Shown here: piece by piece, positions 1 to 43,511 of the stretch
Numbering within the stretch: position 1 is the first letter of the stretch
Layout: each line of letters opens with the position of its first letter
Assembly: GCA_947598345.1 (NCBI GenBank)
Contig: CANQFF010000001.1
Location: 1 to 43,511 of the forward strand
Source: an uncultured Bacilli bacterium
GTDB taxonomy: Bacteria; Bacillota_I; Bacilli_A; RF39; UBA660
Length of the DNA: 43,511 nucleotides
Direction of reading: 5' to 3'
The notes under the pieces: generated by a model
Database searches by the model: none
What the model was told of the DNA's origin: nothing
Seen by the model: only the letters and a program-made list of their open reading frames with translations
Position numbers and translations under genes: made by a program

Positions 1-17
1 CTTTCTTGTTGAATCAT
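1..17 (-). CDS. rplN: 50S ribosomal protein L14, first codons only (gene runs off the window)
   Basis: ATG at 15-17 (minus) behind AAGGAGG. It encodes MIQQE, the canonical L14 N-terminus, and follows rpsQ as in S10-spc clusters. Confidence 0.6.
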
Positions 18-42
18 ATATTATCCTCCTTCACTCGTTCAA

Positions 43-303
43 TTATAAAATAATTGCTTTTTCTATAACTCTTACTAAACGGAAATGTTTAGTTTTAGAT
101 ATAGGTCTAGTTTCGGCAATAAGAACTCTATCGCCTTTTTTTGCCTCATTTTTCTCATCATGTACAGTATATTTTTTAGAATATTTAACTCTTTTTCCAT
201 ATAATCTATCGTTTTTATAAGTTTCTACTAAAACTGTAATAGTTTTATCATTAACATCACTTACAACAGTTCCAACCAATTGATGTGTACTTTTCTCTTC
301 CAT
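43..303 (-). CDS. rpsQ: 30S ribosomal protein S17
   Basis: 86 aa. The blocks [17 protein letters not shown] and [20 protein letters not shown] are S17-like. Position between rpmC and rplN. Confidence 0.95.
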
Positions 304-318
304 AAATTCCTCCTATTA

Positions 319-519
319 TTAAGCTTTATTAGCTAGCTCCCTTTCGCGTAATATCGTTTTCATACGAGCTACTAACTTCCTTAATTCTGTTATTCTTGAA
401 GGTTTTTCCAAAGACCCTGTTGCTTGTTGAAAACGCAAGTTAAATAATTCTTCTTTTGCTTCCTCTATTTTTGAAAGTATTTCTTCATTAGATAATTCTC
501 TTATTTCTTTATTAGTCAT
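319..519 (-). CDS. rpmC: 50S ribosomal protein L29
   Basis: [28 protein letters not shown] is L29-like. I prefer the internal ATG at 519 (MTNKEIRE) to the ORF-track start at 531. Confidence 0.93.
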
Positions 520-940
520 TAGAATCACCACTTTCTTTCTTTACAAATTTACATTTGATAGGAAGTTTATGCATAGCAAGTCTGAAAGCTTCACGAGCTG
601 TTTCTTCACTTACATCAGCTATTTCAAACATAACTTTTCCTTCTTTTACTACTGCAACCCATGCATCATGAGAACCTTTACCTTTACCTTGACGAGTTTC
701 AAGTGGTTTTTTTGTTAATGAAAGATGTGGGAAAATATTTATCCATACTTTTCCTCCACGCTTCATATAACGAGTCATTGCAACCCTGGCAGCTTCGATT
801 TGTCTATCTGTTATCCAAGCTCCTTCAAGTGCCATTAATCCGTATTCACCAAAGTTAACCTTAGTATTTCCTTTTGCTTTTCCTTCATAAGGAAGACGAT
901 GTACATTACGATATTTAGTTCTTTTTGGAATTACTGCCAT
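512..940 (-). CDS. rplP: 50S ribosomal protein L16
   Basis: [15 protein letters not shown]... is the canonical L16 N-terminus. The start overlaps the rpsC 3' end by 26 nt. Confidence 0.96.
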
Positions 941-1592
941 CTTTATTACCTCCCTTATTTTTAGCAGGAAGTATATCTCCTTTACAAATCCAAACTTTTA
1001 CACCTATTTTACCATAAGTAGTATCTGCTTCTTTCCAAGCATAATCTATGTCAGATCTTAAAGTATGGCGAGGAACACTACCTTCAGTATAACCTTCAGT
1101 ACGAGCCATATCAGCTCCACCTAAACGGCCAGATACAGAAGTTGTAATTCCCTTTGCTCCTGCTTTCATTGTATTTCTAATAGCTCTTTTTTGAGCAATT
1201 CTAAATGATACACGCCCTTCTATTTGACGCGCAATATTTTCCGCTACTATAGCAGCATCTAAATCTGGATTTTTAACTTCTTTTATAGATATTTGAATAT
1301 TTTCGTCAACTAATTTTGATAATTCATTTTTTAATTTCTCTATTTCATCTCCACCGTGACCAATAACAACTCCAGGTTTAGCTGTGTTTATAACAACATT
1401 AGTCTTTTTTTTGTCTCTTTCAATAAGAATACTTGAAACTGATGCGTCTTTTAGTTTTTTCTCTAACATTTTACGAATCTTGTTATCATTGTTTAAATAC
1501 TTAGCATTATCTTTGCCTTCAGCATACCAATTTGATTGCCAAGATTTGTTAACGCCTATTCTAAGTCCTATTGGACTAACTTTTTGACCCAC
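915..1592 (-). CDS. rpsC: 30S ribosomal protein S3
   Basis: [24 protein letters not shown]..., with KH and S3 C-terminal blocks. Operon position. Confidence 0.96.
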
Positions 1593-1610
1593 AAGTTTTC
1601 CTCCTTTACC

Positions 1611-1946
1611 TTAGTTTTTATCACTTACAACAATTGTAATATGACTTGTTCTTTTTTTAATTGGATCCACATGAGTTCTTGATCCAAATCTCATTCTTTT
1701 TAGTGTCTGTCCTTCGTCAACAAACGCCTCTTTAACATATAATTTAGTTTTATCTAAACCTAAGTTGTTTTCAGCATTTGCCACAGCAGAAGTTAACACT
1801 TTTAAAGTTAATCTAGCAGCTTCGCTGTTGTAATTCCTACAAATTCTATCTGCTTCTGCCACATCTTTACCGCGAATTAAATTTATTACTAAACGGGCTT
1901 TGCGTGGTGGGATTCTAAGTCCCTTTGCGATTGCTCTTGCTTCCAT
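1611..1946 (-). CDS. rplV: 50S ribosomal protein L22
   Basis: ARAIAKGLRIPPRKARLVINLIRGK is L22-like. Operon position. Confidence 0.95.
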   Translation of the reverse strand: MEARAIAKGLRIPPRKARLVINLIRGKDVAEADRICRNYNSEAARLTLKVLTSAVANAENNLGLDKTKLYVKEAFVDEGQTLKRMRFGSRTHVDPIKKRTSHITIVVSDKN

Positions 1947-1969
1947 AAATTCCTTCCTTCCTAGGTTTT

Positions 1970-2242
1970 TTATTTCTTAATCTTGTCATCGCCATGACCA
2001 CCGAATTTACGAGTAGCAGCAAATTCACCTAATTTATGTCCTACCATATCCTCAGTGATATATACAGGAATAAATTCTTTTCCATTATGAACTGCAAATG
2101 TGTTACCTATAAATTCAGGAAATATTGTTGAACGGCGTGACCAAGTTTTAATAACTTCTTTTTTTTCAGATTCATTTACCTTTTTTACCTTTTTCATTAA
2201 ACTATCGTCTACAAAAGGTCCTTTTTTTAAACTTCTAGCCAT
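1970..2242 (-). CDS. rpsS: 30S ribosomal protein S19
   Basis: [11 protein letters not shown] ... [16 protein letters not shown]. Start moved to the ATG at 2242, which has AAAGGA at proper spacing. Confidence 0.94.
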
Positions 2243-2260
2243 GTATACCATCCTTTCCTA

Positions 2261-3091
2261 TTATTTACGGCGATGTACTATTAAGTCATCTGATTGTTTT
2301 TTACCCTTACGAGTCTTATATCCAAGTGCTGGTTTACCCCAAGGTGTAAGAGGTCCTTTATGTCCTATTGGAGCTCTACCTTCACCACCACCGTGTGGGT
2401 GATCATTAGGGTTCATAACTGATCCACGAACTGTTGGTCTAATTCCCATATGTCTTTTTCTTCCAGCCTTACCCAAATTTACTAATTCATAATCTTCATT
2501 TCCAACTTCACCGATAACAGCACGGCAAGTACTTAATACCTTACGAACTTCACCGCTAGTTAAACGAAGTAAAGCATATTTACCTTCAAATCCAAGTATT
2601 TGAACACTTGAACCTGCAGAACGAGCTAATTGCGCTCCTTTACCAGATTTTAATTCAACATTATGAACTAAAGTACCTTCTGGAATATTAGCTAGTGGTA
2701 AACAGTTACCAATTTTGATATCTGCCTTTTCACCACTTTCGATTTTATCTCCAACTTTTAGTCCTTTTGGAGCAATTATATAAGTTTTTTCTCCATCAGA
2801 ATATTTAATTAGAGCAATATTAGCGGTTCTATTTGGATCGTATTCTATAGATGCAACAGTTCCAACAACGCCATCTTTATTTCTTTTAAAATCAATAATA
2901 CGATACTTTCTTTTAGCTCCGCCACCTTGATGACGAACAGTTATTTTTCCTTGATTATTACGTCCACCATTTTTCTTTAATGTAACTAATAATGATTTTT
3001 CTGGTGCTACTTTAGTTAATTCATTACTATTATCTAAAGTAGTCATACCACGTCTACCATTAGTTGTTGATTTATAACTTTTGATTGCCAT
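2261..3091 (-). CDS. rplB: 50S ribosomal protein L2
   Basis: [28 protein letters not shown] and HPHGGGEGR blocks. Confidence 0.97.
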
Positions 3092-3109
3092 TGTATTTCC
3101 TCCTTTAGA

Positions 3110-3391
3110 TTAGTTAAGTTCTATTGAACTTCCTTCTTTTAACTTAACTACAGCTTTTTTCTTTCTATTTGTTAATCCATAATAGCGTCCAACTCTTTTA
3201 GTTTTAGGTTTAACATTTATTGTATTAACGCTTTCTACCTTAACATCAAACACTTTTTCAACAGCTTGTTTAATTTGTGTTTTGTTAGCCTTAGGATCAA
3301 CACTGAATGTAATAACATTGCCATTTTGACTCAAAGTTGCAGTTTTTTCAGTAATAATCGGAGCTTTTATAACATCTCTATAATTATTCAT
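3110..3391 (-). CDS. rplW: 50S ribosomal protein L23
   Basis: [11 protein letters not shown]... is L23-like. Abuts the rplD stop. Confidence 0.94.
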
Positions 3392-4014
3392 TATACTAAA
3401 GCCTCCTCTATTTCTTTAATAGCAGCTTCCTCAGCTATAACTAAATTAGCTGAAATTAAATCTAATACATTTATTTCACTAGCTTCTAATAATAATACAT
3501 TTTTTAAATTACGAGTAGCTAAAATAATATTATCGTTTAATTCTGAAACAACTATTAATACATTTCTTTCAACTTTAAAATTATTTAAAATATTTTTCAT
3601 ATCTTTTGTTTTATTAGATTGTAAATTAAATTCATCAACAACAATTAATTCCTTGTTAATTACCTTATAAGCTAAAGCCGATTTCAATGCTAAAGCTCTT
3701 TCTTTTTTGTTTTGTTTTGTTTCATAATTTCTTACTTGGTTGCCAAATGCCCAACCACCGTGATACCAATGTGGTGCTCTTGTAGAACCCTGACGAGCGC
3801 GTCCTGTTCCTTTTTGTCTCCAAGGTTTTCTTCCACCACCAGAAACATCAGAACGACCCTTAACACCTCTTGTTCCTTGTCTTGCATTATTTTGAGCTAA
3901 TTTAATAGCATCATATAATACAGCATCGTTTGGTACAATACCAAAAACATCTTTATTTAATGTAATATCTTTTACTTTTTCACCGTTTGTGTTTAATACA
4001 TCTATCTTACTCAT
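3391..4014 (-). CDS. rplD: 50S ribosomal protein L4
   Basis: [19 protein letters not shown] block. Operon position. Confidence 0.96.
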
Positions 4015-4810
4015 TTGTATCCTCCCTACTAATTGTATCCTTAGTAGATTCAGCTTCTTCTACAACTTCTTCAACTACTGGTGTTTCTTCTTCAGTAACA
4101 CTAGATTCTACTGTTTCCAAAGTCTCTTGAGTAGCAGGTTCTAAAGTTTCATAAGAAACTAAACTTTCCATATCATTTACTTTCCCATTAGCTTTAACTG
4201 CACTTCTTATAACTACTAAACCTTTTTTAGGTCCTGGTATATTTCCGCTTATTAATATTACATTGTTTTCAGTATCAACTGCAACTACTTCAAGATTTTG
4301 AATAGTTACTGTTAGTGTACCCATGTGTCCAGCAAGTTTTTTACCTTTGAAAACACGCATTGGTCTCATTGTTCCCATTGAACCTGGTCTTCTATGATAA
4401 TGTGAACCATGTCCCATAGGTCCTCTACTTTGTCCGTGTCTTTTAATAACACCTTGGAACCCTTTTCCTTTTGTAGTTCCAGTTACATCAACCACTTCTC
4501 CTGGAGTGAAAATATCAGCTGTAATTTCTTGTCCAAGAGTATATGAATTGACATCTACACCTTTTATTTCCCTAAAGAAGCGCTTAGGTGTAGTTTGTGC
4601 TTTTGCTGTATGTCCAGCAGAAGCTTTAGTCGCTAACTTTTCTCTAGTATTTCCAAAACCTAATTGAATTGCATCATAACCGTCATTTTCTTTAGTTTTA
4701 ATTTGTGTTACTACATTTTTTTCTACTTCAACAACAGTTACAGGAATTAATTTACCAGATTCAGTAAACACTTGAGTCATTCCAATTTTACGACCTAAGA
4801 TTCCTTTCAT
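4007..4810 (-). CDS. rplC: 50S ribosomal protein L3 with acidic C-terminal extension
   Basis: [15 protein letters not shown]... is the canonical L3 core of about 210 aa. It is followed by a roughly 55-aa Glu/Thr/Val-rich tail and overlaps the rplD start by 8 nt. Confidence 0.95.
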
Positions 4811-4821
4811 ATTTTTCCTCC

Positions 4822-5130
4822 TTATTTAATTATTTTGATATCAACACCACTTGGAATATCTAAATGAGCTAGTGACTCTATAGTTTCCTTTGTTGGATCA
4901 ATGATATCGATTAGTCTTTTGTGTGTTCTTCTTTCAAATTGCTCACGAGAATCTTTATATTTATGAACAGCTCTTAAAATTGTAATTTTTTCAATTTCAG
5001 TTGGTAGTGGAACTGGTCCAACTATTTCTCCTCCATTTCTCTTAACTGTTTCAACGATTTTAGCGCAAGCTTTGTCTAAACTTTTATGTTCAAACGCTTT
5101 TAATTTGATACGAACTTTAGTCTTTGACAT
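4822..5130 (-). CDS. rpsJ: 30S ribosomal protein S10
   Basis: [15 protein letters not shown] ... HKRLIDI. First gene of the S10 operon. Confidence 0.96.
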
Positions 5131-5265
5131 TTTGTATCCTCCCTTCGCCTATATCCAGTATAGACATGCTCCGCGTAAAAACCCGACATCCAAGTATATT
5201 TTATATAACAACTTAACCTGGCGTGTCAGCAACCTTACACATCAACGCAACGCCACACATACAGA

Positions 5266-5294
5266 ATTATACGATAAATAAATAAAAAAATCAA
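5266..5294 (-). promoter_or_regulatory. Putative sigma-A-type promoter of the S10 operon
   Basis: On the minus strand: TTGATT (5289-5294), 17 nt, TATAAT (5266-5271). This leaves a 5' UTR of roughly 130 nt ahead of rpsJ. Confidence 0.5.
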
Positions 5295-5322
5295 CATTTT
5301 TTTAAAATTTGTTGATTTTTTT
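5281..5322 (-). terminator. Rho-independent terminator after the pilin-like gene (bidirectional shape)
   Basis: AAAAAATCAACA (5285-5296) pairs with TGTTGATTTTTT (5310-5321). T-runs follow in both orientations. Lies just 3' of the stop at 5337. Confidence 0.65.
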
Positions 5323-5336
5323 TACAATTTTAACCC

Positions 5337-7037
5337 TTAGTCAGCTATATCTGTTATAACTATATGTGTTGTTAAAGTATCTTCTCCACCTTCAATAATA
5401 GAAAATTGGAATATTCCTGTTTGAGCTAAACCATCTTGATAGCCACCACGCCTTAACCAAGGACTTTTAGGAGTTAAAAATGTATAATAATCTTGATACC
5501 ATCCTACATTTTGATTAGTAGGAGATAAAGTTTCACTCATTGCATGTCCGTAGCATATCCCACCACAAGCTTCTAAGAAATTTTTGCTAGGATCAGTTGG
5601 AGCTATATATAAATCATAATATTTTGGATCTGGCATATCCTCACCAACATACATAGAACCATCAGCTAGCATTCCACTAAAACCAGAATTATTGTTCTCA
5701 GTCTCACCAGATCTTGGTAATCCATCTGTTCCTGAAAGTACTCCCATAACTGCGTCCCATCCAGCTCCACTTACATCATATACACCATATATATTACCAG
5801 TTGTAGATGCTCCACCGCCACAACTTCCAGTTCCACTTCCTCTATCAGCTATATCATCATAAGGGCATTGTGGATCATTTTTTTGTTCCTGTGTTGCACC
5901 ATTACTAGCTCCTGAAATAAAATCACTATCCATATTTATATAGATTTCTTTATTTTTATATGTATACATTGAATTTCCATACTTTCCGTATTTACTCTGA
6001 GATAAATACGCCATCGCACCCCAATCAGAATTTTTAGCTACATGTGAATCTGCATTACCAATATAATCACCAAATGTTTTAGATGAATTAAAAAGTTCAC
6101 TTATAATTCCAAACATAATTTCATTTCCAGGTAAAATAGTAGGTTCAGGTAAAGAACCTGTTGTATCAAATTTCCCAATCCAAAATCCACTTAATTCTTT
6201 TCCTCCAAAGGTAAATGATGGATGAGTTCTCCATCCACTAGGAGTATTACCCGTATAAGTTGCAGTTCCAAATTCCTTAACATTACTACTTACAAATTTT
6301 ATATCAATCCCACCTGGTTGCGCTATATTAGGAACAGTTGCGCTTGCTGCTCTAAATCCATAAGTATTACCTATTGTATATGAAAACCTAGGAATCCATA
6401 CAAACATAGCCTTTACTTCAGTTTCTAAATCTAAACTTTTTCCAACTTCATCGCTTACTCCATCTTCTAATATAGCTGCATTTGCCCACTCTTGTTTCGT
6501 ATAATCATACCATTTATTCTGTCTATCTGCTATATCCCACTCTTCGTTATCTTCATCGTATACTATTGGAACCATTTTTCTATACAATTTAGGATCCGCA
6601 CCATTTAATTCAGGTGCTTTATACGAATCAACATATATATATTCATCACAATCCTTGTTATCCTTTATAGTATAACTATAACCATCATTATAATCAGCCT
6701 GAACACTTTTTAAATCAGTATCATCTTCAGATTCATCTGATAAAATTATTGGTCCCTTTAAATATCCTTCATCCACTAAATCTCTTATCGAAATACAATA
6801 ACTATTACCATCTTTTTTTTCAAAATCATCTTTATTTTTTTGTAAAAAATCATCAGCCGCACTAAATACTAATCTTTCATTAAAACTATATATATCATTA
6901 TTTTTATCCTTTATAAAGTCGACAATATTAGGAAAAACTAACGCTATTATAGCACTAATAATTATAATAACACCTAAAAGTTCTACCAAAGTAAAGCCAG
7001 AAGTTTTATTAATTTTTTTTAACACAATTTTCCTCAT
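5337..7037 (-). CDS. Type IV pilin-like (prepilin-type N-terminal cleavage/methylation) protein with a large C-terminal domain
   Basis: The N-terminus MRKIVLKKINKTSG|FTLVELLGVIIIISAIIALVF has Gly-1, Phe+1 and Glu+5 followed by a hydrophobic helix. The rest is about 520 aa, with blocks reminiscent of an FGE-sulfatase/C-lectin-like fold. Confidence 0.85.
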   Translation of the reverse strand: MRKIVLKKINKTSGFTLVELLGVIIIISAIIALVFPNIVDFIKDKNNDIYSFNERLVFSAADDFLQKNKDDFEKKDGNSYCISIRDLVDEGYLKGPIILSDESEDDTDLKSVQADYNDGYSYTIKDNKDCDEYIYVDSYKAPELNGADPKLYRKMVPIVYDEDNEEWDIADRQNKWYDYTKQEWANAAILEDGVSDEVGKSLDLETEVKAMFVWIPRFSYTIGNTYGFRAASATVPNIAQPGGIDIKFVSSNVKEFGTATYTGNTPSGWRTHPSFTFGGKELSGFWIGKFDTTGSLPEPTILPGNEIMFGIISELFNSSKTFGDYIGNADSHVAKNSDWGAMAYLSQSKYGKYGNSMYTYKNKEIYINMDSDFISGASNGATQEQKNDPQCPYDDIADRGSGTGSCGGGASTTGNIYGVYDVSGAGWDAVMGVLSGTDGLPRSGETENNNSGFSGMLADGSMYVGEDMPDPKYYDLYIAPTDPSKNFLEACGGICYGHAMSETLSPTNQNVGWYQDYYTFLTPKSPWLRRGGYQDGLAQTGIFQFSIIEGGEDTLTTHIVITDIAD

Positions 7038-7062
7038 TAATATCGCCTACTCTCATATGATA

Positions 7063-7091
7063 ATTATAGAAAAAAAACATAAATAAGTCAA
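7063..7091 (-). promoter_or_regulatory. Near-consensus promoter of the pilin-like gene
   Basis: On the minus strand: TTGACT (7086-7091), 17 nt, TATAAT (7063-7068), about 25 nt upstream of the ATG at 7037. Confidence 0.6.
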
Positions 7092-7131
7092 TATTTCATA
7101 CATCCAAAAATATACTTATAATGGTGAGAAT

Positions 7132-7422
7132 ATGAATTTAGTTCCTAATGTTTCCGCACCTATTTATACATCAACTGCATTTTTAATAGGTATATTATTA
7201 TGTGATGACCTAACTCCTGCAGAACAAAATTCATTGGGGAATTGGTTTATGATGGTGGGCCAAGCATTATGTACAAATTCAGCTCAACAACAATTATTAA
7301 ACAATAGAAATAATACGGCAAATCAATATAATTCCCATATAATAAACGATAATAATTTAAGAAGAGCAGCTAATAACATAAAAAAAGAAGTCGACAGTAT
7401 ATTAAAAAAAAATACTAATTGA
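7132..7422 (+). CDS. Small hypothetical protein (96 aa): hydrophobic N-terminal half, Asn/Gln-rich tail
   Basis: An intergenic-size ORF not shadowing any gene. The block DDLTPAEQNSLGNWFMMVGQAL looks like a conserved small-protein motif. The start context is weak. Confidence 0.5.
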   Translation: MNLVPNVSAPIYTSTAFLIGILLCDDLTPAEQNSLGNWFMMVGQALCTNSAQQQLLNNRNNTANQYNSHIINDNNLRRAANNIKKEVDSILKKNTN

Positions 7423-7440
7423 ATAAATCAAATTAGTATT
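7403..7440. terminator. Shared hairpin terminator of the convergent 96-aa ORF and sigma gene
   Basis: Perfect 10-bp stem AATACTAATT (7411-7420) / AATTAGTATT (7431-7440) that contains both stop codons. An A8 run at 7403-7410 gives a T8 tail on the minus strand. Confidence 0.6.
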
Positions 7441-8428
7441 TATATATAACATTTCTAATTTTTCTCATTGCTTTTTTTTCTAAATTATTAACTCTTGATA
7501 ATCCAACACCATGCTTAGTGATGTTTTGCTTAGTACTTATCTGTTCCAAAGTCAAAACATCATCTGATCCATAAGAACCAATTTTTTTACCAACCCTATC
7601 TAAAATAATTTTAAATTCAACATCAGTTAAACATTCTTTTATTACTTTCCACATATATTCATAATATATAGCATCATTAACTTTTTCTATTGAATCATCT
7701 AGAATACTGAAAAGATCTTTTAAGGAAATATTATTATCCTCAACATATACCCAATCTAAACTTAAATTTTTCCTATATGATTGTGATAAATAATCATCTG
7801 ATTCTTGTTCAAAATCATCATTATCCATATAAGTATTTGATGAATTGACTAACCTTTCCATTAATTCTTCTTTACTATTAAATGTATAACCTTTATTTTC
7901 TGATAAATTATTAAAATTATTTGAGTTACTTAAAAAAGTAACAATTCTTTTTCTAATCCACCAAGCAGCATATGTAGATAGTCTTGTACCTCTCTTTAAA
8001 TCAAACATATCTACAGCTCTTATCAACCCCTCATTACCTTCTTGAATAAGTTCAAAAAACTCAATATTATTAATTTTAGCTAAATCATAATATCTCTTAG
8101 CAATATGAACAACTAATCTTAAATTACAATTAACTAATGCCTCCCTAGCAAAATTATCACCATTTTTATAAGATGAAAACAACATTTTTTCTTGACTTGA
8201 ACTTAATAATGGATATTTAGATATATCACTAAAATAACTAGTATATATATATGGTAAAGGCGTTATATCATTACTTTCAACAGTACAATCATCTACTACC
8301 TCTATCCCTTTTTTAGAAAGATAACTAAGTACCCTATCGTATGTTTTAGAAGAATTAATACTATAAAGTGAGCTAACACTTATTTTATTATTTTCAGCTG
8401 ATTCTTCTAGCAATTTAAATATGTTCAT
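7433..8428 (-). CDS. Divergent sigma-70 family RNA polymerase sigma factor
   Basis: Region 2: NLRLVVHIAKRY ... LIQEGNEGLIRAVDMFD ... STYAAWWIRKRI. Region 4-like C-terminus: LTLEQIS ... LEKKAMRKIRN. Start set at ATG 8428 behind AAGGAAAG; the ORF-track TTG at 8485 lies inside the promoter. Confidence 0.85.
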   Translation of the reverse strand: MNIFKLLEESAENNKISVSSLYSINSSKTYDRVLSYLSKKGIEVVDDCTVESNDITPLPYIYTSYFSDISKYPLLSSSQEKMLFSSYKNGDNFAREALVNCNLRLVVHIAKRYYDLAKINNIEFFELIQEGNEGLIRAVDMFDLKRGTRLSTYAAWWIRKRIVTFLSNSNNFNNLSENKGYTFNSKEELMERLVNSSNTYMDNDDFEQESDDYLSQSYRKNLSLDWVYVEDNNISLKDLFSILDDSIEKVNDAIYYEYMWKVIKECLTDVEFKIILDRVGKKIGSYGSDDVLTLEQISTKQNITKHGVGLSRVNNLEKKAMRKIRNVIYKY

Positions 8429-8456
8429 AAAAACTTTCCTTTCTTTGATACATGAT

Positions 8457-8485
8457 ATTATATATGCAAGAAGATTTGTTGTCAA
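8457..8485 (-). promoter_or_regulatory. Perfect consensus sigma-A promoter upstream of the sigma factor gene
   Basis: On the minus strand: TTGACA (8480-8485), exactly 17 nt, TATAAT (8457-8462). Confidence 0.7.
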
Positions 8486-8509
8486 TAAAAAAATCTTATT
8501 ACTAAAAAT

Positions 8510-8536
8510 TTACAAAAAAAAGGATAAATTATCCTT
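8510..8536 (-). terminator. Rho-independent terminator of rpsF-ssb-rpsR
   Basis: AAGGATA (8520-8526) pairs with TATCCTT (8530-8536). A T9 run follows on the minus strand. It overlaps the rpsR stop. Confidence 0.7.
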
Positions 8537-8753
8537 ATTTAACAAATGGTATTAATGCCATATGTCTAGCATATTTTACTTGTGTTGCTATATATCTTTG
8601 ATGTTTAGCGCACGCACCAGTTATTCTTCTAGGTAAAATCTTACATTTATCTTGACTTATATATTTTCTTATAACCTCAACATTTTTATAATCAACATCT
8701 TTACCTGCACACATCTGACATACTTTTTTCTTTTTTCTAAAAAATTCAGCCAT
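8535..8753 (-). CDS. rpsR: 30S ribosomal protein S18
   Basis: DYKNVEVIRKYISQDKCKILPRRITGACAKHQRYIATQVKYARHMALIPF is S18-like. Confidence 0.95.
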   Translation of the reverse strand: MAEFFRKKKKVCQMCAGKDVDYKNVEVIRKYISQDKCKILPRRITGACAKHQRYIATQVKYARHMALIPFVK

Positions 8754-8767
8754 TTTTATCCCTCCTA

Positions 8768-9235
8768 TTAATCTAGGAAATTATCATCCATGATAGAAAC
8801 ACTATCACCAAATTCAGCAAATGGATCATTTTCAATATTGACTTCTTGACCTTGTGCATCATCTTGATAGTCATATGGTGTTGGATTAGAATTACTAGAA
8901 CTGCTAGCTGACATTGCAGCTTTGCTTTCTACAAATTCAAAATTATCTAAAGCAACATCAACTGTATATCTCTTATTTCCATCTTTATCATCATAATTTC
9001 CTGTTTGCAATCTACCTTCGATTGCTATTAAATTACCTTTATCAAAAAACTTTGATATAGTCTCTGCTTGTTTTCGCCAAGCTACTACATTTATAAAATC
9101 TGCATCTCTTTTACCATCAGCATTTGTAAAATTCCTATTTACTGCAATACTAAATCTTACATAAGCTGTATTTGATGTAGTATATCTTAACTCTGGTTTA
9201 GCAGTAAGTCTTCCTATTAATACTACCTTATTCAT
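8768..9235 (-). CDS. ssb: Single-stranded DNA-binding protein
   Basis: OB-fold start MNKVVLIGRLTAKPELRYT. Low-complexity acidic tail. rpsF-ssb-rpsR synteny. Confidence 0.95.
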   Translation of the reverse strand: MNKVVLIGRLTAKPELRYTTSNTAYVRFSIAVNRNFTNADGKRDADFINVVAWRKQAETISKFFDKGNLIAIEGRLQTGNYDDKDGNKRYTVDVALDNFEFVESKAAMSASSSSNSNPTPYDYQDDAQGQEVNIENDPFAEFGDSVSIMDDNFLD

Positions 9236-9246
9236 AGATTCACCTC

Positions 9247-9549
9247 TTAGTCTTCCTTATTTATTATTAAATGTCTAATAATATCATTACTTATTAAAGC
9301 TAAACGATCAAATTCTTTAATAGCCTTATCATCATTTGCTTCAATATTGACTACGAAGTAATATCCACTTTTATAAGTTTCATTACCTACTTTAATTTCG
9401 TATGCTAAAGTTTTTTGTCCCCATGCATCAACATTAGTAACTTTCGCACCATTATTTTCTAATACTTTTTGAAAATCAGATGCAACCTTTTTAATTTCAT
9501 CTTCGCTTTTTGTAGGTTTTACAATGAACATTATTTCATAATTTCTCAT
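9247..9549 (-). CDS. rpsF: 30S ribosomal protein S6
   Basis: MRNYEIMFIVKPT... is S6-like. First gene of rpsF-ssb-rpsR. Confidence 0.95.
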   Translation of the reverse strand: MRNYEIMFIVKPTKSEDEIKKVASDFQKVLENNGAKVTNVDAWGQKTLAYEIKVGNETYKSGYYFVVNIEANDDKAIKEFDRLALISNDIIRHLIINKED

Positions 9550-9611
9550 ATCACACCTCCTTATGGTCTTTGGCTCTTTCGAGCAAGGAGTAAATTTCTT
9601 ACTCGCTTAAG

Positions 9612-9640
9612 ATTATAACAAACTTTTTTAAGTTTGTAAA
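9612..9640 (-). promoter_or_regulatory. Putative rpsF operon promoter
   Basis: On the minus strand: TTTACA (9635-9640), 17 nt, TATAAT (9612-9617). It is followed by a roughly 60-nt leader containing a hairpin. Confidence 0.55.
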
Positions 9641-9713
9641 TATTATTTGAAAAAACTCTAATATAATATATATATTTTGATATTATTTATTCATAATAAT
9701 ATTGGTGAAATAT

Positions 9714-10253
9714 ATGTACTATATTAATTATTTTTTTATATTTTCTATTTTTGGACACTTTATAGAAAGCTTTTTCTATTCAAATGGCGAAAGCGGAATA
9801 TTATTTGGATATTGGACTCCAATATATGGAATTGGCACTATAATAATATTATTTATAAATAAAAATATTAATAAACTAAAATCAAATAAAATTATTAAAG
9901 TAATTCTATTATTCTTATCGTGTTCTATTATATTATCATTAATAGAATCAATAGGAGGTTATTTATTAAAGTGGATTTTTAATATTGAATTATGGAATTA
10001 CTCTAATCATAAATTTAATATTGGAGATTATACATCATTAGAAATGGCCTTAATATGGGGATTAAGTAGCTTATTATTAATATATTACCTAAAACCAATA
10101 GTAGATAAGATTATTAAAAAAATTCCAAAAATAATTACATTAATACTTGTAATATTATTTATTGTTGATATAGCAGCTACAATAACATTTAAAAAGAGTT
10201 TTAGTATCAGTTTATCAACCACTAGTCAAATATCTAACACGAAGATAAAATAA
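9714..10253 (+). CDS. Polytopic membrane protein, resembles the 'putative ABC-transporter type IV' (PF06541-like) family
   Basis: FIFSIFGHFIESFFY ... GILFGYWTPIYGIGTIII start pattern and 4-5 predicted TM helices. ATG at 9714 preferred over TTG at 9702. Confidence 0.6.
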   Translation: MYYINYFFIFSIFGHFIESFFYSNGESGILFGYWTPIYGIGTIIILFINKNINKLKSNKIIKVILLFLSCSIILSLIESIGGYLLKWIFNIELWNYSNHKFNIGDYTSLEMALIWGLSSLLLIYYLKPIVDKIIKKIPKIITLILVILFIVDIAATITFKKSFSISLSTTSQISNTKIK

Positions 10254-10270
10254 TATATGGAGGGAATAAC

Positions 10271-10525
10271 ATGAAAAACATTTCAAGAATAGACATGGAA
10301 AATGGTTTTTATCTATTTAAATTAAGAAATGTACTTTCTAATAAAAATATTAGTATAAATAAAATTATGAGGGAAACTAATACAGATTTCAAAGTTATAA
10401 AAAGACTTATGACTGGTGAATTACTAAAAATAGATATAATCGTTTTAGCTCGCATATGTAATTATTTAAACTGTAACATAGAAGACTTAATAGAATATAA
10501 ACAAACAAAAGCCATTTCCAACTAA
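10271..10525 (+). CDS. Small XRE/Cro-C1-type helix-turn-helix transcriptional regulator
   Basis: 84 aa. ISINKIMRETNTDFKVIKRLMTGE (HTH) followed by LARICNYLNCNIEDLIEY, typical of short Cro/C1 HTH proteins. GGAGGG ribosome-binding site. Confidence 0.75.
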   Translation: MKNISRIDMENGFYLFKLRNVLSNKNISINKIMRETNTDFKVIKRLMTGELLKIDIIVLARICNYLNCNIEDLIEYKQTKAISN

Positions 10526-10552
10526 AATAAGGGATAACCCTTATTTTTTTAT
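10525..10552 (+). terminator. Rho-independent terminator after the HTH gene
   Basis: AAATAAGGG / CCCTTATTT stem with ATAA loop, followed by a T-run. Confidence 0.7.
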
Positions 10553-10604
10553 TTAAAAATATTTTTAATTTCTACATATCTACATATTTCACTTTTTATT
10601 TTAT

Positions 10605-10636
10605 AAAACAAAAAAGAGATAACTTTCGTTATCTCC
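10605..10636 (-). terminator. Rho-independent terminator closing the fibre locus
   Basis: The minus strand reads GGAGATAAC-GAAA-GTTATCTC followed by TTTTTTGTTTT, 19 nt after the stop at 10655. Confidence 0.8.
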
Positions 10637-10654
10637 AATAAATTATTTTAGTTA

Positions 10655-13129
10655 TTAATTATAACCTATATCCGAACCTTTTACAGTAATTACTGGTCTT
10701 ACTCCAACTCCTGCAGTTACAAAATAAGGTAAACCACTTGTTATTGAAAGACCATCGTGGTAACTAACCAAAGTAGAAGGTGGAGTCGTATCAAGCACCC
10801 AATATGTCCCCCTCGCATATTCTCCTGAAATCACATCATACGCTGTAAATGGCAACCTAGCTTTCAATTCTAAATAAGAAGCTGTAACAGTACCTGTATC
10901 CTCGTTCAATATGTTAGTTTTAAGACCCATTTGAACCGCTGGCATACTGTAAGAATATGAGAATCCTCCTTTTGAATTTAAATAGTTTATAGAAAACTTT
11001 TGAGAAGGTATATTTGTCCAATCCTTTGTTGCACTATATAAATCATCATATGCTTTAATTGGACCATCTTTTATAGCACCACTGGCAGCAAAAGCAGTAC
11101 TTGCACCACCTAAACTACCATTTTTACTAATATTGTCCTCTAATATCAAATCTATGTCAGCATCATCCGTTATTTTAGATTTAGATACTACGAAGAAGTG
11201 ATATGATTTTGTATCATTTACCTTACATATAAATTCTTCCCCCATTGGGGCAACATTACCTTTAAATGGTACAAAACCTTTTAAAGCTCCGGAACTTGTT
11301 TTGCTTGCAGTTTCTTGTGTTACTGCTTGGCAAATATATGTTTTTGGTGCTGCTGGTTGTACTGGTATTGATTCAATTTCTCCATCAACATAACTAAGTA
11401 ATGTATCGACATCGTTACTATCAATAACACCGTCATCATATACATCAGCATATTCTGTTTTTATATTGAGTTCATATGCATCACTAGAAGATTGACTAGG
11501 ATTTTGTTTAATGAATTCAACATATTCACTTAAATCTTCTACATCCTGTTCATCAATTACTGTATCATTATTAACATCACCTAATTTTCCAGAAGCTTGT
11601 AATACTGCTTTTGGAAGCTCAACCATCAATCTTACAAAATTTGTATCAGTATTTGATACTGAATTAACATAATTCATTAAATAGTCTTTACCCGCACCTC
11701 CAGTAGGATCAGGAAGAGAATTTTCTATACTCTTTACTCCATAATAATATTTATCTTCATAATCCGGTATACCCGGTAAAATCCATCCTGGATATCCAAA
11801 TGAATTTGGGCACACTATATCATACTGGCTAACATTTCCAGTTATCCATTCTTCTTTTTCACAAATCTCCTCTACATCCTCATAATATGGTATGCGGGCC
11901 CTCATGTTTTTATAGGTTAATATTGCACTATTAGTCATTCCAATACGAATATCACCAGTATCACTTGTTGAAACAGTAAACATAGTTTTATCCAACTTTC
12001 GATTAATTTTAATCCTTGGAAATGTTGGCCATCCTTGCGTAATTTTATCTATAATGGTAAAAACATTATCAGGAACTGTAGTTGATAAATTTGCTCCATA
12101 TTTAACTGATTCACCAACAGACTCTCCTTTTGTCAAAGACCCATTGCTATTTACACCTGCAATTAAGTTCAAAGAAACTGTATCATCACTTATAGATGCC
12201 ACTCTAAAATTATATTTATTAAATCCATCAACAGTACATACATATTCGTCACCTAATTGTATCTTCCCATCTGGCAATGTTCCATAAGCATCATATTGAT
12301 ATACACTATTAACCTTGAAAGATTTTACTAAATCTTTCTTCGCAGCTGGTACACATAGTCTATTAATCTCTACATCATCAGTTATATTATCTATACTTAT
12401 TTGTGTTACAGTTCCTGGATAATAATTATTAGTATAATCAGTCCCAGGTGTTAATAATTTATTCCCCATAGTTACTACATAATAAGGCATATTGGGAAGT
12501 TTAGTAGTATTATAACTACCTCCATCCGCAACTTCTACATCATCAAGACCAATCCATGGGCCAAACTTAATTGTATGAAATTTTCTAAAATCAACAGTTA
12601 AAGATAGTGGAAAAGATACATTAGATGAACTAAAACTACTAGCATCCTTATATTGAATAGTCAATTTAAATGTTTTTTTAGCTCCTAATTTACAATTACC
12701 GGCAGTATCACATATTTTTGTCCCTAAAGTATAATCACTTACCGAATATTTCAAGTTGTCAGGTAATCCCTTAAAAGCATTTATACCCATGGCAACATTT
12801 CCAAAATTCTCAACTGTTATATCAAATACAACAGTAGAAGTTGCTGTAGGTAGCGTTATACCTAAATTTAAAAGCCTACTAGTATAATGTATATCAGTTG
12901 ATATACCACCTGTAGAAGATGATGATGTAACTACATTAGTTACTCTTATGTCTTGAAGCTCATCTACATAACCGACCATACCAGTTACTGTTAATTTTTT
13001 ACCTAGCGCAGCATAAGCCACTGTTAGAAGAAAAATTGAAATGGACAATATAGCACAAATAGAGTATATATTAATACTCTTTCGCACTTTTTCATTAAAA
13101 CTATTTAGCCATCTTTTTAGCTTTCTCAT
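10655..13129 (-). CDS. Large secreted adhesin-like protein: TasA-like N-domain, two repeated modules, internal dockerin
   Basis: Signal/anchor LLTVAYA|ALGKKLTVTG resembles that of the small subunits. Two dockerin-type Ca-binding repeats at aa 517-584. Two similar modules of roughly 230 aa. ATGA overlap with the upstream gene. Confidence 0.85.
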   Translation of the reverse strand: MRKLKRWLNSFNEKVRKSINIYSICAILSISIFLLTVAYAALGKKLTVTGMVGYVDELQDIRVTNVVTSSSSTGGISTDIHYTSRLLNLGITLPTATSTVVFDITVENFGNVAMGINAFKGLPDNLKYSVSDYTLGTKICDTAGNCKLGAKKTFKLTIQYKDASSFSSSNVSFPLSLTVDFRKFHTIKFGPWIGLDDVEVADGGSYNTTKLPNMPYYVVTMGNKLLTPGTDYTNNYYPGTVTQISIDNITDDVEINRLCVPAAKKDLVKSFKVNSVYQYDAYGTLPDGKIQLGDEYVCTVDGFNKYNFRVASISDDTVSLNLIAGVNSNGSLTKGESVGESVKYGANLSTTVPDNVFTIIDKITQGWPTFPRIKINRKLDKTMFTVSTSDTGDIRIGMTNSAILTYKNMRARIPYYEDVEEICEKEEWITGNVSQYDIVCPNSFGYPGWILPGIPDYEDKYYYGVKSIENSLPDPTGGAGKDYLMNYVNSVSNTDTNFVRLMVELPKAVLQASGKLGDVNNDTVIDEQDVEDLSEYVEFIKQNPSQSSSDAYELNIKTEYADVYDDGVIDSNDVDTLLSYVDGEIESIPVQPAAPKTYICQAVTQETASKTSSGALKGFVPFKGNVAPMGEEFICKVNDTKSYHFFVVSKSKITDDADIDLILEDNISKNGSLGGASTAFAASGAIKDGPIKAYDDLYSATKDWTNIPSQKFSINYLNSKGGFSYSYSMPAVQMGLKTNILNEDTGTVTASYLELKARLPFTAYDVISGEYARGTYWVLDTTPPSTLVSYHDGLSITSGLPYFVTAGVGVRPVITVKGSDIGYN

Positions 13130-14220
13130 TTTTTAGCCTCTATATCTACTGCCTTAACTACATATAAATAAACTTGATCATTTTGTCTAATATAGAAATA
13201 ACATTTTTGATGTTTAGTAACAGTATAATACATAATAGGTAATTTTAAGTTATCTCTTACATCCAATAATTCCTCTATTTTATTTATCTTAATAACATTT
13301 GCTTCACTTATCTTTGGATCAGTTGAAGTTTCAACTATCAATCTATCATACTCAGCTAAAATTTTATTAACATATTTATCATAAGCAGATTTTTTTGTTT
13401 TAATAGAAGCAATTAAACCAAATGCCTTAGACAATGATACTAAAGATATACCAAAGAATACCAAAGATAATGCCACAAATGGATAATTATCTAATTTTAA
13501 ATCAGATTGTCTTGTAACATAACTAGAATTATTTATTTCATTATAATTTAAGTTAATATTAATTGCTCTTTGTGATAGTGGTATAACAATAGACATATCA
13601 TTTCCATCATTTAAATATACAGAATCACCATTAGCAGCAGTTTTATTAATCCTCAAAATTACAGTTAAATTACTTGCAGTATCGATACCATAATCAGTTT
13701 TAAAACTATTTGCTAAATTATTATAATAATCATAATCTATCGAAATACTTTCATTTATAGAAAATTTCTCAGAATCTTGAAGAGTATTACTCTTAGTATC
13801 CATAAGTGTATATTCTTTTTCAAAATAAGTATCTACTCCATTTTCACTAGTAATAGTTAATCTTCCAATAATACTATAATTATAATCTAATTTAAGCTTA
13901 TCTTCGATACCAAAAGCATAATTAAAATCAATATCAATATTCTTAATTAAACTAGCTATATATGCCATATTCTTTCCAAGATAATCTGTTTCATAATATT
14001 CATTTGGTTTTAAATATACTTTATAATCTAAATAACTATTTTCTTCATATTTTGTGCTTGTTTCTTCTAAATAAGATATAGAATGTTTAAAAGAAAGAAG
14101 ACATAATAACAAAGATAGTACAAATATAGAACAACTTAACACCAAACGAGTTGAAAATCCAACATACTTAGTTTTTTTATTTTTCTTACTCTTTTCTCCC
14201 TTTTCCATCTTTTTGTTCAT
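13126..14220 (-). CDS. Two-TM membrane protein of unknown function (possibly DUF5305-like)
   Basis: TM at aa 25-45, then a roughly 210-aa external domain, a second TM (YPFVALSLVFFGISLVSL), and a roughly 95-aa cytoplasmic tail. Translationally coupled to the adhesin gene. Confidence 0.8.
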   Translation of the reverse strand: MNKKMEKGEKSKKNKKTKYVGFSTRLVLSCSIFVLSLLLCLLSFKHSISYLEETSTKYEENSYLDYKVYLKPNEYYETDYLGKNMAYIASLIKNIDIDFNYAFGIEDKLKLDYNYSIIGRLTITSENGVDTYFEKEYTLMDTKSNTLQDSEKFSINESISIDYDYYNNLANSFKTDYGIDTASNLTVILRINKTAANGDSVYLNDGNDMSIVIPLSQRAININLNYNEINNSSYVTRQSDLKLDNYPFVALSLVFFGISLVSLSKAFGLIASIKTKKSAYDKYVNKILAEYDRLIVETSTDPKISEANVIKINKIEELLDVRDNLKLPIMYYTVTKHQKCYFYIRQNDQVYLYVVKAVDIEAKK

Positions 14221-14235
14221 TTTTCATTTTCCCTC

Positions 14236-15363
14236 CTATACTTCTTTTAACCACACAGTTGGTAACCCTATATACGGAATTTTAACACTTATAGTTCCAA
14301 CAATCATATCTTGTGTTACTGGATAGCCATCTTCTGCATTATTAGCATCCCCTTGTGTGTATAAAAAATACTCTCCTTTAACTTCAGATATTCTAATTAT
14401 ACGGTGTACAATCAAAACTCCATGATATTCGAATGCAATAATCTGACCTTCCTTTAACTTATCAACATTATTGTCAAACTTTTCTATAATAACTACATCA
14501 CCTTTATTAATAGTTGGAACCATACTTCCTGTTGCAATAGCAACTGCTTGATATTTAAAATATCCAGAAGTAAAATATACAAGAACTATTATAACAAATG
14601 CCGGTAATGCAAGTATTAAATAATCTTTTTTTGAATAATCCCTAGGAGTATATTCATCTTTTTCTTTTTGGAAATAACCATGTAGCTTATATAACAATAT
14701 AAATGGCACAATAAATTGAATTATTGATGAAAGATACTCGTTTGGATTAGGTACTATTGGTACCAAATATTGATATAATTCCATCACTAATAAATACAAT
14801 ATTGTTGGTTTATATCCGCTATTAATAGAAATGTAAGTACATAAAATATTAGTACTTATGGCTGGTAGTAATGTAAGTGCAACAAATATAAAAGACTCAT
14901 AACTATCAGCAAATTTATTATAATATATTGGATCAGATACATCCAAAAATATAAATAACAAAACTGTAATAAATATTAGAAACTTCTTACCTTCTGATTT
15001 TTTTAGCATCATATATCTTAAGCATTCTTTTAAAGGAATACTAAGCGCAATAGGTATTATAAATGTCTTAAATCCGCCAAATGTATAATAATTACTTGTC
15101 CTTGCAAATCCTATAAAAATACCTAAAAAATAATAAGCTAACAAAAAGAAAATCAAAAACATAGAAACTTCAAATATTACATCTTTAACAAATCTATTTC
15201 TATCCTTCTCAAATCCTAACAAAAATTTAAATAATACCAACATCGCAACCGAAAATATTATTATATTATATTCGCTTAATATATTTGATATAAAACTATT
15301 TAGTATAAGGATAGCAAACATCACACATTGAAATAAAACCAACCTCTTATAACTCTTTTTCAT
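14236..15363 (-). CDS. SipW-like (ER/archaeal-type S26) signal peptidase I fused to an N-terminal 8-TM domain
   Basis: The C-terminal ~110 aa carry GSMVPTINKGD (Ser), VHRII (His) and GDANNAEDG (Asp). They are preceded by roughly 250 aa of hydrophobic helices. Confidence 0.85.
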   Translation of the reverse strand: MKKSYKRLVLFQCVMFAILILNSFISNILSEYNIIIFSVAMLVLFKFLLGFEKDRNRFVKDVIFEVSMFLIFFLLAYYFLGIFIGFARTSNYYTFGGFKTFIIPIALSIPLKECLRYMMLKKSEGKKFLIFITVLLFIFLDVSDPIYYNKFADSYESFIFVALTLLPAISTNILCTYISINSGYKPTILYLLVMELYQYLVPIVPNPNEYLSSIIQFIVPFILLYKLHGYFQKEKDEYTPRDYSKKDYLILALPAFVIIVLVYFTSGYFKYQAVAIATGSMVPTINKGDVVIIEKFDNNVDKLKEGQIIAFEYHGVLIVHRIIRISEVKGEYFLYTQGDANNAEDGYPVTQDMIVGTISVKIPYIGLPTVWLKEV

Positions 15364-15393
15364 GTCTCCTCCTAAATAATTTTATTAAAACAT

Positions 15394-15426
15394 ATTAAGT
15401 ATAAAGCATATGCATTATAACTTAAT
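15394..15426 (-). terminator. AT-rich imperfect hairpin between the last subunit gene and the peptidase gene (possible attenuating terminator)
   Basis: ATTAAGT (15394-15400) pairs with ACTTAAT (15420-15426) around a GCATATGC palindrome. The T-run is weak. Confidence 0.3.
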
Positions 15427-15435
15427 ATAATTTTT

Positions 15436-16074
15436 TTAATCTGCTGAACCGTAAGTCAATGTTGTTGCAGGTATTGTTACATCAAATGCACCGTCAGCTC
15501 TAGCTGAACCAGTTTTGTATTCGATTTTAATTGTAACTTTTTCAGTACCAGCTTTAGCTAAAGTATGACTTGTTATTGCAGAATTTGATACAGAACTTGC
15601 ACTTTTTGAAGTTGCAGAGTCTTTTCCAACTGTGAATGTTGCTTCTATACCTGCACAAGCTGCTGTAACTAAGGCGTCAGTTGCTTGAGATGATGTAGCT
15701 TTCTTACAAGTTAAATCACTAGTAGTAATTGCATTCAAATAAGCTATATATTCACCAGTATTTTTTACTTGAGCAGTACATGTTACTGAGTCACCTGGGT
15801 CAGTAAATGCTACCTTAATACCAGAAATCGTTGTATCAGCTACTGTTCCTGTTTCTGTAACTGATGCATTTCCTACTGTTGTATCACATTCTATTCCCTC
15901 AGTTTCATAAGTTGTATCAAATACAACTTTGAAGGCATCTCCACTTGGTGTTACTGTTGCATTTGCAGAAATTGTAAGTGTACTTGTGAAGGCTGCAAAA
16001 CCTATTCCTAATCCTACTACTGCAACAATTAACGCTACAACTGCTATTACTTTTGAATTTCTATCTCTTCCCAT
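15436..16074 (-). CDS. TasA/camelysin-like secreted fibre subunit, paralog C (212 aa)
   Basis: Signal ...GLGIGFA|AFTSTLTISANATVTP. The block PGDSVTCTAQVKNTGEY resembles TasA KPGDKLTKDFQFENNGSL. AGGTGG ribosome-binding site. Confidence 0.85.
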   Translation of the reverse strand: MGRDRNSKVIAVVALIVAVVGLGIGFAAFTSTLTISANATVTPSGDAFKVVFDTTYETEGIECDTTVGNASVTETGTVADTTISGIKVAFTDPGDSVTCTAQVKNTGEYIAYLNAITTSDLTCKKATSSQATDALVTAACAGIEATFTVGKDSATSKSASSVSNSAITSHTLAKAGTEKVTIKIEYKTGSARADGAFDVTIPATTLTYGSAD

Positions 16075-16134
16075 TTGTTCACCACCTAACTAAAATATTG
16101 ATTTTATTTATATAATCTAAATTATATATGAATA

Positions 16135-16779
16135 TTAACTTGCTGAATCTGCTGAACTATATGATAATGATGTTTGTGGTATTGTTACATCAAATGCACC
16201 ATCAGCTTGTTGTGATCCTGATTTATATTCAATTTTAATTGTAACTGTCTCTGAAGTACTTTTTGATAAAGTATGACCTTTTATACTAGATTTTGACTCT
16301 GAAGCTGAACTTTTTGAAGTTGCTGAATCACTACCAACTGTAAATGTTGCTTCTATACCTTTACAAGCCTCATTAACTAAACCTTCAGTTGCTTGAGACT
16401 CTGAAGCTTTCTGGCAAGATAAATTACCAGTAGTAATTGAATTCAAATATGCTTCGTATTCTCCGCTATTTTTTACTTGAGCAGTACATGTTACTGAATC
16501 ACCTGGTTTAGTAAATGCTACTTTAATACCAGTAATTGTTGTATCATCAACTGTTCCTGAACTTGAAACAGATGCACTTCCTGATGGGCTACAAGTTATA
16601 CCACTTGTTTCATATTCCTTATCAAATACTACTTTAAATGTATCATCACTTGGTGTTACTGTTGCACTTGATGAAATGGTAAGTGTGCTTGTGAAGGCTG
16701 CGAAACCTATTCCCAATCCTGCCACTGCAACAATTAATGCTAGTATTGCAATTACTTTTGAATTTTTTTCGTTTTCCAC
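16135..16779 (-). CDS. TasA/camelysin-like secreted fibre subunit, paralog B (214 aa)
   Basis: Roughly 70% identical by eye to paralog C. GTG start at 16777-16779 behind GAGGAGGTG. Confidence 0.85.
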   Translation of the reverse strand: MENEKNSKVIAILALIVAVAGLGIGFAAFTSTLTISSSATVTPSDDTFKVVFDKEYETSGITCSPSGSASVSSSGTVDDTTITGIKVAFTKPGDSVTCTAQVKNSGEYEAYLNSITTGNLSCQKASESQATEGLVNEACKGIEATFTVGSDSATSKSSASESKSSIKGHTLSKSTSETVTIKIEYKSGSQQADGAFDVTIPQTSLSYSSADSAS

Positions 16780-17012
16780 AATCTCACCTCCTCACCATTT
16801 AGCATACCACCGTTTTAACACTATTATAGATAATACCCTATCTTTTTACTCGTATGCTATACAATAAGATTATCTCACATCAAAATTTAAAAATCAATAC
16901 TTTAAGACGAATTTTTTATTTTAATGTTAATTTTTATTTTAAATTAATTTATACTACTAAAAACTGTGCAAATAAAAAGAAAATAAATTAATTAATATTT
17001 TCTCTTAATATT

Positions 17013-17693
17013 TTAAGTAGCAGAAGTAAAGTTAAAATTGATATCTCCAAATTCTACTTTAAATGGTCCATCTGCAAGATCATTACCCGTATATTGAAAA
17101 CCTATTTCAACAGTTCTATAATGACCTTTTGGTATTACTATTGATACAGCGTTGTTTGTTTTTGTCGTTGTCCAAATTACAGGCATATCACTATTATAAG
17201 TACGAGTTGTTACTATGACACTAATATTAGAACAAACTTTTTGTACTAATGAATCAGTTGTTCCAGCAAGTGCTGTACAAACTATAGGGCTAGATTTTCC
17301 TTTTACATTTTCATATACAACAGAAGCTAAAGTGGCATCGTATTGACCAGCATTTACAACATAAAAACTATATGCATCTGATTTTGTTTCAGGACCTGTA
17401 AAATACCAAGTTATTCCTGAAACAGTTGTTTCTGTTAAAGTCGCAGTAGTCCCTTTATTTGCATAATCTGGATTTCCTCCACCTGGTTGAACTGTACCTG
17501 TAGTAATTGAATCAGATTCTGTTGAAAATCCTACTTTGAAATTACTTTCATCTGGAGTTACTGTAGCATTTGCTGAAATAGTCAAAGTATTAGAAAAGGC
17601 TGCATAAGCGACAGATATAGCTACGACACAAAACGCTATTGTGCTCAAAAATATTACTTTTTGATTTTTATTTCTCCTTCTTGTTCGTCTCAT
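17013..17693 (-). CDS. TasA/camelysin-like secreted fibre subunit, paralog A (226 aa, divergent)
   Basis: Signal ...AISVAYA|AFSNTLTISANATVTP. Same overall layout as B and C, but the core is diverged. Confidence 0.85.
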   Translation of the reverse strand: MRRTRRRNKNQKVIFLSTIAFCVVAISVAYAAFSNTLTISANATVTPDESNFKVGFSTESDSITTGTVQPGGGNPDYANKGTTATLTETTVSGITWYFTGPETKSDAYSFYVVNAGQYDATLASVVYENVKGKSSPIVCTALAGTTDSLVQKVCSNISVIVTTRTYNSDMPVIWTTTKTNNAVSIVIPKGHYRTVEIGFQYTGNDLADGPFKVEFGDINFNFTSAT

Positions 17694-17738
17694 TTTTTCA
17701 CCCTCACTTTGTAGACTACTGTCTACACTACTACTTAC

Positions 17739-17767
17739 ATTTTACATCAATAAATAAAATAATACAA
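17739..17767 (-). promoter_or_regulatory. Candidate promoter of the fibre locus
   Basis: On the minus strand: TTGTAT (17762-17767), 17 nt, TAAAAT (17739-17744). The 16-nt palindrome GTAGACTACTGTCTAC (17711-17726) lies just downstream. Confidence 0.35.
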
Positions 17768-17774
17768 TATTTTT

Positions 17775-20700
17775 TTAATTTTTTATAGACTTTGTTAATA
17801 TATTTAGCATATCAATTAAATAATATATGAAATGTTTTTCTAATCCTACAATATCAAGTGTTATCTTTAATTCCTCTGATTTCATAGAAAATCTAAACTT
17901 CCTTGTCAATGACATAACATCTAAAAATAATAATTCACCATCTATTTTTTTAGTTAATTCTTTTGGTAGAGTAATTTCTATAAAATTCTTAGTTTGATTA
18001 ACTTTATTTATACCCAATTTTTTGATTTCTTTTTCAAATAATTCTTCATACATATATATAATTATATTTTCATCTAATAAACCAAATCTATCTTCTAGTT
18101 CACTTTTTGTAGTTTCTAAACTTTCTATAGAATCTATTTTATTAATTTTTTGATGTATTTCAATTTTCAACTCTTCTTCTTTAGCATATTTATCATCTAT
18201 AGTTGTATCTACTTCTATTAATGGTTGAGTGCTTTCATCTTCAGTTTCTACATTTATTCCTTTTAATTTATTTACTTCTTCGTTAAGCATATCTAAAAAT
18301 AACTCAACTCCAACACTATCTATAAAACCTGATTGTTCTTCTCCTAATATATCTCCAGCTCCTCTTATTGATAAATCTCGCATGGCGATAGAAAAACCAC
18401 TACCAAGTTCAGTAAATTCTTTTATAACATTAAGTCTTTTTTTAGCTACATCAGATAGTGTCTTACCTTTATTATACATTAAATATGAATAAGCGATTTT
18501 ATTACTTCTTCCAACTCTACCCCTTATTTGATATAGTTGAGATAAACCATATCTATCTGCATCTATTATTATTAAAGTATTAACATTAGGTATATCAATT
18601 CCAGTTTCTATTATAGTAGTACAAAGAAGAACATCATATTCTTTATTTAAAAATTTATACATAACATCTTCTAATTCATCTTTTTGCATTTTTCCGTGTC
18701 CACAAACTATTTTTGCTTCTGGAACAAGATTTTCTAATTTTCTTTTTCTATCTTCCATTGTTGATATATCATTATATAAAATAAATACTTGTCCTTGCCT
18801 AGCTAATTCTTTATAAATAGCATCTTTAATTACATTTTGATTTTCTTCTAAAACATAGGTTTGAATAGGATATCTATCAACAGGTGGTGTTTCTATTAAG
18901 GATAAACTCCTAACACCAGCTAAAGACATTTGAAGTGTTCTTGGAATAGGTGTCGCACTAAGAGTTAATACATCAATATTATTTTTATATGATTTTATTT
19001 TTTCTTTATGTTTAACTCCAAATCTTTGTTCTTCATCTACTACTAATAATCCAAGTCTTTTGCATATTACATCATCACTAAGTATTCTATGTGTACCAAT
19101 TAGTAAATCTATTTTACCTTCACCTAAATCTTTTAGAATTTCATTTTGTTTTTTCTGTGAAACAAATCTATTTAATAGTTCTATTCTAACAGGAAATTCT
19201 TTAAATCTTTCTATAGCATTAGTATAGTGCTGATGAGAAAGAATTGTAGTAGGACATAAGAATAAAACTTGTTTATTTGACATTATAGCCTTAAATATTG
19301 CTCTAAAAGCAACTTCTGTTTTACCATATCCAACATCTCCACAAAGAAGTCTATCCATAGGAACTTTTCTTTCCATATCTTTTTTTATTTCTTCAGTTGC
19401 TTTTAATTGATCTTTAGTTTCAACATATGGGAAATTTTTTTCAAATTCTATTTGTTCTATAGTATCTGGTTCAAATGCATATCCTATTGCCATTTCTCTT
19501 TGTGAATATAATTTTAGTAAATCACTCGCAATACTTTCTATTTTCTTTTTTATATGTAATTTAGTTTTTGCCCATTCTGTACCACCTAATTTACTTATTT
19601 TTGGCTCAACACCTTCTTTTGAAGAATATTTATTTATATATTCTAACTTTTCAACTGGTATATATAACTTATCTTCTCCTTTATATTCAACAGTTATATA
19701 ATCTTTTTTTAAGCCATTTTTAGTAAGAGTTCTAATACCTTTATAAATTCCAATACCATGTGCGAAATGTACAACATAATCGCCTACATTAAGTTTATTT
19801 ATATCTTTTATTTTAGATCCCATTTTAAAATTAGATTTATATGCAATACCACTTTCTTTTTTATTAAATAATTCTTTTTCTGATACTACTACATAATTAC
19901 CTATTACATATCCACTACTTATTTTTTTAACTACTAGATTTATTTTACCAGGTATTATATTATCAATGCTTGTTATAACAGTAAATTTATTATTTAATTC
20001 ATCTTCTATTTTATTTACTTTATACCTATCAGAAAGACAAATTATAACTGTTTTATTATCTTTTATATATTGATTAAGTCTTTTATTGATTGCATCCGTT
20101 CCACCAACAAAATTATCAAGCTCAAAAGATTGATATACTATAGAATTATTTGATTTTATTTTATTGTCGAATGATACAAAATCTATTTCTTTAACATTAT
20201 ATGAATTAAGTAATTCAAACATAAAAGGAGTATTTTTAGGTATCTCATTATTTTTTTTATAATCCTCTATTTCCTCTTCTAATAAATTATAACTTGTATT
20301 AATAGATTCTTTATCGTTATAAATAAGTATAGGATTATCTAGGTAGTCTAATATAGATGATGGTTTAATATAATTAACAATATCCCTTTGTTTTAAATCT
20401 TCAGATAATTCTTTATCTACTATAAATTCTGTTGTTGGAACAATTAATATTTCATCTAAGTTCTTTTTAGATATCTGAGTATCGACATCGAATTCACTAA
20501 TTCTTTCAATTACATCTCCCCAAAATTCTATTCTTATTGGATTTGAATAATTAATTGAAAAAATATCAATAATAAATCCCCTAACTGCAATTTCACCTGT
20601 TTTGTTTACTAAAGTTTCTCTTTTATAACCTATTTTATATAATTTATCTATAAGTTCATCTATTTTTATTTCATCATTTATTTTTATTTTCATATAAGAA

Positions 20701-21059
20701 TTTTTATAATCATCAGGATTTGGTAAAAATCTCAAAAAACCCATTAAATTTGTTATAACTATTCTTTTTTCAAATATTACTTTATTTAAAGTATCTAATC
20801 TAGTAAATTTAAATTCAGGGCTAATAGCAAGTGCTTCACTTGTTAAAAAATCATCCATAGGAAAAAAGGATACTTTGTCCGTATAGTTTATAAGTATTTG
20901 ATATAATTTATTAGCTTCATATATGGATGAAGTTACACATAATATACTTTTATTTTCTTTTTTAAATTTTTTATATATAAAAAGACCTTTAAGTTCAGGT
21001 GTAAGTCCTGATATAAAATCTCCATCTAGATTGTTAAGTATATTGTTTAAAAAATTCAT
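17775..21059 (-). CDS. mfd: Transcription-repair coupling factor
   Basis: 1094 aa. Superfamily-2 helicase motifs GDVGYGKTEV and VVDEEQRFGV, plus the CarD-like and TRG regions expected for Mfd. Confidence 0.95.
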   Translation of the reverse strand: MNFLNNILNNLDGDFISGLTPELKGLFIYKKFKKENKSILCVTSSIYEANKLYQILINYTDKVSFFPMDDFLTSEALAISPEFKFTRLDTLNKVIFEKRIVITNLMGFLRFLPNPDDYKNSYMKIKINDEIKIDELIDKLYKIGYKRETLVNKTGEIAVRGFIIDIFSINYSNPIRIEFWGDVIERISEFDVDTQISKKNLDEILIVPTTEFIVDKELSEDLKQRDIVNYIKPSSILDYLDNPILIYNDKESINTSYNLLEEEIEDYKKNNEIPKNTPFMFELLNSYNVKEIDFVSFDNKIKSNNSIVYQSFELDNFVGGTDAINKRLNQYIKDNKTVIICLSDRYKVNKIEDELNNKFTVITSIDNIIPGKINLVVKKISSGYVIGNYVVVSEKELFNKKESGIAYKSNFKMGSKIKDINKLNVGDYVVHFAHGIGIYKGIRTLTKNGLKKDYITVEYKGEDKLYIPVEKLEYINKYSSKEGVEPKISKLGGTEWAKTKLHIKKKIESIASDLLKLYSQREMAIGYAFEPDTIEQIEFEKNFPYVETKDQLKATEEIKKDMERKVPMDRLLCGDVGYGKTEVAFRAIFKAIMSNKQVLFLCPTTILSHQHYTNAIERFKEFPVRIELLNRFVSQKKQNEILKDLGEGKIDLLIGTHRILSDDVICKRLGLLVVDEEQRFGVKHKEKIKSYKNNIDVLTLSATPIPRTLQMSLAGVRSLSLIETPPVDRYPIQTYVLEENQNVIKDAIYKELARQGQVFILYNDISTMEDRKRKLENLVPEAKIVCGHGKMQKDELEDVMYKFLNKEYDVLLCTTIIETGIDIPNVNTLIIIDADRYGLSQLYQIRGRVGRSNKIAYSYLMYNKGKTLSDVAKKRLNVIKEFTELGSGFSIAMRDLSIRGAGDILGEEQSGFIDSVGVELFLDMLNEEVNKLKGINVETEDESTQPLIEVDTTIDDKYAKEEELKIEIHQKINKIDSIESLETTKSELEDRFGLLDENIIIYMYEELFEKEIKKLGINKVNQTKNFIEITLPKELTKKIDGELLFLDVMSLTRKFRFSMKSEELKITLDIVGLEKHFIYYLIDMLNILTKSIKN

Positions 21060-21080
21060 TGTACCCTCCTTTCATAATGT

Positions 21081-22406
21081 TTATTTTACTAAATTATTAC
21101 TTCTAATAGCTTGATCTGGAAACATTTCATTTATTGATTTAACACTTAAATCGCTGTTTATTTTTTCTGTATTAAAATAGTATCTTCCTACCATGTAACC
21201 ATATTCGTTATATATATCTTTATCATCACGAATATTTTTAGAATTTATATTTTCATATAGTCTAGCAACTATACTATTAAAATCTTTTGAATTAGATTCT
21301 ACATCTTCTGGTCTACTTTTTAAATAAAATATTAATTCATTATAATCTTCTTCATTTAGATTATTTTTTAATATACTTACTAAGTTAGTATCATCACCAC
21401 TAAATACAGTTTCCCATATTACTTTAGGACCAATAGTATTCATAAGTAACTCAAGATTTATTAAAGCAGGTATATATGAACCAAAAGGCTTATCTAAATA
21501 CTCATTTGCAGCAAGTTCTGCAACTGCTTCTTTCAAAAATGGATAACTTTTATCTGGAGATTGTAATAAATGTATAAACTCATGCTTTAATATTTCCTCG
21601 TACCCACCTATATTTTTTGCATTTATTACATTAGGAGCTATATCATTATAAAAACCATCTGTTGTTTGTGGATTTGGAATAAAAATCTCAGTTGGATCAT
21701 AAAGTCTTATTTTTATATTTTTTAATTTATATTTAATAAGATATTCCATATCGGTACCTTTATAATATTGAAATACATCTTCTAACAAATTTTCATTAGC
21801 AAAAATACTTTTCATATCATCTGGTAATTGTGAGGAATTTATTAAATTTATTCCTTCACTAACATCTATACAGTTTAAGTCTAAATTTAAATATTCTGAA
21901 ATAGAATATACTGGTTTAGCTAATGAATATTGTATATTATTTGTAAAATTTCCTTTAGTAAGTTGTGCACTAATTTCTGAAAAAATTACAAAATAACTCG
22001 TAATTGTAAGTAAAATTCCAAGAGAAATTTTTAAAATTTTTTTACCAATATGAAATTCTTTACTTTCACTATCTTTTTCTGATTTCTTACTGTAAAGTAT
22101 TAAATCTTCACCATTATTTTTAAAAAACATTGTAAAATCTTCAATATTGTTTTTTAAGTAATGTTTTAAATTATTTTTGTTATCCAAATATACTTTAAAA
22201 TCTAAATAATCTCCTATGTATGTACAATCACTATTAACTTTAACTAAATTATAGATAACATCAACTATATTTTTACCTATTGGATATAAATTATTCTCTT
22301 TTACACAAAAACCATAATAAATTAAATTATTATCCTGTTTTTTAAAATATAAATAATTACTCTCTTCTTTATCTTTTAAAATTGCACCTAACATAATATC
22401 ACTCAC
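21081..22406 (-). CDS. Membrane-anchored hypothetical protein with an HExxH zinc-protease-like motif
   Basis: One central TM (ILKISLGILLTITSYFVIFSEI). External domain contains HEFIHLLQ ... EAVAELAANEY. The GTG at 22406 overlaps the pth stop; the ATG at 22394 is an alternative start. Confidence 0.75.
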   Translation of the reverse strand: MSDIMLGAILKDKEESNYLYFKKQDNNLIYYGFCVKENNLYPIGKNIVDVIYNLVKVNSDCTYIGDYLDFKVYLDNKNNLKHYLKNNIEDFTMFFKNNGEDLILYSKKSEKDSESKEFHIGKKILKISLGILLTITSYFVIFSEISAQLTKGNFTNNIQYSLAKPVYSISEYLNLDLNCIDVSEGINLINSSQLPDDMKSIFANENLLEDVFQYYKGTDMEYLIKYKLKNIKIRLYDPTEIFIPNPQTTDGFYNDIAPNVINAKNIGGYEEILKHEFIHLLQSPDKSYPFLKEAVAELAANEYLDKPFGSYIPALINLELLMNTIGPKVIWETVFSGDDTNLVSILKNNLNEEDYNELIFYLKSRPEDVESNSKDFNSIVARLYENINSKNIRDDKDIYNEYGYMVGRYYFNTEKINSDLSVKSINEMFPDQAIRSNNLVK

Positions 22407-22960
22407 TAATTATATTTGTTCATTAAATTATCAAATGGTAATACAAGATAATCTTCAATTATATTAGGCATTTTATCTATTATTGGCTTAATTAAATCTA
22501 ATTCTTCTTTACTAAACTTTCCTAAAACATAATCTTTAGTATCTTTAGTTTTATCATTTGATATACCTATTTTAATTCTTTTATATTCATTTGTAGATAA
22601 ATTTTGTTCTATATTTTTAAGACCATTATGACCTCCACTAGATCCCTTATATCTTAATCTATATGAACCCACTTGAGTATCCAAGTCATCACATATAACT
22701 AATATATCATTTATATCTATTTTAAAAAAATTAACAAAATCTCTAATTACTTCCCCAGATAAATTCATGTACTTTTGAGGTTTTAATAAAATTATTTTCT
22801 CATTTTTATAGTTAAACTGTGTATATAAACCATTAAATTTGTTTGAATCTAATAAAACATTAAAATGATTAGATATACTATCAATACACATAAATCCTAT
22901 ATTATGTCTAGTTCTATTATATTCTGATCCTGGGTTTCCTAAACCTACTATAAGTTTCAT
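22406..22960 (-). CDS. pth: Peptidyl-tRNA hydrolase
   Basis: MKLIVGLGNPGSEYNRTRHNIGF is the Pth signature. Confidence 0.95.
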   Translation of the reverse strand: MKLIVGLGNPGSEYNRTRHNIGFMCIDSISNHFNVLLDSNKFNGLYTQFNYKNEKIILLKPQKYMNLSGEVIRDFVNFFKIDINDILVICDDLDTQVGSYRLRYKGSSGGHNGLKNIEQNLSTNEYKRIKIGISNDKTKDTKDYVLGKFSKEELDLIKPIIDKMPNIIEDYLVLPFDNLMNKYN

Positions 22961-23811
22961 AAATCACTTCTTTCTATACTGTGGTACGAATCATATACTT
23001 CACTTTTTTTCATACCACGCTCTTTAGCAACTATTTTAATAGCATCCATTGAACTTTTTCCATCTTGAATATATAAATCAACATGTTCTTTTATTGTTAA
23101 AGATTTATATTCTAATGCTTTTTTATTACCCTCAATTACAATTACAAGTTCCCCCTTATATTCGTTATTTTCATTTATTAATTCTTCTATAGTTCCTCTA
23201 TATATTTCTTCATATTTTTTTGTTATTTCCCTTGATATAGAAATTTTTCTATTACTTCCTAAAATATCACTTAAATCTTTTAAAGTCTTATTTATTCTAT
23301 GAGGTGCTTCGTAAAGTATTAAAGTAGCATCTATATTTTTTAGAAATTCTAATTCTTTTTTTCTAGCACTAGATTGAGATTTTAAAAAACCATAGTAATA
23401 AAATGGCATGGGACTAATTCCTGAAGAAGTTAAAGCTGGTATTAAAGCTGTTGCACCTGGTAAACTAATGACATTATACCCCTTTTCAATAGCATATCTT
23501 GAAAGTTCATAACCAGGATCACTTATTATAGGTGTACCTCTATCACTCACAAGCCCTACATTACATCCATTTTTTAAATATTCTAATAATTTTTCTTTAT
23601 TATTAGCTTCATTAAATTCATGAGATGATATTAATTTTTTATTTATATCATAATATTTTAATAACTGTCCTGTTACCCTAGTATCTTCACAAAATATTAC
23701 ATCAACCATTTTAAGTGTATTAATAGCTCTTATAGTTATATCTTCCATGTTACCTATCGGCGTTGGAATAAGATATAAACTTGGAGTATTATTATAACTT
23801 TTTTGAGACAT
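22957..23811 (-). CDS. rsmI: 16S rRNA (cytidine1402-2'-O)-methyltransferase
   Basis: LYLIPTPIGNMEDITIRAINTLKMVDVIFCEDTRVTGQLL is the RsmI/YabC family N-terminus. Confidence 0.9.
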   Translation of the reverse strand: MSQKSYNNTPSLYLIPTPIGNMEDITIRAINTLKMVDVIFCEDTRVTGQLLKYYDINKKLISSHEFNEANNKEKLLEYLKNGCNVGLVSDRGTPIISDPGYELSRYAIEKGYNVISLPGATALIPALTSSGISPMPFYYYGFLKSQSSARKKELEFLKNIDATLILYEAPHRINKTLKDLSDILGSNRKISISREITKKYEEIYRGTIEELINENNEYKGELVIVIEGNKKALEYKSLTIKEHVDLYIQDGKSSMDAIKIVAKERGMKKSEVYDSYHSIERSDL

Positions 23812-23820
23812 ATGCCACCT

Positions 23821-24540
23821 CTATTCAAAATATTTTTTTATTTCTTCAGTATATTCTCCGTTATCCAAATGTGTATATATTGGTGGGAGTAATTTAAGAC
23901 CTGGTTTACCATTTTTAGTTCCTTCAATTAACATAACATTGGCTTCACTATTCATTTTTGGATATACAAATTGTACCCTTTTAGGTTCTATGTTATTATT
24001 TTTCATTTCTTCAACTACTTCAACAAATCTTTCAGGTCTATTAACTATTGCAATAACGCCATTATTTTTAAGTAATTTCCTAGCAATTTTAAATAACTCA
24101 CCTAAATTTAATTTAACTTCGTGTCTTGCAATAGTTTTATAATCATTTTTATTTATATTTGATGTTTCAGTATACTTAAAAAATGGAGGATTTGATACTA
24201 TAATATCAAAAGTATCAGTTTCACATTCTTTATAATAATTATTTATATCATCATTTATTATTTTGATTTGATCATTTTTTTTATTTAAAGTTACTGACTC
24301 CTCTGCAAGCTTGAAAACACTTTTTTGTATTTCTACACCAATTATTTTTGCAGTTGTTTTAGTGGATAAAATTAAAGGTATAGGAGCATTACCACATCCT
24401 ATATCGAGTATTTTATCTATTTTTTTATTTAGTGTTACAAAATTAGGAAGCAGCACTGAATCTAAAGAAAAGTTAAACATTTGATCATCCTGCACTATTT
24501 TTAAATCTTTATATCCTAACAAATAATTAATTACTTTCAT
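23821..24540 (-). CDS. Class I SAM-dependent methyltransferase, YabB/TrmN6-like (tRNA m6A37)
   Basis: ILDIGCGNAPIP (SAM site) and VSNPPFF (N6-adenine methyltransferase motif IV). Synteny after ricT. ATG at 24540 preferred over 24546. Confidence 0.8.
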   Translation of the reverse strand: MKVINYLLGYKDLKIVQDDQMFNFSLDSVLLPNFVTLNKKIDKILDIGCGNAPIPLILSTKTTAKIIGVEIQKSVFKLAEESVTLNKKNDQIKIINDDINNYYKECETDTFDIIVSNPPFFKYTETSNINKNDYKTIARHEVKLNLGELFKIARKLLKNNGVIAIVNRPERFVEVVEEMKNNNIEPKRVQFVYPKMNSEANVMLIEGTKNGKPGLKLLPPIYTHLDNGEYTEEIKKYFE

Positions 24541-25318
24541 TAGCATCTACTTCCATTATTTGGCCATCTTTTAATTCTACTTTATATTTTTGTCCTAAAA
24601 TATCTACACTAATTACTTTTCCTTCACTTCCAAAAATTTCTATTTTTTTACCTAGTTTTGGCAATTTTTTTGAAAATTCTTTATAGCAATCCTCTTCATA
24701 TTTCAAACAGCAAAGAAGTCTTCCACAACAACCATTTATTTTACTTGGATTTAAAGCTATATTTTGATTTTTAGCCATATTTATTGACACAGAATCAAAG
24801 TCACACAAAAACTTTGAACAACATAGCTCTCTACCACAAGATCCATATCCTCCAACTTCTTTAGCTTTATCTCTTACGCCGACTTGTCTAAGTTCTATTC
24901 TTGTTTTATAAATATTGGCTAGATCCTTAGCTAATTTTCTGAAATCTATTCTAGACTCTGCTAAAAATGTAAAAAGTAATTGACTTCTATCAAAAGTATA
25001 ATTACAATCTAATACATACATATTAAGATTATATTTTTTAATTAATTCCTTGCACTTAACTAATGCTTTTTTAGCATCTTCAATATTTTTTAAATGCATT
25101 TCATGGTCACTTTTAGACGCTATTTTTTCTATAGTACTTAAAGTAGTCGTTAATTTAGATGGTTCTATTTCAAAATTGGATAACTCAACTGTTCCAAATT
25201 GTAACCCTCTTTCTGTTTTAACTATTACATCAATACCTTTTTTAATTTTTAAACCATTAGGAGAAAAGTAATATATTTTACCATTTTTCTTAAATGATAC
25301 ACCTACTACCTCTATCAT
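24527..25318 (-). CDS. ricT: PSP1-domain protein RicT/YaaT
   Basis: N-terminus VVGVSFKKNGKIYYF plus a Cys-rich block CGRELCCSKFL ... CCGRLLCCLKYE. Follows holB as in Bacillus. Confidence 0.9.
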   Translation of the reverse strand: MIEVVGVSFKKNGKIYYFSPNGLKIKKGIDVIVKTERGLQFGTVELSNFEIEPSKLTTTLSTIEKIASKSDHEMHLKNIEDAKKALVKCKELIKKYNLNMYVLDCNYTFDRSQLLFTFLAESRIDFRKLAKDLANIYKTRIELRQVGVRDKAKEVGGYGSCGRELCCSKFLCDFDSVSINMAKNQNIALNPSKINGCCGRLLCCLKYEEDCYKEFSKKLPKLGKKIEIFGSEGKVISVDILGQKYKVELKDGQIMEVDANESN

Positions 25319-26280
25319 TTCATTTCACATCCCTCTAATTCAATTATTAATTTATCCATAAGTAAATTATTATTTACATTAAATTTAATCTTTTCTCTTA
25401 AATTCATTATAACATTTATTTTAAGTGTTAATGAATCTAAATTATTTTTATTTTCTATATTTTTCATTATTTCAATATAATCGTTAAATATTTCAATATT
25501 TTTATTAAGTTTTATATTTAATACATCTTTATAAAATAATAAAATAATTGTAAATGCATTATATATTTCATCTTTTTCTTTAAATATATCATGCCAAAGT
25601 TTATTTATATAAATTATAGTATTACTATGATTTTCTTCATAATATTTAATAAATTCTATAACTTTATCTAATTTATTTCTGCTATCATCACTATTTATAT
25701 AAGAAGTAATTTCTTCATTGCTGCTATAGATATAATGAGCTATCTTTTCTAAAGTAGAAAGCCCTATTAAATTTGTTTTATTTTTAAGTGATAAAATTTG
25801 ACATCTAGATACTATTGTACTTAATAATTGATACATGTTTTCAACTATTAAAATTGCAATTATACCTTCTTCTGGCTCTTCTAGAAACTTTAACAAAGAA
25901 TTTGATGAAGATGCATTTAATTTTTCAGCTTGATTAATTATATATACCTTTTTATTTCCCAAAACTGATTTTTTTGAAAATTCATTTTGTAAATCTGTTA
26001 ACTGTGATTTTTTAATCCACTGACCATCAGCATCTATTATTTTAAGTTCAATAAATTCGTTGTTAGTTATCGCACCACATTGCTTACAATCACCACAATT
26101 TTTATTATTACTATAGTTATTTGGACATAATATATATTTTGCAAAAGCAAGAGCTAAATCAACTGCCTTAGGATAACCATTTGTTTCAATAAGAAATGCA
26201 TGACTTAATTTGTTATTTTTAACAGAATTTATTAAAGTTTTATAGACTATATTTTGTTCTAAACTAAAATCATCTAACAT
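25315..26280 (-). CDS. holB: DNA polymerase III delta-prime subunit
   Basis: LSHAFLIETNGYP, a Cys cluster CGDCKQC, and SNSLLKFLEEPEE. Start moved to ATG 26280 behind GGAGGTG. Confidence 0.88.
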   Translation of the reverse strand: MLDDFSLEQNIVYKTLINSVKNNKLSHAFLIETNGYPKAVDLALAFAKYILCPNNYSNNKNCGDCKQCGAITNNEFIELKIIDADGQWIKKSQLTDLQNEFSKKSVLGNKKVYIINQAEKLNASSSNSLLKFLEEPEEGIIAILIVENMYQLLSTIVSRCQILSLKNKTNLIGLSTLEKIAHYIYSSNEEITSYINSDDSRNKLDKVIEFIKYYEENHSNTIIYINKLWHDIFKEKDEIYNAFTIILLFYKDVLNIKLNKNIEIFNDYIEIMKNIENKNNLDSLTLKINVIMNLREKIKFNVNNNLLMDKLIIELEGCEMK

Positions 26281-26399
26281 AAGCCACACCTCCATGAATA
26301 CCAAACTACATGGATATTATACCATAAAATAAAGCTTTTTAAATGAAAAAAGCCTCAAGTTATTTTCTTTAGGCAAATGTTTTTAATTATATAATAATT

Positions 26400-26588
26400 T
26401 TAGTAAATCATTACCATTATGAATATCAAAGATAAGAGTGCTGGTACACCGAGTAAAGTTATTAAACCAATAGTAATTACATTAATTGGTATAATCATTC
26501 CAACAGGTTGCATGAGTAAATTATAAGCATATAACAAAAAAGAACTAATAATAATTCGTTTAATTATTTTAAATATAAGTTTTAACAT
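26400..26588 (-). CDS. bofA: BofA-family small membrane protein
   Basis: Two TM helices. IPINVITIGLITLLGVPALLSL resembles the BofA core. It lies after recR, as bofA does in B. subtilis. ATG at 26588 behind AGGTGG. Confidence 0.6.
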   Translation of the reverse strand: MLKLIFKIIKRIIISSFLLYAYNLLMQPVGMIIPINVITIGLITLLGVPALLSLIFIMVMIY

Positions 26589-26626
26589 ATTGTCCACCTA
26601 ATCTATCTTATGTTTAAAATAATTAT

Positions 26627-27241
26627 TTATGAATTTTTATTAGTCGATATATCCATTCTATTTTCTAATGCCATTTCTAAAGTTAAAGAATCTACATAAT
26701 CCATTTCAGCTCCTAAAGGAATTCCATACGCTATTTTTGATATTTTAATATTTGAATCCTCTAATAACTTAGAAATATAAAGTGATGTTGTTTCACCTTC
26801 AATACTTGGTTTCAATGCTAGAATAACCTCTTGTACATTATCCTTTTTAACTCTTTCAATCAAACTAGAAATATTTATATCTTCAGGATTTATACCATCT
26901 ATAGGAGATATTAAACCATCTAATACATGGTAAAATCCATCAAATATGTTTAATTTTTCAAATAACATAACATTTTTAGGCTCTTCAACAACACATAATA
27001 TAGTTTTATTTCTACTTTTATCTTTGCATATTTCGCACAATTCTTCTTCACTTAAATTATTACAATTTATACATCTTCTTATCTTAGTTTTTGAATCCTT
27101 AAGTGATTTTGAAAATAAATCTATTGTTTCATCATCGATTTCTAATAGAGATAAAGCAAGTCTTTCAGCTGTTTTCTCTCCTATACCTGGTAGTTTTTTA
27201 AAACACTCTATTAAATTTAAAATAGTTTTTGGATATTTCAT
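26627..27241 (-). CDS. recR: Recombination protein RecR
   Basis: HhH motif LPGIGEKTAERLA, a C4 zinc finger CINCNN...CEIC, and a Toprim-like C-terminus. Confidence 0.95.
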   Translation of the reverse strand: MKYPKTILNLIECFKKLPGIGEKTAERLALSLLEIDDETIDLFSKSLKDSKTKIRRCINCNNLSEEELCEICKDKSRNKTILCVVEEPKNVMLFEKLNIFDGFYHVLDGLISPIDGINPEDINISSLIERVKKDNVQEVILALKPSIEGETTSLYISKLLEDSNIKISKIAYGIPLGAEMDYVDSLTLEMALENRMDISTNKNS

Positions 27242-27537
27242 TAAAATAAACCTGGCATTCCGTTAGTATATTTACCCATTTTGGATTCAATTTCTTTATC
27301 TATTTGTTTCATGGCATCATTAAAAGCAACTGTTATCATATCTTGCAATAGTTCAACATCGTCTTCTTCTATTTTATCAACATCAATTTTAATATCTAAT
27401 AATTCTTTTTTACCATTCATCTTTACCGTAACTATTGATGATTTTCCTACAAATTCTGTAGAATTAATTTTTTCTTGTGTTTCTAACATATCCTTTTGTA
27501 ATTTTTGTGCTTGTTTAAGCATAGCTTGCATATTCAT
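27241..27537 (-). CDS. ybaB: Nucleoid-associated protein YbaB/EbfC
   Basis: MNMQAMLKQAQKLQKDM ... GMPGLF. dnaX-ybaB-recR synteny. Confidence 0.93.
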   Translation of the reverse strand: MNMQAMLKQAQKLQKDMLETQEKINSTEFVGKSSIVTVKMNGKKELLDIKIDVDKIEEDDVELLQDMITVAFNDAMKQIDKEIESKMGKYTNGMPGLF

Positions 27538-27551
27538 ATTATTCCTTCTTT

Positions 27552-29216
27552 CTAATTATAAACTACTAAATCTTCAAAAATATCTTCTATTTCATTTATA
27601 TTATCTTTTTTTTCTTCTTTTTTGTCATATATTTCTTCTAATTTCTTTTCTTCCTCTTTATATTCATATATATTTTTTTTAGATTTCATATTTTCATTAA
27701 ATTCTTCTTTTATTGGAATCCACTCTTCATCACTTACTGCAATTGGTTTATATTCTATATCAAATATTTTTTTAAAAGCTCTTTCTATCTCAATAAGCGA
27801 AAGGTTAAAACACTCTTCTAAATTTTTAATTTTATATACGAATATTAAATTCTTATCACCTTTAGCTTTCAATTCACCATCTAAAACAAGAGATACTACA
27901 GAACTATAATCAGGATCCATAAGTAATTCTTTAATTTTTTCTATTTCTTTTTTAAAAGATACTAATTCTTTTTTGTCAAATTTTGATAAAGCATTATTTA
28001 TTCTTATCTTTTTTAACTCATCTATATTTTTCTTAATTTCTTTATTTACTTCTTTAGTTTCAATCTTTTTTTCTACTTTAATTTTCTTTTTTTCTTCTAA
28101 AATAGGTAATTCAATATTTTTATTAACATTAGATTCTCGTTCTTTTATTGCCTCAAATATTTTTATTACAGCAAGTTCAAATATTAATTTAACATTATTA
28201 GTAGTTTTACTATTTTTTAATGAATCTAATAAAATCTCTATAGATTTATATATTTGATTTTCAGTAACTAAATTACATATATTTTCATACATTTTTTTTT
28301 CATCAGTATCACTGAAATAATTCGAACTATTATAATATATTAAAGTATTTTTTAAAAATTCTATTATTATTTCTATTATTTTTGTTAAGTTTTTTCCATC
28401 TTCATCATATTTTTGAATCAAATCAAAAACATTACTTAGTTCATTCTTATAAATTTTTTCTAAAATTTCAAAAATTTCTTTATTCGTTATAGTTCCATAG
28501 ACAGAGTGAACATCAGAAATATCAATTTTATCTGATGTATATGCGGTTAGTTGATCAAGTAAATTTACTGAATCTCTCATTCCACCATCAGATAATCTTC
28601 CAATAAGTTCAATAGCCTCATCTGTTATATCTATTTTTTCTTGTTCGCAAATGTGGGTTAACCTTTGTTTTATATCATTTATACTTATTTTTTTAAAATC
28701 AAATCTCTGACACCTAGATAAAATCGTCAATGGAATTTTATGGGGTTCTGTCGTAGCTAAAATAAAAATTATATGCTTTGGAGGTTCTTCTAATGTTTTA
28801 AGTAAAGCATTAAATGCAGCAGTAGTAAGCATGTGAACCTCATCTATTATATATACTTTATACTTTCCATATGATGGCACTAAACTAACTTTATCTCTTA
28901 ATTCTCTTATTTCATCTACACCATTATTTGAAGCAGCATCAATTTCTATTATATCGGTATTTTGATTATTATTACTTTGTGTGCAACTTACACATTTATC
29001 ACATGGTTTAACACCATCTAAAGATTCACAATTAACTATTTTAGCTAATATTTTAGCTATACTTGTTTTTCCAGTACCTCTTGGCCCTGTAAACAAATAC
29101 GCATGATTTATTTTATTATTTAATATGCTGTTTGTTAATGTTTTTATTATAACTTTTTGACCAACTACATCCTCAAATGTTTTTGGTCTATATTTTCTAT
29201 ACAAAGCCTGGTACAT
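27552..29216 (-). CDS. dnaX: DNA polymerase III subunit tau/gamma
   Basis: MYQALYRKYRPKTFEDVVGQ, Walker A GPRGTGKTS, and a zinc module CESLDGVKPCDKCVSC. Confidence 0.96.
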   Translation of the reverse strand: MYQALYRKYRPKTFEDVVGQKVIIKTLTNSILNNKINHAYLFTGPRGTGKTSIAKILAKIVNCESLDGVKPCDKCVSCTQSNNNQNTDIIEIDAASNNGVDEIRELRDKVSLVPSYGKYKVYIIDEVHMLTTAAFNALLKTLEEPPKHIIFILATTEPHKIPLTILSRCQRFDFKKISINDIKQRLTHICEQEKIDITDEAIELIGRLSDGGMRDSVNLLDQLTAYTSDKIDISDVHSVYGTITNKEIFEILEKIYKNELSNVFDLIQKYDEDGKNLTKIIEIIIEFLKNTLIYYNSSNYFSDTDEKKMYENICNLVTENQIYKSIEILLDSLKNSKTTNNVKLIFELAVIKIFEAIKERESNVNKNIELPILEEKKKIKVEKKIETKEVNKEIKKNIDELKKIRINNALSKFDKKELVSFKKEIEKIKELLMDPDYSSVVSLVLDGELKAKGDKNLIFVYKIKNLEECFNLSLIEIERAFKKIFDIEYKPIAVSDEEWIPIKEEFNENMKSKKNIYEYKEEEKKLEEIYDKKEEKKDNINEIEDIFEDLVVYN

Positions 29217-29272
29217 ATGTCACCTCAAATCATAATATTATTATACACTTTTAAGTTTCAAAAAAAAAGTAC

Positions 29273-29686
29273 TTATCTTCTTTTTTTAAAAAAGGATTGT
29301 ACCATTTTTTTACATTCTTCTTCACAAACTTTTGATATTATTTCAATATTTTTTAATTTTTCTGTATATCCATAATTTTCGTTTTTTGCACCATAAACTA
29401 TTTTTTTTATTCTAGATTGTTCTATTGCTCCACAACACATCATGCATGGTTCCATTGTTATATATATTTCACAATCATCTAATCTCCAATTTTTTAATTT
29501 TTTGCATGCTTTTGATATTGCGATTATTTCTGCATGTTTTGTACAATTTTTTAATTTTTCTTTTTTATTGTGTGCTTTTGATATTATTTTATTATTTTTA
29601 ACAATAACAGCCCCTACTGGTACTTCTTTCTTTTTTTTAGCTTTTTTTGCTTCTTTTATAGCAATTTGAATATAATATTCATTCAT
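29273..29686 (-). CDS. tadA: tRNA-specific adenosine(34) deaminase
   Basis: CDA zinc motifs HAEIIAI and PCMMCCGAI. Confidence 0.92.
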   Translation of the reverse strand: MNEYYIQIAIKEAKKAKKKKEVPVGAVIVKNNKIISKAHNKKEKLKNCTKHAEIIAISKACKKLKNWRLDDCEIYITMEPCMMCCGAIEQSRIKKIVYGAKNENYGYTEKLKNIEIISKVCEEECKKMVQSFFKKRR

Positions 29687-29697
29687 TTATACCTCCA

Positions 29698-29715
29698 ATG
29701 TTTCACGTGAAACAT
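29698..29715. other. parS site 1 (ParB/Spo0J centromere-like site)
   Basis: Core TGTTTCACGTGAAACA at 29699-29714 within an 18-nt perfect palindrome. It abuts the tadA Shine-Dalgarno (GGAGG at 29692-29696 on the minus strand). Confidence 0.8.
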
Positions 29716-29792
29716 ATAATTTTATTTTTTATTATTATATTTTTATTACAGATTATAAATAATTATGTTTATTTTATAAAGATATTTATCTT

Positions 29793-29820
29793 ATTCAATG
29801 TTTCACGTGAAACATTGAAT
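29793..29820. other. parS site 2
   Basis: Core at 29799-29814 within a 28-nt perfect palindrome (ATTCAATG...CATTGAAT). Confidence 0.8.
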
Positions 29821-29842
29821 ATTTTTTATTTATTTTAGTAAT

Positions 29843-29858
29843 TATTTTCTGGGAAATA
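29843..29858. other. Degenerate Noc-binding-site-like palindrome
   Basis: TATTTTCTGGGAAATA has 2 mismatches to TATTTCCCGGGAAATA. It sits in the same relative position as the 30348 copy within the duplicated unit. Confidence 0.35.
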
Positions 29859-29870
29859 ATTATAGTTATA

Positions 29871-29950
29871 AAAAAAGCACACACATTTAGGGATTTTTAA
29901 GGCTGCTGTTTTCCAACTCTGACCTGGTTCAAATATAAATGTTGTGCAGT
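29871..29950 (-). ncRNA. ffs: Small (4.5S-type) signal recognition particle RNA
   Basis: The minus strand reads ACCAGGUCAGAGUUGGAAAACAGCAGCC, against E. coli 4.5S ACCAGGUCAGGUCCGGAAGGAAGCAGCC. A closing stem GCACAACAUUUA/UAAAUGUGUGUGC is followed by U6. Confidence 0.8.
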
Positions 29951-30064
29951 AATAATATATTATAAAAACATAAAAATATCAACAAATTAATATAATTTAT
30001 ACTCATTTTTTATAAAATTTGAATATTTTATACATTATTTTCTTTTAATATTGGTTTGTATTTA

Positions 30065-30104
30065 TATTTTAATCAATGTTTCACGTGAAACATTGATTAA
30101 AATA
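30065..30104. other. parS site 3
   Basis: Core at 30077-30092 within a 40-nt perfect palindrome. Confidence 0.8.
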
Positions 30105-30128
30105 AATAATATATATAATTTTAAGCAG

Positions 30129-30154
30129 TCACATGTTTCACATGAAACATGTGA
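30129..30154. other. parS site 4 (variant)
   Basis: Core TGTTTCACATGAAACA at 30134-30149 has one central G-to-A change. The flanks TCACA/TGTGA are still symmetric. Confidence 0.65.
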
Positions 30155-30194
30155 TTATATTTTTAATTAATTTTTGTTAAATATATATTTAATT

Positions 30195-30226
30195 AATTTA
30201 TATGTTTCACGTGAAACATATAAATT
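30195..30226. other. parS site 5
   Basis: Core at 30203-30218 within a 32-nt perfect palindrome. Confidence 0.8.
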
Positions 30227-30294
30227 TAATTTTTTATTATTATATTTTTATTGTAGATCATAAATAATTATATTTATTTTAGAATTATATAGGT

Positions 30295-30328
30295 TTTATC
30301 CAATGTTTCACGTGAAACATTGGATAAA
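30295..30328. other. parS site 6
   Basis: Core at 30304-30319 within a 34-nt perfect palindrome. Confidence 0.8.
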
Positions 30329-30347
30329 TTTTGTTTATTTAAATAAT

Positions 30348-30363
30348 TATTTCCCAGGAAATA
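30348..30363. other. Noc-binding-site-like palindrome
   Basis: TATTTCCCAGGAAATA has 1 mismatch to the NBS form TATTTCCCGGGAAATA. Confidence 0.45.
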
Positions 30364-30367
30364 ATAA

Positions 30368-30399
30368 AAGAGTAATGTTTCACGTGAAACATTACTCTT
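30368..30399. other. parS site 7, doubling as the gyrA terminator-like hairpin
   Basis: Core at 30376-30391 within a 32-nt perfect palindrome. Its right arm contains the last two gyrA codons and the stop. A T-rich run follows on the minus strand. Confidence 0.8.
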
Positions 30400-32902
30400 C
30401 ATCAGTGCTTTGATCAACTAAATCTGTTTCTTCTTCATGATTAATGATTGCAATTGTACTTACTTTTTGATTATCTTTAAGATTAATTAATTTAACACCT
30501 TGTGTGACACGGCCTGTTGATGAAACTTGTTCTAAAGGTAATCTTATTATCATGCCACTATTTGTAATAATCATTAAATCTTCATCACCTGTTACTATCT
30601 TAAATGAAACAATATTACCATTTTTCTCAGTTACATTTAAAGCTTTTACACCTTTACTACCCCTATGAGTCATTCTGTACTGATCTATAGATGTTTTTTT
30701 ACCATAACCATTTTCAGTAACTACTAATACATTAGCATGCTCTGGAGAAATTTCCATGCCTACAGCAAATCCATCACCGACATCAATTCCTTTAACACCA
30801 GAAGCAGTTCTTCCCATGATTCTGATTTCTTTTTCATTAAATCTTATAATTCTACCATTTGAAGAAGCTATTAAAATTTCTGAATTTCCTTCAGTAATTT
30901 TAGCTGAAATCAATTCGTCGTTTTCTTTTAAAGTTATAGCTATCTTTCCATTTGTCCTAATATTTTCAAATTCTTCTATATTAGTTCTCTTTATTATACC
31001 ATTTTGTGTACAAAGTACAACATAAGCTGGTACATCTTTAGGAGTAGCTTTTAGCATTACATTTACTTTTTCATCTTTTTCTAATGGTAAAAGATTAATG
31101 ATTGGTAATCCTTTAGATTGTCTACTATATAAAGGAACTTCATATCCTTTCATTCTATAAACTTTTCCTTTATTAGTAAAGAATAAGATATAGTCGTGTG
31201 TAGTCATATAAAGTATATTTTCAACAAAATCCTCTTCATTTGTCGTCATACCTTTAATTCCAACGCCACCTCTATTTTGTAATTTATATGTATCACTTTC
31301 AACTCTTTTAATATAACCCTTATTTGTCAAAGTTACTACTAAATCATCTACAGGTATTAATGATTCATCATCTATATAATCAATTGCTGTCATGTCTATT
31401 GATGTTCTTCTTTCGTCAGAATATTTATTTTTTATTTCTAATAATTCTTTTTTGATAATTTCTAAAACTTTTTGTTCACTTTCTAATATTGATTTAAGTT
31501 CTTCAATTAATTTTAATAAATTATCTAATTCTTCTTCTATTTTCGCTCTTTCTAAGCCTGTTAATCTTCTTAATTTTAATTCTAGTATACTTTCTGATTG
31601 AATTTGGGTTAAATTAAATCTACTCATTAACTCATTCTTTGCAATCTCATCAGTATCAGATTCTCTAATTATCTTTATAACAGCATCTATATTATCAAGT
31701 GCGATTTTATATCCCTCTAAGATATGAACTCTTGCCTCTGATTTTTTTAAGTCAAATCTTGTTCTTCTTATAATTACTTCCTTCTGATGATCAATATATT
31801 TAGATATTATATCCTTTAGTGGTAAAGTTTTTGGAGTACCATTATCTAGCATCAAAAATATTATTCCATAATTTGTCTGGAAAGAGGTATGCTTATACAA
31901 ATTATTTAAAATTACCTGAGCATTTGCTTCCTTTTTTAATGTTATCGTTATCTTAATACCATCTTTTAAGTCTGTATGATAATCTGATATACCATCAATA
32001 ATTTTGTTATGAACTAATTCTGCAACCTTATTTTTTAAATCCATTGTATTAACGCCATAAGGTACTTCTGTAATTACAATTTGTGTGTGACCACCGTGTT
32101 CCTCAATTGATGCCCTACTTCTAACCGTAATTGAACCTCTACCAGTTTCATAAGCTTTTCTTATTCCAGAATTTCCTAATATTATTCCACCTGTTGGGAA
32201 ATCTGGACCTTTAATATATTGCATAAGACCTAAAGTATCAATATCATGATTATCAATATATGCAACGCATCCATCTATTACTTCTCCTAAATTATGTGGT
32301 GGGATATTAGTTGCCATTCCAACTGCAATTCCCATAGAACCGTTAACTAATACATTAGGAAATCTTGAAGGTAGTACTTTTGGTTCTTTACTAGTAGCAT
32401 CAAAATTATCTTCCATGTCAACAGTATCTTTATTTATATCTCTTAATAATTCAAGTGAAATTTTTGATAATCTAGCTTCTGTATAACGATAAGCAGCTGC
32501 TCCATCGCCTTCTATATTACCAAAGTTACCGTGTCCATCAACTAACATATATCTTTGATTGAAATCTTGAGCTAAACGAACCATTGCATCATAAATTGAA
32601 GAATCTCCATGTGGGTGATAATGTCCCATAACATATCCTACTGTTGTAGCTGATTTTTTATGGGGTTTATCAGGAGTATTTCCCTCCTCAAACATAGACC
32701 ATAAAATTCTTCTATGTACTGGCTTTAATCCATCTCTTAAATCTGGTATAGCTCTTGATGTTATAACACTCATTGAATAATCAAGAAATGAACTTCTTAC
32801 TTCACTTACTATATTGTTTTCAGATAAACTATCTCTTTCATGAAATTTATCTGAAAAATCTAATGTTTCATTATTATTTTCTAATTTATTTTCGTTATCC
32901 AT
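30392..32902 (-). CDS. gyrA: DNA gyrase subunit A
   Basis: 836 aa. Active-site block GAAAYRYTEARLSK, beta-pinwheel repeats, and an acidic C-terminus. Confidence 0.97.
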   Translation of the reverse strand: MDNENKLENNNETLDFSDKFHERDSLSENNIVSEVRSSFLDYSMSVITSRAIPDLRDGLKPVHRRILWSMFEEGNTPDKPHKKSATTVGYVMGHYHPHGDSSIYDAMVRLAQDFNQRYMLVDGHGNFGNIEGDGAAAYRYTEARLSKISLELLRDINKDTVDMEDNFDATSKEPKVLPSRFPNVLVNGSMGIAVGMATNIPPHNLGEVIDGCVAYIDNHDIDTLGLMQYIKGPDFPTGGIILGNSGIRKAYETGRGSITVRSRASIEEHGGHTQIVITEVPYGVNTMDLKNKVAELVHNKIIDGISDYHTDLKDGIKITITLKKEANAQVILNNLYKHTSFQTNYGIIFLMLDNGTPKTLPLKDIISKYIDHQKEVIIRRTRFDLKKSEARVHILEGYKIALDNIDAVIKIIRESDTDEIAKNELMSRFNLTQIQSESILELKLRRLTGLERAKIEEELDNLLKLIEELKSILESEQKVLEIIKKELLEIKNKYSDERRTSIDMTAIDYIDDESLIPVDDLVVTLTNKGYIKRVESDTYKLQNRGGVGIKGMTTNEEDFVENILYMTTHDYILFFTNKGKVYRMKGYEVPLYSRQSKGLPIINLLPLEKDEKVNVMLKATPKDVPAYVVLCTQNGIIKRTNIEEFENIRTNGKIAITLKENDELISAKITEGNSEILIASSNGRIIRFNEKEIRIMGRTASGVKGIDVGDGFAVGMEISPEHANVLVVTENGYGKKTSIDQYRMTHRGSKGVKALNVTEKNGNIVSFKIVTGDEDLMIITNSGMIIRLPLEQVSSTGRVTQGVKLINLKDNQKVSTIAIINHEEETDLVDQSTDEE

Positions 32903-32913
32903 GTTGTTACCTC

Positions 32914-34839
32914 CTAAATATCAAGATTTTCTACAAATGTTGCATTTTCCTCGATAAATTTTCTTCTTGGCTCTACTTCATCACCCATTAATTTTTCAAA
33001 TATTGCATCTGCAGCAACGCAATCGTCGACAGTTATTTTTCTTAGAACTCTTTTTTCTATATCCATAGTTGTCTCATTTAGTTCTTCTGCATCCATTTCT
33101 CCTAAACCTTTCATACGAGCAATTTCTGCTCTAGCACGAATATTTTCTGGTAAAGAGGCCAAATACTCATCTTTTTCTTCTTCTGTTAATACATATTTTC
33201 TTGTTTTTCCGTGCATTATTCTAAATAATGGTGGTTGAGCCGCATATATATGTCCTGCCTCAACTATTGGCTTAAAGAACCTATAAAATAATGTTAGTAA
33301 TAAAACTCTTATATGAGCACCATCTACATCGGCATCTGTCATGATTATTATTTTGTCATATCTTAGTTTATCTAAATTAAATTCATCGCCAATTCCTGTA
33401 CCAAATGCGGTTATTATAGCCCTTATCTCTTCATTGCTTAAAGCTCTATCTAATCTTGCCTTTTCAACATTTAAAATCTTACCTCTAAGTGGTAGAATTG
33501 CTTGTGTCATAGAATCTCTACCTTTTTTAGCACTTCCACCGGCAGAATCTCCCTCGACTATAAAAATCTCTGAAACTTTTGGATCTTTACTTTTACAATC
33601 TGATAACTTTCCAAAGAAATTACTTATTGCTAAATCACTTTTTCTAGTTATTTCTCTTGCCTTTTTGGCAGCATTTCTAGCTCTACAAGCTAACATAGCT
33701 TTTTCAACTATTGCCCTAGCTTCATCTGGATTTTCTAATAAAAATTGTTCAAATCCCTCACTGAAAACATTATCAGCTAATTTTCTTACTTCGCTATTAC
33801 CTAATCTTCCTTTTGTCTGTCCTTCAAACTGTGGATTAGGATGCTTACAAGAAATTATCATAGTCAAACCTTCTTTAACATCATCGCTTGTTAAAGACTC
33901 ATCTTTTTCTTTTAATATACCTGACTTTTTTGCATAATTATTAATTACTCTTGTTAAAGCTCTTCTAACACCTTCTTCGTGAGTACCACCATCGTGTGTA
34001 TTAATATTATTAACAAATGAATATATATTATCGTTATAACCATTAGTATATTGTAAAGCTACTTCAAACATTACATTTTCTTCGGAACCTTCTAAATGTA
34101 TAACATCTTCGTGTATTGGTGTTTTTTCTTGATTTATAAATTTTACATATTCAGAAATACCACCTTCATATACGAATGTCTCACCTGTTGTATCCTCTTC
34201 ATCTCTATCATCTCTTAAAGTTATTTTTAAACCTTTATTTAAAAAGGCTAACTCTCTTATTCTAACTTTAAGAGTATTATAATCATATATATCGGTATCA
34301 AAAATTTCAGAATCTGGTTTAAAAGTAACAGTTGTTCCTGTCCTATTAATGTCACACTCACCTATTACTTTTAAAGGCTCAACTGGATGTCCACCATCCT
34401 CAAATCTCATAAAATTAATATTACCGTTTTTATAAACTGTAACTTCTAACCATTTTGATAAAGCGTTTACTACACTAGCACCTACACCGTGCAAACCACC
34501 TGATACTTTGTAGCCTCCACCACCAAATTTACCACCCGCATGAAGTACTGTATAAACTGTCTCAACAGTACTTTTTTTAGTTTTAGGGTGTATATCTACT
34601 GGTATTCCTCTTCCATCATCTTTTACAGTTATTGAATTACCTTTATTTATAATAACTTCTATATTATTACAATAACCAGCTAAAGACTCATCGATTGAGT
34701 TATCTACTATTTCCCATACTAGATGGTGCAAACCTTTTACATCCGTTGTACCTATATACATACCTGGTCTTTTTCTAACTGCTTCAAGTCCCTCTAATAC
34801 TTGTATATCTGACGCATCATAATGATTTTCATTATTCAT
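32914..34839 (-). CDS. gyrB: DNA gyrase subunit B
   Basis: GHKL ATPase start [24 protein letters not shown]. Toprim motifs [10 protein letters not shown] and [12 protein letters not shown]. Confidence 0.97.
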
Positions 34840-35959
34840 CTAACTTCACCTCTTTGATTTTTATTATATTGCCATCATTTATTTTGAATAATTTAGATTT
34901 TTTTATCAACCTACTATCTAAATTATTAACATCAGTTGTTGTTATAATAGTTTGTATATCTTTATTTATATACTTTAAAAGATTATTTTTCTTTTTATCA
35001 TCTAACTCACTAAATATATCATCAAGTAGTAATATTGGAGTTGTTTGTTTATATTTTTTAAATATTTCAACTTCAGATAATTTTAAAGATAAAATTGCTA
35101 CTTTCTGTTGTCCTTGAGATCCATAATATTTTAAATTTTTATCATTTAAATAAAACTCAATATCATCTTTATGTGGCCCAAAAGTAGTCATTGAAAGTTT
35201 TATATCATATTCTAATCTTTTATCATATTGTTTCTTTAATATTTCTTTTATATTAGAATCATTTATATCAAATTCAATACTTGGTTTATATACTACCTTA
35301 AACCCATCAAGATTCATTATATCCTTATATATATTTGAACAATAAAGATTAACCTTATTAATAAACTTATCTCTCATTTTGTAAATGAATATTGATCTAT
35401 CTATTAAATAACCAGTTAATATATCTAAATATGATTTATCCCTAGATATTCCTTTATTCATTTTTTTTAAATATTCATTTCTTAACTTTAATATTTTATT
35501 ATATTCATTGATAGCTATAAAGTAATTTCTATACAATTGAGATATTTCTAAATTAATATATTTCCTTCTATCCTGTGGAGAACCTTTAATTAATTCTAAA
35601 TCATCAGGATAAAAAATAATTATATTCATAATAGAAATATAATCACTTATCTTTTTTACAGCATTATTATTATATTTTAGTACTTTAGATTTATTATCAA
35701 TATATATATTTAACTTATTATCTAAGCTATTATCATTAAAAGTACCTTCTATTGTTAAATATTCTTCACCTTTTTTTATAAGGCTATTATCTATAAAATT
35801 TCTATGTGATTTTGTAATACCTAAAACATAAATACTTTCTAGTAAATTAGTTTTCCCTTGGGCATTTTCACCATAAATGATATTTATACCCTTGGTCAGA
35901 GTAACATTCAAACTTTTATAATTTCTAAAATTATGTAATTTTAATTTTTTTATATACAT
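34832..35959 (-). CDS. recF: DNA replication and repair protein RecF
   Basis: [14 protein letters not shown]..., Walker [10 protein letters not shown], and [11 protein letters not shown]. Overlaps the gyrB start by 8 nt. Confidence 0.95.
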
Positions 35960-36034
35960 AAATTCTCGATTTTCATATTTAATCCCCCTTATTTTGATTT
36001 TTATATAGTTTGAGTACTCCTATACACCAACATA

Positions 36035-36043
36035 ATTATAGCA
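36035..36043 (-). promoter_or_regulatory. Extended -10 promoter element upstream of recF
   Basis: The minus strand reads TGCTATAAT (TGn + TATAAT). No convincing -35. Confidence 0.4.
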
Positions 36044-36068
36044 CAAAAAAGGTATAAAAAAAAGAAAA

Positions 36069-36524
36069 TTAATCAATTTTTTCTAATTTTCTTTCATATA
36101 ATTTAGATTTCAACATAGTAGCTCTTATTATTTGATTTTCTAAAGAGTATAATGATATATCGACATCTAATAGTAAATCATTTTTAAATAAAACTCTACT
36201 TACCATATTATTTTTTGTATACTTTTTAATTTTATTTAATGCTATCCAAGTACTTTGTTGAGTTCTAGAAGATGTTGTAGGAAAAAAAATTATATTTCTA
36301 CTCTCTTCTATTATTATAGGATACTTTGACTTTATACCTGTTAAACTCTTAGTTCCAATACATCTACCTTGATATGAACTACCATAAAATTCACAATTCT
36401 TTTTTATAATACTATTAGAAGATTTTTTTACTATATAAGATGTTTCCTCTTCATATATTTTTGATGTAGAATCATCTATTGGTACTATAGCTAAAGTTGA
36501 TGAATTTATTTCATATTCTTCCAT
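36069..36524 (-). CDS. comK: ComK-family competence transcription factor-like protein
   Basis: YEINSSTLAIVP ... CEFYGSSYQGRCIGTKSLTGIKSKYPIII ... IIFFPTTSSRTQQSTWIAL follows the ComK family block order. Strong ribosome-binding site AAGGGGGA. Confidence 0.75.
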   Translation of the reverse strand: MEEYEINSSTLAIVPIDDSTSKIYEEETSYIVKKSSNSIIKKNCEFYGSSYQGRCIGTKSLTGIKSKYPIIIEESRNIIFFPTTSSRTQQSTWIALNKIKKYTKNNMVSRVLFKNDLLLDVDISLYSLENQIIRATMLKSKLYERKLEKID

Positions 36525-36629
36525 ATTATCCCCCTTTCTTGCTATCTCTTATACACCCATAATTTGTCGAAATTAATAGAATTTTGTCAAAAAACAAAAA
36601 AAAACTAATAAATAGTTTAATTATGCACA

Positions 36630-37751
36630 TTAATATGTTCTTATCGGTAAAATTAATTGTGTTAAATCATCGTTATCCACATAGTTAACAATTATTGGTT
36701 TAATTTCTCCGTTAAATGATAATTCTATTTCTTCACTATCGAATGTCTTAATAGCATCCATCATATATTTTGAACTAAAAGATATTTTTATTTCAATATC
36801 AACATTTTTTGTTATTTTAATTTTTTCCTCTACATTACCTATTTCAGGAATATTAGAAGATATAATCATAATATCTTTTTTTGTTTCTAATTTAATAGTA
36901 TTTTTTTCTTCAGAATTTGTTAATAAAGATGCCCTATCAATTGCATTATAGAAATTTTCTAAATTAACTTTAACCTTTAATTCAAAATTATCTGGTATTA
37001 ATTTATTAGTATCTGGATAATTACCATTTATAAGTCTTGTCATAATAATTAGATTATCTATTTTAAATATTACCTTATTTGAAAATATATGTAATTCCAT
37101 TTTTTTATCTTCATCTGATATTAATTTAATTATTTCACTTAAATTCCTACTTGGAATAATAATATCAATATTGTTATCAACATTATTATCTAATAGTATT
37201 CTTTTTTTAGATAATCTATATGAATCAGTAGCTGTTACTTCCATTATATTATCGTTTATTTTAAAATTAATACCTGTTAAAACTGGTCTACTTTCTTGTT
37301 GAGATGTTGCAAAAATAGTTTGATTTATTGTAGTTTTAAAAACTCTTTGATCAAATATTAGTGGATTACCAGTAAATTCTAAATCAATTGCTGGAAAATC
37401 ACTAACACTATTACAATTTAATTTAAAAGATGATGATTCAGTTGTTATAAGAACTTGTGAATCAATTATTTCTTCTATATTAATAACTTCATTTGTTAAT
37501 TTTCTAACTATATCATATATATATCTTCCAGAAATTACAATCTCACCTAATTCATCTATAGAATCTATTTGATTTTCTGGAATAAAAGATTTTATAGCTA
37601 ATTCATTATCTGTACTTAATAAATATAATCCCTCTTTTGTTAATTCAAATTTTATACAATTTAAAATAGGGATTAAATTCTTTGTTGATATACCTCTTAT
37701 TACAAAATTTAAATGTTCTAATAAAACTTTTTGCTTTATTGTTAATTTCAT
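36630..37751 (-). CDS. dnaN: DNA polymerase III beta sliding clamp
   Basis: 373 aa, three-domain clamp. MKLTIKQKVLLEHLNFVIRGIS... dnaA-dnaN synteny. Confidence 0.96.
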   Translation of the reverse strand: MKLTIKQKVLLEHLNFVIRGISTKNLIPILNCIKFELTKEGLYLLSTDNELAIKSFIPENQIDSIDELGEIVISGRYIYDIVRKLTNEVINIEEIIDSQVLITTESSSFKLNCNSVSDFPAIDLEFTGNPLIFDQRVFKTTINQTIFATSQQESRPVLTGINFKINDNIMEVTATDSYRLSKKRILLDNNVDNNIDIIIPSRNLSEIIKLISDEDKKMELHIFSNKVIFKIDNLIIMTRLINGNYPDTNKLIPDNFELKVKVNLENFYNAIDRASLLTNSEEKNTIKLETKKDIMIISSNIPEIGNVEEKIKITKNVDIEIKISFSSKYMMDAIKTFDSEEIELSFNGEIKPIIVNYVDNDDLTQLILPIRTY

Positions 37752-37880
37752 ATTATACCTTCTTTCTTAATTATTATTATTTTTATTAGTGTTCATAATG
37801 TTCATAACCCTATTTTATTCTTTTAAATAAACGATTAATTATATGTGCATAAAAAGTTTATATTTAATTTTTATACACAC
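37752..37880. other. oriC part 2 (dnaA-dnaN spacer): DnaA boxes plus an AT-rich unwinding candidate
   Basis: Box-like 9-mers: TGTTCATAA at 37790-37798 and 37799-37807 (tandem), TGTGCATAA at 37844-37852, TTATACACA at 37871-37879. The adjacent run at 37769-37789 reads TAA TAA AAA TAA TAA TAA on the minus strand. Confidence 0.65.
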
Positions 37881-39233
37881 TTATCTAATTTCATTAATCA
37901 TTTTTTGTATTTCATTGTTTAAAATATCATCATTTAGTATCATTTTTTTTATTTTATTAACTGCGTTCATAACTGTTGTATGATTTTTTCCACCAAAAGC
38001 TATTCCTATTTTAGTTAAATTTTCATCTAAATAAGTTCTACAAATATACATAGCAATCATTCTTGGTATTACAACATCATTATTTCTTTTTTTACTAAGT
38101 AATTCATCTTGTGTTAAGTTATAGTGATCACACACAATTTGAAGCACTTGATCGATTTTATTTTTAGAAATAACAGTTTTAACAAAATAATCCTTAAGAG
38201 CTTCAATTGCAAGGTCTAGTGTTATTTCACTACCATTCATCATAGTAGCATAAGCAAATACCCTATTTAATGATCCTTCTAGTTTTCTAACATCCCCAAC
38301 ACAATTTCCAGCAATATACTCTTTAACATTTTCTGGAACGACATTCATAAGTTCATTATTTTCTATTTTCTTATTTAATATTGACATTCTTAATTTAAAA
38401 TCAGGTGGTAAAATATTTACTTGTAAGCCCCAATTAAACCTTGTTTTTAAACGCTCTTCTAATTTTTTTATGTCATCTGGTGATCTATCAGATGATATTA
38501 TTATTTGCTTTTCATTATTATATAGTTCATTAAAAGTATTAAAAAATTCTTGTTGCGCACTTACCGCACCTACTAAATTGTGTATATCATCTATTATTAA
38601 TACATCTATATCTCTATATTTATTTTTAAATTGTTTGATGGCATCCATATTGTTTGAATTAGTATTTTTTCTACATATATCAACAAAATCAGATACAAAA
38701 TTATCGCAAGTAATATATAAAACCTTCTTATTACTATTTTTAACAATATAATTTCCAATAGAATACATTAAATGAGTTTTTCCTAGTCCACTTGATCCAT
38801 ATATGAATAAAGGATTGTACATTTTACCTGGTTGTTCTGCAACCGCAAGCGCACTAGTAGCTGCAAATTTATTACTTGGACCAATCATAAAATTTTCAAA
38901 TGTATATTTAGGATCTAGATTAGTCTCAAATGTTTCATTATTAGGCACACCAATAATTTGATTATTATCATTCAGGTTATTATCAACCTCTTCTTCAATA
39001 ACATAATTAAATTTAAAATTAGAACCAGTTATATCAGTAAAGATTTCTTCAATAATATCACTATAGTTTTCACTTAAATTCTTTTTATGTATGTGATAAG
39101 GTACAAGGACAGTAGCTGTATTATTTTTTAAACTAATAAGTTTTGTTTCAGAAAACCAAGTTTCAAAAGCAATATCAGATATTTGATCTTTAATTCTATC
39201 AAGAAAAGAATTCCAGATGTTATTTAAATCCAT
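37881..39233 (-). CDS. dnaA: Chromosomal replication initiator protein DnaA
   Basis: 450 aa. AAA+ Walker A GSSGLGKTHL, and a C-terminal DNA-binding block GGKNHTTVMNAVNKI. Confidence 0.97.
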   Translation of the reverse strand: MDLNNIWNSFLDRIKDQISDIAFETWFSETKLISLKNNTATVLVPYHIHKKNLSENYSDIIEEIFTDITGSNFKFNYVIEEEVDNNLNDNNQIIGVPNNETFETNLDPKYTFENFMIGPSNKFAATSALAVAEQPGKMYNPLFIYGSSGLGKTHLMYSIGNYIVKNSNKKVLYITCDNFVSDFVDICRKNTNSNNMDAIKQFKNKYRDIDVLIIDDIHNLVGAVSAQQEFFNTFNELYNNEKQIIISSDRSPDDIKKLEERLKTRFNWGLQVNILPPDFKLRMSILNKKIENNELMNVVPENVKEYIAGNCVGDVRKLEGSLNRVFAYATMMNGSEITLDLAIEALKDYFVKTVISKNKIDQVLQIVCDHYNLTQDELLSKKRNNDVVIPRMIAMYICRTYLDENLTKIGIAFGGKNHTTVMNAVNKIKKMILNDDILNNEIQKMINEIR

Positions 39234-39652
39234 AACTCTACCTCCTTAAAACTTATACACATATATTTTACAATATTTTTTATCTAAAAACAACAAAAAT
39301 AAGTGCATAAAACATAAAAAATCTACATTTTTTGATATGTGCACAAATTAAAATATAAAAAGCTATATATATGTGTATATTTTTTTGTTATGAACAAATT
39401 TTATAAACTAAAGAAAACTAAATAAAATAAGCTAAAAAGAAAGTTATGAACATTTTTGTTCATAAATATTTAACTAAAAAGATGTAAACAAAATTAATAT
39501 TTTGTGCATAAGTGTATTATTTTGTTCATAAATTTTATCAACAATAAAGTTATCAACAAAAATGTTCATAAATGTATTTTTATAAATATTTCCCGGGAAA
39601 TAAAATTTAATCATCTTATTTTATTATTAAATAAACAATAGAATAAAAATAG
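39234..39652. other. oriC part 1 (dnaA-rpmH spacer): cluster of DnaA boxes
   Basis: TTATNNACA-type 9-mers or their complements at 39253, 39338, 39388, 39444, 39457, 39503, 39523, 39535, 39550 and 39563 (start positions). This includes the inverted pair TTATGAACA-TTTT-TGTTCATAA at 39444-39465. Confidence 0.8.
39587..39602. other. Perfect Noc-binding-site (NBS) palindrome at the edge of oriC
   Basis: TATTTCCCGGGAAATA contains the B. subtilis NBS consensus ATTTCCCGGGAAAT exactly. Confidence 0.6.
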
Positions 39653-39681
39653 TTGACAAACGAAGAAAAAATCTATATAAT
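39653..39681 (+). promoter_or_regulatory. Perfect consensus sigma-A promoter of rpmH
   Basis: TTGACA (39653-39658), exactly 17 nt, TATAAT (39676-39681). Confidence 0.75.
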
Positions 39682-39721
39682 TTATAAAGCAAGCGGAAAA
39701 TATAACGATGGAGGTGTAGCA

Positions 39722-39844
39722 ATGAAAAGAACATATCAACCAAATAATCATAGAAAAAGTAAGAAATTAGGATTCATGGCTCGTATGAAAACTAAAATAA
39801 TAAATAATAGAAGAAGAAAAGGGCGTAAAGTTTTATCTCATTAA
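39722..39844 (+). CDS. rpmH: 50S ribosomal protein L34 (short, 40 aa)
   Basis: [36 protein letters not shown]. The ATG at 39722 lies behind GGAGGTG; the ORF-track start at 39653 is the -35 box. Confidence 0.93.
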
Positions 39845-39848
39845 TATA

Positions 39849-39873
39849 CCACTGATTCGTCAGTGGTTTTATT
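39849..39873 (+). terminator. Hairpin with UUCG loop and T-run between rpmH and rnpA (partial terminator?)
   Basis: CCACTGA-TTCG-TCAGTGG followed by TTTTATT. Confidence 0.55.
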
Positions 39874-39888
39874 ATAAGGAGGCTAAGT

Positions 39889-40239
39889 ATGAAAAAAATT
39901 CATATATTAAAAAATAGTCGAGATTTTGATAGAATAATCAAGAGTAATAAACCATATAAATATAAAGATTATATAATATATTTGGAAAGAAATACCAATG
40001 ATTTATATAAATTTGGATTATCAGTAGGTAAAAAATTAGGAAATGCGGTTAATAGAAACAAAATTAAAAGGCAATTAAAATCTATAATTGATAAAAAAGA
40101 CTATCAAAATAACTTCAATTGTATTATAATAGTTGGTAAGGGAATTAATGAAAAAAAATTTAAAGAAAGAGAAGATAATTTATTATTCGCATTAAATCAA
40201 CTTGAATTAATAAAGGAGAATAGAAATGAACAAAAATAA
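39889..40239 (+). CDS. rnpA: Ribonuclease P protein component
   Basis: 116 aa, basic. The LKNSRDFDRI start and KAVNRNKIKRQLK block are RnpA-like. rpmH-rnpA synteny. Confidence 0.92.
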   Translation: MKKIHILKNSRDFDRIIKSNKPYKYKDYIIYLERNTNDLYKFGLSVGKKLGNAVNRNKIKRQLKSIIDKKDYQNNFNCIIIVGKGINEKKFKEREDNLLFALNQLELIKENRNEQK

Positions 40240-41221
40240 GAAAATAATAGTTTTAATAATAATGTTAGTTTTTTTAATGACTGGTTGTACAAAACAGTTA
40301 AAGGATGCAGATGGTAAGGTTGTTCAAGATAAGAAGACTAAACAAGTCTTAATTGAAAATGTATTGTGCAAACCAGATGCCCTAAAAGATTCATACGAAA
40401 AAGCTTTAGAACAAAAAAAATTAGATTACGATAAAATGTATGAAGAAGGGGACATATCAAAAAAAGAATACAATAAAAAAGTAAAGAGTATTTTAGATAT
40501 AGATAAATTACCAGAATGTACAAAAATATCAGTAGTAGAAGGTGGTTACGAAACTTTTTGGACAAGTGTATTTGTAAAACCACTAGCTTGGGTAATTGTA
40601 AATGTAGGTAAGCTTTTAAAAAATAGTTATGGTCTTGCTATTATATTAGTAACACTTTTAATAAAGATAGTATTATTACCATTTACAATTAAAACACTAA
40701 AACAATCAGAAAATATTCAAAAGGCACAACCACAGTTAAAAAAGATAGAAAAGAAATATGCTAATTTAAATGATCAACAATCAATGATGATGAAATCAAA
40801 TGAAATGATGGCTGTATATAAAAAATATAAAATAAATCCAATGTCAGGTTGTTTAATTAGTTTTATTCAAATACCATTATTCTTTGCTTTTTATGAAGCA
40901 CTATATAGATTACCAATTTTATTTGAAAATAAATTTTTAGGACTTCATATGGGAATGACACCATTAGCTGCAGCAGGAGCAGGTGAGTGGTATTACTTAA
41001 TACTACCTATATTAGTTGGATTAGTAACTTATTTCTCATTTAAAATGAATAAAAATTCTTTATCAGGCGACCAAGAAAAACAGATGAATATGATGTTTAA
41101 TATAATGATAATAATGATTTTTATAACATCATTTAGTATGTCAACTGCAATAATTATATATTGGGTAACAAATAGTTTATTCACTATAATACAAAATTTA
41201 TTATTTAAAAGGAGTAAGTAG
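40226..41221 (+). CDS. yidC: Membrane protein insertase YidC/SpoIIIJ (lipoprotein type)
   Basis: Lipobox LMTG|C. The YidC/Oxa1 core includes KLQPQ-like QPQLKKIEKKY and NPMSGCL. Overlaps rnpA by 14 nt. Confidence 0.93.
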   Translation: MNKNKKIIVLIIMLVFLMTGCTKQLKDADGKVVQDKKTKQVLIENVLCKPDALKDSYEKALEQKKLDYDKMYEEGDISKKEYNKKVKSILDIDKLPECTKISVVEGGYETFWTSVFVKPLAWVIVNVGKLLKNSYGLAIILVTLLIKIVLLPFTIKTLKQSENIQKAQPQLKKIEKKYANLNDQQSMMMKSNEMMAVYKKYKINPMSGCLISFIQIPLFFAFYEALYRLPILFENKFLGLHMGMTPLAAAGAGEWYYLILPILVGLVTYFSFKMNKNSLSGDQEKQMNMMFNIMIIMIFITSFSMSTAIIIYWVTNSLFTIIQNLLFKRSK

Positions 41222-41222
41222 T

Positions 41223-41819
41223 ATGATAGAAGTTTATAAGTTTGAAAGTGATACAGAAGAAAATTGTAGATTAAAATGTTTAGATGAGTTGGATGTATAT
41301 AATAATGAAATATTGACAAAAGAATATGAAGAACAAAATAAATACAACATGGAAGTAATAAAAAAAGAAGATGTAAAAAACTTTATAAGAGATTTCTTAA
41401 CAAAATTAACTGATGCGATGGGTATAAGTTTAAAATTAGAAATAAATGAAGAAGACGATGTATTCAATGTTAAAATGTTCTCAGATAATAATCCTATATT
41501 AATAGGTAAAGATGGTAGAACATTAACATCTCTTCAGATTTTAATTAGACAAATTTTAAGTAATAGAACAAAATTTAATATAAAAATAAATTTAGATGCT
41601 TCTAATTATAAAGTAAAAAAAGAAAGATTTTTTGAAAAAGATATTAAAAATATAATAAATGAAGTAATGAAAACAAAAGACGAAGTTAAATTAGATCCAA
41701 TGAACTCTTATAAAAGAAGAATAGTACACGAAATTGCAAGTGAATATTATAATATTGAAACTGAAAGTTTCGGTGAAGAGCCTAATAGATATGTAGTTAT
41801 AAGATATGTAGAGAAATAG
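41223..41819 (+). CDS. jag: Jag/KhpB RNA-binding protein (KH + R3H)
   Basis: KH block IGKDGRTLTSLQILIRQ and R3H block YKRRIVHEIA. yidC-jag synteny. Confidence 0.9.
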   Translation: MIEVYKFESDTEENCRLKCLDELDVYNNEILTKEYEEQNKYNMEVIKKEDVKNFIRDFLTKLTDAMGISLKLEINEEDDVFNVKMFSDNNPILIGKDGRTLTSLQILIRQILSNRTKFNIKINLDASNYKVKKERFFEKDIKNIINEVMKTKDEVKLDPMNSYKRRIVHEIASEYYNIETESFGEEPNRYVVIRYVEK

Positions 41820-41832
41820 TCTCTACTTTTTT
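41808..41832 (+). terminator. Rho-independent terminator after jag
   Basis: GTAGAGA-AATAG-TCTCTAC followed by TTTTTT. The stop codon lies in the loop. Confidence 0.7.
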
Positions 41833-41862
41833 ATTTATGAGGTATATTTTTTATTTTTTTTC

Positions 41863-41871
41863 TGATATAAT
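41863..41871 (+). promoter_or_regulatory. Extended -10 promoter element upstream of mnmE
   Basis: TGATATAAT, 19 nt before the ATG at 41890. Confidence 0.4.
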
Positions 41872-41889
41872 AACTGCGTTGGTGATAAT

Positions 41890-43239
41890 ATGAATGATAC
41901 AATAGCTGCAATTTCAACTACTCTTGGTGTAGGCGCCATATCTATAATTAGAGTAAGTGGTAATGATGCAATTAAAATAGTAAGTAAAATATTTAAAGGT
42001 AAAGATTTAGAAAAAGTAAAGTCTCATACCATTAATTATGGATATATTGTAGATAACGATACTTATATAGATGAGGTATTAGTAAGTGTTATGAGAGCCC
42101 CTAAAACATTTACGGTAGAAGATGTAGTAGAAATAAATACACACGGGGGTATTGCAATTACAAATAAAGTATTAGAATTATTACTTTTAAATGGATGTAG
42201 GTTAGCAGAACCTGGTGAGTTTACTAAAAGAGCATTTTTAAATGGTAGAATAGATCTAATAGAGGCAGAAGGGGTTATGGATTTAATAAATGCTAAAACA
42301 GAAAAGTCTAGGAAAATTGCAATGAATGAAGTAAACGGCGAAGTATCTAAACTTATTAAAGATTTAAGAGAAAAAATAATAGAAATACTTGCTAATATAG
42401 AAGTTAATATAGATTACCCAGAATATGAAGATATAGAAGAGGTAACTAATAAAAATATTTTAGATAGTGTAGATTTAATAGAAGATGAAATAAATAATAT
42501 TTTAAGTAAATCAGAAGATATGAAAATAGTAAAAGAAGGTATTAAAACTATTATAATAGGTAGTCCTAATGTAGGTAAAAGTAGTATATTAAATAGATTA
42601 CTTAATGAAGAAAAAGCAATAGTAACTGATATAGCAGGAACTACCCGTGATATAGTTGAAGGTAGTGTTCAAATAGATGGAATAATACTTAATATATTAG
42701 ATACTGCAGGTATTAGAAAAACTAGCGATATAGTAGAAAGTATAGGTGTTAAAAAAAGCTTGGATTTAATAGATGAAGCAGACTTAATACTTTATGTACT
42801 TAATAATAATGAAAATATAACAGAAGAAGAACAAGAAATACTTGATAAAATAAAAAATAAAAATCATATAATTATTGTAAACAAAATAGACTTAGATAAA
42901 AAAATAGATTTAAAGTTACTTGATAATTATGTAGAGATGTCTATTAAAGATGATATAGGTGTAGATAATTTAAGAAATAAAATAAAAGAGATGTTTAATT
43001 TAGAAAAAATTAATACAAGTGATTTTACTTATCTTAGTAGTGCGAGAAGCATTTCTCTTTTAAAAAAATGTTTGAATTCACTTGAAGATGTAAAAAAAGG
43101 CATAAATGAAAATATGCCAGTTGATATGGTAGAAATAGATTTAAAAAATGTATGGAATACTTTAGGTGAGATAATAGGAGAAACTTATACAGATGAACTT
43201 ATAGACCAATTGTTTAGTCAGTTTTGTTTAGGAAAATAA
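41890..43239 (+). CDS. mnmE: tRNA modification GTPase MnmE
   Basis: N-terminus DTIAAISTTLGVGAISIIRVSG. G-domain motifs GSPNVGKSS, DTAGIR and NKIDL. C-terminal CLGK. Confidence 0.96.
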   Translation: MNDTIAAISTTLGVGAISIIRVSGNDAIKIVSKIFKGKDLEKVKSHTINYGYIVDNDTYIDEVLVSVMRAPKTFTVEDVVEINTHGGIAITNKVLELLLLNGCRLAEPGEFTKRAFLNGRIDLIEAEGVMDLINAKTEKSRKIAMNEVNGEVSKLIKDLREKIIEILANIEVNIDYPEYEDIEEVTNKNILDSVDLIEDEINNILSKSEDMKIVKEGIKTIIIGSPNVGKSSILNRLLNEEKAIVTDIAGTTRDIVEGSVQIDGIILNILDTAGIRKTSDIVESIGVKKSLDLIDEADLILYVLNNNENITEEEQEILDKIKNKNHIIIVNKIDLDKKIDLKLLDNYVEMSIKDDIGVDNLRNKIKEMFNLEKINTSDFTYLSSARSISLLKKCLNSLEDVKKGINENMPVDMVEIDLKNVWNTLGEIIGETYTDELIDQLFSQFCLGK

Positions 43240-43264
43240 TATACCAATTGTATATTATTTTTTG
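43235..43264 (+). terminator. Rho-independent terminator after mnmE
   Basis: AATAATATAC-CAATT-GTATATTATT followed by a T-run. Overlaps the stop codon. Confidence 0.6.
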
Positions 43265-43454
43265 AATAAATTCCTTTGTTAATCAAAACTGTATAAAATA
43301 AAGAAATAAAGAAAAGCAAAAAAAAGTGAACGCACCGAAAAATAAGAGAATTCGTTTGCTTTTTTATTTATTTTGTTAAAAATTAAAATTTTTCGCACTA
43401 AATGACTAAAACCCTTATAAAATAAGGGTTTTAATGGACTTATCACCAAAAAAA

Positions 43455-43463
43455 TGTTATAAT
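43455..43463 (+). promoter_or_regulatory. Extended -10 promoter element for the next plus-strand gene
   Basis: TGTTATAAT, followed by GAGGTGA (43490-43496) and an ATG at 43505. Confidence 0.45.
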
Positions 43464-43504
43464 ATAGTTGAAATAAAAAATAAAATAACGAGGTGATGTA
43501 TCCA

Positions 43505-43511
43505 ATGAAAA
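43505..43511 (+). CDS. First codons of the next gene (by Bacillus-type synteny possibly mnmG; not verifiable here)
   Basis: ATG 8 nt after a GAGGTGA ribosome-binding site. Only MK is visible before the window ends. Confidence 0.3.

Follow-up and report, generated by a model that had tools for sequence, protein, structure and literature searches.

Described fibers with a dedicated signal peptidase

The closest described systems are the TasA fiber of Bacillus subtilis, encoded by tapA-sipW-tasA (PDB 8AUR; PMC9674648), the haloarchaeal Tat-fimbriae (Tafi) with pilins TafA and TafE, peptidase TafD, DUF5305 protein TafG and tip protein TafC (PMC11821415, PMC12337348), and the AbpX system, comprising Pyrodictium abyssi AbpX (PDB 9SJ2 and 9RHP) together with homologs from archaea and from Bacillota/Chloroflexota (bioRxiv 10.64898/2026.01.04.697558). 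The Tafi loci were published in 2025 and the AbpX loci in a 2026 preprint; both consist of major and minor subunits, a tip protein, a polytopic signal peptidase I (SPase I) and a DUF5305 protein (PMC11821415, PMC12337348, bioRxiv 10.64898/2026.01.04.697558). In Tafi, genetics demonstrated that the peptidase is required for pilin processing and filament formation (PMC11821415, PMC12337348), and such processing has been experimentally shown only for SipW/TasA and TafD/TafA.

Here we analyzed a six-gene locus in a 43,511-nucleotide window from an uncultured Bacilli bacterium, which on balance we favor as an operon of an uncultured, low-GC gut bacterium of the Bacilli that encodes a self-assembling surface fiber of the TasA/AbpX/Tafi kind, dependent on a signal peptidase. 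The initial annotation considered this arrangement uncharacterized, a view that is out of date given the matching parts list of the Tafi and AbpX loci. Similar to the AbpX loci, the locus has a major subunit plus subunit-like minors, a predicted tip protein, a polytopic SPase I of ~380 residues and a DUF5305 accessory protein; compared to them, it lacks LPXTG/SLH anchor, kinase and c-di-GMP genes, and its hosts are genome-reduced gut Bacilli. Similar to Tafi, it clusters several pilins with a multi-TM SPase I, a DUF5305 protein and a variable two-domain tip, the enzymatic parts being conserved and the structural parts variable. However, Tafi pilins carry Tat signals and belong to haloarchaea, whereas S2, S3 and the large protein of our locus have Sec-type signals without a twin-arginine consensus, and no sequence similarity was found between the Tafi subunits and those described here. 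With tapA-sipW-tasA it shares an operon-borne, dedicated ER/archaeal-type signal peptidase, but tapA-sipW-tasA has neither DUF5305 nor a large tip subunit, and our locus has no TapA.

Organization of the locus

All six open reading frames of the annotated minus-strand block were found, co-oriented from 17693 to 10655 and ending at a good intrinsic terminator (Table 1). The consensus scan also bore out this terminator, which has a 9-bp stem (10636-10615) followed by a T tract. A Shine-Dalgarno-like sequence precedes each of the six genes, and the intergenic gaps in gene order are 233, 60, 72, 15 and -4 nt. The candidate promoter upstream of S1 fared less well: its sequence is present, 8 nt past the stop codon of mfd, but it is weak and was not called by the consensus scan, and promoter-like sites in the AT-rich window show no excess over shuffled sequences (53 found against 51 expected). 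Between this candidate promoter and the ribosome-binding site of S1 lies an inverted repeat, a possible operator or small hairpin. The hairpin within the 233-nt gap between S1 and S2 might, speculatively, be a partial terminator that tunes subunit ratios; RNA structure over the full gap is not significant (z = -1.5).

Table 1. Coordinates of the genes, candidate signals and flanking genes
Feature	Position	Strand	Size or form	Assignment	Basis
S1	17013-17693	minus	226 aa	secreted subunit	ORF
S2	16135-16779	minus	214 aa, GTG start	secreted subunit paralog	ORF
S3	15436-16074	minus	212 aa	secreted subunit paralog	ORF
Peptidase	14236-15363	minus	375 aa	signal peptidase I, ER/archaeal (SipW) type	TIGR02228 and Pfam Peptidase_S26
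2-TM protein	13126-14220	minus	364 aa	DUF5305	PF17231
Large protein	10655-13129	minus	824 aa	tip/adhesin-type subunit (predicted)	hhalign of N-terminal domain
Intrinsic terminator	10605-10636	minus		operon end	consensus scan
Candidate sigma-70 promoter	17739-17767	minus	TTGTAT-17-TAAAAT		read directly from sequence
Inverted repeat	17711-17726	minus	GTAGAC-N4-GTCTAC, perfect 6 bp		read directly from sequence
AU-rich hairpin and U tract	16968-17006	minus		right after S1 stop	RNA fold
CmpB-like membrane protein	9702-10253	plus		between locus and rpsF
HTH_26 regulator	10271-10525	plus		between locus and rpsF

The locus had been described as inserted between mfd and rpsF. It does adjoin mfd, but two unrelated plus-strand genes, encoding a CmpB-like protein and an HTH_26 regulator, precede rpsF; they are not conserved as neighbors in related loci. 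The locus bears no mark of mobile insertion, and one relative has its own version likewise directly after mfd. The expected co-conservation was found in related GTDB species, where 36 of 54 loci have the small gene(s), the long SPase gene and the DUF5305 gene side by side; contig ends truncate most of the others. Every carrier in this set is an uncultured member of the animal-gut Bacilli or a “Mycoplasmatota” MAG.

Elsewhere in the window, a separate 566-aa protein (5337-7037) carries the N-terminus of a type IV prepilin, which might point to a pilus built by type IV-like or sortase machinery. However, the six proteins contain no G↓F-x-x-x-E motif (arrows mark cleavage sites), LPXTG signal or C-terminal anchor, and the operon encodes no prepilin peptidase, assembly ATPase or sortase. 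The lack of these motifs and enzymes refutes such a pilus for the six genes, and we give it next to no probability.

The signal peptidase and its putative accessory subunit

The peptidase matches Pfam Peptidase_S26 and scores 83.3 bits against TIGR02228 for archaeal/ER-type SPase I (cut-off 51.85), in line with its annotation as an S26 ER/archaeal-type (SipW-like) enzyme. The fusion noted in the initial annotation is evident in the hydropathy profile: residues 1-245 form an extra polytopic domain of ~250 residues with about eight hydrophobic segments, behind which the S26 catalytic domain (residues 250-375) is fused. Ser280, His320, Asp339 and Asp345, with the catalytic Ser/His/Asp residues among them, are conserved in 43 homologs. 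By contrast, SipW, of about 190 residues, has no polytopic domain, and TafD has four TM segments with the catalytic domain at the N-terminus instead of the C-terminus. The 380-aa SPase encoded beside P. abyssi abpX matches it in architecture and length; homology between the two catalytic domains is clear (34% identical, E 1e-17, hhalign 99.6%), whereas the polytopic N-terminal domains do not align.

The 2-TM protein proved to be a DUF5305 protein, as had been suggested, with 59.8 bits against PF17231 (cut-off 29). Hydropathy gives a TM segment at ~26-44, a ~200-residue external domain, a second TM segment at ~253-271 and a ~90-residue cytoplasmic tail. By homology it is a putative accessory subunit of this peptidase, the role proposed for TafG (PMC11821415, PMC12337348) and the DUF5305 proteins of AbpX loci (bioRxiv 10.64898/2026.01.04.697558).

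The secreted subunits and their N-terminal strand

S1-S3 are paralogous secreted proteins of ~215 residues each. S2 and S3 are 71-72% identical, and S1 shares 32-34% identity with them outside the N-terminal strand. Most related loci have just one subunit gene, which S1 matches (phmmer E about 1e-34); judged by sequence, S1 is the widespread subunit type. Mature S3 is an acidic (pI 4.5), Ser/Thr-rich β-sandwich with two conserved cysteines. Two AlphaFold monomer models are confident (pLDDT 91-92), except that the first ~20 mature residues, including the N-terminal strand (pLDDT 48-68), are unstructured.

The predicted cleavage sites are VAYA↓AFSNTLTISANATVTP in S1, GFA↓AFTSTLTISSSATVTP in S2, GFA↓AFTSTLTISANATVTP in S3 and VAYA↓ALGKKLTVTG in the large protein. 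Across 89 family members the consensus is L-[SGT]-[IL]-G-F-A↓A-F-[ST]-x-x-L-x-I-x-S-S-A-x-V-x-P, with hydrophobicity alternating along the strand (L6/I8/A12/V14). S1 and S3 are identical at 14 of the first 16 mature residues (88%), compared to 32% for the remainder. The signal and mature N-terminus pattern reported for all four secreted proteins is real, far beyond chance.

The h-region, KVIAxVALxVAVVGL, is also unusually well conserved, and AlphaFold predicts it as a long confident helix, as might be expected of an uncleaved signal-anchor. The small proteins would then be a membrane-tethered coat, the peptidase processing only a subset, such as the large protein; no other cell-wall or membrane anchor was identified among the locus proteins, and Tafi loci have subunit-like proteins that keep one TM helix and are proposed anchors. 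We hold this to be quite improbable, since a canonical small-x-small motif (G-F-A or A-Y-A) is present in each of the four proteins, in register with the proven sites of TasA (W-A↓A-F) and AbpX (Y-A↓Q-W), and a dedicated peptidase, catalytically intact by its sequence, is co-conserved with the subunits.

Relation to TasA and AbpX

The TasA/SipW reading of the initial annotation was right in kind but wrong in family. None of S1, S2 and S3 matches Peptidase_M73, the Pfam TasA/camelysin family, and their relatives give only 27-residue sub-threshold matches (about 15 bits, cut-off 22.5). The subunits match no Pfam family and no NCBIfam model above noise, including any SipW-signal model in the library. 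Structural similarity search using Foldseek placed the TasA fiber at rank 10-14 (E 0.008-0.023, TM 0.31-0.33) amid generic jelly-rolls and below carbohydrate-binding and phage tail-fiber/receptor-binding jelly-rolls, with AbpX absent from the top 50; the predicted jelly-roll thus resembles TasA weakly.

Against a merged TasA and AbpX profile, the subunit family gave an hhalign match of 93% (E 3.2e-7) with the cleavage sites in register, compared to E about 1.5e-3 for ten column-shuffled profiles; most of this match stems from the signal peptide, the cleavage site and the N-terminal strand. When only AbpX homologs made up the profile, the family gave 64% (E 6.5e-5) over 173 collinear columns, and the AbpX donor strand QWSETLSLSATIS is in register with the strand AFTSTLTISANAT of the subunit family. 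After removal of the signal peptide, E was 0.0025-0.017 and the match shrank to the PGD...N-x-G hairpin or the C-terminal half. A TasA-only profile matched AbpX at 94.9% versus 6% for the subunit family, and HMMER and PDB searches did not detect the subunits from AbpX.

The subunits share with TasA an A-F... mature N-terminus at a cleavage site in matching register, a jelly-roll fold (predicted for the subunits), the PGD...N-x-G hairpin motif and, as a proposal, donor-strand assembly without a chaperone. With AbpX they share the cysteine pair and an acidic mature protein, but the profile similarity is only borderline. Moreover, AbpX and TasA both have an acidic residue at position 4 of the mature protein that this family lacks, and its members are less acidic (pI 4.5-4.6, 9-11% Asp+Glu) than AbpX (about 4.0, about 15%), which makes assembly triggered by calcium doubtful here.

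The top Foldseek matches, being carbohydrate-binding modules and phage receptor-binding or tail-fiber domains rather than pilins, would also suit ordinary monomers, secreted or located at the surface, such as jelly-roll modules that bind glycans; the peptidase would then merely release them without any fiber. Consistent with this, one subgroup of relatives falls just below the Pfam CBM_2 threshold (23.2 versus 24 bits), the subunits are Ser/Thr-rich and acidic, and sequence does not establish homology to TasA/AbpX beyond the N-terminus. We consider it unlikely, however. A signal peptidase requires just positions -3 and -1 and little past +1, whereas conservation here peaks in 16 mature residues, whose hydrophobicity alternates and which take up no structure in the monomer model. 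In addition, the 824-aa protein has a matching strand and a subunit-like domain, which fits co-assembly, and all characterized systems with DUF5305 and a dedicated SPase I make donor-strand filaments.

The large protein

The subunit-like N-terminal domain of the large protein spans about residues 41-190, with conservation to about 250, and its homologs have only the first ~250 residues in common. An alignment of this domain matches the small-subunit family (hhalign 96%, E 4.8e-9), which indicates that the two are homologous and agrees with the earlier description of a giant subunit sharing the pattern of the small ones. The C-terminal region is lineage-specific: residues 516-580 form a dockerin-type Ca-binding module (Dockerin_1, 26.1 bits versus 22.9), in place of which homologs have LRR/DUF285, Flg_new or DUF6273 modules.

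Proposed assembly and function

For the favored fiber, we propose that S1-S3 and the 824-aa protein leave the cell by the Sec route through N-terminal signal peptides, as their n-, h- and c-regions suggest. By homology, the operon's own signal peptidase I would cleave after G-F-A or A-Y-A, probably partnered by the DUF5305 protein. Cleavage would free the most conserved segment, A-F-(S/T)-x-T-L-T-I-S-x-x-A-T-V-T-P, which has the pattern of an amphipathic β-strand and no place in the monomer fold. This strand most likely enters the β-sandwich of a neighbor by donor-strand complementation, and we infer a head-to-tail, chaperone-free polymerization of the subunits. As proposed, a β-sandwich left incomplete until the following subunit supplies its N-terminal strand, together with an adhesin at the tip combining pilin and binding domains, recalls the chaperone-usher pili (Fim, Pap), but by analogy only, as there is no periplasmic chaperone, usher or outer membrane here. 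S1, whose type most relatives have, is probably the core subunit; S2 and S3 are a lineage-specific duplicated pair. The 824-aa protein would join the fiber via its own subunit-like domain and, as a tip or decoration, present binding modules that vary at the C-terminus.

The novelty lies in the subunit family, which comprises at least 5,601 clusters at 50% identity, carries no annotation and is common in uncultured gut bacteria; it is new also in missing the calcium-binding acidic residue of AbpX and in the swappable adhesin modules on its tip proteins. The role of the fiber is likely adhesion or matrix formation in the gut.

Organization and genomic setting of the locus

The locus is, as the initial annotation had described, a minus-strand block of six co-oriented open reading frames (ORFs), encoding three small secreted subunit paralogs (S1, S2 and S3), a signal peptidase (SPase I), a two-TM DUF5305 protein and a large protein. 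It lies between the stop codon of mfd (17775) and an intrinsic terminator that matches the consensus. Ribosome-binding sites precede all six genes, the last three of which are tightly packed, with gaps of 15 and -4 nt. The S1-S2 gap of 233 nt is unusually long; an AU-rich hairpin in it, with a U tract after it, may act as a partial terminator raising S1 over the downstream genes; over the whole gap, the structure is not significant (z = -1.5). The sequence of the candidate promoter is indeed there, but it is weak, and promoter-like matches occur at background frequency in this DNA of 27% GC. The perfect inverted repeat, with the sequence GTAGAC-N4-GTCTAC, may serve as an operator or fold into a small hairpin in the 5'-UTR.

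Features of the six-gene locus and of its surroundings
Feature	Position	Strand	Remarks
566-aa prepilin-like protein	5337-7037	-	ORF
Sigma-70-like gene	7433-8485
CmpB-like and HTH_26 genes	9702-10525	+
Terminator of the CmpB-like/HTH_26 pair	10524-10547
Intrinsic terminator	stem 10636-10615 + T tract	-	matches consensus
Large protein	10655-13129	-	ORF, 824 aa
Two-TM DUF5305 protein	13126-14220	-	ORF, 364 aa
Peptidase	14236-15363	-	ORF, 375 aa
S3	15436-16074	-	ORF, 212 aa
S2	16135-16779	-	ORF, 214 aa
AU-rich hairpin, then U tract	16968-17006	-	just 3' of S1 stop; RNA fold
S1	17013-17693	-	ORF, 226 aa
Perfect inverted repeat	17711-17726		between candidate promoter and S1 ribosome-binding site
Candidate promoter	17767-17739		weak
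441-aa ORF	21081-22406	-	between pth and mfd
oriC neighbourhood	36630-43239
dnaN	36630-37751	-
dnaA	37881-39233	-
rnpA	39889-40239	+
mnmE	41890-43239	+

The proposed position between mfd and rpsF holds on the mfd side; on the rpsF side, two plus-strand genes intervene, one for a CmpB-like membrane protein and one for a small regulator of the HTH_26 (Cro/C1) type; they run towards the end of the operon and are closed by a terminator of their own. They were rejected as parts of the system, since they are not conserved neighbours in relatives. Insertion by a mobile element was also rejected, integrase, repeat and tRNA signs all being absent. The window covers the oriC neighbourhood of a low-GC bacterium and also includes gyrB/A-sized ORFs. 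GC skew and gene orientation both flip at about 39-40 kb, and the six-gene locus, on the leading strand, is ~22 kb away from oriC.

The S10 ribosomal operon forms the left end of the window. Between this operon and a sigma-70-like gene is encoded a 566-aa protein with a textbook type IV prepilin N-terminus (KTSG↓FTLVELLGVIIIISAIIALVF) and a large C-terminal domain, which scores 20.1 bits against Pfam N_methyl, just below the cut-off of 21.2. It could be a second surface-filament component, unrelated to the six-gene locus. In addition, Pfam gave no match to the 441-aa ORF that lies between pth and mfd; this ORF encodes one hydrophobic segment and has an HEFIH motif resembling a zinc-metalloprotease site.

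The small subunits and their N-terminal segment

S2 and S3 are ~70% identical to each other, and S1 is ~33% identical to either. The family is matched by no Pfam or NCBIfam model and has no source annotation, and S1 matched no plasmid sequence by tblastn. When 1.84 billion cluster representatives (50%-identity clusters) were searched exhaustively with HMMER, there were 5,601 matches at E <= 1e-3, a lower bound on the number of family clusters, and 704 at E <= 1e-30.

The shared signal and mature N-terminus first noticed in the proteins of the window proved common to the family, as L-[SGT]-[IL]-G-F-A↓A-F-[ST]-x-x-L-x-I-x-S-S-A-x-V-x-P, preceded by a basic n-region and a conserved hydrophobic helix. 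Such a helix might be retained as a signal-anchor on the small proteins; we regard this as quite improbable, and the predicted cleavage site fits the -3/-1 rule. In the 16 residues after the cut, the conserved hydrophobic residues L6, I8, A12 and V14 alternate with variable polar positions, a pattern as expected of a putative β-strand with one buried face. S1 and S3 are identical at 14 of these 16 positions (88%) and at 32% of the remainder.

AlphaFold2 predicted S3 as a β-sandwich with one helix, with a pLDDT of 91.2 in the presence of the signal peptide, and a pLDDT of 91.8 and pTM of 0.85 in its absence. The first ~20 mature residues are unstructured in both models (block pLDDT 48 and 68), and the mature-only model is devoid of self-complementation. 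Thus, at the level of both sequence and model, the best-conserved segment of the family lies outside the monomer fold, which is expected of a donor strand, though it is not proof of one.

Relation to the TasA superfamily

The direct searches that had been suggested for a TasA/camelysin relationship of the small proteins gave mostly negative results. None of S1, S2 and S3 matched the family model (PF12389 Peptidase_M73, gathering threshold 22.5 bits) at E <= 1. Among 72 relatives there were eight weak matches (best E 0.0067, about 15 bits), which span only 27 residues (profile positions 53-79) at a PGD...N-x-G hairpin. Nor was the SipW-cognate signal model TIGR04088 matched at E <= 1 when the six proteins were scanned against NCBIfam, in a release that may lack this model. 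By eye, the subunit site G-F-A↓A-F resembles T-W-A↓A-F of TasA. Searches against PDB sequences, with S3 by phmmer and with the family profile by hmmsearch, yielded nothing relevant.

Structural similarity search using Foldseek against the PDB placed the TasA fibre structure (PDB 8AUR) at rank 14 (E 0.023, TM 0.31) and at rank 10 (E 0.0076, probability 0.85, TM 0.33), and the ranking was barely altered for the mature-only model. Jelly-rolls of phage tail fibres, CBM and MAM domains scored equal to or above 8AUR. The structures of the Pyrodictium abyssi fibre subunit AbpX, of AbpA and of threads were absent from the top 50, in a library that may not include AbpX (PDB 9SJ2/9RHP). The main rival to a fibre, namely that the subunits are monomeric secreted or glycan-binding proteins merely depending on a dedicated peptidase, would be in keeping with these jelly-roll neighbours; we consider it unlikely, and the position of the best-conserved segment outside the monomer fold would fit a donor strand.

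We took the TasA superfamily as TasA, AbpX, AbpA, the haloarchaeal Tat-fimbriae (Tafi), threads and cannulae, for which the HHsearch level in the literature is 80-95%. Against five AbpX homologs, the family aligned by hhalign at 64% (E 6.5e-5) over 173 collinear columns; this profile is thin because the AbpX homolog search gave only five close relatives, and a metagenome scan with the AbpX alignment found none. With signal peptides removed, the value was 2.6% against the AbpX homologs and 2.6-12% across such tests. A TasA-like control profile was then compiled from nine sequences, comprising B. subtilis TasA, which was checked against 8AUR, and loci beside SipW-type peptidases, with Bacillus, Acetoanaerobium, Euzebya, Arthrobacter and Halobellus as sources; plasmid matches of the peptidase, obtained by tblastn through its catalytic domain only, led to the TasA-like loci. 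This profile detected AbpX at 94.9% as a positive control, but the present family at only 6%.

Against a merged TasA and AbpX profile, the family reached 93% (E 3.2e-7), with the cleavage sites in register and the PGD...N-x-G hairpin correctly spaced, compared to E values of about 1.5e-3 for ten controls with shuffled mature columns. The N-terminal segment of the subunits aligns in register with the donor strands of TasA and AbpX; by eye, Q-W-S-E-T-L-S-L-S-A-T-I-S of AbpX and A-F-T-S-T-L-T-I-S-A-N-A-T run in register from the cleavage site. The profile-profile comparison is more informative than the direct tests, yet borderline. These alignments probably place the family on a very divergent branch of the TasA superfamily or next to it, the place of its core domain being putative.

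A polytopic signal peptidase and a DUF5305 protein

The peptidase belongs to the archaeal/ER type, as proposed, with 83.3 bits against TIGR02228 (cut-off 51.85) and a further match to Pfam Peptidase_S26. Its catalytic part comprises residues 250-375 only, and the suggested fusion to an extra domain is borne out by the ~245 N-terminal residues, which contain about eight hydrophobic segments. Ser280, His320, Asp339 and Asp345 are kept across 43 homologs, Ser/His/Asp being the catalytic pattern of SipW/SEC11-type enzymes. Conservation in these homologs extends to many prolines and polar residues of the polytopic domain, which is therefore more than an anchor. The two-TM protein is a DUF5305 protein, with 59.8 bits against PF17231 (cut-off 29).

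In P. abyssi, the gene after abpX encodes an S26 protein of 380 aa, whose domain order equals that of the 375-aa peptidase. The two share 34% identity in the catalytic domain (E 1e-17; hhalign 99.6%), whereas the polytopic domains gave no alignment. AbpX-type enzymes are polytopic, with about 10 TM segments, and so is the present one, with about eight hydrophobic segments before its catalytic domain. Another peptidase fusion architecture in TasA-type loci was seen on an Arthrobacter alpinus plasmid (locus L065, 7845-10307), where a SipW-type peptidase domain is fused to an 820-aa "Ig-like domain-containing protein" and adjoins a TasA-like gene.

The large protein

The small-subunit profile matched an alignment of the N-terminal region of the large protein and its homologs at 96% by hhalign (E 4.8e-9), spanning the signal peptide, cleavage site, strand and first half of the sandwich; a V-x-V-x-N-x-G hairpin is common to both. 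Homologs resemble the large protein over the first ~250 residues only, and a search with the entire 824-aa protein gave only four partial relatives. The sole above-threshold domain in the large protein is a dockerin-type calcium-binding module (residues 516-580); a PDB sequence search with this protein gave weak dockerin matches only. The C-termini of the homologs have LRR/DUF285, Flg_new or DUF6273 modules instead. In one related locus (L001), a gene of 183 aa encodes the N-terminal domain on its own, and next comes the gene for a 772-aa DUF6273 protein. Such modularity is what one would expect if the protein were an adhesin, at the tip or as a decoration, whose binding domains can be exchanged.

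Conservation of the gene neighbourhood

A scan of one genome per GTDB species, with an 18-sequence subunit alignment as query, found 54 loci. All belong to uncultured MAGs labelled as Bacilli, Mycoplasma sp., Tenericutes, Erysipelotrichaceae and Candidatus Faecisoma (Mycoplasmatota incertae sedis); the guts from which they come are human (Hadza), rabbit, ruminant, horse and chicken. The neighbourhood is co-conserved: directly after the small gene or genes come a 374-395-aa peptidase and DUF5305 in 36 of the 54 loci. Counted singly, a dedicated SPase adjoins the subunit genes in 38 loci and DUF5305 occurs in 39. A homolog of the large-protein N-terminal domain is also present in 21 loci. About half of the 18 exceptions have contig-end cuts or a frameshifted peptidase, and the rest are orphan subunit clusters.

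The number of subunit copies per locus varies from one to six, and in one relative a set of six paralogs follows mfd immediately, which is also where the locus lies in the window. Since the S1 type is the single subunit in most genomes (E about 1e-34), we take S1 as the probable core subunit and S2/S3 as a lineage-specific pair. Orphan subunit arrays exist apart from processing genes: five loci (L035, L041, L046, L048 and L029), which include arrays of up to six small-subunit paralogs and one 512-aa fused form, have no peptidase or DUF5305 within 5-10 kb.

Two further arrangements were observed. An IS element (DDE_Tnp_1 transposase) lies between two of the three small-subunit paralogs of L001 (10933-12660). 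In one group of relatives (L004, 1-9900, and L005), the locus is directly downstream of an F1-like ATPase cluster, which encodes a c-subunit, two alpha/beta-type subunits and gamma, plus unannotated genes, and recalls the accessory F1-like ATPases that occur in mycoplasmas.

Comparison with known fibre systems

The composition of the locus had been regarded as non-canonical and its arrangement as uncharacterised. In fact, the arrangement has precedents, and the composition is the canonical one of a recently described class, the Tafi/AbpX-type loci, in which an SPase I gene beside the subunit genes and a DUF5305 gene are both present, as here, so that the system architecture was already known. 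In Haloarcula, the pilin TafA is no longer processed and filaments are lost when the signal peptidase TafD is deleted; the DUF5305 protein of this system is TafG, and TafC is a tip protein. The Natrinema Tafi structure shows strand donation (PMC11821415, PMC12337348). The literature found on DUF5305 concerns fibre systems of this kind, and our literature search did not link uncultured genome-reduced gut lineages to such pili.

The subunits differ from those of both systems. AbpX has a calcium-assembly signature of an aromatic residue at mature position 2, an acidic residue at position 4, a pI of about 4 and about 15% Asp+Glu. Here, the aromatic position is kept (Phe or Tyr in 85 of 89 subunits), whereas position 4 is Asn, Ser, Thr or Ala and the strong acidity is missing (pI 4.5-4.6; Asp+Glu 9-11%). 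Tafi pilins carry a Tat signal. Here, the S/T-R-R-x-F-L-K motif is missing from the Lys/Arg n-regions of S2, S3 and the large protein, and the Arg-rich n-region of S1 (RRTRRR) lacks F-L-K.

Other filament types were weighed against the six genes. Sortase-assembled pili were rejected, as none of the six proteins has an [LIVS]PxTG-like motif and no sortase domain was found; LPXTG, SLH anchor, sortase, kinase and c-di-GMP genes were all absent from the locus. Type IV pili were rejected as well, the G↓F-x-x-x-E prepilin N-terminus, prepilin peptidase and assembly ATPase being absent from the six genes.

A proposed model and its implications

Altogether, the observation stands and its interpretation is supported in part. 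We favour, with moderate confidence, the reading that the locus makes a donor-strand fibre activated by cleavage, in which S1 would serve as the core, S2/S3 would be further subunits, and the large protein would be a tip or decoration bearing an adhesin. The gene identities, the conserved cleavage site and strand, the homology of the large-protein N-terminal domain and the co-conservation of the genes are direct results of the analysis. Cleavage by this peptidase, a role for the DUF5305 protein and strand insertion, together with the polarity, anchoring and function of the filament, are what we infer from these comparisons.

A broader proposal, which as a whole is tentative and somewhat doubtful, is that the small proteins are an unrecognised, very large donor-strand pilin family of at least 5,601 clusters without a Pfam model, with a range restricted in essence to uncultured gut Bacilli of reduced genome (RF39-like, "Mycoplasma sp. 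CAG" and Ca. Faecisoma-type MAGs). The fibre would be the main adhesive organelle of these hosts, assembled without calcium and bearing interchangeable tips (dockerin, LRR, Flg_new or DUF6273 modules). As suggested by the conserved polar residues, the 8-TM domain of the peptidase might form a membrane assembly platform with DUF5305; if so, it would couple signal-peptide cleavage directly to strand insertion, as a functional equivalent of an usher. The locus could also serve as a compact system in which to study the functions of DUF5305 and of the polytopic peptidase domain, a question that arises for Tafi and AbpX too.

The subunit family is new to databases; undescribed and divergent, it has very many members, in an uncultured group of ecological importance. 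The host lineages, which have small genomes and have yet to be cultured, abound in human and animal guts. A highly expressed-looking, unannotated operon near oriC with swappable tips is a concrete candidate for attachment to hosts, mucus or microbes, and, if the model is true, TasA-type assembly by cutting and then strand insertion would extend to a new and numerous protein family.

Follow-up and report, generated by a model that had tools for sequence, protein, structure and literature searches.

Dedicated signal peptidases are the one processing enzyme shared by the TasA-superfamily fibres of bacteria and archaea. In the locus described here, such a peptidase carries a large and strongly conserved membrane domain that is absent from domain databases, although it occurs in more than 1000 protein clusters. 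The question that this raises is what a signal peptidase does with eight additional membrane helices. We approached it within a 43,511-nt stretch of DNA from an uncultured Bacilli bacterium (the window; contig CANQFF010000001.1) and by comparison with relatives and with published fibre systems. Our reading is that the gene encodes a dedicated fibre signal peptidase with a built-in, probably non-catalytic CPBP-like scaffold, to which we assign a probability of roughly 0.55.

The peptidase and its probable fibre operon

The initial annotation described a SipW-like peptidase of the S26 family fused to an N-terminal module of eight transmembrane helices, and this description was borne out. TIGR02228 (ER/archaeal-type signal peptidase I, S26B) matched aa 249-372 with 83.3 bits, compared with a cut-off of 51.85, and Pfam Peptidase_S26 (PF10502) matched the same residues; the SipW equivalog model NF046067 scored 63.1 bits and its cut-off of 190 was missed. 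The AF2 model contains helices at aa 3-24, 32-48, 59-84, 95-123, 127-148, 154-182, 185-200 and 209-235, followed by a charged linker (aa 236-247), predicted to be cytoplasmic, and then by the anchor helix (aa 248-267). The predicted inside loops hold 18 Lys and Arg residues and the outside loops only 2. This asymmetry predicts that the catalytic domain lies outside the cell.

The three motifs quoted in the initial annotation, GSMVPT (Ser280), VHRII (His320) and GDANNAEDG (Asp339/Asp345), are present and are conserved at 94-99% in 100 divergent relatives (S280 96%, H320 96%, D339 99%, D345 94%), 99 of which also matched a TIGR02228-type S26 domain. The catalytic pair is thus Ser and His, not Lys, with conserved Asp residues besides. 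In Foldseek searches the S26 domain found human SEC11A/C (7p2p_A, 7p2q_A) and S. pyogenes SipA. Judged by the TIGR02228 score, the residue conservation and the SEC11A/C match, the peptidase domain looks active. The features of the locus are collected in Table 1.

Table 1. Features of the peptidase gene and its operon (positions within the window).
Feature	Positions	Strand	Basis
Whole fusion gene, 375 aa: eight-helix N-domain, anchor helix and S26 signal peptidase I domain	14236..15363	-	ORF list; TIGR02228 and PF10502 matches; 654 homologues of about equal length
Ribosome-binding site AGGAGGAG, 2 nt 5' of the ATG	15366..15373	-	Read from sequence
Eight-helix membrane N-domain, aa 1-247, CPBP/type II CAAX-protease-like predicted fold, outside any Pfam/NCBIfam family	14623..15363	-	Family scans, AF2 helices, Foldseek
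Codons for Glu113-Cys-Leu-Arg116, near-invariant E-x-x-R motif, helix 4	15016..15027	-	Among relatives at 28-46% identity, E113 kept in 99/100 and R116 in 100/100
Ninth helix, aa 248-267, by which the peptidase itself is anchored	14563..14622	-	AF2 secondary structure; positive-inside count
S26 catalytic domain, aa 268-375, predicted extracellular, Ser280/His320/Asp339/Asp345, without a C-terminal TM helix	14236..14562	-	Family matches, conservation, Foldseek
Fibre subunit paralogue 1, 212 aa, presumed substrate, leader ...GLGIGFA|AFTSTLTISANATV	15436..16074	-	Alignment; directly upstream of peptidase
Fibre subunit paralogue 2, 214 aa, 72% identical to paralogue 1	16135..16779	-	ORF list, alignment
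Fibre subunit paralogue 3, 226 aa, divergent (36%), probably minor, same leader type	17013..17693	-	ORF list, alignment, leader-motif scan
DUF5305 membrane protein, 364 aa, putative peptidase accessory subunit	13126..14220	-	PF17231 59.8 bits; directly downstream of peptidase
824-aa protein, same leader type (VAYAALGKKLTVTG), dockerin-like Ca-binding repeat; presumed tip, adhesin or anchor subunit	10655..13129	-	ORF list, family scan, alignment
Terminator-like hairpin and T-run closing the operon	10615..10636	-	

The gene lies in a cassette in which one or more fibre subunits with a 'GFA|AFSxTLTIS' leader precede the fused peptidase, and a DUF5305 protein and a large protein with the same leader follow it. 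Of 77 loci, 71 have a small-subunit gene immediately upstream of the peptidase gene, 71 have DUF5305 immediately downstream, and 65 have both; a large homologue of the 824-aa protein was found in 37 related loci. Within the window, the leader motif is confined to the four operon proteins and there is a single S26 gene. This context supports the view, already held in the initial annotation, that the peptidase is dedicated to the adjoining TasA-like genes. A promoter scan returned matches at the level of shuffled sequence.

Across 79 subunits the leader GFA|AF(S/T)xTLTIxSSAxV is conserved; it leads into an amphipathic donor strand in which mature position 2 is aromatic, and the n-region of the leaders, MEKxR, is conserved as well. 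A profile of the subunits scored 8-18 bits against five AbpX homologues, a signal driven largely by the leader and the donor strand: the full-length score was reached by 0 of 2000 shuffles, the score of the mature part by 7-64 of them, and hhalign aligned only the leader and the donor strand. The same profile matched no TasA or AbpX entry among PDB sequences, and one weak Peptidase_M73 match was obtained for the subunits. An acidic residue at donor-strand position 4, which has been tied to Ca-dependent assembly (Sleutel et al. 2026, bioRxiv 10.64898/2026.01.04.697558), is absent from the subunits here.

We suggest that the gene is the dedicated signal peptidase I of a TasA/AbpX-type operon, whose fibres would assemble by donor-strand complementation. 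Its parts would be the three subunit paralogues, the peptidase, the DUF5305 protein, for whose kind an accessory role with fibre signal peptidases has been proposed (Sleutel et al., bioRxiv 10.64898/2026.01.04.697558), and the large tip- or adhesin-like protein. Cleavage of the leaders by the S26 domain outside the membrane, most likely at GFA|AF, would expose the N-terminal donor strand.

Fold, conserved residues and possible roles of the N-terminal domain

The N-terminal region had been described as containing no motif that could be placed, and family searches gave the same picture. Residues 1-248 alone had no Pfam/NCBIfam match even at E<=10, 100 diverse full-length members searched at this threshold matched S26/S24 models only, and comparison of N-domain profiles with PDB sequences produced nothing but chance matches to transporters (e.g. 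MdfA, an Mrp subunit).

Structure comparison was more informative. Two independent AF2 models, built from different alignments, had mean pLDDT values around 80-95 in most 10-residue blocks of the N-domain, with dips to 64-67 at aa 81-100 and 201-210; in the run on the N-domain only, four of the five models were poor (pLDDT 42-47). Both AF2 models matched SpdC (6u0o_A), one with a TMt of 0.57 and a probability of 1.0, the other with a TM-score of 0.56 and a probability of 0.96. Of the four best PDB matches of the N-domain-only model, three belonged to the CPBP/APH-1 superfamily. Rce1 (4cad_C) reached a TM-score of 0.43, and APH-1 (5a63_C), the top match by E-value, just 0.31. The Foldseek search of the N-domain alone that the initial annotation had proposed thus did return CPBP-like proteins, but with weak E-values (0.03 to 1.1) and with predicted models as queries. 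It appears from these models that the N-domain folds like CPBP/type II CAAX-protease proteins, and the fold evidence favours a CPBP-like scaffold. AF2 confidence was low (43-56) for the linker and the anchor helix, and the model therefore does not establish contact between the N-domain and the peptidase.

The invariant residues of the N-domain are Glu113-x-x-Arg116 and Asn172, and D141, G81, G85, P202, P205 and P220 are further conserved positions in the 100 relatives. Four residues had been named earlier as conserved-looking: R116 is indeed found in every relative, but C114, C175 and H228 vary, and the domain as a whole has no conserved His or Cys. According to the AF2 model and the topology prediction, the polar cluster E113/R116/N172 sits in the inner half of the membrane, in helices 4-6. 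Such intramembrane residues are conserved above those of the outer loops, among which the top element is G81xxxG85F86, located where helix 3 ends and in the loop that leads to helix 4. In conservation E113 and R116 equal the catalytic residues of the S26 domain, whereas the corresponding residues of the non-catalytic SpbR are dispensable; this speaks against a plain scaffold and for an essential function of the polar cluster, possibly catalysis.

We believe that the N-domain is a divergent CPBP-like bundle in which the catalytic histidines have been lost, and that it may serve as the built-in scaffold of a single-pass peptidase, packed on its anchor helix. The conserved outer loop between helices 3 and 4 would dock the catalytic domain, and the E113/R116/N172 cluster in the inner leaflet would probably bind the substrate leader within the membrane, thereby setting the specificity or the timing of cleavage. 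The fusion would then be a covalent version of the SagB-SpdC and SpbR-SpsB complexes of S. aureus, in each of which an eight-helix CPBP-like protein joins a single-pass enzyme.

It is also conceivable, although we consider it unlikely, that the N-domain is a second and active intramembrane protease derived from CPBP, which uses Glu113 with Asp141/Asn172 as its catalytic set and which, once the S26 domain has cut on the outside, either cleaves or clears the leader remnant in the membrane, much as a signal-peptide peptidase does, or else trims the MEKxR n-region. The polar residues are kept among relatives at just 28-46% identity; their cluster lies on the side of the membrane where the Rce1 literature places CPBP active sites; the fold resembles Rce1; and leaders with a conserved n-region would be available as substrates. 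However, the CPBP motifs EExxxR, FxxxH and HxxxN/D do not seem to be reproduced. Neither histidine is kept, the spacing of E-x-x-R is unlike that of EExxxR, F137xxxD141 takes the place of FxxxH, N172 is present besides, and D141 has no counterpart in the AbpX-linked peptidase of Pyrodictium abyssi discussed below. The absence of a conserved His or Cys likewise argues against catalysis, as does the absence of CPBP matches at the sequence level: PF02517 and the CPBP and exosortase NCBIfam models matched 0 of 100 diverse members at E<=10. Moreover, SpdC, SpbR and LnsB, the bacterial CPBP-like proteins known to partner single-pass enzymes, are non-catalytic. Separate CPBP proteins were also looked for: the ORFs of 80 loci and of the window contained none by motif, and a made-up CPBP-like consensus had no match among PDB sequences and plasmids. 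We regard as improbable the full form of this idea, a two-protease machine in which the S26 domain cuts the leader and a His-less CPBP descendant (Glu113 with Asp141/Asn172) destroys or releases it, a single polypeptide thus coupling removal and clearance of the leader. If it were true, the unannotated domain, with its more than 1000 clusters, would make up a novel intramembrane protease family.

Another explanation, which we also hold to be rather improbable, is that the N-domain forms a platform for assembly or anchoring that is unrelated to CPBP function and that holds cut subunits or the base of the fibre, possibly together with DUF5305. The strict co-occurrence of the peptidase with the subunits, DUF5305 and the large tip-like protein would suit such a platform, and so would the conserved outer loops, G81xxxG85F86 and P202xxP205, which form a small two-stranded sheet in the AF2 model. 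Many of the host MAGs carry Mycoplasma, Tenericutes or Mycoplasmatota-related labels, the cassette has no evident sortase or LPXTG/SLH anchor, and anchoring factors are also missing from some AbpX loci (bioRxiv 10.64898/2026.01.04.697558). On the other hand, with a length of just 5-10 residues the outer loops would offer little surface to hold a fibre, the most conserved residues lie inside the membrane, and nothing points directly to binding of the mature subunits. Through such a platform, cleavage would be coupled directly to donor-strand polymerisation or to fibre attachment, in a cell that may lack a thick wall.

A transpeptidase of the exosortase/archaeosortase kind, attaching fibre proteins to lipid or to the cell surface, could be imagined from the roughly eight helices, the invariant Arg and the Cys and His suggested earlier, but it is very improbable, given that the Cys and His are not conserved in 100 relatives, that no exosortase/archaeosortase model of NCBIfam or Pfam matched any of the 100 members at E<=10, and that the substrates have an N-terminal leader instead of a C-terminal sorting signal.

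Distribution of the fused gene

In the initial annotation the fusion was implied to be an isolated oddity. This proved wrong, as the long form is the standard one in the lineage, with a full-length fused ORF in 77 of 80 species-representative loci. A common and already described long form is what the initial annotation itself had named as counting against its reading, and this objection largely applies. A search with the N-domain alone found 654 proteins, nearly all of 373-377 aa and with an S26 domain. In a profile search of the full library the N-domain occurred in 1034 protein clusters at E<=1e-3; the S26 domain was present in 111 of the best 150 of these, and the remainder were shorter pieces. 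A second homology search, started from high-GC members (A7), found 32 proteins and did not reach archaea. The survey of genome contigs used the narrower alignment A1 in place of the divergent A5, so that its taxonomic picture is biased towards close relatives. An N-domain standing alone, for which the initial annotation had suggested looking, was found in none of the cases checked; of the candidates looked up, L083 proved to be a broken gene and L084 a fragment at the end of a contig. Two cluster representatives of 812 and 458 aa look like chimeric read-throughs and were rejected.

The comparative data refute the notion that the long ORF is an artefact in which a membrane protein and a short SipW were merged by a sequencing or assembly error: one relative, L083, does have the parts as separate ORFs of 250 and 123 aa, 30 nt apart, but it is an exception in a family of 386-aa proteins and its S26 piece has no anchor helix of its own, which marks it as a broken copy, whereas the same ORF of 373-390 aa recurs in hundreds of independent assemblies. 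In the window, a strong ribosome-binding site before the ATG marks the beginning of the N-domain as a true gene start, and the ORF list (at least 50 aa) contains no separate start for the S26 part. The fusion is not a frameshift, and the fused gene is real and conserved in uncultured gut bacteria.

Relation to known fibre and scaffold systems

The multi-helix S26 fusion has been noted once in print, in a 2026 preprint that mentions a 'ten-TM' signal peptidase in AbpX/TasA-type loci, in the same type of cassette with DUF5305, and offers neither a fold nor a function for the extra helices (Sleutel et al. 2026, bioRxiv 10.64898/2026.01.04.697558). Since the architecture is already in print and the operon type is known, the advance made here is incremental. 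What is added is the predicted CPBP-like fold of the N-domain, the apparent absence of the CPBP histidines and the invariant residues E113/R116/N172 as read from alignments.

The AbpX-locus peptidase of P. abyssi (WP_338249487.1), which adjoins abpX, has 380 aa compared with 375 aa here and the same order of parts, from a polytopic N-terminal region through an anchor helix to a TIGR02228-type S26 domain. A fibre subunit of about 215 aa adjoins it, with TYA|QWSETLSLSATIS at the leader and donor strand where the subunit here has GFA|AFTSTLTISANATV, and in most AbpX loci DUF5305 adjoins the peptidase, as it does here. Three motifs, YGLVVGF...GREMVRS...FPLIPAG, are colinear with those of the N-domain (GLxxGF, ExxR, PxxP). 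On the 100-sequence N-domain profile the P. abyssi peptidase scored 7.4 bits, above all of 5000 shuffles; on the narrower A5 profile, 5-6 of 2500 shuffles scored as high as it did, and the narrowest profile, A1, found nothing. The hhalign comparison, with an E-value of 0.048, is at the edge of detection, and Pyrodictium examples alone make up the published side of it. The hosts also differ, being low-GC gut Bacilli and Mycoplasmatota-like MAGs here and Thermoproteota, Clostridia and Chloroflexota in the AbpX work.

B. subtilis SipW resembles the present enzyme in being an S26 peptidase of the ER/archaeal (Ser-His) type and in sharing an operon, tapA-sipW-tasA, with the fibre protein that it processes. 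The cleavage context of TasA, ...WA|AFND, is similar to ...FA|AFS here. SipW, however, has about 190 aa and two TM helices and lacks a polytopic domain, whereas the fused peptidase has 375 aa, nine helices and no C-terminal TM helix; and the partner of SipW is TapA, in contrast to DUF5305 here.

For the scaffold that we favour, the closest parallels are SpbR-SpsB and SagB-SpdC of S. aureus, in which a CAAX-protease-like bundle of eight helices pairs with an enzyme that has one anchor helix and its catalytic domain outside, again an 8+1 arrangement. SpdC is also the best structural match of the N-domain model, by its TM-score of 0.56. SpdC scaffolds SagB through TM3 and the TM3-TM4 loop, the complex having 8+1 helices, and SpbR is a CAAX-like pseudo-protease that binds both the TM helix and the ectodomain of the signal peptidase SpsB. 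Docking in these complexes is through the TM3-TM4 region, which corresponds to the top conserved outer element of the N-domain. The partner in SpbR-SpsB is a signal peptidase I, as here, but SpsB is a housekeeping enzyme of the bacterial P-type (Ser-Lys), whereas the present peptidase is ER-type and dedicated. In addition, the S. aureus proteins are separate polypeptides and are recognised as CPBP by sequence, whereas here the parts are fused and no sequence-level CPBP signal is seen. SpbR inhibits SpsB; for the N-domain inhibition, activation or targeting are all conceivable.

If the N-domain is a CPBP-like scaffold, the fusion would serve as a natural 'Rosetta stone' for joint action of signal peptidases with CPBP-like proteins, and it would tie the recent results on SpbR-SpsB and SagB-SpdC to the formation of fibres. 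With one polypeptide and its substrates encoded next door, the locus would also be a simple system for the study of substrate choice set by a scaffold.

In haloarchaea, a dedicated S26 peptidase is genetically required for processing of the subunits of tafi fibres. TafD/TafG and the DUF5305-fused signal peptidases resemble the present locus in that S26 and DUF5305 are encoded together with donor-strand subunits. TafD differs in having four TM helices and a C-terminal Ig-like domain in place of an N-terminal eight-helix bundle, and its substrates use the Tat pathway. Many of the N-domain clusters come from uncultured Bacilli of the human and animal gut, and the cassette flags a probable surface-fibre system in this poorly known gut lineage.

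The fused signal peptidase and its relatives

The ORF on the minus strand is a real gene, and the initial reading of its product as a SipW-like peptidase fused to a polytopic module was right in outline. Residues 249-372 matched TIGR02228 (ER/archaeal-type signal peptidase I; 83.3 bits, cut-off 51.85) as well as Pfam Peptidase_S26, and the motifs GSMVPT (Ser280), VHRII (His320) and GDANNAEDG (Asp339/Asp345) were present as annotated. In an AlphaFold2 model built with 34 homologues, the eight extra hydrophobic helices expected ahead of the peptidase were found at residues 3-24, 32-48, 59-84, 95-123, 127-148, 154-182, 185-200 and 209-235, after which came a charged linker, helix nine (248-267) and a beta-rich catalytic domain that lacked a C-terminal membrane helix. 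The predicted inside loops held 18 Lys and Arg residues and the outside loops 2, a distribution that puts the N-terminus on the cytoplasmic side and the catalytic domain outside the cell. The C-terminal part of the full-length model matched the human signal peptidase complex SEC11A/C and S. pyogenes SipA in the PDB. Residues 1-248 had no Pfam or NCBIfam match, even at E<=10.

Positions of the features in the window
Feature	Position	Strand	Remark
S10-Clostridia ribosomal-protein leader	5145-5253	-	Rfam 37.8 bits, above gathering score
ORF, 566 aa	5337-7037	-
CmpB-like membrane protein	9702-10253	+
Small Cro/C1-type HTH protein (HTH_26)	10271-10525	+
Terminator-like hairpin	10636-10615	-	closes the operon
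824-aa protein gene	10655-13129	-	follows the DUF5305 gene
DUF5305 gene		-	directly after the peptidase gene; PF17231, 59.8 bits
Fused peptidase gene	14236..15363	-	375-aa ORF; ATG two bases after AGGAGGAG
Three subunit genes	15436-17693	-	226, 214 and 212 aa, paralogous, upstream of the peptidase gene
ORF, 441 aa	21081-22406	-
Bacterial small SRP RNA	29861-29957	-	Rfam 56.9 bits, above gathering score
gyrA-sized ORF	30392-32902	-
gyrB-sized ORF	32914-34839	-
dnaN	36630-37751	-
dnaA	37881-39233	-
mnmE	41890-43239	+

The initial annotation had allowed that the N-domain (the eight-helix region) might belong to a separate upstream gene joined by a frameshift. We rejected such an artefact because a query with the N-domain alone retrieved 654 proteins, nearly all of 373-377 aa and with S26/S24 domains, because a profile run against 1.84 billion cluster representatives gave 1034 clusters at E<=1e-3 (604 at E<=1e-10), and because a full-length fused ORF was found in 77 of the 80 loci kept from 93 confirmed matches in a survey of one genome per GTDB species. 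The peptidase domain was present in 111 of the best 150 clusters, the other 39 being shorter, and two long representatives resemble chimeras formed by read-through. A split form was seen only once, on a metagenome contig (L083, 4525-5678), where an N-domain of 250 aa and an S26 part of 123 aa lie in separate ORFs 30 nt apart; its relatives are otherwise 386 aa, and the split is most likely a frameshift or a stop. The short form on contig L084 is truncated at the contig end, and neither of these traceable short forms is a natural stand-alone gene.

The annotation had also considered that the long form might be common and already described, and this largely proved to be so. It is standard in the lineage, and the literature already mentions the polytopic architecture but leaves the extra helices unanalysed. 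What this analysis adds is the size of the family (the 1034 clusters, with a Candidatus Nomurabacteria contig among them), the residues actually conserved in the N-domain, and a connection of its fold with the CPBP-type scaffolds that serve single-pass enzymes. The hosts were almost all gut MAGs, labelled Bacilli bacterium, Mycoplasma sp. (e.g. CAG:877), Tenericutes or Candidatus Faecisoma (Mycoplasmatota incertae sedis). In the Nomurabacteria MAG (CPR; L084, 5364-6833, JAISDN010000024.1), a subunit of ~197-199 aa with the leader GVAFAALSTTLNITGTAKV precedes the fused polytopic peptidase, and the same pair adjoins murT/gatD on a JGI metagenome contig (L085, 3946-5725). This suggests that the cassette has spread across phyla, or that the contig was mis-binned. 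One related genome has a contig (L023, 63-10233) that carries two peptidase-DUF5305 pairs, with two large tip-like genes between them on the opposite strand.

The probable fibre operon and its published counterparts

Of the 77 loci whose fused ORF is full-length, 71 had a small subunit gene directly upstream, 71 a DUF5305 gene directly downstream, and 65 both; a large homologue of the 824-aa protein occurred in 37. The leaders of the subunits vary strikingly little (MEK(D/N)R..K(I/V)IA(I/V)(I/V)AL.VAV.GLS.GFAAFS.TLTI.SSA.V.P), and among all ORFs of the window the pattern '...G(F/Y)A-A(F/L)-x-x-x-L-T-(I/V)...' was limited to the 824-aa protein and the three subunits. The window has only one S26 gene. 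TasA is cleaved at WA↓AFND, and by this analogy and the -3/-1 rule the subunit leader is likely cut at GFA↓AF. The subunits of the window and of the related loci found in genome contigs (L001-L080) share two invariant cysteines (C123 and C140 in the 212-aa protein) and, near the C-terminus, a conserved ADGDF motif. In the 824-aa protein, residues 516-580 form a dockerin type I-like Ca-binding repeat (26 bits), which may simply be a Ca-binding EF-hand-like loop pair inside a fibre tip or adhesin; the host has no obvious cellulosome context.

A 2026 preprint (bioRxiv 10.64898/2026.01.04.697558) assigns AbpX of Pyrodictium abyssi to the TasA superfamily, with polymerisation by donor-strand complementation. 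According to its authors, abpX loci in archaea and bacteria code for tip proteins and minor subunits, for an 'accessory' DUF5305 protein and for a dedicated signal peptidase I, which they call 'structurally distinct, possessing ten transmembrane helices'. In haloarchaeal tafi fibres, the cluster-encoded peptidase TafD is genetically required for processing of the major subunit, and a DUF5305 protein (TafG) is encoded alongside. We class the operon among fibre cassettes of the AbpX/TasA type and regard the gene as coding for its dedicated polytopic peptidase.

The P. abyssi peptidase adjoining abpX has 380 aa and the same layout, and its YGLVVGF, GREMVRS and FPLIPAG follow the order of G81xxxG85F86, E113xxR116 and P202xxP205. 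Similarity to the N-domain was at the detection limit (hhalign E 0.048). A 100-sequence N-domain profile scored it at 7.4 bits, above 5000/5000 composition-preserving shuffles; with a 26-sequence profile its score was reached by 5-6/2500 shuffles, and the narrowest profile gave nothing. A 79-sequence subunit profile gave 8-18 bits on five AbpX homologues, full-length scores being reached by 0/2000 shuffles, and the alignment covered the leader and the donor strand and continued as far as the PGxxVxxxFxxxNxG motif and the first Cys. Support was weaker for the mature part only, where the real score was reached by 7-64/2000 shuffles. These comparisons make homology to the published AbpX examples likely without proving it.

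Like the subunits here, with their two invariant cysteines, AbpX has a cysteine pair, which forms a disulfide. The aromatic residue that AbpX has at mature position 2 corresponds to a Phe here, whereas its acidic position 4 is not kept. Because AbpX uses a donor-strand acidic residue for Ca-dependent assembly and the subunits here lack it, fibre assembly may have a different trigger.

Predicted fold and possible role of the N-domain

Conservation was assessed in 100 relatives with 28-46% identity to the query. R116 was conserved in all 100, followed by E113 (99), P205 (98), G81 (97), P202 and P220 (95 each), N172 and G85 (94 each), an acidic residue at position 141 (93), K122 (87) and F137 (79), and the fixed positions were as highly conserved as S280, H320 and D339 of the peptidase. 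There was no conserved Cys or His anywhere in the N-domain of these relatives. Of the four residues highlighted initially, R116 thus held, and C114, C175 and H228 varied freely.

The N-terminal part of the full-length model matched 6u0o_A with 252 columns aligned (target-normalised TM-score 0.57, probability 1.0). Residues 1-248 modelled independently gave one confident model of five, for which 6u0o_A had a TM-score of 0.56 in both normalisations (probability 0.96), Rce1 (4cad_C) 0.43, and the top match by E-value, APH-1 (5a63_C), only 0.31; these were three of the top four matches, with weak E-values of 0.4-1.1. The 6u0o entry is the S. aureus SagB-SpdC complex, in which SpdC is an eight-helix protein resembling the CAAX protease Rce1, and from chain length and the all-helical match we infer that chain A is SpdC. 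None of the 100 diverse relatives matched PF02517 or any CPBP model, and the CPBP motifs are merely echoed by E-x-x-R, F137xxxD141 and N172. The degenerate motif 2 of SpbR reads FIYLD, and a possibly equivalent stretch here FIFLD. By sequence the N-domain does not qualify as a CPBP family member; the models suggest that it behaves like a CPBP-type bundle, at the least in its fold.

In SagB-SpdC, which has nine helices in total, the single TM helix of SagB packs on TM3 of SpdC and its ectodomain on the TM3-TM4 loop, and the non-catalytic SpdC orients the SagB hydrolase. SpbR, CAAX-like with degenerate motifs, binds both the TM helix and the ectodomain of SpsB, a signal peptidase whose activity it reduces. 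These precedents fit closely, with 8+1 helices and an outside catalytic domain here in one chain, and on the outer side conservation is highest at the end of helix 3 and in the loop joining helices 3 and 4. By this analogy, the best explanation is that the N-domain would be a built-in scaffold positioning the peptidase. The linker and anchor region had low confidence (pLDDT 43-56), so contact between the two parts of the chain is deduced rather than seen. An inner-leaflet polar cluster of E113, R116 and N172 probably recognises the conserved leader, which would dedicate the enzyme to the fibre proteins, and DUF5305 may be a further peptidase subunit. The near-absolute conservation of E113 and R116 speaks against a purely passive scaffold, and we therefore keep open an intramembrane catalytic role of the N-domain, such as leader clearance.

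Convergent genes and chromosomal setting

The HTH_26 and CmpB-like genes converge on the end of the fibre operon, with a terminator-like hairpin on each side. The HTH_26 protein could regulate the operon. In related loci its gene was not seen beside the cassette, nor was the CmpB-like gene, except in L067, where it lies ~4 kb upstream on the opposite strand. The ORFs of 441 and 566 aa, among housekeeping genes, had no Pfam match at 1e-5. The window is the oriC region of a low-GC chromosome (dnaA, dnaN, gyrBA, mfd, pth, SRP RNA), with a turn in cumulative GC skew at ~39.5 kb (skew sign change near 39500). Only ~20 kb separate the fibre operon from oriC, and it directly follows mfd and pth.

Follow-up and report, generated by a model that had tools for sequence, protein, structure and literature searches.

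The 43,511-base window analysed here, which is a complete contig, carries a compact cluster of predicted ParB-binding (parS) sites between a tadA-like gene and gyrA. A pattern scan of the window located six exact copies of TGTTTCACGTGAAACA, at 29699, 29799, 30077, 30203, 30304 and 30376, and at 30134 a seventh site, TGTTTCACATGAAACA, with a single mismatch. All positions given in the initial annotation were thus reproduced, and its identification of the sites as parS was also upheld, since they fit the 16-bp palindrome TGTTNCACGTGAAACA, the B. subtilis consensus recognised by ParB/Spo0J. No further parS match with up to two mismatches was present in the window, which makes this the only cluster in 43.5 kb. 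By chance 0.01 matches would be expected compared to the 7 observed, and none of 100 shuffles reached seven. The sites are packed into 0.7 kb at an irregular spacing of 57-278 bp. The features of the region are listed below, where NBS denotes a Noc-binding site.

29273 to 29686, minus strand: tadA-like tRNA adenosine deaminase gene, downstream flank of the island
29698 to 29865, plus strand: duplicated unit A (parS, 84 bp, parS, 28 bp, NBS-like site)
29699 to 29714, unstranded: parS 1, exact, with a palindrome of just 18 bp (29698-29715)
29792 to 29821, unstranded: parS 2, exact core at 29799-29814, in a 30-bp perfect palindrome
29843 to 29858, unstranded: NBS-like palindrome TATTTTCTGGGAAATA, 2 mismatches to NBS, directly 3′ of the SRP RNA gene
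29861 to 29957, minus strand: small SRP RNA gene (ffs/scr), Rfam RF00169, 56.9 bits against a gathering score of 40
30065 to 30104, unstranded: parS 3, exact core at 30077-30092, in a 40-bp perfect palindrome
30129 to 30154, unstranded: parS 4, core at 30134-30149 with one central mismatch, in a 26-bp palindrome
30195 to 30226, unstranded: parS 5, exact core at 30203-30218, in a 32-bp palindrome
30202 to 30370, plus strand: duplicated unit B, a direct repeat of unit A
30295 to 30328, unstranded: parS 6, exact core at 30304-30319, in a 34-bp palindrome
30348 to 30363, unstranded: NBS-like palindrome TATTTCCCAGGAAATA, 1 mismatch to NBS, between parS 6 and parS 7
30368 to 30399, unstranded: parS 7, exact core at 30376-30391, in a 32-bp palindrome
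30392 to 32902, minus strand: gyrA, upstream flank of the island, 1142 bits
39587 to 39602, unstranded: exact NBS TATTTCCCGGGAAATA in the dnaA-rpmH (oriC) spacer, given as context outside the array

The flanks are those originally proposed. TadA was the best match for the downstream gene, although its 131.6 bits fall under the curated cut-off of 150, and dnaX-ybaB-recR come after it. The island between them had been described as non-coding. It indeed holds no credible protein ORF, only four low-complexity frames of 36-47 aa crossing the palindromes, but it cannot be called a non-coding spacer, as the SRP RNA gene occupies its middle, with parS sites on both sides. This gene has a promoter-like TTGATA-17-TATATT upstream (29982-29954) and a T-run of its own at the 3′ end. 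On the tadA side, parS 1 adjoins the ribosome-binding site in the order parS-T-TGGAGG-N7-ATG. Units A and B, the former including the NBS-like site at 29843, are approximately 84-90% identical and represent an internal duplication of about 170 bp. The genes dnaA, dnaN, recF, gyrB and gyrA neighbour one another near the array, and the dnaA-rpmH spacer contains DnaA-box-like repeats at about 39.25-39.7 kb, where the GC skew switches sign. The array is therefore origin-proximal, at the distance of about 9 kb from the DnaA boxes that had been noted before.

In order to follow the island in relatives, we used 80 gyrA-centred, species-level loci (L001-L080) from uncultured AT-rich gut Bacilli, totalling 1.44 Mb, and counted parS sites with no more than one mismatch; 65 loci were informative. 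Nearly all matches, 312 of 313, fell in the gyrA-ffs-tadA-dnaX zone, which spans -60 to +2600 bp of the gyrA end, and an additional 250 kb on the left side of oriC had none. Scattering of the palindrome through intergenic regions, named at the outset as the sign of a REP/MITE-like element, was thus not observed: with 1 of 313 matches outside the locus, a dispersed repeat of this kind is ruled out, at least for the origin region. The number of sites per species ranged from 0 to 10, and at least 2, 4 and 7 sites occurred in 54, 42 and 13 of the 65 informative loci, respectively. The cluster is thus kept at the same locus in 54 of 65 species, and the SRP RNA gene lies at the same spot in all 7 relatives tested; in L036 the SRP RNA gene and parS are duplicated together. 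Among the single-mismatch copies, 75 of 107 carry their mismatch at position 5 or 12, where the B. subtilis consensus has its degenerate N. This accumulation of mismatches is as predicted for recognition by a canonical ParB. Taken together, the island is a lineage-conserved, origin-proximal array of predicted ParB loading sites rather than a REP/MITE-like repeat, and as far as the compared sequences indicate, a large clade of uncultured gut Bacilli with AT-rich DNA has conserved it.

The position of the sites around two transcription units also raises the question of whether they are operators of an unrelated transcription factor controlling ffs and the tadA-dnaX operon. The parS-RBS-ATG order is kept in nearly all relatives, one site always lying 12-15 nt ahead of the start codon of tadA, and other sites flank the ffs promoter and terminator. 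However, 7-10 operators are too many for two small transcription units, no candidate regulator gene was found nearby, and the sequence is exactly that of parS, with similar arrays elsewhere linked to parB genes. We regard this explanation as very improbable. A relic array, decaying after a recent loss of ParB from the lineage, appears just as doubtful. Certain close relatives do have degenerate parS copies only, and ParB was not found in the origin regions searched, but 6 of the 7 copies in the window are exact, as are 204 of approximately 310 clade-wide (213 in a count that includes the six of the window), duplication still makes new copies, and the palindrome arms are maintained by compensation.

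The initial annotation contrasted the stacking of the sites with the spread-out sites of B. subtilis and treated it as unusual. Dense exact parS arrays are widespread, so the stacking in the window is not exceptional. A search for a triple-parS pattern in metagenomes gave widespread matches, with up to 17 sites per locus among the matches listed. Roughly 60% of the metagenome array loci listed have a canonical ParB within about 1 kb, and those listed are often beside rsmG, mnmG or dnaA. This proximity suggests that dense arrays of predicted parS sites are a normal form of the chromosomal centromere. The arrays of uncultured bacteria and mobile elements resemble ours in having 3-17 exact consensus sites, spaced by 25-75 bp, many of them in origin regions. 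They differ in usually lying about 1 kb or less from a 300-aa canonical ParB, viral arrays usually being without ParB, and in that no NBS was present in any of the matches listed, whereas NBS are interleaved with parS here. None of the 167 viral and metagenome loci listed came from a member of this clade, the best MnmG identity being 53%.

Clustered parS sites are known in Caulobacter, Corynebacterium, Myxococcus and Streptomyces. As in the ParABS/Spo0J systems, the sites of the array are multiple and origin-proximal; their 16-bp palindrome is identical, and so is the variant tolerated at position 5. The array differs from the model organisms in its far higher density, 7 sites in 0.7 kb, and in several other respects: it surrounds the SRP RNA gene in the gyrA-tadA interval, away from parAB; no ParA was seen and a canonical ParB was not located in the origin regions; and the cores are extended into longer palindromes. 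In sopC, the centromere of plasmid F, a 43-bp unit containing a 16-bp inverted repeat occurs 12 times in tandem. sopC is likewise a compact array, with many 16-bp palindromes of the ParB family in about 0.5-0.7 kb, but the array described here is chromosomal, irregularly spaced, built on the chromosomal consensus and not made of tandem units. According to reviews, parS copy number differs between species (PMC7333895), and the range of 0-10 found here fits that variation.

We believe that the island is probably a chromosomal centromere-like region in which seven predicted ParB loading sites lie about 9 kb from oriC. CTP-bound ParB dimers would be loaded at each parS and then slide outwards. Because the seven sites are closely spaced, the local loading rate would be high and a single compact partition complex would form; this complex would tag the origin region for segregation and, probably, as a place where SMC is loaded. 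That ParB binds the array, is loaded there as a clamp and recruits SMC is what we infer. The array would grow and shrink through local duplication and decay, and growth by duplication is visible in the 170-bp unit of the window and in L036. As a clean, clade-wide case of a very compact chromosomal centromere in bacteria not yet cultured, it bears on the question posed in reviews of why parS sites cluster and vary in number, with copy number changing among close species and both duplication and decay directly visible.

Some parS copies may have a second, sequence-level role, their core forming the stem of longer hairpins, as at the gyrA stop. In the window, 6 of 7 cores lie in perfect palindromes of 26-40 bp whose arms differ among copies and stay complementary; compared to its paralogue parS 2, parS 6 has two changes in its arms that compensate each other. 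The DNA hairpin of parS 2 was calculated at -10.4 kcal/mol (z -7.5), and that of parS 3 at -15.3 kcal/mol. One arm of the parS 7 palindrome is made of the last gyrA codons and the stop codon, followed by a T-rich tail on the gene strand, and this hairpin, which has a stable stem that is A-rich on its 5′ side and T-rich on its 3′ side and in the tail, looks like a terminator; a terminator-like match was indeed obtained there (30400-30367, minus strand). In total there were 5 terminator-like matches compared to 0.1 expected, every one a parS hairpin, and a hairpin with a T-run was seen in the gyrA-end copy and in three copies on the antisense strand. The same tendencies were observed across the clade. 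Equivalents of parS 7 in relatives have different arms with complementarity kept, the first parS after gyrA has A-tract/T-tract arms in many species, and the arms covary at flank positions ±2 to ±5. Extension of the palindrome by at least 3 bp was found for 53% of sites here and for 26% in metagenome arrays, among the matches listed.

These observations would also be expected if the palindromes were primarily RNA or DNA hairpins (terminators, insulators or REP-like elements) and their likeness to parS incidental or secondary. However, the 16-bp core is invariant and the arms vary, which is the opposite of a purely structural element, and the core is the universal parS consensus, including the tolerated variant at position 5. 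The most conserved copy, ahead of the tadA ribosome-binding site, has no arm extension, and 1.7 Mb of origin-proximal DNA from relatives contained no such element at any other terminator or intergenic region. Furthermore, T-tails were not enriched on the gene strand across the parS copies overall, and a general terminator role was for this reason rejected as the main explanation. We consider hairpins as the primary function very unlikely. Bidirectional intrinsic terminators share with the gyrA-stop hairpin the A-rich 5′ arm, the T-rich 3′ arm and tail and the stable stem, but here the stem core is an invariant, predicted protein-binding site and most other copies are without a gene-strand T-tail.

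The centromere-like reading predicts a cognate ParB. No ParB-family ORF is present in the window, and none was found in the 80 gyrA-centred loci. When the window and L001-L080 were searched by tblastn with an approximate B. subtilis Spo0J query, nothing matched, while a ParB/Noc HMM run on six-frame ORFs of the window and L001-L087 matched Noc-type genes alone. In 14 loci from the left side of the origin, covering close and more distant relatives, the sole ParB-family gene was of the Noc type and lay directly after rsmG, with neither parA nor parB beside it. The same lone gene after rsmG appeared each time in nine contexts of MnmE or Noc-like homologues, down to 60% identity. The ancestral noc-to-rpsF interval of L256 contained no soj/spo0J, and an exact look-up of the window's MnmE returned no record. 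A parB/soj pair had been anticipated after mnmE-mnmG-rsmG; relatives do carry a ParB-family gene after rsmG, but it has Noc-type residues, no ParA accompanies it, and the window itself has none. Neither the window nor the origin regions of relatives, about 1.7 Mb in all, yielded a parS-type ParB (R173/G201).

The specificity residues of this protein in close relatives are Q173/K179/N184/R201 (QKNR), a three-of-four match to the Noc-type Q173 K179 K184 R201, with N rather than K at position 184. Mutational scanning and structures have shown that Q173 and R201 recognise adenine 1 and cytosine 6 of NBS, respectively, that R173 and G201 never vary among parS binders, and that dual-specificity ParB/Noc variants mostly have T or S at 201 (PMC7383237). 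By these rules QKNR predicts a protein that would bind NBS only. In the portions of the supplements of Jalal et al. available to us, the QKNR variant was not listed. Its C-terminus is Noc-like, and its best PDB and NCBIfam matches are Noc, with a score of 282 that is below the NCBI Noc cut-off of 315. On inspection of the sequences, an N-terminal amphipathic membrane-targeting helix is absent: the protein starts 8-14 residues before the ParB_N domain (MYDNLSKVIDVDINEILPNRFQPR...), which leaves no room for it. Classical nucleoid occlusion by this protein is therefore unlikely. Compared to the Noc/NBS system of Bacillus and Staphylococcus, the exact NBS in the window and relatives, the location right after rsmG, the Noc-type residues and the C-terminus are shared, whereas the missing membrane helix, a repeat-rich linker of 200-600 aa carrying FDIFG motifs, the N at 184 and the concentration of NBS in an origin island, interleaved with parS and not scattered, are different.

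The NBS were identified with the palindrome ATTTCCCGGGAAAT, which is present in the window, and exact copies numbered 75 in the window and L001-L083, mostly from relatives. They are strongly enriched within the parS island and interleaved with parS, and the parS-NBS-parS triad right after gyrA was seen again in relatives. This interleaving suggests that the island where ParB would be loaded probably serves the Noc-derived paralogue as well. In four loci (L060, L065, L067 and L072), NBS arrays stand where parS arrays are otherwise found. In the subclade L007-L011, L024, L034 and L042, parS has decayed or been lost and a distal NBS is still exact. Such separate fates argue for two distinct binders.

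A single protein might instead serve both sites. Here soj-spo0J would have been lost, and a Noc-derived protein with a long linker, no membrane helix and no ParA would be loaded at NBS and parS in a composite hub, through dual specificity or by reading parS via an altered interface. Every origin region examined has a single ParB-family gene and an empty soj-spo0J position, NBS are enriched in the island as parS-NBS-parS triads and replace parS arrays in the four loci above, and the lack of the amphipathic helix makes nucleoid occlusion an unlikely function. However, QKNR predicts binding to NBS only, parS and NBS both stay exact and distinct with no hybrid drift, parS decays independently of NBS in one subclade, and the search for ParB genes was confined to origin-proximal DNA, so that a second gene could lie elsewhere. 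We consider this reading unlikely. The same low probability applies to its fuller form, in which the helix-less paralogue would have become the origin organiser of this clade of gut Bacilli with reduced genomes, parS and NBS would be interchangeable, and the palindromes, symmetrised and lengthened by hairpin templating, would double as terminators. Interchangeable sites would imply a natural dual-specificity ParB/Noc protein or an unrecognised reader of parS.

Three accompanying observations are of greater interest than the array: the joint presence of parS and Noc sites in one island, a sole origin-near ParB-family gene of the Noc type without a membrane anchor, and sites embedded in palindromes with co-varying arms. 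If a parS-type ParB is truly absent, the system would allow the rules of ParB/Noc specificity to be tested on a naturally occurring case. Among the 120 nearest homologues retrieved with the Noc-like N-terminal domain, all 81 readable signatures had Q173/R201. A search of 1.84 billion representatives, in which specificity residues were not read, returned long-linker relatives of the Noc-type protein, because linker variability spreads the family over many 50% clusters; there were 150 of them, all at least 62% identical to the query.

Pattern search of the window reproduced the six exact and one single-mismatch copies of parS (ParB/Spo0J site) reported by the initial annotation, and no further match with up to two mismatches was found in the rest of the 43,511 bases. 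Shuffled versions of the window gave a mean of 0.01 matches, and 0 of 100 shuffles reached seven. The sites, numbered parS 1-7 by rising coordinate, fill the spacer between tadA and gyrA, hereafter the island.

Features of the island, its flanks and the oriC spacer (NBS, Noc-binding site)
29273-29686, minus strand: tadA-like deaminase gene, one flank of the island
29699, 29799, 30077, 30203, 30304, 30376: exact parS TGTTTCACGTGAAACA
29843: NBS-like sequence with two mismatches, just 3′ of ffs
29861-29957, minus strand: small SRP RNA gene (ffs), Rfam 56.9 bits against a gathering score of 40
30134: single-mismatch parS copy TGTTTCACATGAAACA
30348: NBS-like sequence with one mismatch, between parS 6 and parS 7
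30392-32902, minus strand: gyrA, the other flank
39587-39602: exact NBS TATTTCCCGGGAAATA in the oriC spacer, beside DnaA-box-like repeats

The island had been described as non-coding. This holds for proteins, as just four reading frames of 36-47 codons, artefacts crossing the palindromes, are present, but not for RNA, as the island encodes ffs, with promoter-like TTGATA-17-TATATT directly upstream and a T-run at the 3′ end. Read along the gene strand, the elements are gyrA, parS, NBS-like, two parS, the single-mismatch parS, parS, ffs, NBS-like, two parS, tadA, dnaX, ybaB, recR and holB. The order in B. subtilis is tadA-scr-dnaX, whereas here it is ffs-tadA-dnaX.

dnaA, dnaN, a ComK-family gene, recF, gyrB and gyrA lie on one strand of the window, and rpmH, rnpA, yidC, jag and mnmE on the opposite one. 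Since a sign switch of GC skew at ~39-40 kb and repeated DnaA-box-like 9-mers mark the dnaA-rpmH spacer, the array lies about 9 kb from oriC, the distance originally proposed. The consensus DnaA box TTATCCACA has no exact copy in the oriC spacer (39250-39580); five to six 9-mers there are of the TTATGAACA / TGTTCATAA type, and the remainder are TTATGCACA and TTATCAACA.

To assess conservation, the 80 closest gyrA loci were taken from one-genome-per-species GTDB (72-93% protein identity, 1.44 Mb). All came from uncultured gut organisms of rabbit, human, ruminant and chicken, with a clade G+C of ~23-33%; their records were chiefly titled Bacilli, Tenericutes, Mollicutes or Bacillales, with some evident mislabels, and a few carried Candidatus genera (Aphodocola, Scybalousia) or Clostridium sp. 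CAG:302. In these loci, 312 of 313 parS copies (up to one mismatch) were located from 60 bp before to 2.6 kb after the gyrA end. The tadA-gyrA array is conserved: among 65 loci with sufficient downstream sequence, 54 had at least two sites, 42 at least four and 13 at least seven (median 4, range 0-10, median span 755 bp). Two positions are nearly fixed, one at or just past the gyrA stop or terminator, and the other with its 3′ end 12-15 nt ahead of the tadA start codon, where parS runs straight into the ribosome-binding site (parS-T-TGGAGG-N6-7-ATG). The SRP RNA gene occupied the equivalent place in 7 of 7 relatives tested with Rfam.

A dispersed repeat of REP/MITE type is refuted for every region examined, all origin-proximal: besides the 312 of 313 copies at one locus, 250 kb from 14 loci on the far side of oriC contained no parS with up to one mismatch, and nine of these loci, checked with up to two mismatches, contained none either.

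The base substitutions behave as expected for ParB sites. The clade holds 107 copies with a single mismatch, and 75 of these read TGTTCCACGTGAAACA or the mirror image of it; the change falls at the N that the classical consensus from B. subtilis tolerates. As 297 of 313 copies are flanked by an A/T base pair, conservation in effect covers the 18-mer ATGTTTCACGTGAAACAT. With the consensus match and the conserved array, the sequence evidence makes the proposed ParB/Spo0J parS identity well supported.

Some loci depart from this pattern. In one relative (L036) the SRP RNA gene is duplicated with flanking parS (12694-12779 and 12858-12943), which indicates expansion of the island by local duplication. 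In a subclade of eight (L007-L011, L024, L034, L042), parS is lost or survives as just one or two degenerate copies, with a distal NBS remaining exact. L042, which has no consensus parS, carries three copies of the non-palindromic variant ATGTTCCACGAGCAACAT after gyrA (12510-12595), at least one with complementary extended flanks (GGTAATG...CATTACC); this may represent shifted specificity, or a decaying array spread by duplication.

Exact NBS occurred 75 times in the window, the 80 loci and three further loci (L081-L083). About half of all NBS matches lie inside the island (~1 kb), frequently in a parS-NBS-parS triad directly after gyrA, and in four distant relatives (L060, L065, L067, L072) NBS arrays stand in place of parS arrays. 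In relatives L002-L036 an exact NBS is conserved ~6.5-7.3 kb downstream of gyrA, in genomes of 23-30% G+C; by offset, this place falls within the methylase (rsmI-like) gene at 22957-23811 of the window, where the copy at 23224 is degenerate.

No ParB-family ORF was found in the window or the 80 gyrA-centred loci, and the failure to find a parS-type binder is the main weakness of reading the array as a centromere. A ParB gene had been expected after mnmE-mnmG-rsmG. In close relatives (MnmE 81-92% identical to that of the window, one in the MAG of L002), one ParB-family protein (503-619 aa, ParB_N + HTH_ParB) is indeed encoded there, but it is Noc-type and no ParA gene accompanies it.

Noc-type genes in relatives' loci around rsmG
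L081: 15542-17170
L083: 5314-6942
L084: 14130-15641
L086: 14113-15972
L087: 9869-11593

The best NCBIfam match of this protein was Noc TIGR04285 (282.6 bits, under the cut-off of 315), and among solved structures Noc scored best (7NG0, 208.6 bits), with Spo0J lower (6SDK, 170.4 bits). Alignment at the specificity positions of Jalal et al. gave Q173, K179, N184 and R201. Q173 reads adenine 1 and R201 cytosine 6 of NBS, lysine at 179 or 184 is permissive, and R173 and G201 are invariant among parS-binding ParB orthologues (PMC7383237). Under these published rules, the four residues predict a protein that binds NBS and not parS. Q173 and R201 are kept in all 81 signature-readable sequences among the 120 nearest homologues. 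The best 150 representatives of 50% clusters are all long-linker relatives (62-88% identity, 291-885 aa, all but three 383-885 aa), as judged by length and identity rather than by residues. Nine more loci, with identity down to 64% and spore-forming relatives included, have a lone Noc-type gene after rsmG. In B. subtilis, the matching noc-to-rpsF interval contains soj and spo0J; in L256, a relative's locus left of oriC, neither these nor ychF lies between the Noc-type gene and rpsF-ssb-rpsR.

A Noc-derived protein serving both NBS and parS would account for the lone gene, and dual-specificity variants are described; most of these have T or S at 201 (PMC7383237), and we consider this explanation improbable. 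Two binders explain the sites best, namely the Noc-type protein together with a putative parS-type ParB whose gene lies elsewhere, because the parS and NBS motifs both stay exact, remain distinguishable and change independently of each other.

The Noc-type family is very large. The proteins from the five loci listed above lack the N-terminal amphipathic helix and the ParA-stimulating LGKGL peptide, and a repeat-rich linker of 200-600 aa (P/Q/S/T, recurring FDIFG motifs) precedes the Noc-like C-terminal domain. Near-perfect tandem repeats of ~45 aa number seven in L086 and six in L087.

Sites, position and conservation of the array are observed directly; its function is modelled as follows. Each of the seven sites would be a loading point for ParB-CTP dimers, from which these slide outwards over gyrA on one flank and tadA-dnaX on the other; because the sites are so dense, a single compact complex with a heavy ParB load would form 9 kb from oriC. 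The complex could mark the DNA for segregation and, if the analogy with B. subtilis and S. pneumoniae holds, could also be where SMC enters. The Noc-type paralogue, without a membrane helix, would probably be loaded at the interleaved NBS. Because no ParA was seen near the origin, a ParA-less arrangement as in S. pneumoniae and S. aureus (PMC7333895) is plausible.

The initial annotation contrasted the stacking of sites with their spread in B. subtilis, but dense exact arrays are widespread. An IMG/VR scan for two exact parS 44-74 bp apart yielded 47 viral contigs (G+C 0.24-0.69) with 2-8 exact sites per array at 23-74 bp spacing. Only one of the 47 had a ParB gene within the stretch examined, and these mobile elements may hitch-hike on host ParB. 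Scanning metagenome contigs for three exact parS at 34-64 bp spacing gave at least 120 loci; those listed have G+C of 0.26-0.73 and 3-17 exact sites, and ~60% have a ParB ORF of 300-350 aa within ~1 kb, its signature always R...G where readable among the matches listed. Many of the listed loci also contain rsmG, mnmG, dnaA or gyrB and thus are chromosomal origin regions. A recurrent form, on contigs of ~0.5-0.57 G+C, many from human-gut assemblies, has three sites in 78 bp right after rsmG, ~0.85 kb ahead of a 303-aa ParB. According to reviews, parS copy number ranges from 1 to >20, and the reason for clustering is listed as an open question (PMC7333895). These copy numbers and the widespread arrays place the window array in a common, little-described form; what distinguishes it is not its density but its place, which is around ffs instead of beside parAB.

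The parS sites are also embedded in longer palindromes. Perfect extension beyond the 16-bp core is 1, 7, 12, 5, 8, 9 and 8 bp for parS 1-7, giving palindromes of 18-40 bp whose arms vary among copies and whose single strands fold at -10 to -15 kcal/mol (z-scores -4.7 to -7.8). The clade mean is 3.1-3.6 bp, compared with 0.55 at control positions. Positions ±2 to ±5 are complementary, by several pair types, in 49-61% of 305 distinct clade sites versus 31-42% when shuffled. Extension of at least 3 bp occurs in 53% of clade parS, 26% of other metagenome arrays listed and 6% of viral arrays; for NBS, 33 of 102 (about a third) extend by at least 4 bp and about half not at all. Between two copies of a 170-bp unit in the window (29698-29865 and 30202-30370), the arms of one palindrome show a compensatory double change, TTCAA/TTGAA versus TCCAA/TTGGA. 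The palindrome at the gyrA stop takes one arm from the coding end, GAA GAG TAA, and a non-coding arm matches it; in other species the arms differ yet are always complementary, A-rich 5′ and T-rich 3′, resembling a bidirectional terminator. A terminator scan of the window found five such hairpins against 0.1 expected. Across parS sites overall there is no gene-strand T-tail enrichment, and the parS fused to the tadA ribosome-binding site shows no extension. Our reading is that some parS cores were recruited as hairpin stems. Sources of stable pairing such as CACGTG are rare at a genomic G+C of 23%. Arm symmetry would be kept either because the hairpin is under selection or through hairpin-templated correction as the DNA replicates.

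The gene order of the window is strongly rearranged relative to B. subtilis. On the gyrA side of oriC, only ~30 kb away, lies rpsF-ssb (8768-9549, minus strand), adjoining a block whose genes are sparsely annotated in Pfam or not at all (a dockerin-like 824-aa protein, DUF5305, signal peptidase). Directly ahead of the S10 operon is an S10-Clostridia ribosomal leader (RF03136, 37.8 bits; 5145-5253, minus strand). The ComK-family gene (PF06338, E 5e-39; 36069-36524, minus strand), between dnaN and recF, keeps its position in every relatives' origin locus examined.
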